NCBI GenBank assembly: GCA_031423775.1 | Contig: JANPGF010000038.1 | Location: 1 to 35,558, forward strand | Reading direction: 5' to 3' | Length of the DNA: 35,558 nt | DNA from: Candidatus Kaiserbacteria bacterium | GTDB taxonomy: Bacteria > Patescibacteriota > Minisyncoccia > Phycocordibacterales > UBA918 | Shown here: in pieces, positions 1-35,558 of the stretch | Layout: each line of letters opens with the position of its first letter | Position numbering within the stretch: position 1 is the first letter of the stretch | The notes under the pieces: generated by a model | Told to the model about the DNA's origin: nothing | Databases searched by the model: none | The model's input: the letters and a program-made list of their open reading frames with translations, nothing else | Position numbers and translations under genes: made by a program

Positions 1-499
1 CGACGAGCACTCGGGCGTTTTGATAAATCGGCATTGCACCAATATCACCTAATCCTGACGCTACAGGTACTAACTCATTATTCGAAAAGGTAAAGGTTTT
101 TTGGTCGTAGCGCGGTGCTGCATTAGGATTATTTGTTTCAATCCAGAGTTGAAAGAGGGCGAGTGGTTCGACATCAGATCCGTTCCGCTCGGAATGAGCA
201 ATCCCTGAACCAGCAGACATTACCTGCACGTCACCAGGATACAAGAGTCCCCCATTCCCCTCACTGTCTTTATGTTCGAGGACACCCCCGGTCACCACCG
301 TAATAATTTCCATATTGGCATGGGGATGGAGACCAAAACCGTTACTTGGCGCTATCACATCGTCATTGAGCACCCGTAGGGTTCCAAAACCCATTCGGTT
401 CGGGTCATAGTAGTTAGCAAAACTAAACGAAAATCGTGAAGACAACCAGCCAGCTTCATTTACTCCGCGCTCTTCGTTTGATAATTTTGTGATAGACAT
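1..499 (-). CDS. Pirin family protein (YhhW-like), runs off the window start
   Basis: Hand translation from the ATG at 499: MSITKLSNEERGVNEAGWLSSRFSFSFANYYDPNRMGFGTLRVLNDDVIAPSNGFGLHPHANMEIITVV...EHKDS...GDVQVMSAGSGIAHSE...FQLWI. These are classic pirin cupin motifs. Not in the ORF track because the 3' end is outside the window. Confidence 0.93.
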   Translation of the reverse strand, partial: MSITKLSNEERGVNEAGWLSSRFSFSFANYYDPNRMGFGTLRVLNDDVIAPSNGFGLHPHANMEIITVVTGGVLEHKDSEGNGGLLYPGDVQVMSAGSGIAHSERNGSDVEPLALFQLWIETNNPNAAPRYDQKTFTFSNNELVPVASGLGDIGAMPIYQNARVLV

Positions 500-520
500 A
501 TCACCCTATTGTACAGATTT

Positions 521-1411
521 TTATGCATCTTGCATGAGATCTAGCAGAGCCGGTTCCAGACGTACGGCGTGAGCAGAACCGTACACTATAAAGAGTGAGT
601 TATATTTTTTGAGACCATCTGCCAACTGGTTAAAAATATGAACGTCACGATAATCACTTGAGTAGCTGGAGATTTCATTTAGGACGCTCGTATACTGCCC
701 ATCAACTGGCACAGGAGTTACCAAGTCTTTATATTTTTGGATATCGGTTATGTCTAACTCTGAAAATAACTTCGTTTCAAATGTCTGCAACTCGGTATCA
801 CCCCATCCACTCTCTTCCCGAAATTGTTTTAGGAATGGCTCTAGATACTCACGACATCCCGCAACGCTCACTTCTGTATCGTGATCATAATGTTCACGCT
901 GGTACTGCACCACAATGCGGTATTGGTAAAATTGGAATATGTCAGATTTTGCATACCCAGCAGAAACAAGCGCGGCAATCTCCTGGCTAAACGGTGGCTC
1001 CGGGGAATCAAAATCGACTCCAGCATCCACAGCTAGTTTTAGGGTGAAATGACTTTCGCCTTCGGCTTTTACCTCGTCAGCAGTTTTGTTTAGTAACTGA
1101 GTACGTATAGCTTCATGGCGCGCCGCTAAATTGGTATACCCTTCGACATATACCATATCGGGCCGAGCCTGATTAAAGCTCGTATAAATTTGGTCGAATT
1201 GGGAGTCCTCGAATTTGTTAGTATGATGACTCCCTACAAATACCAGTTTTTTGTCGCCTTGTATAATTTCATAGCAATATGTATCTGCAGTGGGATCTTT
1301 CGCAAAAGTAGTTTGTGCGTATTCTACATTATTTAAAATTAGAGCTCGAGCTGCGGCTGTTGCAGCCTCGTGCGCAGTAGGAGCATTCTCGGGAAAATCT
1401 GGTGATTTCAT
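521..1411 (-). CDS. Hypothetical protein (296 aa)
   Basis: Long ORF. The motifs FVGSHH, VYVEG and a C-terminal IVYGSAH loosely recall TraB/PrgY/gumN-type metal-binding folds (inference). Confidence 0.75.
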   Translation of the reverse strand: MKSPDFPENAPTAHEAATAAARALILNNVEYAQTTFAKDPTADTYCYEIIQGDKKLVFVGSHHTNKFEDSQFDQIYTSFNQARPDMVYVEGYTNLAARHEAIRTQLLNKTADEVKAEGESHFTLKLAVDAGVDFDSPEPPFSQEIAALVSAGYAKSDIFQFYQYRIVVQYQREHYDHDTEVSVAGCREYLEPFLKQFREESGWGDTELQTFETKLFSELDITDIQKYKDLVTPVPVDGQYTSVLNEISSYSSDYRDVHIFNQLADGLKKYNSLFIVYGSAHAVRLEPALLDLMQDA

Positions 1412-1434
1412 ATACGTTCATTCTACCACGCACA

Positions 1435-1460
1435 AAAAAACGCTCAGCTGAGCGTTTTTT
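1435..1460. terminator. Bidirectional-type intrinsic terminator
   Basis: Perfect palindrome AAAAAACGCTCAG/CTGAGCGTTTTTT just downstream of the VOC gene stop. Confidence 0.75.
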
Positions 1461-1464
1461 ATCT

Positions 1465-2364
1465 CTATTCACCGGCAAACGCGCGTTCTAGTATTGCGAG
1501 ATCAAATTTCTTCATTTGCATAAAGGCTTTTGTTACGCGGGCAATTTGTTCTGGTGTTCCCGTAGACATCATGCGGCTCATAGCGGTTGGAACAATCTGC
1601 CAAGGAAAGCCGAATTTATCATTTAGCCACCCACACTGGACTTCATTTCCGCCGTCAGTTAATTTCTCCCAATAGTAATCAATTTCTGCCTGATTTTCAC
1701 AGGTAACGACAAATGAAATAGCTTGCGCAAACGTAAATGACGCTGGAGTAGTACCATTATCCATGAGCGCGATATTTACCTTCTCAAGTGTGAGACCGGC
1801 ATGTTTTACCACAGCCTTTTCATTTTGCGTTTCGCCAGCTTCATATTTCTGGAGGTAATTAATCTTCGCGTCATGGAAAACACTCGCGTAGAAATCAGCC
1901 GCCTCTGTAGCGCGACCACAGTTATCGTTCGAGAACATCAGGGTCGGAGTAACCTTTTGTCCAGATGCCGTCAAATTCATATCTGGCGCATACATGAACT
2001 GCCACGAAATACCGTACCGGTCAGTGAGCCAGGTGTATCGCTCTGCAAATGGATACGTTCCTAGTTCCATCAGAAAGGTGTGTTCATCTTTCATCACTTT
2101 TGCCGTCAAAACATCTACTTCCTCGGCACTCGAACACGATACAAGGAACGACACAGTTGCGTTAAAAGGGAGATACGGGCCCGCAGTCATAAGATCAAAG
2201 TTCATGCCAAAGACCTCAATTGTTGCCATCTGTACGGTACCAGAGGGAGTATCAGATAGTTCACCGCCGGCTTTTACTACCGTCTCTGGGAACAGTGACT
2301 GATAATATGCTACAACGGCCGGCATATCTCGTTCAAACCACAGAAAGGGGGTAATTTTTTGCAT
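1465..2364 (-). CDS. VOC/PhnB-like (3-demethylubiquinone-9 3-methyltransferase-like) two-domain protein
   Basis: Starts MQKITPFLWF (ATG at 2364). Two repeats ending in DRYGISWQ and CGWLNDKFGFPWQIVP, with C-terminal MQMKKFD. Confidence 0.92.
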   Translation of the reverse strand: MQKITPFLWFERDMPAVVAYYQSLFPETVVKAGGELSDTPSGTVQMATIEVFGMNFDLMTAGPYLPFNATVSFLVSCSSAEEVDVLTAKVMKDEHTFLMELGTYPFAERYTWLTDRYGISWQFMYAPDMNLTASGQKVTPTLMFSNDNCGRATEAADFYASVFHDAKINYLQKYEAGETQNEKAVVKHAGLTLEKVNIALMDNGTTPASFTFAQAISFVVTCENQAEIDYYWEKLTDGGNEVQCGWLNDKFGFPWQIVPTAMSRMMSTGTPEQIARVTKAFMQMKKFDLAILERAFAGE

Positions 2365-2381
2365 GCACTTATAAATTAAAA

Positions 2382-2414
2382 ATATACTAATGGATACTCT
2401 ATCCATTAGTATAT
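2382..2414 (-). terminator. AT-rich hairpin, probable terminator downstream of dsbA
   Basis: 15-bp stem ATATACTAATGGATA-CTC-TATCCATTAGTATAT, followed by a T-run on the minus strand. It could alternatively be an operator for the VOC gene. Confidence 0.5.
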
Positions 2415-2441
2415 CTCAAATTACTCCCGTGCGAATTAGTA

Positions 2442-3215
2442 CTATTTTGCAGCTAGTGCTTTCTCAACCAACGCCTTTACGTTACTGTACGGTAGGGCGC
2501 CAGACAGCATGTCGGTACCAATGATGGTGCCTGGTGTTCCGTTGATACCAAAGGTGCCACCCTCTTCTTTGTCGGCATCAATTGATTTTTGATACTCCTC
2601 ACCCTTTGTTTTAAGGAGGTCAGCCACTTTTGTTGTATCAATGCCTAGTGATTTTGTCATCGCGAGAATATCCGCCTCGCTTCCCCAACCACCGTTTTCG
2701 GCATCTTGCTTGGCAAACATCGAGGTATGCCACGCCGCGAATTTATCCGGTGCCACTTCCCATACTGCTCGCGCAACTCGACTCGCGTCATCTGAATCAG
2801 CTCCTAAAAAGGCGAAGTCCTTAAAGACAATTTTTACTTTTCCGGAGTCAGCGTATTCTGCAATCAAACGTTTAACTGATTCCTGATCAAAGCGCTTACA
2901 GAATGGGCATTGGTAATCTGACCAGACAGCGACTACAACCGGAGCATCTGCTTTTCCGATAAATGGATTACCGTCAGTGTGTACCTTTGTAATATCTACG
3001 GGGATAGTAGTAGGTGCAACGGCTGGTGCCGGTGCAAGATCTTCCCCTGGTTTGACGTTACCCTGTAACCCAAAGAATAGTGCGGCCGACATAAGGGCGC
3101 CAGCAACTACTATAGATACAGGAATCATCAAATTACTATTTGCTAGTGTTTGGATTGGTGAGGTAGCCTGTATTGTAGGCACCGCCGGCACTTGCGTATT
3201 ATTTTGTTCAGTCAT
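2442..3215 (-). CDS. Membrane-anchored DsbA/BdbD-like thioredoxin (Thioredoxin_4)
   Basis: N-terminal TM helix, SDYQCPFC active site and GINGTP cis-Pro loop. Confidence 0.92.
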   Translation of the reverse strand: MTEQNNTQVPAVPTIQATSPIQTLANSNLMIPVSIVVAGALMSAALFFGLQGNVKPGEDLAPAPAVAPTTIPVDITKVHTDGNPFIGKADAPVVVAVWSDYQCPFCKRFDQESVKRLIAEYADSGKVKIVFKDFAFLGADSDDASRVARAVWEVAPDKFAAWHTSMFAKQDAENGGWGSEADILAMTKSLGIDTTKVADLLKTKGEEYQKSIDADKEEGGTFGINGTPGTIIGTDMLSGALPYSNVKALVEKALAAK

Positions 3216-3281
3216 ACAGATTGGTGATTTAAAATTAACGTATTATGTTCCGCCACAGCGAATGCCTCAATTATACACAAT

Positions 3282-3695
3282 TTATGCAATTTCGACGTGC
3301 TGTTTGAAATTATTCAGTATTGCCTGCCAGCCCTCCTGCTGTCGTTCGGGGGTATTTTCAGTTTCAGGGTCGAATTCTTCGGTCACTTTCGTTTCAGTTT
3401 TTGACAAAGCTTCAAAGGTTACCGTTACCGTCCGACCGTCGCCCATCTCGTACGAGATTATCTGTAGTGGTACAACTTTCGTATACGTCCCCCCAAAATC
3501 GAAACTGACACTCCCATCTTTTGCGGCCATGGTGGCAGAAAAGACCCCGCCAACCGTCAAGTTATTCTCGGCTCGTGGGCATTCCCAATCATCTGACGCG
3601 TGATTCCAGATAGTAATATGTACCGGATCAATCCAATATTCCCACACCTTTTCAATTGGACCACCCACAACTGCTGAAATGGTTATTTTGTTCAT
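3282..3695 (-). CDS. SRPBCC/AHA1 (activator of Hsp90 ATPase 1-like) domain protein
   Basis: Motifs KVWEYW..P.HI..WN.ASDDW.CP, MAAKDGSVSFDFGGTY and QQEGWQAILNNFK. Confidence 0.92.
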   Translation of the reverse strand: MNKITISAVVGGPIEKVWEYWIDPVHITIWNHASDDWECPRAENNLTVGGVFSATMAAKDGSVSFDFGGTYTKVVPLQIISYEMGDGRTVTVTFEALSKTETKVTEEFDPETENTPERQQEGWQAILNNFKQHVEIA

Positions 3696-3712
3696 ATAAA
3701 CCTAGTATACAA

Positions 3713-4468
3713 CTAGTATCCTTCTGCTTCTAGTTCAGCCCGAGTAAGCGGTTTATACACCATATCACTCTTGTCGGGGATGTTCCGCTCTCGATAAATC
3801 TGCATCAAACGCGTAAAAAACACCTGGGCAGGTTTCTGGCGTTCTGCTGGTAACTTACTAATAGCCTGCTCAAGCCAGTCGGGATAAAACAGTAGTATCT
3901 TCACTAACTGCCCCGTAACAGGGTCGACCGTTTCCATCCATGGCACATGGGTATCAACAAAGGTAAATCCTCCAGCGGCGTCATGGATACAATCCTGAGG
4001 TCCCCACGGATCGGAAGCATGCCATATACCAGCTTTTATCGCATCGTCTAAAAATTGTTGCACGGGTTCGTTCTGTTCATTTTGTGCTGCTGCCTGATCC
4101 CATAGCTGACTACCCGCTTCAGTCAGACTCTCTGAATCGCCAGCTGCAGCAATGTACGCGTTTTGAATCTCACTATGTAAAGGATCTGCATCAGTCTTGA
4201 TGAGGGGTGTCCGCGCAAACGCTCGCGCACCTGTCCCATCGGGGATATTGCCTGACTGACTGATGTCGACAATATGCGCAGGGAAAAGCAGGTGGCATAT
4301 TTTTTGAAAATAAAATAATCCGCGTATTTGTTCATTACTATAGTTTTCGTACTTAAATTCGAGTGTGGCATGTGCGGCATCGTTTGGGAGACGATAGACT
4401 CGTTTTTCTATTCCTTCACCTATTTGATGAGGCGTATCAGAATAAGGAGTAGGTGATTCAAATCGCAT
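3713..4468 (-). CDS. Hypothetical protein, possibly kinase-like
   Basis: 251-aa ORF with N-terminal IGEGIEKRVY (Gly-loop-like) and FTFVD. Confidence 0.7.
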   Translation of the reverse strand: MRFESPTPYSDTPHQIGEGIEKRVYRLPNDAAHATLEFKYENYSNEQIRGLFYFQKICHLLFPAHIVDISQSGNIPDGTGARAFARTPLIKTDADPLHSEIQNAYIAAAGDSESLTEAGSQLWDQAAAQNEQNEPVQQFLDDAIKAGIWHASDPWGPQDCIHDAAGGFTFVDTHVPWMETVDPVTGQLVKILLFYPDWLEQAISKLPAERQKPAQVFFTRLMQIYRERNIPDKSDMVYKPLTRAELEAEGY

Positions 4469-4483
4469 AAATGTATTACACTA

Positions 4484-5056
4484 CTATCCCACGAACACTG
4501 CCTGCATCCAATCATAGGCATACACAGAGAGGTAGGCGAACGTAATATTGAAGATAATATTCCCGGCGCCGAGAGGACCCATCACCCGCCAATAGGGAAT
4601 TTTTGCCATGCCTGCGGGGATAGTAATAAAGTCATTCGAAAGCGGCGAGATACACCCATACATAAAACAAACAAGAGGAAATGATTTCGGATGACGAGTG
4701 GCCAACTCGTGAATTTTAGTAAAGAGTTGATACAGCCGACCTGGAATCAGGGTCGCACCTTGTTTTCCTGTTACATACGAAAAGGAATCCCCTGTCATCA
4801 CACCCAGAGCCGATGCCAGCCCAAGAAAAGCCGGATTTACTCCCGCACTTGCGAGTACTAAAATAATAGAAAAATAAGGGATGGTATTAAAGGTGGTCAA
4901 TCCTCCCAAGGTTGCCATGGTATACATCAGAATATAGGCATTTTGCGTTCCAATATAATCAACGATACTGTTTGCGTCAACGAAGAAAAAGAAGATAACC
5001 GACACCACTACTCCAATTAAAAACGGGAGGATGGCCAGAATGGTACGGAAACTCAT
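4484..5056 (-). CDS. DedA/VTT (SNARE-associated-like) membrane protein
   Basis: Hydrophobic. Contains G..TGDSFSY..G, PLSNDFITIPAG and PYWR..PL..G. Overlaps the upstream gene by ATGA. Confidence 0.8.
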   Translation of the reverse strand: MSFRTILAILPFLIGVVVSVIFFFFVDANSIVDYIGTQNAYILMYTMATLGGLTTFNTIPYFSIILVLASAGVNPAFLGLASALGVMTGDSFSYVTGKQGATLIPGRLYQLFTKIHELATRHPKSFPLVCFMYGCISPLSNDFITIPAGMAKIPYWRVMGPLGAGNIIFNITFAYLSVYAYDWMQAVFVG

Positions 5057-5427
5057 GGTGCCATTGGTTTATGTGGCCGATTAAATGGGTCGGTCGATAT
5101 AATACGGATTTTTGTTGCGGTTGCCGCTGGTTTACGAGATTCAGCTGATACCATCACAAACACACCAGCCACTAATTCTGTTTCCGTAGCATCTTTCTTA
5201 CCAAAGATAATTTTAGTTGTTGAGGCAATCGTAAATTGTTCTGTACGACCATGAGCGTCCACGACCGAAAGGGTATGGTCAGCGACAACAGACACCTTAC
5301 CTCCGAAAGTGTTAGCCGGGAGCGGAGGGCGCAAGAAAAACCAAAAACCGCCAATATTAATAACGACCAAAAAAAGTACAATACCTGCCGCTATGAAGTA
5401 CTGCTTTTTTGCGGTAGTAAGTGTCAT
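5053..5427 (-). CDS. Membrane-anchored OB-fold protein (DUF5666-like)
   Basis: N-terminal TM, then G.V..V....L.V, F.I...TKI, L..G..V.V and ATKIRI. Confidence 0.65.
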   Translation of the reverse strand: MTLTTAKKQYFIAAGIVLFLVVINIGGFWFFLRPPLPANTFGGKVSVVADHTLSVVDAHGRTEQFTIASTTKIIFGKKDATETELVAGVFVMVSAESRKPAATATKIRIISTDPFNRPHKPMAP

Positions 5428-5454
5428 CCCACCACTATACCACTTTAGTTACAG

Positions 5455-5496
5455 ACAAAACAAAACCACTTGCAGGTGCAAGTGGTTTTGTTTTGT
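5455..5496. terminator. Intrinsic terminator of rpsT
   Basis: 20-bp arms ACAAAACAAAACCACTTGCA-GG-TGCAAGTGGTTTTGTTTTGT. Confidence 0.8.
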
Positions 5497-5498
5497 GA

Positions 5499-5768
5499 CT
5501 ATTTAGTTGTTGCTTTCTTGATAGCCGCTGAGAGACGAGACTTTTTGCGTCCGGCAGTGTTGTCTTTGATAACACCACGCTTGGCTGCCTTATCAATTGC
5601 CTTGTAGGCTGCGGGGAGCATTGCTTTCGCTTCTGTTCCTTTGCCGGCTACAATTGCCTTCTTAATATCCTTTACTACATCGCGCATTGCGCTATTAGTA
5701 CGGATATTGAACACGCGCTTGCGTTCACTACTTCGTACTGCTTTTTTTGCTCCTTTTGTAATTGCCAT
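5499..5768 (-). CDS. rpsT: 30S ribosomal protein S20
   Basis: MAITKGAKKAVR...IDKAAKRGVIKDNTAGRKKSRL. Confidence 0.97.
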   Translation of the reverse strand: MAITKGAKKAVRSSERKRVFNIRTNSAMRDVVKDIKKAIVAGKGTEAKAMLPAAYKAIDKAAKRGVIKDNTAGRKKSRLSAAIKKATTK

Positions 5769-5862
5769 ATAATTTATCTAAGTGGTGCAACTGTACCGTA
5801 TATTCGTAAATAAATCAACCGGTTTCCCTAAGGCCCCCAGGGTAGGGTACAATATGGCCATT

Positions 5863-6435
5863 ATGATTCGATTAGTCAGTGGTGAAGTGGTGTCCGTAAC
5901 CGGGTCAGGGGTGGTAGTGTTAGTTGGCGGATTGGGGTATTTAGTACACACCAACAAAAAGGCTGCTCTCCTCGCCGGAGACACCGTTACTCTCCATACC
6001 TACCTCGCCGTGCGCGAAACTGCCCTTGATTTATATGGTTTTTTGCGTGATGTGGAACTACAGTGTTTCGAACTCCTCCTCACTATTCCAAAAATTGGGC
6101 CAAAATCAGCTATGCAAATCCTCGATGCAGCTGACGTTACTTTGATCATCGAGGCGGTGAATTTAGGCGACGCGAGCCACCTCACAAAATTGTCCGGTAT
6201 CGGGAAAAAGACAGCCGAAAAAATCGTAACCGAACTCAAAGACAAAATCGAGGTACTGACGTTTGTAACCGGTACCTCGACCCCTGATGCCACCACTGAA
6301 TCCTATAACGATGCCTTTGATACTCTCCTCACCCTTGGCTACAACCCCGTTAATGTCCGCCGCGTGCTCGAGGAACTCGGCCAGGGCGAAACTACGAGCA
6401 CACTCGTAAAACTCGCTTTACAAAGATTGTCGTAA
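5863..6435 (+). CDS. ruvA: Holliday junction branch migration protein RuvA
   Basis: MIRLVSG...GLGY, LYGF, HhH motifs IPKIGPKSA and LSGIGKKTAEKI, and LLTLGY. Start taken at ATG 5863. Confidence 0.96.
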   Translation: MIRLVSGEVVSVTGSGVVVLVGGLGYLVHTNKKAALLAGDTVTLHTYLAVRETALDLYGFLRDVELQCFELLLTIPKIGPKSAMQILDAADVTLIIEAVNLGDASHLTKLSGIGKKTAEKIVTELKDKIEVLTFVTGTSTPDATTESYNDAFDTLLTLGYNPVNVRRVLEELGQGETTSTLVKLALQRLS

Positions 6436-6437
6436 TA

Positions 6438-6468
6438 AAAAACACTCGCCATACTGGTGAGTGTTTTT
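6438..6468. terminator. Bidirectional terminator between convergent genes
   Basis: AAAAACACTCGCCA-TAC-TGGTGAGTGTTTTT. Confidence 0.75.
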
Positions 6469-6473
6469 ATGTT

Positions 6474-8351
6474 CTAAATCTCTTGTACCGAAGGCACCAC
6501 TTCAATCGTTACTGCTCTAGTTACCACATCTGACGGTACCCCAGGACCAGCTTTTGGAGTACACGAGAGAGAGAAGTTCTGAGTACTCGTAAGACCAGCG
6601 GTCCTCACTACGCCGACACTTTTTATCCCCGGAGTATTGGTAAGTACTTGTCCTACCCCTGGTGCAAATGTACCCTGAAGCTTACACATAAATGTGTAAT
6701 CTGCGTCAATTGACCAATCTAAGGTAGTGGTAGCTCCGTAGCGAACAACTTCATTTTTATGGATAAGTTCGACAGTACCAACGGCATACGCATAGGTTTG
6801 AGTAATCACGGTACTTACATTGTCAGTAAAATTCACTTCATTAAGACTGCTGATTCGTGGTACTGGGTTCACAATCGCTCGCAATTCAGTCGCACCCATT
6901 TTAAGATTTGGGATCACTGCAATAATACTCTTACTCACACCTGCCCCACTGGCTGATTTTGCAGGTATACTTCCACCATACACATCCTGCACAGCCGTTT
7001 TCCATACACCAGAAGCATCCTTATACTCGACCCGATATGGCACATTCATACCAACAAGTACATTCTTATTTCCTTTATTAAGGAGCGCTAACGTTACTTT
7101 TGTAGCTGGACACGGAGTATTGCCGGCCATCAATCCTGTATCACAGGCACTCGTGACTGCAAAACTCTGGAACGAGAGGTCGGTGTTCCCCGGTACATAC
7201 GTGAGTGGAACGGAATTACTGATATTATTTGAGACATTCGTTTCAGCCAAGGCCACCGCGTAAGGGGCAGGATTAACCACCACTCGCACTGCCGACCTTC
7301 CAACCGGTAGATTGACCACTGATTGCGTTATGGTCGAACTCTGTCCATTTATGTCTACCCCACTAGTATATGACCCTGTCTTGGCTAGTCGCCATGGACT
7401 GGTTGCAGCATCCGCAGGTAAGTGGTACTCCACGCGATACGGGACACTGATACCGGACGATATAGCCTTGTTACCGGTATTTTGAATAGTAAACGAAAGA
7501 TCAGTTTTAGGACACACAATACTGGCTGTCATCTCATCAATACTACAGGCATGGGTAATAACAAAGTTTTGCACCGACACATCAGGCACAGGTGGGGGCG
7601 TACAACCCATGACTTTTCCATTGGTTTGCAACAACGCATTTGGTGTGCCGTTAATATCGATGGCATGGATAAACAGGGCATGATCACCAGTACCTCGGTA
7701 TGAATCAGGGAGGACACAGGTAAATCCATGATTCCCTGGCACGTGTGCCTTTATATTTACGTCAGAGCGCGCTTGATCTGCAGTACAAGCGGTGACAAAC
7801 GTACCTTGGCCGGCACGATTATCCTTGTAAATATGAACACTAATTGCCTGGGCAGTATTATCAGGATCGTAGGCCCACCCGTAGACGGAACAATTTGACG
7901 GTGTAACTGCGTCGAAATAACCAGTTGCCGGCTTTGGACTACTGCCACCCCCTGTGAAAGGACCGCCTCCCCCGTTTCCATTTCCACCATTAGAAACTGG
8001 TCGTGACACGAGGTTCGGTCCGTAATTTGTGCCGCTCCCGGCATATGACCAGACGTCATAGGTCACACCATTGACTGTTTGTTGTCCGGTATAGTGAGCA
8101 TTACTTGGAATGGGACTAGTTGAAACGTTAGCAATGTATGAACCGATCCCACTTGTACTGCCTCCACTACTACTCCCGCCCACTTGATTATTTGCCCCGG
8201 CCCGTCCGTCTCCGCTACCAATCGCAGAACCACTGTTACAACAGACATGATCACCAAACCAACCAGCCTCTGCTTTTTCAACTGAAAGAAATGAAAAAGA
8301 TACGACACAGATACAAATCAGTAGGGATTGTTTCAGTAAAGATATATGCAT
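6474..8351 (-). CDS. Secreted/surface protein with Gly/Ser-rich linker and two CARDB-like Ig domains
   Basis: Signal peptide (AEA cleavage), a GWAYDPD...HGF module, and two repeats of D.S...F...N.GN...E.N..NN/DN. Confidence 0.8.
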   Translation of the reverse strand: MHISLLKQSLLICICVVSFSFLSVEKAEAGWFGDHVCCNSGSAIGSGDGRAGANNQVGGSSSGGSTSGIGSYIANVSTSPIPSNAHYTGQQTVNGVTYDVWSYAGSGTNYGPNLVSRPVSNGGNGNGGGGPFTGGGSSPKPATGYFDAVTPSNCSVYGWAYDPDNTAQAISVHIYKDNRAGQGTFVTACTADQARSDVNIKAHVPGNHGFTCVLPDSYRGTGDHALFIHAIDINGTPNALLQTNGKVMGCTPPPVPDVSVQNFVITHACSIDEMTASIVCPKTDLSFTIQNTGNKAISSGISVPYRVEYHLPADAATSPWRLAKTGSYTSGVDINGQSSTITQSVVNLPVGRSAVRVVVNPAPYAVALAETNVSNNISNSVPLTYVPGNTDLSFQSFAVTSACDTGLMAGNTPCPATKVTLALLNKGNKNVLVGMNVPYRVEYKDASGVWKTAVQDVYGGSIPAKSASGAGVSKSIIAVIPNLKMGATELRAIVNPVPRISSLNEVNFTDNVSTVITQTYAYAVGTVELIHKNEVVRYGATTTLDWSIDADYTFMCKLQGTFAPGVGQVLTNTPGIKSVGVVRTAGLTSTQNFSLSCTPKAGPGVPSDVVTRAVTIEVVPSVQEI

Positions 8352-8362
8352 AAATAGAAAGA

Positions 8363-9160
8363 TTAATTTGTTTGTTCTGTATCTGAATAATGAATGAGAT
8401 ATTCTCGCAGCGACAAGGTAGCTAAATAGGTATCAATATAAGCTTTGGTTGCGTCTATATCACTTTGACCATACCAGCCATACAGCATACCGCGACGAGC
8501 AAAATCATCTGCTGACTCTTGATATTGCACTGCGTGATCTGGATCAAATAGAGCAGCTGCGGCAGCTAATAGATATCCATCAGCAACACGCATACTGGGG
8601 TACACATACTCCTTTGGAATATCACCTATTGCAGTCACGCCGGTAATGCGATTTGCCAAAACTGGCTGCTTGTACATTTCTCCTAGCTGCTGAATCCGGG
8701 TATGCAGGTGCGTAAACAATGCACCAAGCCGTGACTGGTCGGTCTGCAATTTCAAAAATTCATTCACTGACGTCGAACCGATTTTAAACACCTGGTCCGC
8801 GGTATCCGTCGCCACCCCCGTTCGGAGCGTAGTGCTTGAGACACCTTGTATCGCGGCAAAATACGTCGCAGCATCACTTTCATTTGTATTACCAGGTTCT
8901 GGCACTGTTATTGCATCTAGTTGCGCAAATAGCGCTTTTTGATCAGCGTCTTCTTTTACCAATGCATCTACTTTTGCTTTTAATTCGTCCGATAGAGCAA
9001 AACTAGTGGTTGGTAGTGCCGGATAGTGCTTATGTGATACATAATACAAATAGCCTCCCAATAGGACTCCTGTGCCAACTAAAAGACTGACAATTATTTT
9101 AAACCATTGCGGAATACACCACTTTTCTCTTAAGATCACATCTGACTGATTATCATTCAT
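8363..9160 (-). CDS. Membrane-anchored protein with degenerate PAP2/class A acid phosphatase-like C-terminus
   Basis: TM at about aa 21-40. YPSMR and ARRGMLYGWYGQSDIDA align by eye to the YPSGH and R...G.H..SD motifs. Confidence 0.65.
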   Translation of the reverse strand: MNDNQSDVILREKWCIPQWFKIIVSLLVGTGVLLGGYLYYVSHKHYPALPTTSFALSDELKAKVDALVKEDADQKALFAQLDAITVPEPGNTNESDAATYFAAIQGVSSTTLRTGVATDTADQVFKIGSTSVNEFLKLQTDQSRLGALFTHLHTRIQQLGEMYKQPVLANRITGVTAIGDIPKEYVYPSMRVADGYLLAAAAALFDPDHAVQYQESADDFARRGMLYGWYGQSDIDATKAYIDTYLATLSLREYLIHYSDTEQTN

Positions 9161-9252
9161 ATGATTGCATTATATGCTCTCGGTAGCAAAATTTAGGATT
9201 AGTTATGCCTATATTTTGGCAAAGGTTGGTTTTCTGCCGTATACTAGTACTT

Positions 9253-10524
9253 ATGGATTCACTACTGTATTACGTAAAACGCCTCCTCCCTCGGTTTATC
9301 CTCGACCGGATTCGCCCGCTCTATCATTATGGTTTAGCGTGGACGGGGAGTGTTATCTACCGTCATCCGAGTCGCAACATCATCGTTATTGCTGTTACGG
9401 GGACAAAAGGTAAATCAAGTGTCACTGAACTCATTACCCATATATTAGAGACGGACGGCAAAAAAGTAGCGTCGCTTTCTACGATTCAATTTAAAGTTGG
9501 TGACACAATCCGCCGAAATCTCTATAAAATGACTATGCCCGGACGATTTTTTACTCAAAAATTCCTTCGTGAAGCTGTTGATGCCGGCTGCACTTACGCC
9601 ATTATTGAGATGACTTCTGAAGGAGCTAAGCAATATCGGCATAAATTTATCGACCTGAATGCCCTCGTCTTTACCAATCTGACACCTGAACATATTGAAT
9701 CACATGGTTCATTTGAAAAATATAAAGCCTGCAAACTAGAACTCGCACGAGCCGTCAGTGAATCTCCAAAACGACCACGGATTATCGTCGCAAACAGTGA
9801 TGATGAACATGGTGCGGATTTCCTCGCCTTTCCGGTTGATTATGCTCTTCCCTATGGCTTAAGTGACCTCTCACTATATTCACTGCAAAAGGAAGGCTTT
9901 AGTATGGTGCTCGAGGGTACCACACTCCGCGTACCACTTGTGGGACTCTTTAATGTCTATAATACGCTCGCTGCAGTTACCATCAGCCGAGCCTTTGGTG
10001 TGTCGCTCGCAACGATTGATAGCGCCCTTCATACCCTCCCGCCAATTAAAGGTCGCGTTGAACATTTCAAATCCGCACCTGGTGCAAGTAAACAAGTGAC
10101 AGCAATTGTTGATTATGCCCATACGCCAGATTCACTCCGTCAGCTCTATATCGCATTTAAAGACGTACCGAAAGTTGGTGTCCTTGGGAACACTGGAGGC
10201 GGACGGGATACCTGGAAACGTCCTGAGATGGGACATATCGCTGAACAATACTGCGATCACGTTATTCTCACCAATGAAGACCCGTACGACGAGAACCCGC
10301 GCGCGATTGTAGACGCGATGAAAAAAGGCATCGTAGACCAAAGCAAACTCGAAATTATTATGGACCGAAGAAGTGCCATAGCTGCCGCTCTCCGCAAAGC
10401 TCCAAACGGTGGCTATGTCCTCATTTCAGGTAAAGGGACTGATCCATACATCATGGGACCAAACAACACCAAACAGCCCTGGAGTGATGCTCAGGTAGTG
10501 ACCGAGGAGCTAGCAAAACTATAA
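9253..10524 (+). CDS. murE: MurE-like UDP-N-acetylmuramyl-tripeptide ligase
   Basis: VTGTKGKSS P-loop, TMPG, EMTSEG, FTNLTPEHIESHG, VDYAHTPDS, GGGRD and NEDPY.E. Start taken at ATG 9253. Confidence 0.9.
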   Translation: MDSLLYYVKRLLPRFILDRIRPLYHYGLAWTGSVIYRHPSRNIIVIAVTGTKGKSSVTELITHILETDGKKVASLSTIQFKVGDTIRRNLYKMTMPGRFFTQKFLREAVDAGCTYAIIEMTSEGAKQYRHKFIDLNALVFTNLTPEHIESHGSFEKYKACKLELARAVSESPKRPRIIVANSDDEHGADFLAFPVDYALPYGLSDLSLYSLQKEGFSMVLEGTTLRVPLVGLFNVYNTLAAVTISRAFGVSLATIDSALHTLPPIKGRVEHFKSAPGASKQVTAIVDYAHTPDSLRQLYIAFKDVPKVGVLGNTGGGRDTWKRPEMGHIAEQYCDHVILTNEDPYDENPRAIVDAMKKGIVDQSKLEIIMDRRSAIAAALRKAPNGGYVLISGKGTDPYIMGPNNTKQPWSDAQVVTEELAKL

Positions 10525-10528
10525 CTAC

Positions 10529-10556
10529 AAAACCTTTCGTTCAAACGAAAGGTTTT
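10529..10556. terminator. Bidirectional terminator
   Basis: AAAACCTTTCGTT-CA-AACGAAAGGTTTT between convergent murE and lnt. Confidence 0.75.
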
Positions 10557-10568
10557 TTGTGGTCATGT

Positions 10569-12098
10569 TTAGAAGCTGAATTTTCGGAGCTTCCAGGAGT
10601 CACCGGTTTGTAACACTTCACCGGGTTCGATAGTACCGTTTGGAAGATACAGTTTTCCGTCAGCCATATTGCCAGCACTCACAATTGGGACTCCCGAATA
10701 CCGCGATTGCACAAGCAACATACTGTCGAGTTGATGCCAAAGGATAAAAGGGTTATGGAACCAACTATGGGAAAATGGGTAGACTACAAAAGGTACCTGG
10801 CCGTGATGTTGCTGCGCTGTAATCGCGTTTGGCCAGACACTTTCAAAACAGAAGATAATACCTGGAATATCTGCCGGCACATTTGCCACCGTATCTCGAG
10901 TGAGCGGACCTGGTCTACCTGAGTTTTCAGACTGAAGTTTGTCAAGCAGTGAACCTAAACCAACCAAGCGCAGAACCGCGGCATAGAGGTACGGCACGTA
11001 TTCACCCTGTGGAACTAAATACTGTTTATCAAATTGATAGAGTTTTTTTGTTGTGCCATCAAATATGGTAGCTCTGAGGTATGCCCGACCCTCACCGAGG
11101 TCAAACCTGCTGGTATCAATAATCGTAGTACTACTATTACCATGTGTAAATTCAAACTGCCGCATTGCCTGTATCGGCGTCAGCCCAGCATATGTAGTAA
11201 AAATCAAACGTGACTCCTCGGGCAAGAGAAGGTAATTAGGATTGGACTGTAGTGCCAGATTAATAGCATCATTCAGAACATCTCTCTTGTGTGTCACTGC
11301 CTCACTCGAATACACCGTATCAGGACTAAACGTTACATCAATACCAATCACACTAGTAGTGGGGGCGGGTAGGTGCACCCGAGTATACTGAACAATCTGA
11401 CCATAGCCGACTACACCTACTAGCGCCCCAAGTACACCAACAATGAGCTGCTTGCGCGTTTGATGTATGAGAATATAAAAACCTACCCCCCCGGCGGCCA
11501 CCACGATACTGAGACCGTATACTCCAGCAACAGCAGCAAGATGGATACCAAGCCATGTTTCAACAAGTAGATACCCCGCCATACCAAAACTAAAATAGGT
11601 CTGAAGGTATGATCCCGGCCCCACAGTTATAAGAGAGAAAAAGAAGGCAGCTGCCAACTCCGAACCAAGCCAAACAAAAGGCAGCAACAAGTACCAGAGC
11701 TGTCGGGAAATAAAACGACTCTGCCGGAATCGGTAAGCCACATATACAAATACTCCTCCCCCAAACGATAACCAGAGCGCTCCCGAAAACCAGAAGCAGC
11801 CTACAATAAACATTTGTACCAGTGCCGGCATCGGACCAATCCACCCAACCGGGTACGTACTCACGCACCACGACAGCACGAACATATACTTCACTAACCA
11901 CGAGATGAGTCCGAGACGAACGAGACGGCGCACCCGAGCAGCCTGCTCGGTGATACGGAACAAACATGCCATACCAATACATACAAAAAACCATAAAAAG
12001 GGTATGACAAACCCGATACCGAGACAGATACCCGACACTATCGCCAGTAGGTAGCCTGGATGAGTCCACTCGGCATACAACCGTTCTCGGGTGATCAT
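10569..12098 (-). CDS. lnt: Apolipoprotein N-acyltransferase-like protein
   Basis: Multi-TM N-terminal half and nitrilase triad motifs LLPE, K.YLVPQGEYVP and FCFES. Confidence 0.85.
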   Translation of the reverse strand: MITRERLYAEWTHPGYLLAIVSGICLGIGFVIPFLWFFVCIGMACLFRITEQAARVRRLVRLGLISWLVKYMFVLSWCVSTYPVGWIGPMPALVQMFIVGCFWFSGALWLSFGGGVFVYVAYRFRQSRFISRQLWYLLLPFVWLGSELAAAFFFSLITVGPGSYLQTYFSFGMAGYLLVETWLGIHLAAVAGVYGLSIVVAAGGVGFYILIHQTRKQLIVGVLGALVGVVGYGQIVQYTRVHLPAPTTSVIGIDVTFSPDTVYSSEAVTHKRDVLNDAINLALQSNPNYLLLPEESRLIFTTYAGLTPIQAMRQFEFTHGNSSTTIIDTSRFDLGEGRAYLRATIFDGTTKKLYQFDKQYLVPQGEYVPYLYAAVLRLVGLGSLLDKLQSENSGRPGPLTRDTVANVPADIPGIIFCFESVWPNAITAQQHHGQVPFVVYPFSHSWFHNPFILWHQLDSMLLVQSRYSGVPIVSAGNMADGKLYLPNGTIEPGEVLQTGDSWKLRKFSF

Positions 12099-12556
12099 AG
12101 CGGCTTCTGAAATAAAACAATACCAGCGGTTACCGACACGTTAAGTGACTCTTTCTGTCCTGCCATCGGAATTTCTGCAATGTGATCACAAAGTGTAAGT
12201 ACATCCAGCGTAATTCCGGTTATTTCATTGCCAAACATATACGCAACTTTTTCAGGTGGTCTAAAATCAAATAACGAAATACTTGCTTCAGATTGCTCGA
12301 TAGCTACAACTATTACCCCTTCGGCTTTTAGCTGCGCTATCACTGGGGCAATATCTACAGATTGTCCCCAGGGTACCATCGCACTCGCTCCGAGTGACGT
12401 TTTTACAATTTCCGCCACCGGCCGCCCAAAGCGGTCGAGCGGTGCGGGGGTGTACCCTGTCAGGAAAATCTTCGTCACCCCTGCCCCATCCGCCGACCGG
12501 AAAATCGCCCCTACATTGTGGCTGCTCCGAATATTATGGAGAATAATATATTTCAT
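12095..12556 (-). CDS. TrmH/SpoU family RNA methyltransferase
   Basis: LHNIRSSHNVGAIFRSAD, FGNE..G and IPM.G.KESLNVSV. Confidence 0.93.
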   Translation of the reverse strand: MKYIILHNIRSSHNVGAIFRSADGAGVTKIFLTGYTPAPLDRFGRPVAEIVKTSLGASAMVPWGQSVDIAPVIAQLKAEGVIVVAIEQSEASISLFDFRPPEKVAYMFGNEITGITLDVLTLCDHIAEIPMAGQKESLNVSVTAGIVLFQKPL

Positions 12557-12619
12557 ATACTAACCTATGAAATATACACGTACTTGTGGGCTTGTAAAAG
12601 CTATCTTTCCCTCAAAGGA

Positions 12620-13837
12620 CTACTGACAGGTTCCCACAGTTGCAGTAATAGTTCCCAGATGAGTAAATATCTTACGATGAATCGAACCATTTCCATCTTG
12701 TTGCCAATTATTTTCGACACTAACGGTTTGTGGCCCAACCCCCGGCTTTACGATAAATCCTCTACGATGCCCCCATAACCAATGATCACCGCCTGTAATA
12801 CTGTGTGTCATGAAGTAATCCACAAAGGCTGGCCCTTGCACTGCATAATCTGACTCATTCCAATACCCAACTGCTGTATTTGTATTATCGTCATAGTCTT
12901 GGCGTACATAGAGCAGATCACCACCAGTAAACTTGGCGTCACGATACGTATAATTTACATCTGTCCAAGCACCAACACCTATCAGAGCACCTTTGGGAAC
13001 TTGGATAGTGACTGTTTTAGTCATATTAAAGGCTTCCCGGGCCTGATATCCAGTATTATAAATATCACCTTTAATTGTGACCGCACATAAACTAGGGGTA
13101 GGTTTTGTTGAGAGGCACGTACAAATTGGACGATGATTGTAATCCGAGGATATTTCAGAATCCTTACACGCATTTGCGTCACTGCTCACCATCGGCTGAC
13201 CTGAAGCATTACAGCTAGTCAAGTAATCTCCCGCATTACAACTACATGCCGCACCTGATACATTACGAGTATTATTCAGCGTTGAATAGGTATGAATCGC
13301 TGATAAGTCGGTCTCGGACGAAACTGGATCCGAAGGATCGAAACAATTATCACCATTTTTATCACAGTAGTTATTCGCCCGTATACTATTTGAAAATTGC
13401 GCATAATCACTAGCACCATTACCACCTGCATGTAATTCTAAAATTGCATTGCTATTATTCCATACCGAACCGTTATTATCGCGATCATATAGAAATTTCA
13501 TTGTTGATATACCTGGCGTCTCAACAACAGCTGCAGTCACCCACCGAGGGACTGCCGTGTCTGAATTAACATAAACCACAAGAGGTTTATCCCCAAATAA
13601 TCCGAGTGTATTACCAATCCCCAAACTGCCGATTTTAGTTTGTGTACTCGACCCTACGTTTAATGGTGCTGCAACATTATTCTGTGGAGGAACGCTCCCG
13701 CTTTCAGGCGGAAACCAGACACTTTCATCATAGGCTTTGATAAAACTGTAGCTCGAAAAGCCGACAAGGATAATCCCAACACACAGACCATAGATAATGT
13801 TTTTAGAAGAATTCATAAAATGAGTTAATGAACTCAT
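12620..13837 (-). CDS. Secreted Cys-containing surface protein
   Basis: N-terminal hydrophobic segment, PP.NNVAAPLNVGSSTQTK.G.L motif, YCDKNGDNC and a Cys-rich central part. Confidence 0.75.
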   Translation of the reverse strand: MSSLTHFMNSSKNIIYGLCVGIILVGFSSYSFIKAYDESVWFPPESGSVPPQNNVAAPLNVGSSTQTKIGSLGIGNTLGLFGDKPLVVYVNSDTAVPRWVTAAVVETPGISTMKFLYDRDNNGSVWNNSNAILELHAGGNGASDYAQFSNSIRANNYCDKNGDNCFDPSDPVSSETDLSAIHTYSTLNNTRNVSGAACSCNAGDYLTSCNASGQPMVSSDANACKDSEISSDYNHRPICTCLSTKPTPSLCAVTIKGDIYNTGYQAREAFNMTKTVTIQVPKGALIGVGAWTDVNYTYRDAKFTGGDLLYVRQDYDDNTNTAVGYWNESDYAVQGPAFVDYFMTHSITGGDHWLWGHRRGFIVKPGVGPQTVSVENNWQQDGNGSIHRKIFTHLGTITATVGTCQ

Positions 13838-13908
13838 TGTAGGAGCCTATTACACTTATTGCTACTCTTTTTACCCACAACAGTCTATATTTTGGTTTTA
13901 TGGTAATG

Positions 13909-13936
13909 TTGTAAACTGTCTCTACTGTGGTATAGT
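13909..13936 (+). promoter_or_regulatory. Sigma70-type promoter of the tRNA locus
   Basis: TTGTAA-16 nt-TATAGT with extended -10 TG at 13928-13929. Confidence 0.6.
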
Positions 13937-13973
13937 GCAGGAACTTTTTTGTAATACAGAAAGGTTACCAGAT

Positions 13974-14037
13974 ACGCCTATAGCTCAGCCGGTAGGTAAA
14001 ACAGTCTCCCAGACTGTTTTACCCCTTAATTAAGGAG
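13974..14037 (+). repeat. tRNA-Lys 5'-half pseudo-copy 1 with inserted hairpin
   Basis: 13974-13995 matches tRNA 14152-14173 at 21/22. Then a 13-bp perfect stem (13995-14023) and the remnant TTAAGGAG. Confidence 0.85.
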
Positions 14038-14063
14038 CTTAGTCAAAACACAATTTAATATAT

Positions 14064-14137
14064 GCGGCTATAGCTCACCTCGGTCCGCGCAAACTGCATC
14101 CTATGCACTTTGCCCTTATTAACGAGAAGCGTCCGCA
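14064..14137 (+). repeat. tRNA-Lys 5'-half pseudo-copy 2 with inserted hairpin
   Basis: GCGGCTATAGCTCA matches the tRNA start at 13/14. Hairpin GCAAA-C-TGCAT/ATGCA-C-TTTGC, then remnant CCCTTATTAACGAGAAGCGTCC versus tRNA CCCTTTTAAGGAGAAGGTCC. Confidence 0.75.
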
Positions 14138-14151
14138 CATAACACATACAT

Positions 14152-14224
14152 GCGCCTATAGCTCAGCCGGTAGAGCAGCTCCCTTTTAAGGAGAAGGTCC
14201 CAGGTTCGATCCCTGGTGGGCGCA
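14152..14224 (+). tRNA. tRNA-Lys (anticodon TTT), CCA not encoded
   Basis: Acceptor GCGCCTA/TGGGCGC, D-arm GCTC/GAGC, anticodon loop CTTTTAA, T-arm CCAGG-TTCGATC-CCTGG and discriminator A. 73 nt. Confidence 0.97.
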
Positions 14225-14231
14225 CTCGAGC

Positions 14232-14275
14232 AAACAAAAACACAACACCTTATATAAGGTGTTGTGTTTTTGTTT
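14232..14275. terminator. Long terminator-like palindrome after the tRNA
   Basis: AAACAAAAACACAACACCTTA-TA-TAAGGTGTTGTGTTTTTGTTT. Confidence 0.75.
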
Positions 14276-14358
14276 AGTAAGTGACCTGCGTCACTTACGG
14301 GCTCGAGTGCGAGACGGAGTCATGTTTTCTTCTCCTCCCTAGAGGAGAAAACGGACGA

Positions 14359-14427
14359 GTCGGGGTCGCGGGTACTTAGTATAAATATGAACATAGTGAA
14401 ATATTTTACTTAGTAACCCGTGACCAC
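14359..14427 (+). repeat. Structured repeat copy A (GTCGGGGTCG...GTGACCAC)
   Basis: 69 nt. Stem GGTCGCGGGT/ACCCGTGACC and ACTTAGTA/TACTTAGT. Preceded by AGACG and a TTTTCT...AGAAAA hairpin. Confidence 0.85.
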
Positions 14428-14493
14428 AAGTGCGCCCTTACTCGTACGATATGACACCCGTACCGTTCCATCCCGTCGCGGGTGTCACATGTA

Positions 14494-14520
14494 ACCTGAA
14501 CAGGCAAGACCTGTTCAGGT
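14494..14520. repeat. REP-like hairpin copy 1
   Basis: ACCTGAACAGG-CAAGA-CCTGTTCAGGT. The 23-nt core is identical to 16196-16218. Confidence 0.8.
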
Positions 14521-14554
14521 ATGTTTCTGTCCTCCTTAAGGACAGAAACCGCGG

Positions 14555-14624
14555 GTCGGGGTCGACAGCACTTACTAGAATTGGAGCCGCAGTCGAACAA
14601 TTATAGTTAGTGACTGGTGACCAC
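14555..14624 (+). repeat. Structured repeat copy B
   Basis: 70 nt with the same ends as copy A. Shares the 18-nt ACTTACTAGAATTGGAGC with copy C. Preceded by hairpin TTTCTGTCCT/AGGACAGAAA. Confidence 0.85.
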
Positions 14625-14651
14625 CACGTGCCCCTTTACTATACTTTACCC

Positions 14652-14958
14652 ATGTCTCTCACTTCCGACAAATACCGAGAAGCTCGTGGCGGTTATTCCA
14701 GCACGCATACCATCACTTGCGAAAAATGTGATTTATTTATCTGCAACTACCAAAAGGACGGCCCCCGGGAATCTCCGCCGTATGTACATCGATAGAATCA
14801 CATCACCTTCTGTCTCTATTTCTAAAAAGGAACTACTCTGCCCACAAGGTCATCTACTTGGTATTAAAATCAACTACGAAAAAGAAGACCGTCCGGCTTA
14901 CCGTCTATTTGTCGACGCTGTCGTAAAAATAGTGACTTCATCCAAAAAAGTTCGGTAA
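14652..14958 (+). pseudogene. Small putative Zn-ribbon protein split by a +1 frameshift in a C5 run
   Basis: One frame reads MSLTSDKYREARGGYS...CEKC...YQKDGP and the next reads GNLRRMYIDRI...CPQGH...RLFVDAVVKIV. Removing one C at 14762-14766 gives a 101-aa protein. Confidence 0.75.
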
Positions 14959-14977
14959 GTGTCTCGCGATGGGGCAC
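14944..14977 (+). repeat. 34-nt tRNA-3'-end-like direct repeat, copy 1
   Basis: AAAAAAGTTCGGTAAGTGTCTCGCGATGGGGCAC, 29/34 identical to 16125-16158. Confidence 0.8.
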
Positions 14978-15022
14978 TAAATACCAGCACTAAAGCATTC
15001 GCTTTGGGGCTGGTATTTAGTA

Positions 15023-15041
15023 GCGCCCACCAGGGATCGAA
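15023..15041 (-). repeat. Inverted exact copy of the tRNA-Lys 3' end (19 nt)
   Basis: GCGCCCACCAGGGATCGAA is the reverse complement of 14205-14223. Confidence 0.92.
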
Positions 15042-15073
15042 AGACGCAAGCCGGGGTCCCTCTGGGCCGGCAC

Positions 15074-15141
15074 GTCGGGGTCGCGAGTACTTACTAGAAT
15101 TGGAGCGTAGCGCCTGATTATACTTAGTGATTTGTGACCAC
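15074..15141 (+). repeat. Structured repeat copy C
   Basis: 68 nt. Stem GGTCGCGAGT/ATTTGTGACC with three G-T pairs. Preceded by AGACG at 15042 and a GCCGG...CCGGC hairpin. Confidence 0.85.
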
Positions 15142-15194
15142 AGACACAGCAATTTTTAATGATACAATCATAGTTGAATTTAATTTAATAAAAT

Positions 15195-15983
15195 ATGAAC
15201 CGCAATATTTCTACAACGGTTGGATTGATAATTATATCTTTGATGGCGCTCGGTGTTGGTTATGTTGTATTCCAATCTGGAAAAAATGCTGAGAATAACG
15301 TCTCAACAATTTTACCAACTCAACCGGTTGAAACGAAAAAAGCAACAACAAGCCCCGCAGATCCAACACCTACTAAATCAGTGATCACTTTACGAAAGGA
15401 TTATGTCTGTCCTGATATTACTAACGATTTAACTATGGGTTCGGTTGATGAAAAAATAAACGGCCCGGAGTATTTCAAGGGACAAGTTTCTAATCTCCAA
15501 ACCTTCTTCGTGCAATACTTTTCAATTACTGACTCCAATTTTGTTGATGGTATTTTTGGTCCGATCACTGAAAAGTACGTGCAGCAATTCCAAGCAGCTG
15601 AGAAGCTTTCCGCCACCGGTAAAGTAGATACGATTACTCGCTCTCATATCTTAGCCCTATGTACCGCAACTGCTATTCCTATACAAAATATAAAAATCCT
15701 TCCTAATTCATTACCTTCATCAATTACTCTAGATCCATTACAAGGATTACAAGAAAGTGGAAATCTGACGAAGGGAGGATTCAGAATCGAATATCTTAAC
15801 AAAGATACTCATACCATTCGAGTGACTGGGCGGACGATATTAGGCATCGGTACTCAAACAATCTCACTGAACGAAAAACCGATAATTACAAATAACTGGC
15901 CACTTGCTTTGGAAATAAGCTTCCAGAAAGTAAACGCTGACGGCTCAATCAGTCTTGATCTCAAGACAGTTTCCACTGATTAA
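15195..15983 (+). CDS. Membrane-anchored protein with a peptidoglycan-binding (PG_binding_1-like) domain
   Basis: N-terminal TM, T/P-rich linker, and VSNLQ...DGIFGPITEKYVQQFQ....L..TGKVD..T. Confidence 0.85.
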   Translation: MNRNISTTVGLIIISLMALGVGYVVFQSGKNAENNVSTILPTQPVETKKATTSPADPTPTKSVITLRKDYVCPDITNDLTMGSVDEKINGPEYFKGQVSNLQTFFVQYFSITDSNFVDGIFGPITEKYVQQFQAAEKLSATGKVDTITRSHILALCTATAIPIQNIKILPNSLPSSITLDPLQGLQESGNLTKGGFRIEYLNKDTHTIRVTGRTILGIGTQTISLNEKPIITNNWPLALEISFQKVNADGSISLDLKTVSTD

Positions 15984-16124
15984 AACTTCGTTATGGGTTA
16001 GAGACCTCTTGTTTTGTCTTTTATTGCTCACTCAAAGTCATAGTTAGTAGTTATACTCTAAACAACCGCCGATACATTTCGACAACAATCGCTTTTGACT
16101 CTTAACTCCAACCATTTCCCCCAA

Positions 16125-16158
16125 AAAAAAGTTCGGTGAGCATCTCGCAATGGCGCAC
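16125..16158 (+). repeat. 34-nt tRNA-3'-end-like direct repeat, copy 2
   Basis: AAAAAAGTTCGGTGAGCATCTCGCAATGGCGCAC, followed by a terminator-like hairpin AAAAACCTCCC-TTCG-GGGTGGTTTTT. Confidence 0.8.
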
Positions 16159-16190
16159 AAACAAAAAACCTCCCTTCGGGGTGGTTTTTA

Positions 16191-16223
16191 TTAATCTGAA
16201 CAGGCAAGACCTGTTCAGATTAA
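16191..16223. repeat. REP-like hairpin copy 2
   Basis: TTAATCTGAACAGG-CAAGA-CCTGTTCAGATTAA (14-bp stem). Confidence 0.8.
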
Positions 16224-16247
16224 CTAATTTCTACTTTTGCTTATATA

Positions 16248-16700
16248 TCAAATGCAGCTTCCTTTTTTCTGTTCCTCCTTTACAAAGCCAAATTTTCTAT
16301 AAAAATTCTGGGCCTTCACATTCGCCTCATGTACTTCCAACAAAATTGGTACACCTATCTCACTTGATTCGTGGATCAGATCTGTAAGTATCGCTGTTCC
16401 AATACCTCTGTTTTGAAATTCTGGCAAAATTTGAATACCTCCTACATACAGTGATTCGAGCGACCTCACAATTCGCAAACGTCCAATATCGACTCCCTTA
16501 TATTGAATGATTTCTATCTCTGTCGGTACAAACTTCTCTTGATAGGCCCTAAATTCAGTTTCACTATCAAAGAACCTGCCAGGATGCAAGGCCTCAACTA
16601 CTGGACGCATAGCATCTGTAGAGACGCGAAATAAAAAGGCCACGTCTTCTGCAGTTGCTTGACGTAACGTGTAATCAACCTGCAGGAGCTCTGTGTCCAT
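16248..16700 (-). CDS. GNAT family N-acetyltransferase
   Basis: LRQAT.ED, IQILPEFQNRGIG (motif A) and N..AQNFYRKFGF. Confidence 0.92.
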   Translation of the reverse strand: MDTELLQVDYTLRQATAEDVAFLFRVSTDAMRPVVEALHPGRFFDSETEFRAYQEKFVPTEIEIIQYKGVDIGRLRIVRSLESLYVGGIQILPEFQNRGIGTAILTDLIHESSEIGVPILLEVHEANVKAQNFYRKFGFVKEEQKKGSCI

Positions 16701-16706
16701 ATATTA

Positions 16707-17411
16707 TTATCCTTTCAGAACCCACTCCTCCAACCCCTCATCAATATCCCTTACTCCCCCATGACCATCATGGTACACTCGTAATAAATTCGCAGAAGTC
16801 GCATCAAGCTCTCCTGGTTTAAATAAAGATACTGCACGTTTTGCCTTATCGTAGGGAAACGATTTCATACCTGCTTCATCCGCAGATTTTGTGAGGGTAG
16901 CTAGGCGGAGTGACTTTAATTGCCACCAAAGCGTCCCCACAATTTCTTCAGCCGACAACCCAGCCCGTTTCGCTTCCTGAAGCAAGACCCAGAGCGATTT
17001 CTTGTCTCTTTTTGATAACGCTTCAGCCATTCGGAACACATCAAAACGTGCAGTTGCCTCGCGTTTTGATTCTTCTAGTACTGCCGTATATTTCTCAAAT
17101 TTCTTCCGCTCAGGCGCAAGCATGGCAGTTTCCATAATCACAAACTGATTTGTTGACTCCCCCATCTCTGCCGCATGACTTACGACCTCTATATAAAATG
17201 CAGCGTCTTCAGACGGTGTATCGAGCACATAAATCTCCCGCTCACCCCAGAGTGAAGCAGCACCGAGCAGGTTCGCAAGCATTCCCTGCGCAAAATCATT
17301 TACCTCAATACGTGTAATTCGAGCGTTTTCTTTGGCAGCCAGTTTGTCCGCCGCAGTAAACGCTCGTTCACGGACAGTGACTGAATCATTCCCATAATAC
17401 AGATGAAGCAT
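16707..17411 (-). CDS. holA: DNA polymerase III delta subunit (compact)
   Basis: MLHLYYGND, SLWGE, DVFRMAEAL and L.WQ C-terminal collar pattern. Confidence 0.75.
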   Translation of the reverse strand: MLHLYYGNDSVTVRERAFTAADKLAAKENARITRIEVNDFAQGMLANLLGAASLWGEREIYVLDTPSEDAAFYIEVVSHAAEMGESTNQFVIMETAMLAPERKKFEKYTAVLEESKREATARFDVFRMAEALSKRDKKSLWVLLQEAKRAGLSAEEIVGTLWWQLKSLRLATLTKSADEAGMKSFPYDKAKRAVSLFKPGELDATSANLLRVYHDGHGGVRDIDEGLEEWVLKG

Positions 17412-17469
17412 ATTGGAATGTATTGTAACAAAGAAAAAGAGTTCTTGGGTAGCGGGAATATGTTTTGAG

Positions 17470-17498
17470 TTGACTAAATATATTTTAATCAGTATTGT
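17470..17498 (+). promoter_or_regulatory. Sigma70-type promoter of the response regulator
   Basis: TTGACT-17 nt-TATTGT, with SD-like AAGGAG 6 nt before the ATG at 17525. Confidence 0.55.
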
Positions 17499-17524
17499 GT
17501 TTTGGAACGAAAAAAGGAGTTCTT

Positions 17525-17926
17525 ATGAAAATCTTAGTGGTTGATGACGACATGCTGATCCGTCTCAATATTGCGGAGGAGCTTAGTGATGCCGGACATG
17601 AAGTACTTGAAGCAGTAGATGGCCGTGCTGCTATTCAGATTTTGCTCAAAAGTGACCATACTTTTGATGCCGTCATCACGGACATGCAAATGCCAGACGG
17701 TAATGGAATTGACGTGTTACAAACCATGCTGCGAGCGAGAAAAGTGTACCCCACCTATGTGCACAGCGCTGCCCCGACATTCCGCTACCCGGGTGGAGAG
17801 ACGCTTACGTTAGCGTCTCATATCCCTAGCACTTTTTCTTTTGCGCACTTCAGCATGAAAAGCGGTCAGATATTGGACAACATTACGGCATTCCTAAACA
17901 GTATCACTAATGCCCAACTCGAATAA
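17525..17926 (+). CDS. Single-domain response regulator (CheY-like receiver)
   Basis: MKILVVDDD, ITDMQMPDGNG (phospho-Asp) and a conserved Lys in FSMK. Confidence 0.9.
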   Translation: MKILVVDDDMLIRLNIAEELSDAGHEVLEAVDGRAAIQILLKSDHTFDAVITDMQMPDGNGIDVLQTMLRARKVYPTYVHSAAPTFRYPGGETLTLASHIPSTFSFAHFSMKSGQILDNITAFLNSITNAQLE

Positions 17927-17930
17927 CCGC

Positions 17931-17960
17931 AAACCCCGAGAACAACAGTTCCCGGGGTTT
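17931..17960. terminator. Bidirectional terminator
   Basis: AAACCCCG-A-GAAC...GTTC-C-CGGGGTTT between convergent genes. Confidence 0.7.
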
Positions 17961-17962
17961 TT

Positions 17963-20353
17963 CTATCTGTCTACGAGAGTCCCCCAATTTGGTCCTACTG
18001 CCACATCAGCCTTGATCGGCACACCACTAGTGTCATACCCTTCAAGCACCCCCTGCATCAATTCGACCAACTTTGGAATCTCGGCTTCGAGCACCTCGTT
18101 TTTAATTTCAAACAATAGTTCGTCGTGCACCTGGAGAAGAATACGGATGCTGTCAGTTTTCTTTTCGGTAGTGATGTAGGTATAGACGTGATTCATAGCA
18201 ACTCGCATTGCATCCGCTGCAGTCCCCTGGACTGGGGCGTTGATGGCCATACGTTCCGCCTGGGCACGAATGAAGGGCGCAGTTGATTGCATCCCGGGGA
18301 AATGACGGCGGCGACCGAAGAGGGTTTCGGTGTAGCCGTGTTTGCGCGCAAAAGCTTTGGTCTCTTCGAGGTATTCAGCCAGGCGGGTAAAGGTATTAAA
18401 GTAGGCATTGAAAAACTCTTGGGCTTCTTCGCGACTCGTTCCCTCCCCGAGATTCCCCCGGAGTGCGTTAACCCCCATGCCGTAGAGGATACCAAAGTTA
18501 ATCACCTTGGCCTTGCGACGCATTTCTCGAGTCACCTCCTCTGGCTTCACCCCAAACACACGTACTGCTACCCCCGTATGAACGTCCTCACCCCGAGCGA
18601 AAATCTCCACCATCTTTTCATCCCGCGACAGTATCGCAGCAATGCGCAGTTCAATCTGAGAGTAGTCGATTGAAACAATCGAATAACCCGGAGTCGCCAC
18701 AAACGCCTGTCGAATAGCTTTACTTTCTTCAGTCCGAATCGGAATATTCTGTAAATTAGGATTCTGAGACGCCATGCGACCAGTTGCCGCACCAGTTTGT
18801 ACAAAGGTAGTTCGGAGCCGACCATCAGGAGAAACTAGTGGCGGCAAGTTATCAATATAGGTTGATACTAGTTTCTGCAGTTCACGGTAGCGTAAAATAT
18901 CAGTAATAATTGGATGATCTTCGCGCATTTTTTCGAGTTCAGACTCTTTGGTTGAACGCTGCCCCCCAGCAGTTTTCTTTTGATTTTTAGGTTTTAACCC
19001 CATTTCATCAAACAACACCTCCCCCATTTGTTTGGGTGAATTGATATTAAATTCTCGGCCGGCATGTTGATAGATTTTCTGTTCAAGCGTTGTGAGTTCT
19101 GCATGCATTGTCTTTGAGAGAGATGCGAGATACGCCGTATCGAGCGTAATACCAGTCGCGTTAATATGCTTGAGTACCTCCATGAGTGGCAATTCGATAG
19201 TTGTATAGACAGATGCCAACCCCGGCTCGGCCATTACTCGCTCTTCGAGCTTCTGAGTAATCTGCGTGAAATCTGCTGTCTCAAAATACGACTGGCCATA
19301 TTCAATAATATCTGCGTAACTAGCATTTGTACGCTCAGACTCGAGAAGCCATAATAAAACAGCGGCTTTAGTAATATCTGCTGGACTCACCCCGCGTTCA
19401 GCTGGATCTATTGGTACATCAGCCGCGAGTGCAAATAATGTTTTGATACGGGCACCAAGGGTCCTGAATCCAAGCTCCCCAAACAGTTTCAAAATCGCAT
19501 CAGTATCAGCCCGTTCCTGCCAGTGTGTTTCGTGCGCTTCAAAGGTAATTGGCGCATCAGTTCTGATAGTGGCAAGCATCTTCGAAAACTGAGCTTCCTC
19601 TTCTCCGTCTTTTAACAAGCCAATGATACGAGCTTTAATACCAGCTGTCAGAAACGCGGTTTCATCTTTCTTTAATTTTTTATAGATATCATCAAGACTC
19701 CCAAATTGGGTAATGAGTTCCGTTGCAGTTTTTTCACCAATACCAACAATACCCGGAATATTGTCTGAGGTGTCCCCCCGTAGACCCTTATAGTCAGGCA
19801 CTAGTTTAGGCGGAAAACCAAATCGGTCTTTGACCGCCTCCTCGTCATAGAGAATTGTATCTTTGATTCCTTTCTTCAGGGTATAGACCTGCACACGCTT
19901 TTTATCGACACACTGGAGTGTATCCATATCACCCGAGGCAATAATCACTGTGAGGTTTTTATCATCACGCGTTTGGTGCGCAATCGTTCCAAGCATATCG
20001 TCTGCTTCAAATCCTGGATGCTGGTAGATCGGAATCCCAAACACCGCAAAAATATCTCGAGACCGCTCGATTTGCGCTATGAGTGCATCATCGGTTTTTG
20101 ACCGGGTACCTTTATAGTCGGCAAATGCTTCGTGCCGATAGGTTGGTTCCGGCAAATCGAAACAGGCAGCAATATAATCTGGTTTAAAATCCTCAATAAT
20201 TTTAAGGAGCATAGCTACCACACCATAGAGAGCACCCGTCGGCTCACCTGTCGGCGACGAGAAATCAGGAAGTGCGTGATAGGCTCGATGCAAAATTGCA
20301 TGGGAGTCGAGGAGAACCAGCGTCTTTCCGTCTGATTTCTTTTTAGTGGCCAT
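17963..20353 (-). CDS. polA: DNA polymerase I
   Basis: 5'-3' exonuclease (RAYHA, EADD, GDTSDNIPG) and polymerase motifs DYSQIELR, KVINFGILYG and QVHDEL. Confidence 0.98.
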   Translation of the reverse strand: MATKKKSDGKTLVLLDSHAILHRAYHALPDFSSPTGEPTGALYGVVAMLLKIIEDFKPDYIAACFDLPEPTYRHEAFADYKGTRSKTDDALIAQIERSRDIFAVFGIPIYQHPGFEADDMLGTIAHQTRDDKNLTVIIASGDMDTLQCVDKKRVQVYTLKKGIKDTILYDEEAVKDRFGFPPKLVPDYKGLRGDTSDNIPGIVGIGEKTATELITQFGSLDDIYKKLKKDETAFLTAGIKARIIGLLKDGEEEAQFSKMLATIRTDAPITFEAHETHWQERADTDAILKLFGELGFRTLGARIKTLFALAADVPIDPAERGVSPADITKAAVLLWLLESERTNASYADIIEYGQSYFETADFTQITQKLEERVMAEPGLASVYTTIELPLMEVLKHINATGITLDTAYLASLSKTMHAELTTLEQKIYQHAGREFNINSPKQMGEVLFDEMGLKPKNQKKTAGGQRSTKESELEKMREDHPIITDILRYRELQKLVSTYIDNLPPLVSPDGRLRTTFVQTGAATGRMASQNPNLQNIPIRTEESKAIRQAFVATPGYSIVSIDYSQIELRIAAILSRDEKMVEIFARGEDVHTGVAVRVFGVKPEEVTREMRRKAKVINFGILYGMGVNALRGNLGEGTSREEAQEFFNAYFNTFTRLAEYLEETKAFARKHGYTETLFGRRRHFPGMQSTAPFIRAQAERMAINAPVQGTAADAMRVAMNHVYTYITTEKKTDSIRILLQVHDELLFEIKNEVLEAEIPKLVELMQGVLEGYDTSGVPIKADVAVGPNWGTLVDR

Positions 20354-20364
20354 AGTATAGTACG

Positions 20365-20823
20365 TTAAGAGTTAATAGTGAGCGTCCGTGTTTCGTCACG
20401 ATTGAGCGTCAGAGTAGTCGCAATAGTGTGCGTTGGTAAAAGTGTCTCGATTCTCTCAGCCCATTCGATACACATCAGTGTCCCAGGTTCTGCAAGGAGA
20501 GTCGAGAATCCAAGTGGTCTCATTTCATCAACATCCTCAATCCGATAAGCATCAATATGCACCAACTGGGAAAATGTATCGTTTTTTGTCTCATATTGTT
20601 TCATGACTACAAAGGTGGGACTGGTTACCATATCGGCTACCCCTAGAACGCGCGCGATGAGTTGGACCAGGGTTGTTTTACCTGCTCCTAAATCACCCGT
20701 AAGTGCGAGCACAACCGCTTCACTTGGAAATTCTTCGGCTACCGTTCGAGCCCGATCAAGGAGTGCCTCGGCTGCTATCGCCAGGTCTGTGGTATCAGTA
20801 ATGTCGTACGTGAGAGTCTCCAT
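20365..20823 (-). CDS. tsaE: t6A biosynthesis ATPase TsaE
   Basis: GDLGAGKTT, VTSPTF, HIDAYR and IEWAE. Start uncertain (20823 or 20835). Confidence 0.95.
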   Translation of the reverse strand: METLTYDITDTTDLAIAAEALLDRARTVAEEFPSEAVVLALTGDLGAGKTTLVQLIARVLGVADMVTSPTFVVMKQYETKNDTFSQLVHIDAYRIEDVDEMRPLGFSTLLAEPGTLMCIEWAERIETLLPTHTIATTLTLNRDETRTLTINS

Positions 20824-20919
20824 AGTTCTGGCCATTGTACCCGATTGCTCACCTCCACGCGAGCATACACCTTTTCTCATTCACCTCGCACACCCTAGTG
20901 ATATACTATGCGGAACACT

Positions 20920-22665
20920 ATGGCTGATTTTAATGATGTAACAACAAATGCTCAAATTGCTGAACTCCGTAAACGGGGTGAGGAAAAACTGATGCAGGCT
21001 CTCGCTCCCCAATATGGACTCCAGTATATTGACCTACGCGGTTTTACCATCAATCCAGAAGCAGTTGGAATGATTAAAGAAGTAGATGCCCGAGCCAACC
21101 ATATCCTCGCGTTCGAACTCAATCGTAAAGCACTGTCCGTAGCGACCAATAAACCAAACGAACCAGTTGCAGAGCGTATTCTGAGTTCGCTCCGCGCTCA
21201 GGGGTACGTTATTCAAATCTATCTCTGCTCAGAAGCTAGCCTCGATCATGGTTATGCTCGCTACGCTGACCAAAAAAGTTCTACCGCCAGTAAAAAAGGT
21301 GTTCTCGATATTAATCCAGAAGACATCATGAAGTCAGCCAAGGTAATTCAGACCGTCGCTGACGTTTCAAAAGCTCTCACTCAAATCAGTACAATCAACA
21401 GCCCTCGTCGAATCTCTGAAACGCTTGAACTCATGTTCGCAGGAGCTCTCGCGCTCAAGGCGTCCGATATTCATATCGAGCCAGAAGTAGCGGGTATCCG
21501 TCTGCGCTACCGTCTCGACGGCGTCCTTCTCGACATATTCGACCTTGATGTGATGTTGTGTGGCCGTATTATTTCCCGACTGAAACTCCTATCAGGAATG
21601 ACTCTCAACCAAAAGAAAGAAGCCCAGGACGGTCGTTTCCAATTCGTGTTCGGCGAACGCGAAATTGAAGTTCGTTCCTCTATTATTCCGGGTGCAAGCG
21701 GTGAATCAATGGTAATGCGTCTCCTTGACCCAGGAGTAGCTAGTTTCAGTATGAGTAAACTCCAACTGAACCCTCTGCTTGAGGCAGTGATGCGTGAACA
21801 ACTCAAGCGACCAAACGGTCTCATTATTACTACCGGCCCAACAGGGTCTGGTAAAACAACCGCACTCTATGCCTTCCTTCGTGAAGTCCACGATTCTGAA
21901 AAGAAAATTATCACCATTGAAAACCCGGTGGAATATAAACTCGATGGCATTGTCCAAACACAAGTCGGTCCTGATTATAGTTTTGAAAGTGGTCTGAGAG
22001 CGATTCTCCGACAGGACCCGGACATCATTATGATTGGAGAAATCCGTGACCGAGAGGTAGCTGAAACAGCTATTCACGCAGCTCAAACGGGACACCTTGT
22101 GTTCTCAACTCTCCACACCAATAGTGCAGTTGGTGGTTTCCCCCGCCTCATAGACCTTGGAGTCGATTCTCGCATCATTGGAAGCTCAATCAACATTATG
22201 CTCGGGCAACGACTTGCTCGAGTTCTCTGCACTGTCTGTCGTGAGCTCTACGAGGCCACCGAACGTGAAGCAACACTGGTAAAAAATATTGCTAAAGATT
22301 ATCCAGAACCAATTGAAATTCCTACTCCTTTGATGTTATATCGGTCTGTCGGCTGTAGTGAGTGTGGTAAAACCGGTTTCAAAGGACGCACGAGTATCTT
22401 TGAAGCAATTGTTATTGATAATGAAGTTGAAGAAGCGGTCATCCGTGACCCGCGTGAACATACGATTCTCCAAGCCGCTAAACATCAGAAGATTCCTACT
22501 CTGGCCCAAGACGGGATTGTAAAAGTACTTTCCGGCCTCACTTCACTCGATGAGCTCGAACGTGTAGTTGACCTCACTAATACCAAAGGTGGTGGTCGAA
22601 ATGAGGAAGTGATTGATCCGGAAGTAAATCCTCCAACAGATGACTTCCTCAGTCATGTAGTCTAG
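20920..22665 (+). CDS. GspE/PilB family type IV pilus assembly ATPase
   Basis: ASDIHIEP, QDGR, GPTGSGKTT, LRQDPDIIMIGEIRD, TGHLVFSTLHTN and CxxC...CxxC zinc motif. Start 20920 or 20908. Confidence 0.95.
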   Translation: MADFNDVTTNAQIAELRKRGEEKLMQALAPQYGLQYIDLRGFTINPEAVGMIKEVDARANHILAFELNRKALSVATNKPNEPVAERILSSLRAQGYVIQIYLCSEASLDHGYARYADQKSSTASKKGVLDINPEDIMKSAKVIQTVADVSKALTQISTINSPRRISETLELMFAGALALKASDIHIEPEVAGIRLRYRLDGVLLDIFDLDVMLCGRIISRLKLLSGMTLNQKKEAQDGRFQFVFGEREIEVRSSIIPGASGESMVMRLLDPGVASFSMSKLQLNPLLEAVMREQLKRPNGLIITTGPTGSGKTTALYAFLREVHDSEKKIITIENPVEYKLDGIVQTQVGPDYSFESGLRAILRQDPDIIMIGEIRDREVAETAIHAAQTGHLVFSTLHTNSAVGGFPRLIDLGVDSRIIGSSINIMLGQRLARVLCTVCRELYEATEREATLVKNIAKDYPEPIEIPTPLMLYRSVGCSECGKTGFKGRTSIFEAIVIDNEVEEAVIRDPREHTILQAAKHQKIPTLAQDGIVKVLSGLTSLDELERVVDLTNTKGGGRNEEVIDPEVNPPTDDFLSHVV

Positions 22666-22667
22666 AC

Positions 22668-22711
22668 AAAAACATCACCCTGTTCACGAATGTGAACAGG
22701 GTGATGTTTTT
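22668..22711. terminator. Intrinsic terminator
   Basis: 20-bp perfect stem AAAAACATCACCCTGTTCAC-GAAT-GTGAACAGGGTGATGTTTTT. Confidence 0.85.
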
Positions 22712-22792
22712 ACTTTATCCGAACGCGGAAACGGATGATGGTCAAGCTGTATTTTATAGTAGCTATGCTATAGTCGAACGCAGTTATAGCAG

Positions 22793-22966
22793 GTGTTCGT
22801 TGATAGGGATGCTCAATTCGAGCGCATAACTCTCTAAGCAAGGCTTCCGCATTGAAAGTGAATACCGCGCTAAGGGGGTCACCCAGCAGTCCGGCTCAAG
22901 GCCGGCGCCACGTGATCCTCGCAACGTATTCAAGTTGCTTAGAGAGTTATACTCTAGAATCGACAC
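22793..22966 (+). ncRNA. Candidate rod-shaped ncRNA (6S-sized; identity unconfirmed)
   Basis: Nested stems: 16-bp perfect 22826-22841/22935-22950, TGAATAC/GTATTCA, GGGGGTCAC/GTGATCCTC (G-U on +) and CCGGC/GCCGG. Upstream TG-C-TATAGT at 22766-22774. Confidence 0.45.
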
Positions 22967-23053
22967 AAAAAATTCCGCCGCAAGGGCGATTCTGTGGTCA
23001 AATATGGTGTGAGAGAGCTGTTGCTCGTGGGGGCTTTCCCCCGAACGTTTACT

Positions 23054-23082
23054 ATCTTAGCATAGTCATTTAGCTTTGTCAA
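23054..23082 (-). promoter_or_regulatory. Near-consensus sigma70 promoter facing a non-coding region
   Basis: Minus strand TTGACA-17 nt-TAAGAT with extended -10 TG. Confidence 0.7.
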
Positions 23083-23137
23083 GCACCCCACTTCTCTGGG
23101 TGCAGGGAGTAGCCTAAATTGCTATACTGTCCCTATT

Positions 23138-24133
23138 ATGACCACCCCACCAACCAAATCAAATATCACTCGTGATGAATCGGGACACCTCGACCAGACC
23201 CTTCGCCCCCAAAGTTGGGAAGAATATGTAGGACAGAGTAAAACTAAGGAAAACCTACGTATTTTACTCACCGCTGCCCGTGAACGAGGGCATGCTGCGG
23301 AGCATATTTTACTCTATGGGCCGCCTGGTTTAGGTAAAACAACGCTCGCTCACCTGATTTCAAAAACCCTTGGAACGAATATGCGCACGACTTCAGGACC
23401 AGCGATTGAGCGGGTCGGGGACCTCGCCGCCATCCTCACCAACCTCTCCCCTGGTGACGTCCTGTTTATTGACGAGATTCACCGCTTATCGAAAAGTATC
23501 GAGGAAGTCCTCTACCCCGCCATGGAATCAGGTGTCCTCGACATCATTATTGGTAAAGGACCGTCCGCCCGTACAGTGCAATTAGAACTCCCTCCGTTTA
23601 CCCTTGTTGCCGCCACCACTCGCATCTCCCTACTCTCAGCACCCTTGCGTAGTCGGTTCTCGGGGGGAACATTCCGACTCGAATTTTATTCAGACAGTGA
23701 GATTGCAGATATTTTACAAAGGTCAGCTGAACTCCTTGCAGTAGCGACTACGCGACCACTCCTTGAGAGTATCGCCATGCGCTGCCGGGCTACACCGCGA
23801 ACGGCCAACTATCTCTTGAAGCGCTGTCGCGACCTCGCACAACTCGAAAAAGGGAGTATCACGAGCGACATTGTCGACCGTACATTTGCGCTCCTCGGTG
23901 TCGACAACCTCGGTCTCGGGTCGCCAGACCGAGCCGTCCTTGAAGCCATTATCCACAAATTCAACGGTGGACCAGTAGGATTAAATACGATAGCCGCTGC
24001 AACTGGTGAAGAACAGTCAACTATTGAAGATGTGATAGAGCCCTACCTCATCCGCCAAGGCCTCCTCGAGCGGACACCTCGCGGTAGAATCGCCAGTGCT
24101 CTGGCGTACAGTCATTTAGAAAAAATTTCATAA
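23138..24133 (+). CDS. ruvB: Holliday junction branch migration helicase RuvB
   Basis: LRP...[27 protein letters not shown] and RTPRGR. Confidence 0.98.
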
Positions 24134-24143
24134 ATTATAAAAT

Positions 24144-24695
24144 ATGAGTGGACATAATAAATGGTCAAAAATTAAACATAAGAAAGCCGCAACAGACGGG
24201 CAAAGGAGTAAAATCTTTTCCAAGCACTCAATCCTCATCGCCATGGAATCTCGAAAAGCGGGTGGGAACCTGGCTTCTCCTGGACTAGCTGCTGTTATCA
24301 CTCGGGCTAAAGCCGATTCCATGCCTAAAGATAATATCGACCGGGCGGTCGCAAAAGGAGCTGGGGCAACCGGTGCAGCTCTCCAAGAAATTATGTACGA
24401 AGCCTTTGGTCCAGGTGGCACCGCAATTTTAATTACAACAGTCACCGACAATAACAACCGCACTGCGCCCGAAATTCGTAACATCTTTACCAAAGCCGGC
24501 CTCGCGCTCGGTGGACCCGGGAGCGCGAGTTGGGCTTTTACCAAAACAACCGATGGATACGTGCCACAAAACCCCGTAGAACTCTCGGACGAAGACGGCG
24601 AGAAGTTGGCCGATCTCATTGAAAAATTGGAAGACCAGGACGACGTACAGGAAGTATTCACGACAGCTGACAGCCCTGAGGAAGAAACCGAATAA
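24144..24695 (+). CDS. yebC: YebC/PmpR family protein (short form)
   Basis: MSGHNKWSKIKHKK, MPKDNIDRA, YEAFGPGG, TDNNNRT and DDVQEVF. Confidence 0.95.
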   Translation: MSGHNKWSKIKHKKAATDGQRSKIFSKHSILIAMESRKAGGNLASPGLAAVITRAKADSMPKDNIDRAVAKGAGATGAALQEIMYEAFGPGGTAILITTVTDNNNRTAPEIRNIFTKAGLALGGPGSASWAFTKTTDGYVPQNPVELSDEDGEKLADLIEKLEDQDDVQEVFTTADSPEEETE

Positions 24696-24698
24696 TGT

Positions 24699-24719
24699 AA
24701 AGCGCCTATCAGGCGCTTT
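24699..24719 (+). terminator. Intrinsic terminator
   Basis: AAAGCGCCT-ATC-AGGCGCTTT followed by a T-run. Confidence 0.65.
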
Positions 24720-24748
24720 TTATTTTATAATGGTAAACTAGTTCCATT

Positions 24749-25225
24749 ATGAAAGTTTTGGCCATAGACCCAGGTTACGACAGATTAGGTGTGGCTATTA
24801 TGACTTACCAGAATGGAAAAGAGTTCCTGCATTATTCCACCTGTGTCATGACCGATAAAAAATCCGCTCTTTCTGATCGTCTCGTTACTGTTGGCGATAC
24901 GATATCGGCACTCATTACAGAATACGCCCCCGACACAATCGCAATTGAAACCTTATTTTTTAATAAAAATATCACGACCGCCATCGGCGTGGCCCAGGCG
25001 CGCGGCATTATCATTTACCTCGCAAAAACTGCTGGCTGTACTCTCTATGAATTTGGCCCACAAGAAATAAAGGTCGCAGTGACCGGCTACGGAAATAGCG
25101 ATAAGCGGGCGGTCTATGACATGGTAACGAGATTAGTACCCAATGTACCCGCAAAAGCCCATGACGACGAATATGACGCGATAGCCGTAGGTATAACATG
25201 CCTTGCTCAGCACGGACGAAACTAG
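24749..25225 (+). CDS. ruvC: Crossover junction endodeoxyribonuclease RuvC
   Basis: LAIDPG, IETLFFNKN, QARG, K.AVTGYG...K and DD..DAIAV. Confidence 0.97.
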   Translation: MKVLAIDPGYDRLGVAIMTYQNGKEFLHYSTCVMTDKKSALSDRLVTVGDTISALITEYAPDTIAIETLFFNKNITTAIGVAQARGIIIYLAKTAGCTLYEFGPQEIKVAVTGYGNSDKRAVYDMVTRLVPNVPAKAHDDEYDAIAVGITCLAQHGRN

Positions 25226-25235
25226 TACTATCACC

Positions 25236-25353
25236 GGGCGCATATACACCGCGCATTCCGTTGTTGCCGGGCGTAAAATAAAACTCAACGTACACAAGTA
25301 CGTTTCGTTCAATTTTACTTCGGCGCCTAGGATTGCACTATGTCTCTGTGCCC
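25236..25353. repeat. Nested-hairpin intergenic element
   Basis: GGGCGCA/TGTGCCC, GTAAAAT/ATTTTAC and AACGTAC-ACAA-GTACGTT. Confidence 0.55.
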
Positions 25354-25436
25354 TACATATCGAAAACGATGACACTACGGGGAGGGGTTGCAAATTTTCT
25401 CTGCCTTTGTTACAACATTACCTATAAGAAAAATGT

Positions 25437-25718
25437 ATGATCAATAATTTTGTTAGCCACAACGATGACGAAGAGGTGGAGGAGCCGGATGAAATGAGTG
25501 ATGATGAAGCAACCTTGGCTGATGATTTACTTGATGAAGTAGTCGGCGGTGAAATCGAAGAGGAAGATGACACACTCGAAGGTTTCGGAATCCTTCCAAC
25601 TAAAGAGGAAGATGACGACGAAGAAGAGAAGGATGAAGATGAGGAGGGTGATGAATCACTCGAAGAAGACGCAGAAGATGTTGAGTTTGACACCTTTGAC
25701 GACGTAGACGAGCTTTAA
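25437..25718 (+). CDS. Highly acidic small protein
   Basis: 93 aa with 48 Asp/Glu by hand count. Ends directly at a terminator. Confidence 0.75.
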   Translation: MINNFVSHNDDEEVEEPDEMSDDEATLADDLLDEVVGGEIEEEDDTLEGFGILPTKEEDDDEEEKDEDEEGDESLEEDAEDVEFDTFDDVDEL

Positions 25719-25756
25719 AAACAAAAACACTGGTCTCAAGACCAGTGTTTTTGTTT
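25719..25756. terminator. Bidirectional terminator
   Basis: AAACAAAAACACTGGTCT-CA-AGACCAGTGTTTTTGTTT. Confidence 0.8.
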
Positions 25757-25768
25757 AACAAAAAATGG

Positions 25769-27022
25769 TTACATAATTTCAATAAAAGCCCGATTCTTTT
25801 TACCGCGACGGATAATAGCTAATGAGTTATTTTTTGTTGCAGAAACTACTGCCTCAACATCAGTGATGAAAACCTCATTAATAGCCACTGCTTTGTTTTC
25901 GATAAATTCACGTGCTTCGCGTTTACTCTGGGCAAGACCAATAACAATCAGTATATCTACAACTGAATCACCATTTTTTACTGATGAGATAGGAGCGTAC
26001 TGTTTAAATAAATCAGTATCTGTCGGCGATAATTCCAGTATCGACTCTTCGCTAGTTCCGAATAGGAATTTTCCAATCTTATTGCTTATCTCAGCAATTT
26101 TTTCAGTATGAATAAATCGAACTACCTCACTTGCGAGTTTGTACTGAGCAAATCGCTCGGCCGGATCGGCTACATGTTGCTGTTCAATTGCATAGATTTC
26201 ATCAAGCGATAAAAACGTGAATAGTTTTAAATATTCAATGACACTTTCATCACTAGTATTAAGCCAAAATTGATAGAGTTGGTAGGGAGTTGTTTTCGCA
26301 GCATCTAGCCACACTGCGTTCCCTTCGCTTTTGCCAAACTTTTTGCCGGTGGTTTTATCAACCACAAGAGGAACGGTAACAGCATGCACCGTCTTTTGTT
26401 CTTTACGACGAATAAGATCAACACCAGAAATGATGTTCCCCCATTGATCTGAGCCCCCCACCTGTACCGTACAGTCTTGTTCCCGATGTAAGACTAAATA
26501 ATCGTAGCCCTGGAGGAGCGGGTATGCAAATTCCGTATACGAAATACCATTATCACTTTCTAGTCGTTTTGAGATTGCATCCTTTTTAATTAATTCGTTC
26601 ACTGTAAAATGCTTTCCGATATCACGTAAAAAAGTAAGCAGCCCTTCTTTGGCAAGCCAATCTTTATTATTTACAAAGGTAATTGTCGCTGCCCCACCAC
26701 CAATCAACCGCTGTGCTTGGGCTTTAATTTTTTCGACATTACCATCAGTTATAGAAATATCTTGCAAAACTCGTTCTGAATCAGGTTTTGGATCACCAAT
26801 CATTCCGGTCCCCCCACCAACCAGGAAAATGACTTTATGTCCGGCATTTACGAGATGCCTCAACAATATCCAAATCACCATATTCCCCGCATGTGCAGAA
26901 TCAGCACTCGGGTCAATACCATGATAAATGGTCCGTTTTTCGCCATCAAAAATCTCAGCGAGAGACTCTCCAGTATGTTGATGAATAAAACCGCGCAACT
27001 GCAATTCTTCTGAAAGTTTCAT
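25769..27022 (-). CDS. tyrS: Tyrosine--tRNA ligase
   Basis: YHGIDPSADSAHAGN (HIGH-like), EFAYPLLQGYD, GGSDQWGNI, KFGKSEG (KMSKS-like) and C-terminal S4 domain. Confidence 0.97.
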   Translation of the reverse strand: MKLSEELQLRGFIHQHTGESLAEIFDGEKRTIYHGIDPSADSAHAGNMVIWILLRHLVNAGHKVIFLVGGGTGMIGDPKPDSERVLQDISITDGNVEKIKAQAQRLIGGGAATITFVNNKDWLAKEGLLTFLRDIGKHFTVNELIKKDAISKRLESDNGISYTEFAYPLLQGYDYLVLHREQDCTVQVGGSDQWGNIISGVDLIRRKEQKTVHAVTVPLVVDKTTGKKFGKSEGNAVWLDAAKTTPYQLYQFWLNTSDESVIEYLKLFTFLSLDEIYAIEQQHVADPAERFAQYKLASEVVRFIHTEKIAEISNKIGKFLFGTSEESILELSPTDTDLFKQYAPISSVKNGDSVVDILIVIGLAQSKREAREFIENKAVAINEVFITDVEAVVSATKNNSLAIIRRGKKNRAFIEIM

Positions 27023-27099
27023 ACTGATAATGTACCACACGAAACGACTCATTTCACTAGACAAATCATGGTAATATTGGCACTATACGCACTTGATAT

Positions 27100-29355
27100 A
27101 TGTTCAAAAAACTACAGAGTAAACGTTGGTGGAAAGAAAATTATAAACGTCTCATTATTGACACGTTTATTGTGTTGTTTGTACTAGGAGTCGTTCTTGT
27201 AAGCGGTCTTTTAATTTGGGTATCCACCCTCCAAATTCCTGATTTATCTTCTTTTTCTGACCGACGCGTTCTCCAATCAACTAAAATTTACGATCGCACT
27301 GGCGAAATCCTCCTTTACGACCTTCACCAAGACGTAAAACGTACCGTAGTACCCTACGATCATATTTCACGTTACCTAAAAAATGCCACCATCGCCATCG
27401 AAGATGAGCGTTTTTACAGTCATCCCGGCGTCGATATTCGCGGTATCGCCCGCGCTGCCTGGTCTAACATCGTGAGTGGTGGGAGCGGTCAAGGCGGATC
27501 AACTATTACACAGCAGGTAATTAAAAACTCTGTTCTCGCGCGTGATAAAACTATTACCCGTAAAATTAAAGAGGCCATCCTCTCACTCAAACTTGAGCGG
27601 GTGTTATCAAAGGATGAAATCTTGGGTATTTACCTCAACGAATCACCATACGGTGGAACTATTTACGGCGTAGAAGAAGCTTCACAAGCCTATTTTGGCA
27701 AACATGCAGCAGATATTGATTTGGCTCAAGCAGCTTACATTGCTGCCCTACCGCAAGCTCCTACCTATCTCTCACCCTACGGAAACAACCGAGACGCTCT
27801 TGATGCACGACAAAAATCAGTACTCGCACGAATGCTCAGCAACACCTTAATCACCCAAGACGAGTACAACGCAGCCAAGGATGAAAAGGTGGAATTCCTT
27901 CCACAAGCAGTTTCTGGAATTCGAGCTCCTCATTTTGTCATGTACATCCGGGAACAACTAGCAAAACAATTCGGTGAAGATGCTCTCGAAAGCCAAGGAC
28001 TCCGCGTCATCACAACATTAAACTATGATTTTCAAGAACAAGCTGAAAAAATTGTGGCAAAACACTCGTTGTACAATCTTACTAAATTTGATGCTGACAA
28101 CGCTGGAATGATTGTAACTGATCCAAAAACCGGTGATCTCCTCACCATGGTTGGTTCAAAAGATTATTTCAGTAAAGAAATTGACGGAAACTTCAACATC
28201 ACCCTCGCCTCTCGCCAACCAGGTTCCTCAATCAAACCTTTTATTTATGCAACCGCTTTTACGAAGGGATATCTTCCAAACACCATCCTTTTTGACGTAA
28301 AGACGCAATTCTCACCTAAATGTAAAGCAGATGACCCTAGTTCAGAGTCACCTTGTTATTCACCAAATAACTACAACCACAAATTTGTTGGACCAATCAG
28401 TATGAGAAACGCCCTAGCTCAATCACTGAACATTCCAGCAGTAAAGACTCTGTATCTCTCAGGAATAAAAAGCTCATTAAAATTAGCAGCAGACATGGGT
28501 ATCACTACGTTAAATGATCCAGACCGCTATGGTCTCACATTAGTACTTGGTGGTGGCGAGGTCCGCCTCTTGGACATGACCAACGCCTATGGTGTGTTCG
28601 CGAACGAAGGAGCACGAGCAGAACCACGAAGCATCTTAAAGGTCGAAGACTCAACCGGTGCAACAATTTTTGAAAGTAAAGTAGAAACAAAACAGGTGCT
28701 CGATCAAAATGTCGCCTTGATGATGAGTGATATCCTTTCAGACAACAATGCTCGTATGCCACTCTGGGGACCAAATTCACTGGTATATTTTGCCAACCGT
28801 GACGTAGCTGCTAAGTCAGGTAGTACCAATAACCTCCGTGACGCCTGGCTTATGGGTTACACGCCAAATCTCGCAGTTGGAGCCTGGGTTGGAAACAATA
28901 GTAACAAACCAATGAACGGTAATACTTCAGGCTTGATCGTAACGCCAATGTGGCGAGAATTCATGGACTATGCACTTACAAAAATTCCTGATGAAAAATT
29001 TGCTCAACCAAAAATTGACCTCGCGGGAGTAAAGCCAATCATTCGTGGTGATTACATAGATGCTGATATGCTAGTGTCACAAGCACAGGCCGGCAGCTCA
29101 ACAATTAACATGGGTAGTATGCTCGGAAACATCCATGACATCCTCTTCTTTGTAAAGAAAGACGACCCACAAGGGCCATACCCAAGCAACCCAGCAAACG
29201 ACGATCAGTTTGATAACTGGGAATACGCAGTACAGGCTTGGAAAAACAATACCTACAGTGCAATGTTAAGCACCACAACGCCAAGTATTATAGGCACTAC
29301 CACCACCCCTACAACACCCGTAATCGACACTACCATCCTAGAGAACATCCATTAA
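27100..29355 (+). CDS. Class A penicillin-binding protein (PBP1A family)
   Basis: Transglycosylase motifs EDERFY.H.G, GGSTITQQ and RKIKE. Transpeptidase motifs SSIK, SLN and KSG. Confidence 0.95.
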   Translation: MFKKLQSKRWWKENYKRLIIDTFIVLFVLGVVLVSGLLIWVSTLQIPDLSSFSDRRVLQSTKIYDRTGEILLYDLHQDVKRTVVPYDHISRYLKNATIAIEDERFYSHPGVDIRGIARAAWSNIVSGGSGQGGSTITQQVIKNSVLARDKTITRKIKEAILSLKLERVLSKDEILGIYLNESPYGGTIYGVEEASQAYFGKHAADIDLAQAAYIAALPQAPTYLSPYGNNRDALDARQKSVLARMLSNTLITQDEYNAAKDEKVEFLPQAVSGIRAPHFVMYIREQLAKQFGEDALESQGLRVITTLNYDFQEQAEKIVAKHSLYNLTKFDADNAGMIVTDPKTGDLLTMVGSKDYFSKEIDGNFNITLASRQPGSSIKPFIYATAFTKGYLPNTILFDVKTQFSPKCKADDPSSESPCYSPNNYNHKFVGPISMRNALAQSLNIPAVKTLYLSGIKSSLKLAADMGITTLNDPDRYGLTLVLGGGEVRLLDMTNAYGVFANEGARAEPRSILKVEDSTGATIFESKVETKQVLDQNVALMMSDILSDNNARMPLWGPNSLVYFANRDVAAKSGSTNNLRDAWLMGYTPNLAVGAWVGNNSNKPMNGNTSGLIVTPMWREFMDYALTKIPDEKFAQPKIDLAGVKPIIRGDYIDADMLVSQAQAGSSTINMGSMLGNIHDILFFVKKDDPQGPYPSNPANDDQFDNWEYAVQAWKNNTYSAMLSTTTPSIIGTTTTPTTPVIDTTILENIH

Positions 29356-29360
29356 AAAAA

Positions 29361-29393
29361 TAAAACACCCCAGTCATTGACTGGGGTGTTTTA
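29361..29393. terminator. Bidirectional terminator
   Basis: TAAAACACCCCAGTCA-T-TGACTGGGGTGTTTTA. Confidence 0.8.
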
Positions 29394-29711
29394 AAATATT
29401 ATTTTAGGGGCACTTTTTTCTCCCAATCGGGCTTTTAGATGTAACATGATTTCGCTCTTATGGAGTGAAATTTCTTGTTTTAAGGCACTCGGAGCTGTCA
29501 GTGAAATAGTCTTTGAAGTAACCGAGTATTTTATATACTTCCGGTCAATTTTTATCCCCAATAGATCTTGTACAACCTCAATAAATTCTTTTACCACGGT
29601 CCCTTGGGGAGCTTTTAAGAGTGTTTTATACTTCTCAAAAAGATCACTCACTTTAGTGACCTCGCCACGACGACCACGTCTTTGGGGTTTTGGTGGGGTG
29701 TTAGGGTACAT
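29391..29711 (-). CDS. DciA/DUF721-like protein
   Basis: Lies downstream of dnaN. The TISL.APSALKQEI.L.K..I...L pattern resembles DciA. Confidence 0.6.
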   Translation of the reverse strand: MYPNTPPKPQRRGRRGEVTKVSDLFEKYKTLLKAPQGTVVKEFIEVVQDLLGIKIDRKYIKYSVTSKTISLTAPSALKQEISLHKSEIMLHLKARLGEKSAPKIIF

Positions 29712-29965
29712 TAGGTTTGTTATTAGGAAGAAGAGGTTAGACGAGCAACTAGGAATTTTATTAAATAGACAAATTGATGGTGCTCGGACAATTTACCTTA
29801 AGTACCAACTCTCACTGAAGTTGATTTTTTAACCCTAACGTTCCAGATATTGACCCAAAGAAGGGCAAATCGGGAACTAAATAAATTATACGAGCTACTT
29901 TATTGATTAAAGAAACAATCTGGTAGTGCTCGGACAATTTTTCTGGAAGGAAAAATTGCTCGAGA

Positions 29966-30001
29966 AAATTCGCAATATGCCCGTAGGGCATTTGCTCATT
30001 T
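29966..30001 (+). repeat. 36-nt motif AAATTCGCAATA-N13-TTTGCTCATTT, copy 1
   Basis: Same 12-nt and 11-nt arms and same spacing as 33241-33276. Confidence 0.8.
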
Positions 30002-31095
30002 CATTTATTCATAGGCATTACCAGATACCGCAAGGTTGTATCTGACGAACCTTGTATAACGAGAGGTCGACCAATACCTGCAAAATGCATTACGATACTT
30101 TCATCACTAACGTGACCAAGTGGGTCAATCAAATACTGTTGATTGAAGTTGAGAGTTAATTCCTGACCTTCAGTATGCACTTTAACAGTATCGGTAGTAG
30201 TACCAATCTCACCATTTTGAGATGCTACCACCAAATTATCGCCATCCAACTTTATCGTTACCTGCATAAACTTATTCAAGAACACATGAGTCTTTTTAAA
30301 TGCCTGTAGAAGGTCATTTTTAAGCACTGTTGTGTGTGTAACGTATTCTTTTGGAATTATCTGCTCATAGTCCGGAAACGAGCCTGAAATCAATCGTGAG
30401 GTGATGTAGACCCCTTCTGAAAACGAAAGAGCACACTGATTTTCATTTATAATCAACATTGGGTCAGTTTCAAGTAAGTCGCAAATTCTAGCGAGTTCTA
30501 TAGCGTTTTTTTGTGGAATCAATAATGTTTGGTCGAGAATGAAATTCTTCTGAGGTACAGTTTTCTCCATCAAGCGAAACGAATCGGTCGCCACAAAAGT
30601 AAGCGAGTGTTCTTTCTTTTGTTGAATATAAATACTTCCGAGTTCTGGTTTAATTGATGACTGTGAAGCTGCAAACGCAACTGTTTTAATACCGAGTGCA
30701 AAAAGATTTTTCTGAATCGCTGTTCCTGGTGCAGTTAACTTTGCAATTGAAGGGAACTCATCATAAGGAATAGTATTAATAGTTGTCTTTCCACTACCAC
30801 TATCAACCGTAAGCACTCCCTCCACAACAGAAAGTACCACCTCTTTCTTAGTAATGTACTGAACTGCAGACAATAGTGTACTGGCAGAAACTGCCACAAC
30901 CCCTTCCAGCTCCACAAAAGCTTCCACTGTTACCTCAATACCAATCTCAAGGTTTGTTGCTTTGAAAGTGACGATCCCGTCTTTTACGGTGATGAGTACA
31001 CATTGGAGTACTGGTAACGTTACATGCTTGATACTTACTCGAGTGATAAGTCCAAGTGTGTGTATAAGTTTTTGTTGGTTGATAGTTATTTTCAT
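30001..31095 (-). CDS. dnaN: DNA polymerase III beta sliding clamp
   Basis: ATNLEI, VATDSFRL, SRLI.G.FPDY, FN..YL.D and YLVMPM. Confidence 0.97.
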   Translation of the reverse strand: MKITINQQKLIHTLGLITRVSIKHVTLPVLQCVLITVKDGIVTFKATNLEIGIEVTVEAFVELEGVVAVSASTLLSAVQYITKKEVVLSVVEGVLTVDSGSGKTTINTIPYDEFPSIAKLTAPGTAIQKNLFALGIKTVAFAASQSSIKPELGSIYIQQKKEHSLTFVATDSFRLMEKTVPQKNFILDQTLLIPQKNAIELARICDLLETDPMLIINENQCALSFSEGVYITSRLISGSFPDYEQIIPKEYVTHTTVLKNDLLQAFKKTHVFLNKFMQVTIKLDGDNLVVASQNGEIGTTTDTVKVHTEGQELTLNFNQQYLIDPLGHVSDESIVMHFAGIGRPLVIQGSSDTTLRYLVMPMNK

Positions 31096-31421
31096 TTTTT
31101 TTCTATTTTACTCTCCTCTATTAGGGGTGTGGAAGTGTGCATAAGCTAAAAATATGTTGTATTTATAAGGTTACTGTAGCACCCTTCTTTCTAAAATACC
31201 TGTGCATTAGCTTGTGGATACTGTTAATTTCTACAGGGATAACTCGAAGGGGTAGTTAAAGGCGTGGATAACTACACTATTTATACCCAGATTTGAGATC
31301 ACAAAAAAGACTATTTGAGAGTTTATACTAGTGTTAGTACCGTACCAACAGGTACCTTATTACAGAGTATTCCCCAGGTGGCTGTGGGTAAACAAAAGAC
31401 CGTACTAGTACGGTCTTTTGT
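31096..31421. promoter_or_regulatory. oriC candidate (dnaA-dnaN intergenic DnaA-box cluster)
   Basis: TGTGCATAA 31136, TGTGCATTA 31201, TGTGGATAC 31213, CGTGGATAA 31263 and TGTGGGTAA 31383, with AT-rich flanks. Confidence 0.8.
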
Positions 31422-31424
31422 TTA
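31389..31424. terminator. 36-bp perfect palindrome at the dnaA stop
   Basis: TAAACAAAAGACCGTACT/AGTACGGTCTTTTGTTTA. Confidence 0.7.
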
Positions 31425-32807
31425 TTTAAGAAGTAAACGAACTTGGGTTATCTCCTCTTCCAGATCAGGATCAGTTTTCAGGTCCTTCTTGATTTTTTCA
31501 CAGCTGTGGATGACTGTTGTGTGGTCTCGACCGCCTAGTTTTTTACCAATTGCTGGGTAGGATACCTGGAAATCCTCGCGGAGGATGTACATAATGATTT
31601 GGCGAGGTTTAACCACTTCCTTGCGGCGGGTTTTTTCGTAAATACTCGCCTGGTCTATGTCAAAGAAACGAGCCACCTTATCTACTACATCAGATACTGC
31701 CAATGTTTTACGTGGGCGGCTACTATTTTTAATAATAGCTTTTACTTCATCAATTGTTAGGGTTCGTCCCAAGAGCTGCGACTGACACATAATGGTATTC
31801 AGGGCTCCTTCGAGTTCCCGGATGTTGCCTTCGATGGTGTGAGCTAAATGTTCAACCACGTCATCACTGAGTGAGATGCTATTTTGAGCAGCTTTAGCCC
31901 GTAGGATAGCAGCACGAGATTCGGTATCAGGTGCTGGAATATCGACAATCATTCCTTGTCCAAACCGTGAACGGAGTCGGTCTTCGAGTCCTGCGAGGAG
32001 GGCTGGGTGCATGTCACTAGAGAATACAATTTGCTTATTTGTATCATGGAGGGCATTAAAGAGGTGAAAGAGTTCCTCTTGGGTCTTTTCTTTTGTTGCC
32101 AGGAATTGCACGTCGTCCATAATCAATACATCATACTGACGGTATTTATCCTTGAAACTGTTAGCGGTACCACTCTGGAGAGAGTTGAAATAATCAACTG
32201 CAAATCGTTCACTGGTAACATAAAATACCTTCTTACCAGTCTTTTTAATTTGGTTCCCTACTGCTTGGATGAGATGAGTTTTACCGTGACCGGTTTTACC
32301 ATAAATGAAGAGTGGGTTGTAGGCGATACCAGGCTTTTCTGCAACTGTTTTTGCAGCAGCGTGAGCGAGTGCGTTGTATGGTCCAACCACAAATGTTTCG
32401 AATGAATACTTTGGATTAAGATTGTCACTCTTGTTGATGTAGTAGTCTTCGAGGGGAAGGGCAGCATTAATGGTCTGAGTCTTTGCTGTCTCGCCACGTC
32501 GATCACTGCGCTGCATCACAGCGTACTCAATACTTCGTACATATGGTGTAATCTCACGGAGAGTTTTGAGAATCATTGACTGGAATTTATCAGCGAGCCA
32601 GTCGCGAACAAATACACTAGGGACGCCAATAGTGAGGGTGCCGTCTTCGAGTGAGATGATGTGTGTATCACGGAACCAAGTTTTAAAGTTGGCTGGTGTG
32701 ATAGATAATTCAATTTTTACTAACGCATTATCCCAGAGTTGTTTGACATCAATTTGCTCTGTGCGAACGATGCTATTGGTCTGATGTGGGTGTGTTAGAG
32801 GAGGCAT
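31422..32807 (-). CDS. dnaA: Chromosomal replication initiator DnaA
   Basis: YNPLFIYGKTGHGKTHL, DDVQF, EELFHLFN, NIRELEGAL and GGRDHTTVIH. Confidence 0.99.
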   Translation of the reverse strand: MPPLTHPHQTNSIVRTEQIDVKQLWDNALVKIELSITPANFKTWFRDTHIISLEDGTLTIGVPSVFVRDWLADKFQSMILKTLREITPYVRSIEYAVMQRSDRRGETAKTQTINAALPLEDYYINKSDNLNPKYSFETFVVGPYNALAHAAAKTVAEKPGIAYNPLFIYGKTGHGKTHLIQAVGNQIKKTGKKVFYVTSERFAVDYFNSLQSGTANSFKDKYRQYDVLIMDDVQFLATKEKTQEELFHLFNALHDTNKQIVFSSDMHPALLAGLEDRLRSRFGQGMIVDIPAPDTESRAAILRAKAAQNSISLSDDVVEHLAHTIEGNIRELEGALNTIMCQSQLLGRTLTIDEVKAIIKNSSRPRKTLAVSDVVDKVARFFDIDQASIYEKTRRKEVVKPRQIIMYILREDFQVSYPAIGKKLGGRDHTTVIHSCEKIKKDLKTDPDLEEEITQVRLLLK

Positions 32808-32919
32808 GGAAGATTTTGCAATCGAGTACCAGCATTATACCGGGTCGTACGAAACTGTAAACAACTTCGAAAAAAAATCGAGAAAAAAGTACCCCTCTTT
32901 ATCCTGTAAATTTCGCAAC

Positions 32920-32939
32920 TGTGGACAATCTGGGGATAA
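32920..32939. promoter_or_regulatory. DnaA boxes upstream of dnaA
   Basis: TGTGGACAA 32920-32928 and TGGGGATAA 32931-32939, each one mismatch from TGTGGATAA. Confidence 0.6.
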
Positions 32940-33024
32940 ACTTTTAAAGATTCTCCTCCTACAGACGCTTGAGGGTATGTAATGAGACCACTGTCTAAAA
33001 TTGTTATAATTTATTTAGCCTATT

Positions 33025-33309
33025 CTAGACACACTCTGGAATCCTAGATACGAGGCGCGGAGGAGTAGAAGGCCGAGCCGTACTAAACGTACGATTAAGC
33101 AAAACAACGAGCGGAAGCGAGTATGCTTTTGATTAGTTCCAACTTTTGCCCCTCCTAGTCAAAAGTTCTGAAACGACTTTTGGTATCAGGTTTACCACTG
33201 CGCCGATATTTTGCCCTAGGGAGGGGCAAAATACTGGCATAAATTCGCAATAGTCGCTACGCTCGTTTGCTCATTTAACGAAGTAGGTAGGGTTTCAGTG
33301 TGGGTCTAG
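33025..33309. repeat. Nested inverted-repeat element (MITE-like or structured RNA)
   Basis: 22-nt terminal arms matching at 18/22, with several internal stems. Confidence 0.65.
33241..33276 (+). repeat. 36-nt motif, copy 2
   Basis: AAATTCGCAATA-GTCGCTACGCTCG-TTTGCTCATTT. Confidence 0.8.
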
Positions 33310-33337
33310 TTGCAAAAAGGATATATTCCTGTATAGT
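33310..33337 (+). promoter_or_regulatory. rpmH promoter
   Basis: TTGCAA-16 nt-TATAGT, 21 nt before the ATG. Confidence 0.55.
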
Positions 33338-33358
33338 TGTGCCACTAATTATATTCAT

Positions 33359-33514
33359 ATGAGTAAACGAACATATCAGCCATCAAAACAGAAGCGAGCT
33401 ACCACTCACGGTTTCCTCGTTCGTATGGCTACAGCCGCAGGAGCAAAGGTTATTTTAGCTCGACGTCGCAAAGGTCGCGCTCGATTAACTGTAAAGCCTT
33501 CAAAACCACAGTAG
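33359..33514 (+). CDS. rpmH: 50S ribosomal protein L34
   Basis: Hand translation [51 protein letters not shown] (51 aa, too short to appear in the ORF track). Confidence 0.97.
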
Positions 33515-33526
33515 GAATTATTCTAC

Positions 33527-33551
33527 AAAAACCGCCTAAAAAGCGGTTTTT
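33527..33551 (+). terminator. Intrinsic terminator after rpmH
   Basis: AAAAACCGC...GCGGTTTTT. Confidence 0.6.
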
Positions 33552-33595
33552 TGTTACTATTTTGTAATTATCTCGTCCGCGGTATACTCACCTAT

Positions 33596-33931
33596 ATGTT
33601 TAATGCTAAAGAACGTTTATCTCGAGCGGCTTTTACTGAGTATTTTAAATCTGGACGACGGTTTCAAACCCCAGCTTTAACCCTAATCTATTCCCCTACC
33701 CCGAAATTGGGTGTTTCTACTGTTGTTGGTAAAAAGGTGTCTAAATTGGCAGTAGGTCGTAATCTGGTGCGCCGGAGACTTTATGCTCAGATGCGTCGTT
33801 CGTTTACAGAAAATGCGATAGTCTCTGGTACGTATATTGTTATAGCTAAACCGGTTACATCTACGTATACTCGAGCAGCTTTATCTGACGAACTTGTCGC
33901 TCTCCTCGCACTTCCCCTTAAATCACGGTAG
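33596..33931 (+). CDS. rnpA: Ribonuclease P protein component
   Basis: KERL...F, VGKKVSKLAVGRNLVRRRL (RNR motif), and position between rpmH and yidC. Confidence 0.93.
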   Translation: MFNAKERLSRAAFTEYFKSGRRFQTPALTLIYSPTPKLGVSTVVGKKVSKLAVGRNLVRRRLYAQMRRSFTENAIVSGTYIVIAKPVTSTYTRAALSDELVALLALPLKSR

Positions 33932-33943
33932 AATAGCCCCACT

Positions 33944-34672
33944 ATGTTTTCATATATTTGGCACTCTTTCTGCCTCGATCCGGTGTACAACGTTTTGGTG
34001 TTTTTTATTGAGCATATGCCAGGCGGAGACGTTGGCCTCGCTATTATTGCAACGGTTGTCGTAGTAAAGGTGCTACTCTACCCTCTCTCACTAAAGGCTG
34101 TTAAGACGCAGAAACTACAAAAGGAGCTTGAGCCGATTATGAAGGAGATTAAAGTAAAGTACCCAGACGATCGTGAGGCAGCTGCTAAGGCGACGATGGC
34201 TGCATATAAAGACGCTGGTATGAACCCGTTTGCGAGTATTCTTGTAGTATTCCTGCAACTCCCTTTCCTGATTGCTCTCTACTTTGCAGTATCGAAAGGT
34301 GGTGGCGTGGCACTGCCTGGTATAAATTTTGATCTCCTCTACTCCTTTATTCCCCACCCGAGTGTAGTATCAATGGATTTTATTGGCATGTTTAATATAA
34401 GCCACAAGAGTGTGGTACTTGCGGGACTTGCTGGAATCACTCAATTTATTGCCACGTGGTTTGCGATGCCTGCGATAGCAAAAAAAGAGCCTGGCGCGGT
34501 CGACAGTTTCAAAGATGATTTTGCTCGAAACATGCAGCTGCAAATGAAGTTTGTAATGCCGGTCATGATTACTTTTATCGCCTACACCTTCTCTGCCGCT
34601 ATCGCTCTCTACTTTGTCGTGAGCAACCTCGTGACCATCACTCAAGAATTCTTCATCCGGAAGCACCGGTAA
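33944..34672 (+). CDS. yidC: Membrane protein insertase YidC/Oxa1 (short form)
   Basis: GLAII..T...K.LLYPL, NPF, LQLPF..ALY and ALYF.VSN...I.Q. Confidence 0.95.
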   Translation: MFSYIWHSFCLDPVYNVLVFFIEHMPGGDVGLAIIATVVVVKVLLYPLSLKAVKTQKLQKELEPIMKEIKVKYPDDREAAAKATMAAYKDAGMNPFASILVVFLQLPFLIALYFAVSKGGGVALPGINFDLLYSFIPHPSVVSMDFIGMFNISHKSVVLAGLAGITQFIATWFAMPAIAKKEPGAVDSFKDDFARNMQLQMKFVMPVMITFIAYTFSAAIALYFVVSNLVTITQEFFIRKHR

Positions 34673-34675
34673 AGT

Positions 34676-34719
34676 AAAAACAAAAACACCTTGAGATTTC
34701 TCAAGGTGTTTTTGTTTTT
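34676..34719. terminator. Bidirectional terminator
   Basis: AAAAACAAAAACACCTTGAGA-TT-TCTCAAGGTGTTTTTGTTTTT. Confidence 0.85.
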
Positions 34720-35558
34720 TATAAGCCTAGGTTTGGCGTTGTACTTACCTTACAGGCGTCTTTCGTTGCGTCGTAGTCACTTGCGTACGCTGCAATACAA
34801 TAGGCTTGTTTACCACCGTCACCCGTATAGGCTTCCGGTAGGGGGTCTGGGAATGCTTTGTAGTCCCATAATGCTTTAAAACGACAAACCTCATTTACGG
34901 AGTCCCAAATAGCACCATCCCCGCGAGCCAAACAGTCCGCCTCGTCAGCTTCAGGGTTGCCTGTTGAACTAGCTACCGCATCACCAATTTCGCAGGTTTT
35001 AGAACTAAGCCAAGTGCCGCCACGTACCTGGGTACAACAAGTAGCACTCCCGTTAATATCACAAGATGCCGCTTTAGATTTATCGTAAATACAAACAGCA
35101 GGGGCGGTTCCCCATTCCCAATGGGCTCCAAAATCTCCGCTCGTGTTCATATATACCCCCATGGTATTAGCTTGAAAAACACCCTGTAACACGGAACTAC
35201 AAATACGATTACAGGTATCGATACCAGACTCATTGGCAGTTGCATCATTTTCTATTCCCTCACAAATATAATTAACACAGTTTGAGCCTGCTAATGAACA
35301 GAGATTTTTTGCATCGCTGTTGGCCTTCTGGGCTTGAGCGAGTAATTCCTGTAACGTCGAAGAACTATTAGTATTATCAAGAGGATTGATAGCAATCATA
35401 TTCTTGGTGATATCAGTATTCACCGTATTTAAAATCAGTACCGCTCCAAGAATAATCAGGAGTCCCACAAGGGCGCCTTTAATCTCTTCCTTCGCCTCCT
35501 GTTTGTGCGTCACTACATCATCAAGCATGTACTTAGCTCCAGCAATCACTATTTTAAA
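34719..35558 (-). CDS. Pilin-like (TrbC/VirB2-type) membrane protein with Cys-rich extracellular tail, 5'-partial
   Basis: The frame is open to the window end. It reads IAGAKYM...EAKEEIKGALVGLLIILGAVLILNTVN followed by many Cys residues. Confidence 0.75.
   Translation of the reverse strand, partial: FKIVIAGAKYMLDDVVTHKQEAKEEIKGALVGLLIILGAVLILNTVNTDITKNMIAINPLDNTNSSSTLQELLAQAQKANSDAKNLCSLAGSNCVNYICEGIENDATANESGIDTCNRICSSVLQGVFQANTMGVYMNTSGDFGAHWEWGTAPAVCIYDKSKAASCDINGSATCCTQVRGGTWLSSKTCEIGDAVASSTGNPEADEADCLARGDGAIWDSVNEVCRFKALWDYKAFPDPLPEAYTGDGGKQAYCIAAYASDYDATKDACKVSTTPNLGL

Follow-up and report, generated by a model that had tools for sequence, protein, structure and literature searches.

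A Folded, Guide-Bearing Non-Coding Module Behind tRNA Genes of a Candidatus Kaiserbacteria Bacterium: A Candidate Guide-Specified Insertion Element

Organization of the tRNA-Lys Locus

The window considered here is the whole 35,558-nt stretch of DNA analyzed from Candidatus Kaiserbacteria bacterium (contig JANPGF010000038.1 of assembly GCA_031423775.1), and all features described lie on its forward (+) strand. A tRNA-Lys(ttt) gene at 14152–14225 (RF00005, 68 bits), the target gene of the locus, is followed by a stack of three copies of a module, one of them with a gene. Just upstream of the tRNA gene are two units of about 90 nt (13972–14150), each of which starts with a copy of the first 21–24 nt of tRNA-Lys. 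They belong to a family (D4) of three copies at spacings of 90 and 88 nt, match the 5′ part of the tRNA exactly over 21 nt, and look like degenerate tRNA-Lys-like copies that lack the T arm; whether they form part of the module system is uncertain.

The first module (E1, 14226–14443) is cargo-free and begins with the tRNA trailer, the left target copy consisting of the last 5 nt of tRNA-Lys and the 6-nt trailer. It contains, in order, a terminator palindrome (14232–14275), a hairpin with the loop CCTGCG (HP1, 14276–14298), an 11-nt guide that is antisense to the tRNA end and trailer (14301–14311), a linker, AGACG (14312–14316), a further hairpin (HP2, 14324–14352), a 69-nt hairpin (copy A, 14356–14428) and a tail that holds a second antisense of the tRNA end (14426–14441). 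E1 HP2 is 96% identical over 50 nt to HP2 of the module behind tRNA-Leu(gag). The second module (E_B, 14449–14943) is degenerate, and comprises a hairpin (14449–14490), a REP insertion at the position expected for the guide (14496–14518), HP2 (14523–14549) and the 69-nt hairpin (copy B, 14552–14625); the covariance model of the scaffold (R1) scores 95.5 bits over 14496–14627. An ORF that a prior sequence-only reading had taken for a Zn-ribbon gene is present downstream (14653–14958), although its frame is broken, the N-terminal half being in frame over 14653–14795 and the C-terminal half in the frame that ends at 14958, and it matches no Pfam or NCBIfam family.

The third module (E_C, 14978–16124) is cargo-bearing and is bracketed by direct repeats. 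The left repeat (14944–14977) is a 34-nt degenerate copy of the tRNA-Lys 3′ end with a T-loop start and an acceptor-like end, and the right repeat (16125–16158; family D5, 16125–16161) is 84% identical to it. Within the module are a hairpin (14976–15021), a 19-nt guide with 100% complementarity to the tRNA-Lys 3′ end (15023–15041), AGACG, HP2 (15050–15071), the 69-nt hairpin (copy C, 15073–15142) and an ORF (15195–15983) in which a Pfam match confirmed the PG_binding_1 domain of the previously suspected PG-binding gene; no close homologue of this gene was detected among 127 other genomes of the genus. The right repeat is followed by an intrinsic terminator (16163–16189), which is probably the one that originally followed the target copy, because at the rplL site described below the original terminator follows the right-hand target copy. 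The adjacent REP hairpin (16191–16223) lies outside the module family and belongs to a separate REP/RAYT family, with copies on about eight contigs and an inverted doublet that immediately precedes a Y1/RAYT gene of contig C29.

Each piece that the sequence-only reading had listed was located at the positions given above, and its observation as a whole was confirmed. The arrangement also exceeds chance expectation, both in the fold strength of the two modules relative to shuffles (z = −11.5 and −5.9) and in the genome-wide tRNA counts presented below. Its view that genes are preceded by the ∼69-nt repeat and followed by the 34-nt repeat holds for E_C, but the 34-nt repeat has only two copies in the genome, both in the window, and is not a general cassette end. 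The window was correctly described as lacking a recombinase or transposase, none being found in 27 ORFs scanned with Pfam, and own-genome searches for six enzyme families likewise missed this contig. In comparisons with Rfam 15 only the tRNA passes the gathering score, and within 14226–16160, outside the terminator/REP region, there is no match with E below 0.4; neither HEARO nor any other Rfam family was matched. A promoter inside the 69-nt hairpin was considered and rejected, since a consensus scan of 13700–16400 returned four promoter-like sites against 5.3 expected, none of them within the repeat.

Genome-Wide Distribution, Guides, and Target Copies

The 69-nt repeat is present in 36 copies in the 1.24-Mb genome. 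These are not placed at random relative to tRNAs, as a copy starts 113–131 nt past the 3′ end, on the same strand, of 12 of the 37 tRNA/tmRNA genes. Exact antisense sequences (at least 9 nt) of the gene's own tRNA 3′ end were detected downstream of 23 of 34 tRNAs, compared with 75 of 1122 mismatched pairs and with 3 of 32 in an upstream control; in five genomes representing five other families, own pairs matched in 10 of 45 cases and mismatched pairs in 114 of 1980. Sense copies of the target (at least 9 nt) follow 14 of the 34 tRNAs (47 of 1122 mismatched pairs), where they are 9–26 nt long, and similar copies occur in other families and orders. Automatic pairing of guides with right-hand copies was noisy for the short-guide type. 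The modules break assemblies at tRNAs.

The order of parts is a target end, a terminator, an antisense guide that a hairpin often divides, a linker, a hairpin, the 69-nt hairpin and a sense target copy, and the module as a whole is non-coding and roughly 150–250 nt in size. Guides are 11–25 nt long, the hairpin that splits them having a conserved CTGC loop, and the target repeats, of about 9 to 27 nt or more, equal the guide segment. The scaffold consists of a 3-bp linker helix, HP2 and the 69-nt hairpin, which ends in GACC. Many tRNAs serve as targets, as the sequence-only reading had anticipated, but so do the ends of rplL and ftsZ, behind which the same anatomy was found. Some copies are composite or stacked: copy C86:17256 is chimeric, its guide matching tRNA-Gln and its right-hand copy tRNA-Val, and on contig C15 a stack of three modules, whose guides match a tRNA-His-like end, separates single genes. 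The stacks in the window and on C15 fit the idea of a gene-cassette array, but most modules are solitary and gene-free. At tRNA-Ser(tga) and tmRNA the right-hand copy is decayed and the guide still matches the working gene perfectly.

In many copies, such as those behind tRNA-Leu(cag) and rplL, the guide is an exact inverted continuation of the terminator 3′ arm. The antisense also runs into the genomic trailer and is not the complement of CCA; it therefore derives from the gene or its primary transcript, and interpretation of the guide as a tRNA primer-binding site was rejected on this ground. Both properties fit an RNA-templated form of spread, in which read-through RNA, folded back at the terminator, would be copied by a reverse transcriptase to yield the gene end in inverted form, and the product would be reinserted. 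However, the only reverse transcriptase of the genome, located in the C15 island, is of defence-like type (most like Drt4/Drt3b, below their cut-offs), and fold-back copying leaves both the guide-splitting hairpin and the downstream scaffold unexplained. RNA-templated accretion, which had been put forward for this locus, appears extremely unlikely.

Structure and Covariation of the Scaffold

In the scaffold alignment 97.1% of cells are paired. Double changes number 102, compared with 28.4 in shuffles, and none of 500 shuffles reached 102; slid controls gave at most 10. The 69-nt hairpin is composed of conserved outer and inner boxes with covarying spacers between them; its tip is variable, its bulges are conserved, and the joint is situated at its 3′ foot. 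Non-Watson-Crick pairs on the + strand comprise 12 G·T and one A·C.

The architecture of this hairpin, which we take to resemble that of attC, raises the possibility of a strict integron-like system, whereby the hairpin would act as a folded single-strand site, the tRNA T-loop/3′ end would serve as the attI-like partner, a one-strand exchange catalyzed by the cell's Xer-type tyrosine recombinase would be resolved by replication and cassettes would be captured one by one. Besides the boxes, covarying spacers, bulges and 3′ joint, the single-gene stacks in the window and on C15 and the tolerance of wobble pairs on the + strand only are in accord with such a system, as is the presence of an Xer-like enzyme in 147 of 151 genomes of the class. 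The two tyrosine recombinases of the genome are nonetheless Xer-like, scoring 74 and 65 bits with the integron integrase model against a cut-off of 265, and no single promoter-plus-array platform is present, the modules being scattered over many targets and mostly empty. Furthermore, integron sites are not known to have a long antisense guide to their target or to make target repeats of 10–27 nt. A strict integron-like system is accordingly considered quite unlikely; for the integron-like platform suggested earlier, the likeness is an analogy in shape, and the mechanism is hypothetical.

Spread and Turnover Among Relatives

The ordered unit seen behind tRNA-Lys recurs at many tRNAs of the same genome and well beyond it. 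It was detected by BLAST in 23 of 24 genomes of the genus, and of 150 other class genomes 41 gave matches to covariance model R1 of the scaffold. Four of five class loci that were inspected have a tRNA, a matched guide and a right-hand copy. Across seven species the tRNA-Lys trailer hexamer and the guide covary, with one or two mismatches in one of them (G007). Whatever its nature, the module is common: two thirds of the tRNAs of this genome are followed by one, about a quarter of the class genomes sampled contain it, and it is absent from Rfam.

Filled and empty forms of one site can be compared at rplL, where in G018 the right-hand copy of the module leads into the very terminator that G001, with an empty site, has immediately behind rplL; the site is also empty in G024, the closest relative. 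The species compared are distant (holA is 45–82% identical), and their filled and empty states could reflect old events. The module state differs from that of G024 at 6 or more of 17 shared anticodons, a comparison in which the anticodon was the sole basis for matching tRNAs of the two genomes and one or more of the pairs lie in different contexts. The tRNA-Leu(caa) genes, which sit in different contexts in the two genomes, were rejected as a filled/empty pair.

At tRNA-Lys itself, different species carry different scaffold families. Gene content between tRNA-Lys and holA also differs among species, as the cassette proposal had foreseen: this gap contains modules alone in G007, G018, and G096, whereas elsewhere it holds an NYN gene in G024, RHH, ParE and MazG-like genes in G001, a Fic gene in G109, an ion channel gene in G019, and the Zn-ribbon, PG-binding and GNAT genes in the genome studied here. 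Contigs of two DNA runs provided a single within-sample hint of an empty site, a contig of run X2 in which 14225 is joined directly to 14444, thus skipping exactly E1, with a shorter side of 26 nt; no circular or excised module forms were seen. Three other joints (14428→14307, 14469→15119, and 14624→16715) were set aside because they probably stem from related organisms or other copies. One exact pattern, a 22-nt scaffold motif, had no exact match in viral contigs.

These comparisons bear on a further alternative, namely that the module is an RNA or DNA fold that serves the host in cis, pairing with the upstream transcript or gene at its 3′ end and trailer, and that it spreads and is homogenized by recombination rather than by transposition. 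Its role could be, for example, to reinforce or insulate termination behind very active genes, to form a double-stranded processing site, or to retain tRNA 3′ ends. Consistent with this, the distance from gene to module is fixed and the two invariably share a strand, the guide and target end together turn the terminator into a long palindrome, conservation of primary sequence spans the class, and the excess of G·T over A·C points to folding of the gene-sense strand. The guides of tRNA-Ser(tga) and tmRNA, perfectly complementary to a functional gene end beside a decayed right-hand copy, also favor a host function, and so does the failure to find a dedicated enzyme. Arguing against it, guides are present at only about two thirds of tRNAs, many class genomes have no scaffold, the closest relative has an empty rplL site, and little read-through RNA would be expected to reach the guide past the intervening terminator. 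In addition, target direct repeats, tandem stacks, chimeras and unrelated scaffold families in one slot are the traces that an insertion element would leave. We regard a host-serving fold as unlikely; if it were correct, the module would represent a widespread new device acting on tRNA 3′ ends.

Search for a Partner Enzyme

A co-occurring serine, tyrosine or HUH recombinase had been proposed for this system, but none was found that tracks the element, serine enzymes being searched for in the genome studied here, and the same is true of all the other families tested (IS110, TnpB-type, and Nop). The IS110 DEDD domain (PF01548) is absent from the genome and was detected in 7 of 61 genus genomes (four over the cut-off); complete module-carrying genomes (G007, G019, G006, G004, and G010) do not encode it. 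Of the 41 class genomes with the scaffold, 22 encode Y1/RAYT transposases (PF01797), as do 71 of the 109 without it; four genomes with five to eight scaffold matches (G162, G236, G262, and G289) have none, and the four RAYT genes of the genome studied here are flanked by other, shorter REPs. TnpB-type nucleases (PF07282) were not detected in this genome. The Nop domain of TIGR-Tas (PF01798) was found in none of 61 genus genomes, although divergent Tas proteins could escape this model, a custom profile having been used in the TIGR-Tas report (PMC12045711). A dedicated tyrosine recombinase was likewise not supported as partner, as 28 of the 41 scaffold-positive class genomes have a single such enzyme and one has none.

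The search for serine recombinases in the genome studied here yielded two genes for large enzymes of this type, which overlap tRNA-His and tRNA-Val(tac) at their 3′ ends, and the three modules on C15 lie downstream of one of the two. Integration by tyrosine or large serine integrases classically leaves direct repeats of tRNA 3′ ends. Taken with the sense copies present at 14 of 34 tRNAs, these genes are compatible with the modules being scars of larger integrase-driven islands or phages at tRNA 3′ ends, which would have left short remnants and repeats of attL/attR type, the antisense then representing an incidental part of the attachment site. Random remnants would not, however, be uniform and small with a conserved, covarying fold, nor do scars readily account for the use of 12 or more targets in one genome, all of them with matching guides of their own, for units behind rplL and ftsZ, or for the many positive genomes with a single tyrosine recombinase. 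An origin as scars of this kind is very unlikely.

A Proposed Guide-Specified Insertion Module

The explanation that we prefer, with somewhat better than even confidence, is that the module is a new, non-autonomous insertion element whose site is specified by its guide. Such an insertion-element reading is adopted because of the filled and empty rplL sites, the differing module states of the closest species, the mosaic copies and the tandem stacks. It is proposed that the module settles at gene 3′ ends, immediately ahead of the terminator, the genes used being those for tRNA/tmRNA and a few for highly expressed proteins. The + strand would fold, as single-stranded DNA or RNA, and pairing of the guide with the target segment would determine the place at which the scaffold end is joined, cutting and joining being performed by a hypothetical enzyme supplied in trans. 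A sense copy of the target lies immediately behind the scaffold, such that direct repeats bracket the module and the gene stays intact. Cargo genes can be carried after the scaffold and before the right-hand target copy, E_C being an example, and modules and single genes would pile up through repeated insertion at one target, the most recent adjoining the tRNA; the order of events in the window may be read in this way.

Several points weigh against guide-specified insertion, among them the lack of observed circular or excised forms and the distance between the species compared. No enzyme was found among the families searched, the guide is perfect at sites where the right-hand copy has decayed (tRNA-Ser(tga) and tmRNA), which fits a host function too, and the means by which every copy gets a guide for its own site lacks explanation.

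A bolder form of the proposal, which we advance tentatively and consider possible rather than probable, is that the modules represent a previously unrecognized type of mobile DNA in ultra-small, CPR-type bacteria: a minimal module without a protein that designates its landing site through base-pairing, its own 11–25-nt guide recognizing where a highly expressed gene ends, is joined via its folded scaffold by a host or other enzyme, duplicates the paired segment so that the gene survives, and ferries single genes into cassette stacks behind tRNAs. If so, it would be naturally programmable, because scaffold and guide are separable, one scaffold being found with different guides. Guide-specified insertion, if real, would constitute a further natural route to programmable DNA insertion, beside CRISPR-associated transposons and IS110 bridge RNAs, in a package of 150–250 nt without a gene of its own, for which the hunt for the enzyme would be a clear, testable goal. 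It would also explain the gain and loss of accessory genes behind tRNAs (toxin-antitoxin, Fic, NYN, and cell-wall-binding genes) in genome-reduced bacteria that have few classical mobile elements.

Comparison with Known Systems

Word searches of open-access text, which are weak evidence of absence, returned no description of such modules, and among the systems compared here the module fits no described mobile element or RNA family. Tandem accretion, cargo that varies between relatives, direct repeats, and insertion at tRNA/tmRNA 3′ ends that leaves the gene intact are shared with tRNA-targeted elements lacking an integrase, namely CIME-type remnants and tycheposon satellites. The modules differ in that most genomes have no matching integrase, in their size of 150–250 nt and covarying fold, in holding an internal antisense of the target, and in their use of protein-gene ends. 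The 69-nt hairpin could also be read as the inverted ends of a MITE, but its arms covary rather than keep one sequence. A MITE would have terminal inverted repeats shared with a transposase-bearing parent and a short, fixed target duplication; the module repeats range in length between about 9 nt and 27 nt or more and match the guide segment, and no parent element was found.

The cleavage sites of IS200/IS605 elements are read by pairing with a short internal guide. Like these elements and REP/RAYT systems, the modules are small hairpin elements frequent behind genes that would act as folded single strands, and RAYT genes with their own REPs exist in this genome. Module guides are, however, 11–25 nt rather than 4–5 nt long, and the target is repeated on both sides.

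With integrons, the modules share an imperfect hairpin in the range of attC sites (∼60–140 nt), with conserved ends, covarying middle, bulges and a joint at the 3′ foot, as well as strand-specific folding and stacks of promoter-less single genes. In contrast to integron cassettes, they are accompanied by neither an integron integrase nor a single attI platform and are scattered behind many genes; despite the attC-like shape of the hairpins and the existence of short stacks, the 12 or more dispersed sites are mostly gene-free.

The bridge (seek) RNAs of IS110/IS1111 elements and the guides of TIGR-Tas systems resemble the module in being element-encoded, two-part guides around a hairpin that are complementary to the target and, in principle, programmable. 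IS110, TIGR and box C/D RNAs are described as having tandem-spacer guides, and stem-loop arrays are reported for a TasR clade in CPR bacteria (PMC12045711). The modules depart from the IS110 and TIGR-Tas pattern in that both halves of the guide pair with the same strand and the target is duplicated, and in being dispersed, one per gene, rather than assembled in arrays beside a protein gene.

Anatomy of the tRNA-Lys locus

Three stacked modules, E1, E_B and E_C, follow the tRNA-Lys(ttt) gene located by tRNA search at 14152-14225 on the plus strand, which is their target gene, and all the features that the sequence-only reading had listed between 14152 and 16223 were found to be present at those positions. 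Directly 3′ of the tRNA, a 6-nt trailer leads into a perfect terminator palindrome (22+22 nt) and a second hairpin, after which E1 continues with an 11-nt antisense of the tRNA end and trailer, the sequence AGACG, a third hairpin and the first of the ~69-nt repeats; repeats B and C lie at 14552-14625 and 15073-15142, also on the plus strand. A 19-nt perfect antisense of the tRNA-Lys 3′ end occupies 15023-15041, and two 34-nt look-alikes of that end (84% alike) start at 14944 and 16125. Folding of E1 and E_C is far stronger than that of shuffled sequence (z = -11.5 and -5.9).

The second accessory gene of the stack contains a PG_binding_1 domain (domain search) and has no close homologue among 127 other genomes of the genus. 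The Zn-ribbon ORF (14653-14958; CxxC ... CPxGH) is divided between two frames, with the break near a C5 run at ~14759-14768; since the metagenome contigs aligned over this site contain no indel, the ORF represents a pseudogene or a programmed shift and not an error of this assembly alone. The remainder of the window carries housekeeping genes (dnaA, dnaN, polA, holA, ruvA, ruvB, tyrS, a PBP gene and others), and no recombinase was detected among the 27 ORFs scanned, in line with the earlier statement that integrase and transposase genes are missing from it.

Upstream of tRNA-Lys, at 13972-14150, are two ~90-nt units that each open with a copy of the first 21-24 nt of the tRNA, followed by a hairpin and an anticodon-arm-like stretch, the T arm being missing; the second unit has an acceptor-like end. 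These units could be degenerate tandem copies of tRNA-Lys or a 5′-end counterpart of the modules.

Modules behind other tRNA genes

In the genome that contains the window (G000; 1.24 Mb in 105 contigs, 87% complete), 36 copies of the 69-nt repeat were recovered by HMM, and 36 tRNA genes and one tmRNA gene by ARAGORN. The repeat starts 113-131 nt past the 3′ end, on the same strand, in 12 of these 37 genes, two more have a copy within 230 nt, and several other copies lie <350 nt from a contig end, so that a tRNA may lie past the assembly edge. The downstream sequences compared have a common anatomy, namely the target gene end (T), a short trailer, an intrinsic terminator, a guide antisense to T, a linker, a hairpin (HP2) and the 69-nt hairpin ending in GACC, which in many copies is immediately followed by a sense copy of T. 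Long guides (19-25 nt) extend from the T-loop to the acceptor end and are split by a hairpin, HP1, with the loop CTGC, and in the short-guide form HP1 precedes a guide to the last 5 nt of the tRNA and the 6-nt trailer.

Guides were also sought independently of the scaffold. For each tRNA, the 400 nt downstream were compared with its last 25 nt and 8 nt of its trailer, and exact antisense matches of 9 nt or more were counted. Such an antisense follows 23 of 34 tRNAs, compared with 75 of 1122 mismatched tRNA/downstream pairs and 3 of 32 upstream control regions, and a sense copy of the tRNA's own end follows 14 of 34 (47 of 1122 mismatched pairs). The positions of the 69-nt repeat and these guide counts together bear out the tRNA-anchored modular unit that had been proposed.

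Behind other tRNAs an equal arrangement is built on a second scaffold or on further scaffolds. The second consists of a long hairpin opening with CCGATTGAG, then GTAC and a small hairpin ending in GACC; it fills the same slot, from guide to right-hand copy, on G000 contigs C49, C76, C83, C86, C37 and C6 and at the compared loci L016, L018, L050, L087 and L094, and in some copies sits within the 5′ end of a 69-nt hairpin (C76:23651, C45:2865). Further types occur in other families (L077, L089, L097), and in some relatives from other families of the order (L074, L087, L077) the terminator between tRNA and guide is replaced by a short GCGAAGC-bearing motif, the same mini-hairpin as the tip of the 69-nt repeat. 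A different insert is found behind tRNA-Ile(gat) (C28:4059-4340), where a 26-nt exact direct repeat of the tRNA 3′ end lies ~177 nt downstream; it carries no guide, and its AT-rich conserved stretch is also present behind tRNA-Val on C86. Directly 3′ of tRNA-Leu(caa) (C35, ~3600-4290) is an ORF that by eye resembles a LAGLIDADG-type homing endonuclease.

Structure of the scaffold

A structure alignment of 22 copies, from the linker to the end of the 69-nt hairpin, has standard pairs in 97.1% of 591 cells and compensatory changes at 16 of 27 pairs. Double-sided changes number 102 cells, compared with 28.4 ± 4.9 in shuffles, none of 500 of which reached 102, and with at most 10 in controls that shift the partners by 1-3 columns. 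Covariation extends to a 3-bp helix that the linker (GAC, GGC or ACC) forms with the bases preceding GGGG. Non-Watson-Crick cells comprise 12 G.T and one A.C, and a further G.T lies within the invariant closing helix GGTCG/TGACC, from which it follows that it is the upstream gene's sense strand that folds, as RNA or single-stranded DNA. The hairpin tip is GCGTAGC or GCGAAGC, and no Rfam 15 family was found for any part of the scaffold.

The dnaN and dnaA genes are on the minus strand of the window (30001-32807), a placement that puts the replication origin probably near 33 kb. Were this so, tRNA-Lys and its plus-strand modules would have a head-on orientation to the replication fork, and the strand that folds would, at this one locus, be the leading-strand template.

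Signs of insertion and turnover

Targets are not limited to tRNA genes. On C65 a module lies directly behind rplL (L7/L12 C-terminal domain confirmed), its guide being antisense to the final 20 nt of the ORF and its right flank a diverged copy of the gene end and terminator, and in genomes G004 and G020 a module lies behind ftsZ. The targets have in common that each lies immediately 5′ of the terminator of a gene that is, as a rule, highly expressed (tRNA genes, rplL, ftsZ).

The rplL site is filled in G018 and empty in G001, and the right-hand target copy of the former continues into the terminator and downstream sequence that directly follow rplL in the latter; the site is also empty in G024, the closest relative found (holA 82% identical), and filled in G096. 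The insertion therefore took place inside the rplL end: along with the module came a new terminator and a duplicate of the gene's final ~27 nt, and the gene was left undamaged. The best-supported reading, which we regard as somewhat probable, is that these are non-autonomous insertion modules whose landing site is set by pairing of the internal guide with the target gene end. The target repeat covers the same segment as the guide (~9-10 nt for 11-nt guides, 16-24 nt for guides of 19-25 nt and at least 27 nt at rplL), a correspondence suggesting duplication of the paired segment itself. Speculatively, the T-loop part of the guide (…TCGAA), which matches every tRNA, might let modules move to new tRNAs, with correction afterwards.

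Between G000 and G024, module state (presence/absence or scaffold type) is unlike at at least 6 of 17 shared anticodons, the tRNAs being matched by anticodon only and one pair lying in a different context. Module form at tRNA-Lys varies between species, and in the short-guide form the trailer hexamer and guide change together across seven of them (TCGAGC with GCTCGA in G000, AGACGC with GCGTCT in G024 and G096, and 1-2 mismatches in G007). Mosaic copies are also present: HP2 of E1 is 96% identical over 50 nt to HP2 behind tRNA-Leu(gag), whereas guide, HP1 and 69-nt hairpin differ between these modules, and one chimeric copy combines a tRNA-Gln guide with a tRNA-Val right-hand copy. Units arranged in tandem without T and terminator are common. 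A single contig of the source metagenome connects 14225 to 14444, so that exactly E1 is missing; with one side only 26 nt long, this is no more than a hint of an empty E1 site.

The main rival explanation is a fold that serves the host through an effect on the neighbouring gene's 3′ end. Its appeal lies in guides that stay perfect where the right-hand copy has decayed, at tRNA-Ser(tga) and the tmRNA gene, and in the failure to find a mobilising enzyme in the families searched; set against empty sites, target repeats, stacks, chimeras and interchangeable scaffolds, it is a possible but unlikely account.

Under guide-directed insertion, the oldest event in the window stack would be that of E_B, bringing the Zn-ribbon gene; a REP hairpin would now stand in place of its guide region, and its right-hand target copy would have decayed into the 34-nt look-alike. 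E_C, with its perfect tRNA-Lys guide and the PG-binding gene, would have inserted into this look-alike and duplicated it, which would account for the oddities common to the two 34-nt copies and for the terminator behind the second. The last insertion would be that of E1, at the true tRNA end.

Cargo

The interval from tRNA-Lys, beside a SpoU methylase gene, to holA/polA is syntenic across the genus and variable in content: modules only in G007, G018 and G096, an NYN-domain gene in G024, RHH, ParE and a MazG-like gene in G001 and probably G113, a Fic gene in G109, an ion-channel gene in G019, and the Zn-ribbon pseudogene, PG-binding gene and GNAT in G000. Different species thus hold different genes between tRNA-Lys and holA, as a gene-capture system had led one to expect. 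A similar stack lies on C15, 3′ of tRNA-His and an island with a serine recombinase: single genes are set apart there by three modules that have tRNA-His-like guides as well as right-hand copies. The proposed cassette array therefore stands insofar as modules and single genes do form stacks, in the window and on C15, although most modules are empty, and the 34-nt repeat has to be given up as a general cassette end, a genome search having identified it as a local target copy only. Overall the sequence-only interpretation is partly supported: tRNA anchoring, modularity and variable cargo hold, and the mechanism stays a proposal.

Distribution

BLAST with unit 2 detected the repeat in 23 of 24 genus genomes, whereas 16 genomes representing 16 other families of the order gave no hit. 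More sensitive tests widened this range. Across five genomes, drawn from five other families, the anatomy is unchanged, on homologous or different scaffolds, with an own antisense behind 10 of 45 tRNAs (114 of 1980 mismatched pairs) and an own sense copy behind 13 of 45 (142 of 1980). The covariance model R1 (linker, HP2 and 69-nt hairpin) matched 41 of the 150 other class genomes sampled and only 4 of ~144 phylum genomes outside it. Four of five class loci inspected have a tRNA, a matched split guide and an 18-20-nt right-hand copy, and the fifth a right-hand look-alike only. The original observation is confirmed, and it extends to a guide-bearing, highly structured module that occurs across the class behind tRNA genes and others.

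Candidate mobilising enzymes

IS110-type DEDD transposases are absent from G000 and present in only 7 of 61 genus genomes, and no TnpB-type domain was detected in G000. A section of the TIGR-Tas paper describes a CPR clade with stem-loop guide arrays (PMC12045711), and the Nop domain was for that reason searched for in the 61 genus genomes, where none was found. G000 encodes four Y1/RAYT genes, of which the one on C29 is that to which the REP hairpin at 14496-14518 and 16191-16223 belongs; within the class, Y1 is present in 22 of the 41 scaffold-positive genomes and in 71 of the 109 scaffold-negative ones and so does not track the scaffold. Copies of the REP-like hairpin, with the core CTGAACAGGCAAGACCTGTTCAG, are present on about 8 contigs, including an inverted doublet (C29 8531-8569) just upstream of the Y1/RAYT gene; the RAYT-like genes on C87 and C102 are each flanked by their own, different short palindromes, and that on C72 has no obvious one.

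The single reverse transcriptase of G000 (530 aa, in the C15 island) is defence-like, of Drt4/Drt3b-like type, and a retro-mechanism is considered highly improbable. Its tyrosine recombinases are Xer-like, and exactly one tyrosine recombinase is encoded by 28 of the 41 scaffold-positive class genomes. A strict integron-like mechanism, with Xer acting on the folded strand, is unlikely, and an origin of the modules as scars of classical integrases quite improbable; the co-occurring recombinase that had been anticipated did not emerge, the DEDD, Y1 and tyrosine families all failing to track the scaffold across the genomes examined. Two large serine recombinase genes (C15:13873-15525 and C81:274-1950; 536 and 559 aa) converge on and overlap the 3′ ends of tRNA-His and tRNA-Val(tac), and probably represent separate integrated elements. 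One exact scaffold motif had no match in viral contigs. If the enzyme is of a known family it is a housekeeping one; otherwise it is novel or carried by an element outside these genomes.

Comparison with known systems

Word searches of the open literature returned no description of such modules. The module falls outside all families tested, failing one defining feature each of integrons, IS110/TIGR systems, IS200/605 elements and tRNA-site integrative elements, yet it has something in common with every one of them. With integron attC sites it shares hairpin shape and stacks of cassettes; with IS110 bridge RNAs and TIGR guides, a guide whose two parts flank a hairpin; with IS200/605 elements, the use of folded single strands and of guides internal to the element, as in IS608; and with tRNA-site integrative elements and their satellites, such as tycheposons, direct repeats of tRNA ends and accretion.

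Follow-up and report, generated by a model that had tools for sequence, protein, structure and literature searches.

A two-hairpin module repeated behind tRNA genes and other gene ends in Patescibacteria is a candidate core of a gene-less insertion cassette

The window analysed here is a 35,558-nt stretch of a Candidatus Kaiserbacteria contig (JANPGF010000038.1) from a 1.24-Mb genome (G000, 87% complete). Behind a tRNA-Lys gene it carries an array with three copies of a folded module and two cargo-like open reading frames (Table 1). The terminator-like palindrome T1 is placed between the tRNA trailer and the complement of that trailer; in other units its slot is taken by a hairpin with a different sequence. 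The place of the next hairpin, H2, is occupied in most units listed by CUGC-loop hairpins with a covarying stem. The short segment between H2 and the module, A′, is GGGCTCGAGTGCG in copy 1; the end of tRNA-Lys plus its trailer (CGCACTCGAGC, 14221–14231) is exactly reverse-complementary to the final 11 nt of this segment. Copy 1 then runs through helix a, a GGA/GA internal loop, helix b, the triplet AUG, and the hairpins H3 and H4. In copy 3, A′ matches 19 nt of tRNA-Lys (14205–14223; T-loop, T-stem and the 3′ strand of the acceptor) perfectly as a reverse complement. Its sequence GCGCCCA complements that 3′ strand and differs from the GCGCCTA of the tRNA 5′ strand. The hairpin ahead of copy 2 is repeated at 16196–16218 and its GCAAGAC-type loop recurs in module variants C45, C76, C84 and C103. 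The mosaic remnant at the far end consists of pieces 84% and 77% identical to 14944–14980 and 14471–14518.

Table 1. Features of the array behind tRNA-Lys (positions in the window).
Feature	Position	Strand	Evidence
tRNA-Lys(UUU), 3′ end anchors the array	14152..14224	+	Rfam tRNA, 68 bits; ARAGORN
T1, perfect 22+22-nt palindrome, A-run + T-run, terminator-like	14232..14275	+	inverted repeat I1, 100% complementary
H2, 9-bp hairpin, CUGC loop, 12–13 nt ahead of module	14277..14298	+	read from sequence
A′ of copy 1, GGGCTCGAGTGCG	14299..14311	+	11-nt exact match
Module copy 1 (H3 14325–14352, H4 14359–14427)	14311..14427	+	R1 108.3 bits, E 6e-22; fold; pair counts
Hairpin CTGAACAGG-CAAGA-CCTGTTCAG	14497..14518	+	repeats D2, I2, I8
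Module copy 2 (H3 14523–14549, H4 14555–14624)	14506..14624	+	R1 91.4 bits
Cargo-like ORF, 101 aa, no Pfam family, between copies 2 and 3	14653..14958	+	ORF list; Pfam
21-bp hairpin after the 101-aa ORF, in T1 position	14976..15021	+	inverted repeat I4
A′ of copy 3	15023..15041	+	inverted repeat I3, 100%
Module copy 3 (H3 15049–15070, H4 15074–15141)	15041..15141	+	R1 75.9 bits
Cargo-like ORF, 262 aa, peptidoglycan-binding domain, after copy 3	15195..15983	+	Pfam PG_binding_1, E 1e-8
Mosaic remnant	16125..16222	+	repeats D4, D2

A sequence-only reading of this DNA had called three hairpin copies of about 69 nt. We find that the pattern GTCGGGGTCG-N(45–60)-GTGACCAC matches the window exactly three times, at the H4 positions in Table 1 and always on the + strand, and never in 100 dinucleotide-preserving shuffles. 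Minimum free energies for copies 1, 2 and 3 are -31.5, -31.6 and -25.7 kcal/mol on the + strand (z -4.2, -3.1 and -1.3) and -24.7, -27.4 and -16.6 kcal/mol on the - strand (z -3.8, -1.8 and +0.8). As the reading had it, the outer stem covaries (GGG/CCC, CAG/CUG, GAG/UUU), the inner ACUUAnUA/UAnUUAGU stem is present, with one U·U mismatch kept and a pair that covaries as G-C, C-G or U-A, and H3, a hairpin that differs in sequence, precedes each copy. The 69-nt hairpin itself is real but is not the whole unit; it corresponds to H4, which is the arm most strongly conserved in a module of about 115 nt that is made of P2 (helix a, internal loop, helix b and the variable H3) plus H4. The proposed fixed ends hold for GGGGUCG and GUGACC, which close the consensus of 76 copies, but the first GUC and last AC vary in other copies. 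These ends are without attC core sites, in line with the earlier view that the repeat is not a canonical integron site.

The covariation seen in three copies persists in a larger, model-structured alignment of 76 copies, a result on which the sequence-only reading depended. Across the 28 modelled base pairs, 95.7% of cells are paired and 26 pairs show compensatory double changes, so that structure is kept over sequence as had been claimed; none of 500 shuffles reaches the observed value, and slid controls pair at 29–41%. The + strand is the folded strand, with 49 G-U/U-G against 14 A-C/C-A combinations in the modelled pairs, and the outer stem is closed by a near-invariant G·U. Together, the + strand fold, the G-U excess and this closing pair make a single-stranded RNA or DNA role of the hairpin likely. 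The earlier reading was right about structure, strand and the unlikeness to attC, and had missed the two-hairpin module, its repetition across the genome and the class, and its link to gene ends.

No described element or RNA family matches the module. Rfam 15 at gathering score returned tRNA-Lys as its sole match in the whole window, and in E-value mode, over 13800–16400 and seven related loci, no match overlapped the module; the sub-threshold matches fell on terminator hairpins. Such an element is not named in the portions of the literature open to our full-text search, including those of bioRxiv 10.64898/2026.10.21.760802. A plain intrinsic terminator was rejected as an explanation; T1 fits one, but a U run is absent from the module, whose internal loops are conserved and whose two hairpins covary. 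Self-cleaving ribozyme, retron, tmRNA-like and T-box readings were dropped for want of a motif or Rfam signal.

Using a model built from the ~115-nt module (R1), we observed 35 matches in G000, or 25 under stricter filters, and nhmmer gave 34 hits at E<1e-4. R1 was positive in 23 of the 24 genomes of the genus, in 35 of 41 relatives, in 36 of 150 other sampled genomes of the class and in 5 of 150 genomes of a phylum-wide draw. Most module-carrying genomes of the genus have 3–35 matches, and one member of the genus (G014, 97% complete) has no copy at all. The tRNA-Lys locus holds 0, 1, 2 or 3 units of different types across G014, G007, G002, G019 and G000; unlike units stack in tandem at one tRNA, and one locus is differently occupied in relatives. 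Population evidence for the gain or loss of units is weak and consists of one short contig joint in run X2, which connects 14225 to 14444 and omits copy 1 between ACTCG repeats. X2 bins without cover (13902–14035, 14304–14437 and 15376–15777) were left out of the evidence, and two further joints in the fragmentary X1–X3 unitigs (14428 to 14307 and 14469 to 15119) were set aside as probably repeat-induced. A free or circular form of the unit was not seen, and we found no hits to two IUPAC patterns in IMG/VR or to phage records by blastn. Among RNA runs, none is listed for 13900–15300.

Module copies either follow a tRNA or tmRNA gene at a distance of about 85 nt or occupy the 3′ end of ftsZ, clpP or rplL, and they always share the orientation of the upstream gene. 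Across three near-complete genomes, 42 of 59 hits have a tRNA on the same strand no more than 400 nt upstream, with a distance of at most 120 nt for 33 of these, and the best loci of other families all follow a tRNA or tmRNA (9/9). An exact complement of A′, at least 8 nt long, lies upstream in 64 of 86 units (control 9.7%), and a direct repeat of at least 8 nt is found in 26 of 86 (control 3.3%); examples of tRNA 3′-part direct repeats that bracket the insert measure 16–24 nt. At ftsZ, clpP and rplL the module is followed by a second copy of the last codons and then by a terminator, and in ftsZ and clpP this second copy differs at synonymous sites. A′ could have been left over from the 5′ half of the tRNA itself, but we rejected this origin: among the informative cases, 8 have A′ complementary to the tRNA 3′ strand and 1 points the other way. 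Among the nearest foreign neighbours of each module, 8 of 50 sit at the same tRNA, compared with 3.0 expected, a count used in place of a tree by tRNA identity. Module similarity therefore hardly tracks the target tRNA, and a model of one lineage per target would need frequent module swapping.

The two-hairpin module, its multi-copy spread and its gene-end flanks point to an insertion cassette rather than to a free-standing local RNA gene. We propose, with a probability of about 0.5, that the module is the conserved core and cis-acting site of a protein-less, non-autonomous, multi-copy cassette of Patescibacteria that targets gene ends. Read from left to right, the full unit starts with A, a copy of the final 5–40 nt of a conserved gene; then come a trailer, in most cases with T1, the CUGC-loop hairpin H2, A′ as the exact reverse complement of A, the module, and a second A, after which the old trailer resumes. 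The cassette would enter the end of a conserved gene and supply a replacement end, which would leave the gene whole. Choice of target would depend on base pairing or homology of A/A′ with the gene end and not on a core sequence read by a protein, and the folded + strand module would serve as the site for machinery encoded elsewhere. Larger cassettes would include one to a few genes, such as the ORFs that follow copies 2 and 3 in the window.

Several of the same observations could instead come from a structured RNA that serves the host, a trailer or 3′-UTR element for the processing, stability or termination of highly expressed units, with the inverted and direct gene-end copies as by-products of the RNA's origin. 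Strong RNA-type covariation, the G-U bias on the coding strand, constant co-orientation with the upstream gene and conservation across an order all agree with such a role. So does the position of the ftsZ and clpP modules between stop codon and terminator, where they should be transcribed as 3′ UTR. A host function would, however, leave the spare gene-end copies unexplained, and it sits poorly with the occupation of about a third of tRNAs only (39 of 121 in three near-complete genomes), with the lack of copies in the near-complete genome G014 and with tandem stacks of unlike units at one tRNA. Additionally, after tRNAs the module lies behind a strong terminator-like hairpin. We therefore regard a host RNA as rather unlikely.

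A bolder version of the cassette is that the module and the variable 12–13-nt segment ahead of it form a base-pairing address label that writes a gene-less cassette into any conserved gene end. We put this forward tentatively and with low confidence; insertion would then be guided by RNA or single-stranded DNA, and the enzyme would be a host protein or one still unrecognised. In a related but unlikely scheme the module would be an RNA or single-stranded DNA scaffold which, together with the segment, pairs with the gene end and thereby directs a nuclease or recombinase to it, on the model of the IS110 bridge RNA, the TnpB omega RNA or the EBS/IBS pairing of group II introns. The segment is variable, keeps a constant spacing from H2 and from the module, is target-complementary in most units and, in tRNA cases, mostly complements the 3′ strand. 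Many targets are served by one scaffold, and the left-arm junctions, inspected by eye, show no common core sequence of the protein-read type. The A′/A1 helices, however, are near-perfect Watson-Crick without G-U bias (7 versus 6), which looks more like copied DNA than like a selected RNA helix. Guided systems are not known to make copies of their target in both orientations. In G000 (87% complete) there were 0 matches to TnpB (PF07282) and 0 to IS110 (PF01548), and the sole reverse transcriptase resembles a defence gene and adjoins an ATPase.

The search for a partner of the preferred cassette covered tyrosine and serine recombinases, TnpB, reverse transcriptase, IS110 and a LAGLIDADG-like family, and none of them tracks the module. 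PF00589 finds two Xer-sized tyrosine recombinases in G000 (87% complete), neither of them beside an array, and most genomes have one Xer-like tyrosine recombinase only. Across the 41 genomes, the presence of the module goes with that of neither a tyrosine nor a serine recombinase. Serine recombinases, with hits in 22 of the 35 genomes that have the module and in 4 of the 6 without it, were rejected as partner, as was the LAGLIDADG-like family ahead of tRNA genes, with 29 of 35 and 3 of 6.

These counts bear on a further explanation, that the units were left behind by ordinary integrase islands at tRNAs as junction scars or cis-mobilizable remnants, with the module as part of an attP arm of larger elements such as those with large serine recombinases beside tRNA genes here. 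Direct repeats of tRNA ends from the T-loop to the 3′ end give the classic attL/attR picture, tmRNA is among the targets, and in G000 large serine recombinase genes abut tRNA-His and tRNA-Val(UAC). An 11-kb island there also separates tRNA-His from three module copies, which have tRNA-His 3′ halves on their flanks. But a double-stranded attP arm is not expected to show strand-biased, RNA-like covariation, a long identity block is unnecessary for serine integrases, and most units are ~200 nt and cargo-free. With 13 of 35 module-positive genomes without a serine recombinase hit, module-negative genomes among those with one, and a lone Xer-like tyrosine recombinase in most genomes, we consider an origin from integrase islands improbable.

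The proposed cassette shares features with several known systems. Integron attC sites carry RYYYAAC/GTTRRRY cores and are used by IntI, with arrays built on attI. Like attC, the module is a strand-specific structured site whose fold is more conserved than its sequence, inverse and direct core copies flank a variable structure, and small co-oriented cargo genes lie between successive sites; empty or tiny cassettes exist in integrons as well. In contrast to attC, the module is without these cores and is itself well conserved in sequence, the part of the core is played by the end of the targeted gene and is specific to each locus, the arrays stand on tRNA, tmRNA or protein-gene ends, and the two PF00589 proteins of G000 (87% complete), both Xer-sized, include no evident IntI. 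Integrative elements that target tRNA and tmRNA genes, with T-loop or 3′-end sublocations, were reportedly described by Williams in 2002. Such tRNA islands and CIMEs, their remnants without an integrase, have in common with our units the use of tmRNA, a direct repeat of the tRNA 3′ part that brackets the insert, and an insert that provides a new 3′ gene end and terminator, whereas our units are ~200 nt long and protein-less, have no co-occurring integrase, and add an inverted target copy and a conserved folded module.

Spare 3′ ends of protein genes are carried by e14 and phage 21 in icd and by mobile endonuclease ORFs of fungal mitochondria. The duplicated last codons of ftsZ, clpP and rplL, which leave the gene intact, are alike, but those elements encode an integrase or homing endonuclease and the units here encode nothing. 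CTX-phi has a folded single-strand attP that is used by Xer recombinases. By analogy, the inverted target copies, about 50–90 nt apart, could fold into a duplex target mimic, and the genomes here have an Xer-like recombinase and little else; the target, however, is not dif and there is no phage genome. The bridge and omega RNAs resemble the module as scaffolds with a variable target-matching segment, yet differ in that the IS110 and TnpB partners were not found in G000 and no Rfam family matches. REP/BIME repeats and, at terminators, class C group II introns likewise occur in many copies at the 3′ ends of transcription units. To our knowledge, none of these four duplicates a gene end in both orientations.

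Patescibacteria have tiny genomes with few recognisable mobile elements. If the cassettes are mobile, they would be a main route of gene gain at tRNA loci in the phylum and would represent a new way of target choice, by gene-end mimicry with an inverted copy. Should the address-label idea be true, they would be guided mobile elements of a new class, and Patescibacteria would have a natural means of adding one cargo gene after another behind their tRNA genes. If the module is instead a host RNA, it would be a large unannotated family tied to tRNA and mRNA 3′ ends. On either reading it merits a family model. The module also accounts for many contig breaks and "pseudo-tRNA" fragments in these assemblies.

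The sequence-only reading described three hairpin repeats of about 69 nt, and all three were recovered on the + strand of the window as the pattern GTCGGGGTCG-N(45-60)-GTGACCAC, which matches three times there and in none of 100 shuffles. The covarying outer and inner stems were found in these copies, as was the hairpin of unrelated sequence upstream of each, and the + strand folds more stably every time (-31.5, -31.6 and -25.7 kcal/mol versus -24.7, -27.4 and -16.6 kcal/mol for the - strand). In the Rfam search suggested by that reading, neither the repeats nor their surroundings matched a described RNA family; the sole gathering-level match in the window is the tRNA-Lys gene.

An alignment of 23 copies from the same genome (G000; 1.24 Mb, 105 contigs, 87% complete) places the start of the conserved element about 48 nt upstream of the repeat. 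The actual unit is larger than the repeat, which is the H4 hairpin of a two-hairpin module of about 115 nt. The module consists of helix a (3-4 bp), an internal loop (5′ side G-SA, 3′ side GA), helix b (3 bp), AUG, a variable hairpin (H3) and H4. H4 has a GGUC/GACC base, a near-invariant G.U, one U.U mismatch in its stem, and a covarying 2-bp stem that closes a GA...GAA loop. RNAalifold finds compensatory changes in 15 of 28 pairs among the 23 copies, on which we built a covariance model, R1 (113 positions, 28 pairs). When 76 copies from 14 genomes are aligned to R1, 95.7% of cells are paired and both partners change in 26 of 28 pairs, whereas partners displaced by 1-3 columns pair in just 29-41%; none of 500 shuffles attains the observed covariation values. 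A model-fitted alignment favours the structure; however, the excess of double-change cells (390 observed, 110 in shuffles) far exceeds this bias. G-U/U-G combinations outnumber A-C/C-A by 49 to 14 across the module pairs, so the folded strand is the + strand, as had been proposed, which is also the strand of the upstream gene.

Within its own genome, the exact repeat pattern occurs 5 times, a looser core pattern 21 times, nhmmer matches 34 times at E<1e-4 (40 at E<=1) and R1 35 times, with several copies at contig ends. By R1, whose E-values are rough, and among genomes that beyond G000 are samples, the module is present in 23 of 24 genomes of the genus, 11 of 16 from other families of the order, 36 of 150 others drawn from the class Minisyncoccia and 5 of 150 from a phylum-wide draw, 4 of these lying outside the class and all weak. 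R1-positive genomes in the genus and order sample carry 1-35 copies (3-26 in most of the genus), and G014, a 97% complete genome of the same genus, has no R1 match. Mean module identity is about equal within (0.70) and between (0.68) genomes, and 25 of 76 copies have their nearest neighbour within their own genome (14.3 expected). The target tRNA has little bearing on module similarity: 8 of 50 nearest foreign neighbours share it, compared with 3.0 under shuffled labels (maximum of 500 shuffles, 8). These values indicate an old, diverse family whose modules are exchanged among targets.

Copies sit predominantly behind tRNA genes. In G000, 11 of 36 tRNA genes are followed by a same-strand copy whose H4 starts 112-130 nt past the tRNA, and additional copies follow as second or third units. 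In three near-complete relatives (G004, G006 and G007), a same-strand tRNA ends no more than 400 nt upstream of 42 of 59 R1 matches, and no more than 120 nt upstream of 33; gaps of 82-87 nt are typical, and 39 of 121 tRNAs in total are occupied. A tRNA is immediately upstream in 9 of the 12 best loci of the genus and order sample, and among loci of other families in the class the 9 best all lie behind a tRNA or, in one case (L093), a tmRNA. The remaining copies are located at the 3′ ends of conserved genes: ftsZ (G004, G006, G007), clpP, rplL (G007 and contig C65 of G000), rplE and the tmRNA gene adjoining smpB.

The flanks of the module repeat the end of the upstream gene (A1) in both orientations. 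Directly before the module is A′, a 12-13-nt reverse complement of A1, separated from it by T1, a terminator-like palindrome of free sequence, and H2, a CUGC-loop hairpin; in short forms a single hairpin serves as both. Divided by eye, class I units have an A′ matching the last 4-5 nt of the tRNA and about 7 nt of trailer, and class II units have a complement that is split by H2 and extends via the acceptor 3′ strand and T-stem into the T-loop. A direct copy, A2, often follows the GUGAC of the module (19 nt of tRNA-Gly(UCC) in G004, 22 nt of tRNA-Thr in G006) and is itself followed by a different trailer and terminator. Among 86 units with enough flank, exact matches of at least 8 nt, which undercount diverged repeats, gave an upstream complement of A′ in 64 (re-paired controls 9.7%), a direct repeat in 26 (3.3%) and A′ pairing with the 3′ flank in 19 (1.1%). 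The A1/A′ helices of 43 tRNA-adjacent units span 8-25 nt and are near-perfect Watson-Crick (16 mismatches overall), without G-U bias (7 versus 6), in contrast to the module. In tRNAs with a G.U pair in the acceptor stem, A′ reads as the complement of the 3′ strand 8 times and as a copy of the 5′ strand once, this exception matching A2 instead. At protein genes, A2 re-encodes PAFLRRSKLK* (ftsZ) and VDKIYK* (clpP) with synonymous differences, and GAKITLK* (rplL, C65), with a terminator after A2 in each, so the insert lies within the last codons of the gene and supplies a replacement end. The position between A′ and the spare copy of the tRNA end also holds other structured modules, at the loci tabulated and in G004; one is about 75 nt and ends in GUAC plus a small hairpin ...GUUUCGA, and GCAAGAC-loop variants occur.

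Coordinates of the tRNA-Lys locus (window, 5′ to 3′), alternative modules and other loci on G000 contigs (C)
Sequence	Feature	Coordinates
Window	Two partial 5′ tRNA-Lys copies	13975-14149
Window	tRNA-Lys	14152-14224
Window	T1	14232-14275
Window	H2	14277-14298
Window	A′	14299-14311
Window	Module 1 (H4)	14359-14427
Window	Run of hairpins, one with GCAAGAC loop	
Window	Module 2 (H4)	14555-14624
Window	101-codon ORF, no Pfam family	14653-14958
Window	Hairpin	
Window	19-nt perfect complement of tRNA-Lys T-arm and acceptor	15023-15041
Window	Module 3 (H4)	15074-15141
Window	262-codon ORF, peptidoglycan-binding domain	
Window	Mosaic remnant	16125-16222
Window	GNAT gene, then conserved downstream gene	
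L034	Alternative module	1617-1830
L038	Alternative module	1130-1200
L039	Alternative module	160-250
C15	Serine recombinase L101, 536 aa	13915-15525
C15	Island behind tRNA-His, ~14 kb	13945-28100
C81	Serine recombinase L102, 559 aa	274-1950
C11	HTH + LAGLIDADG-like ORF	34849-35727
C11	HTH + LAGLIDADG-like ORF	43822-44505
C39	HTH + LAGLIDADG-like ORF	1203-1844
C76	HTH + LAGLIDADG-like ORF	20936-21661

The tRNA-Lys(UUU) locus keeps the same downstream gene (44% identical between G000 and G007) and differs in content among genomes. G014 has a plain trailer and zero units; G007 has one class I unit and a remnant of another module type; G004 and G006 have short forms; G002 has a pair of class II units that differ in T1, H2 and module, with CCTGGAGGGCGGA bounding each; G019 has a different module and an R1 module; and G000 has three R1 modules and two ORFs, whose co-orientation with the modules resembles a cassette array. 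In a contig from one read run (X2), 14225 is joined to 14444, so that copy 1 is missing between two ACTCG repeats; the shorter side measures only 26 nt, which makes this a weak hint of turnover. The mosaic remnant has pieces resembling 14944-14980 (84%) and 14471-14518 (77%), which suggests an older, rearranged unit 3′ of the second ORF; the final bases of the 101-codon ORF with the start of the next hairpin recur at 16125. Immediately upstream of the tRNA, the first partial copy has a hairpin GTAAAACAGT...ACTGTTTTAC inserted past the D-arm; the sole counterpart elsewhere in G000 belongs to a partial 5′ copy that precedes tRNA-Leu(UAG) (contig C19), and these may represent a second insertion type, located at the 5′ ends of tRNA genes.

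Spare gene ends, a new terminator arriving with the unit, stacking of unlike units and the empty G014 site look like gene-end insertion. Strand-biased covariation, an inverted target copy at a fixed distance from the module and left-arm junctions that share no core by eye go beyond ordinary integrase scars; they point to a folded single strand and to a target chosen through base pairing or homology. On all these features we put at about 0.5 the probability that the unit is a non-autonomous cassette that inserts at gene ends and uses the module as its cis site. A host RNA function of the module seems rather unlikely, a strictly guided mechanism unlikely, and an origin of the units as scars of integrase islands quite improbable. 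Such a cassette would insert into the end of a conserved gene, bringing a replacement end and terminator; the folded + strand would be the site of a putative enzyme, the moving form might be RNA, ssDNA or a dsDNA circle, and A′ may serve in target choice. The closest known systems are the attC cassettes of integrons, integrative elements of tRNA and tmRNA genes together with CIMEs, elements that duplicate the 3′ end of a protein gene (phage 21 and e14 in icd; mobile ORFs of mitochondria), the CTX-phi folded attP, and IS110 and TnpB guide RNAs. To our knowledge, none combines all features of the cassette, and the listings of a full-text literature search and the passages of one preprint containing the search terms named no comparable element.

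No partner enzyme emerges from searches for tyrosine and serine recombinases, TnpB, IS110, reverse transcriptase and LAGLIDADG-like genes. G000 (87% complete) has no TnpB or IS110 and two Xer-sized tyrosine recombinases, and just 7 of 40 relatives have a close orthologue of one of these two; most genomes have a single Xer-like match. Of the module-positive genomes, 22 of 35 have serine recombinases, versus 4 of 6 module-negative ones; for LAGLIDADG-like genes before tRNA genes the counts are 29 of 35 and 3 of 6. The HTH + LAGLIDADG-like ORFs of G000 end directly before tRNA genes, 2 of the 4 before tRNAs that carry the module. Its two large serine recombinase genes run convergently into, and overlap, the 3′ ends of tRNA-His and tRNA-Val(UAC), a layout shared by G004 and G006 by coordinates. 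The island behind tRNA-His holds the only reverse transcriptase of G000, a YRDD-motif protein that is encoded beside an ATPase and looks like a defence gene. At the end of this island are three copies of the module; a diverged 3′ half of tRNA-His follows each, and co-oriented small ORFs separate them.
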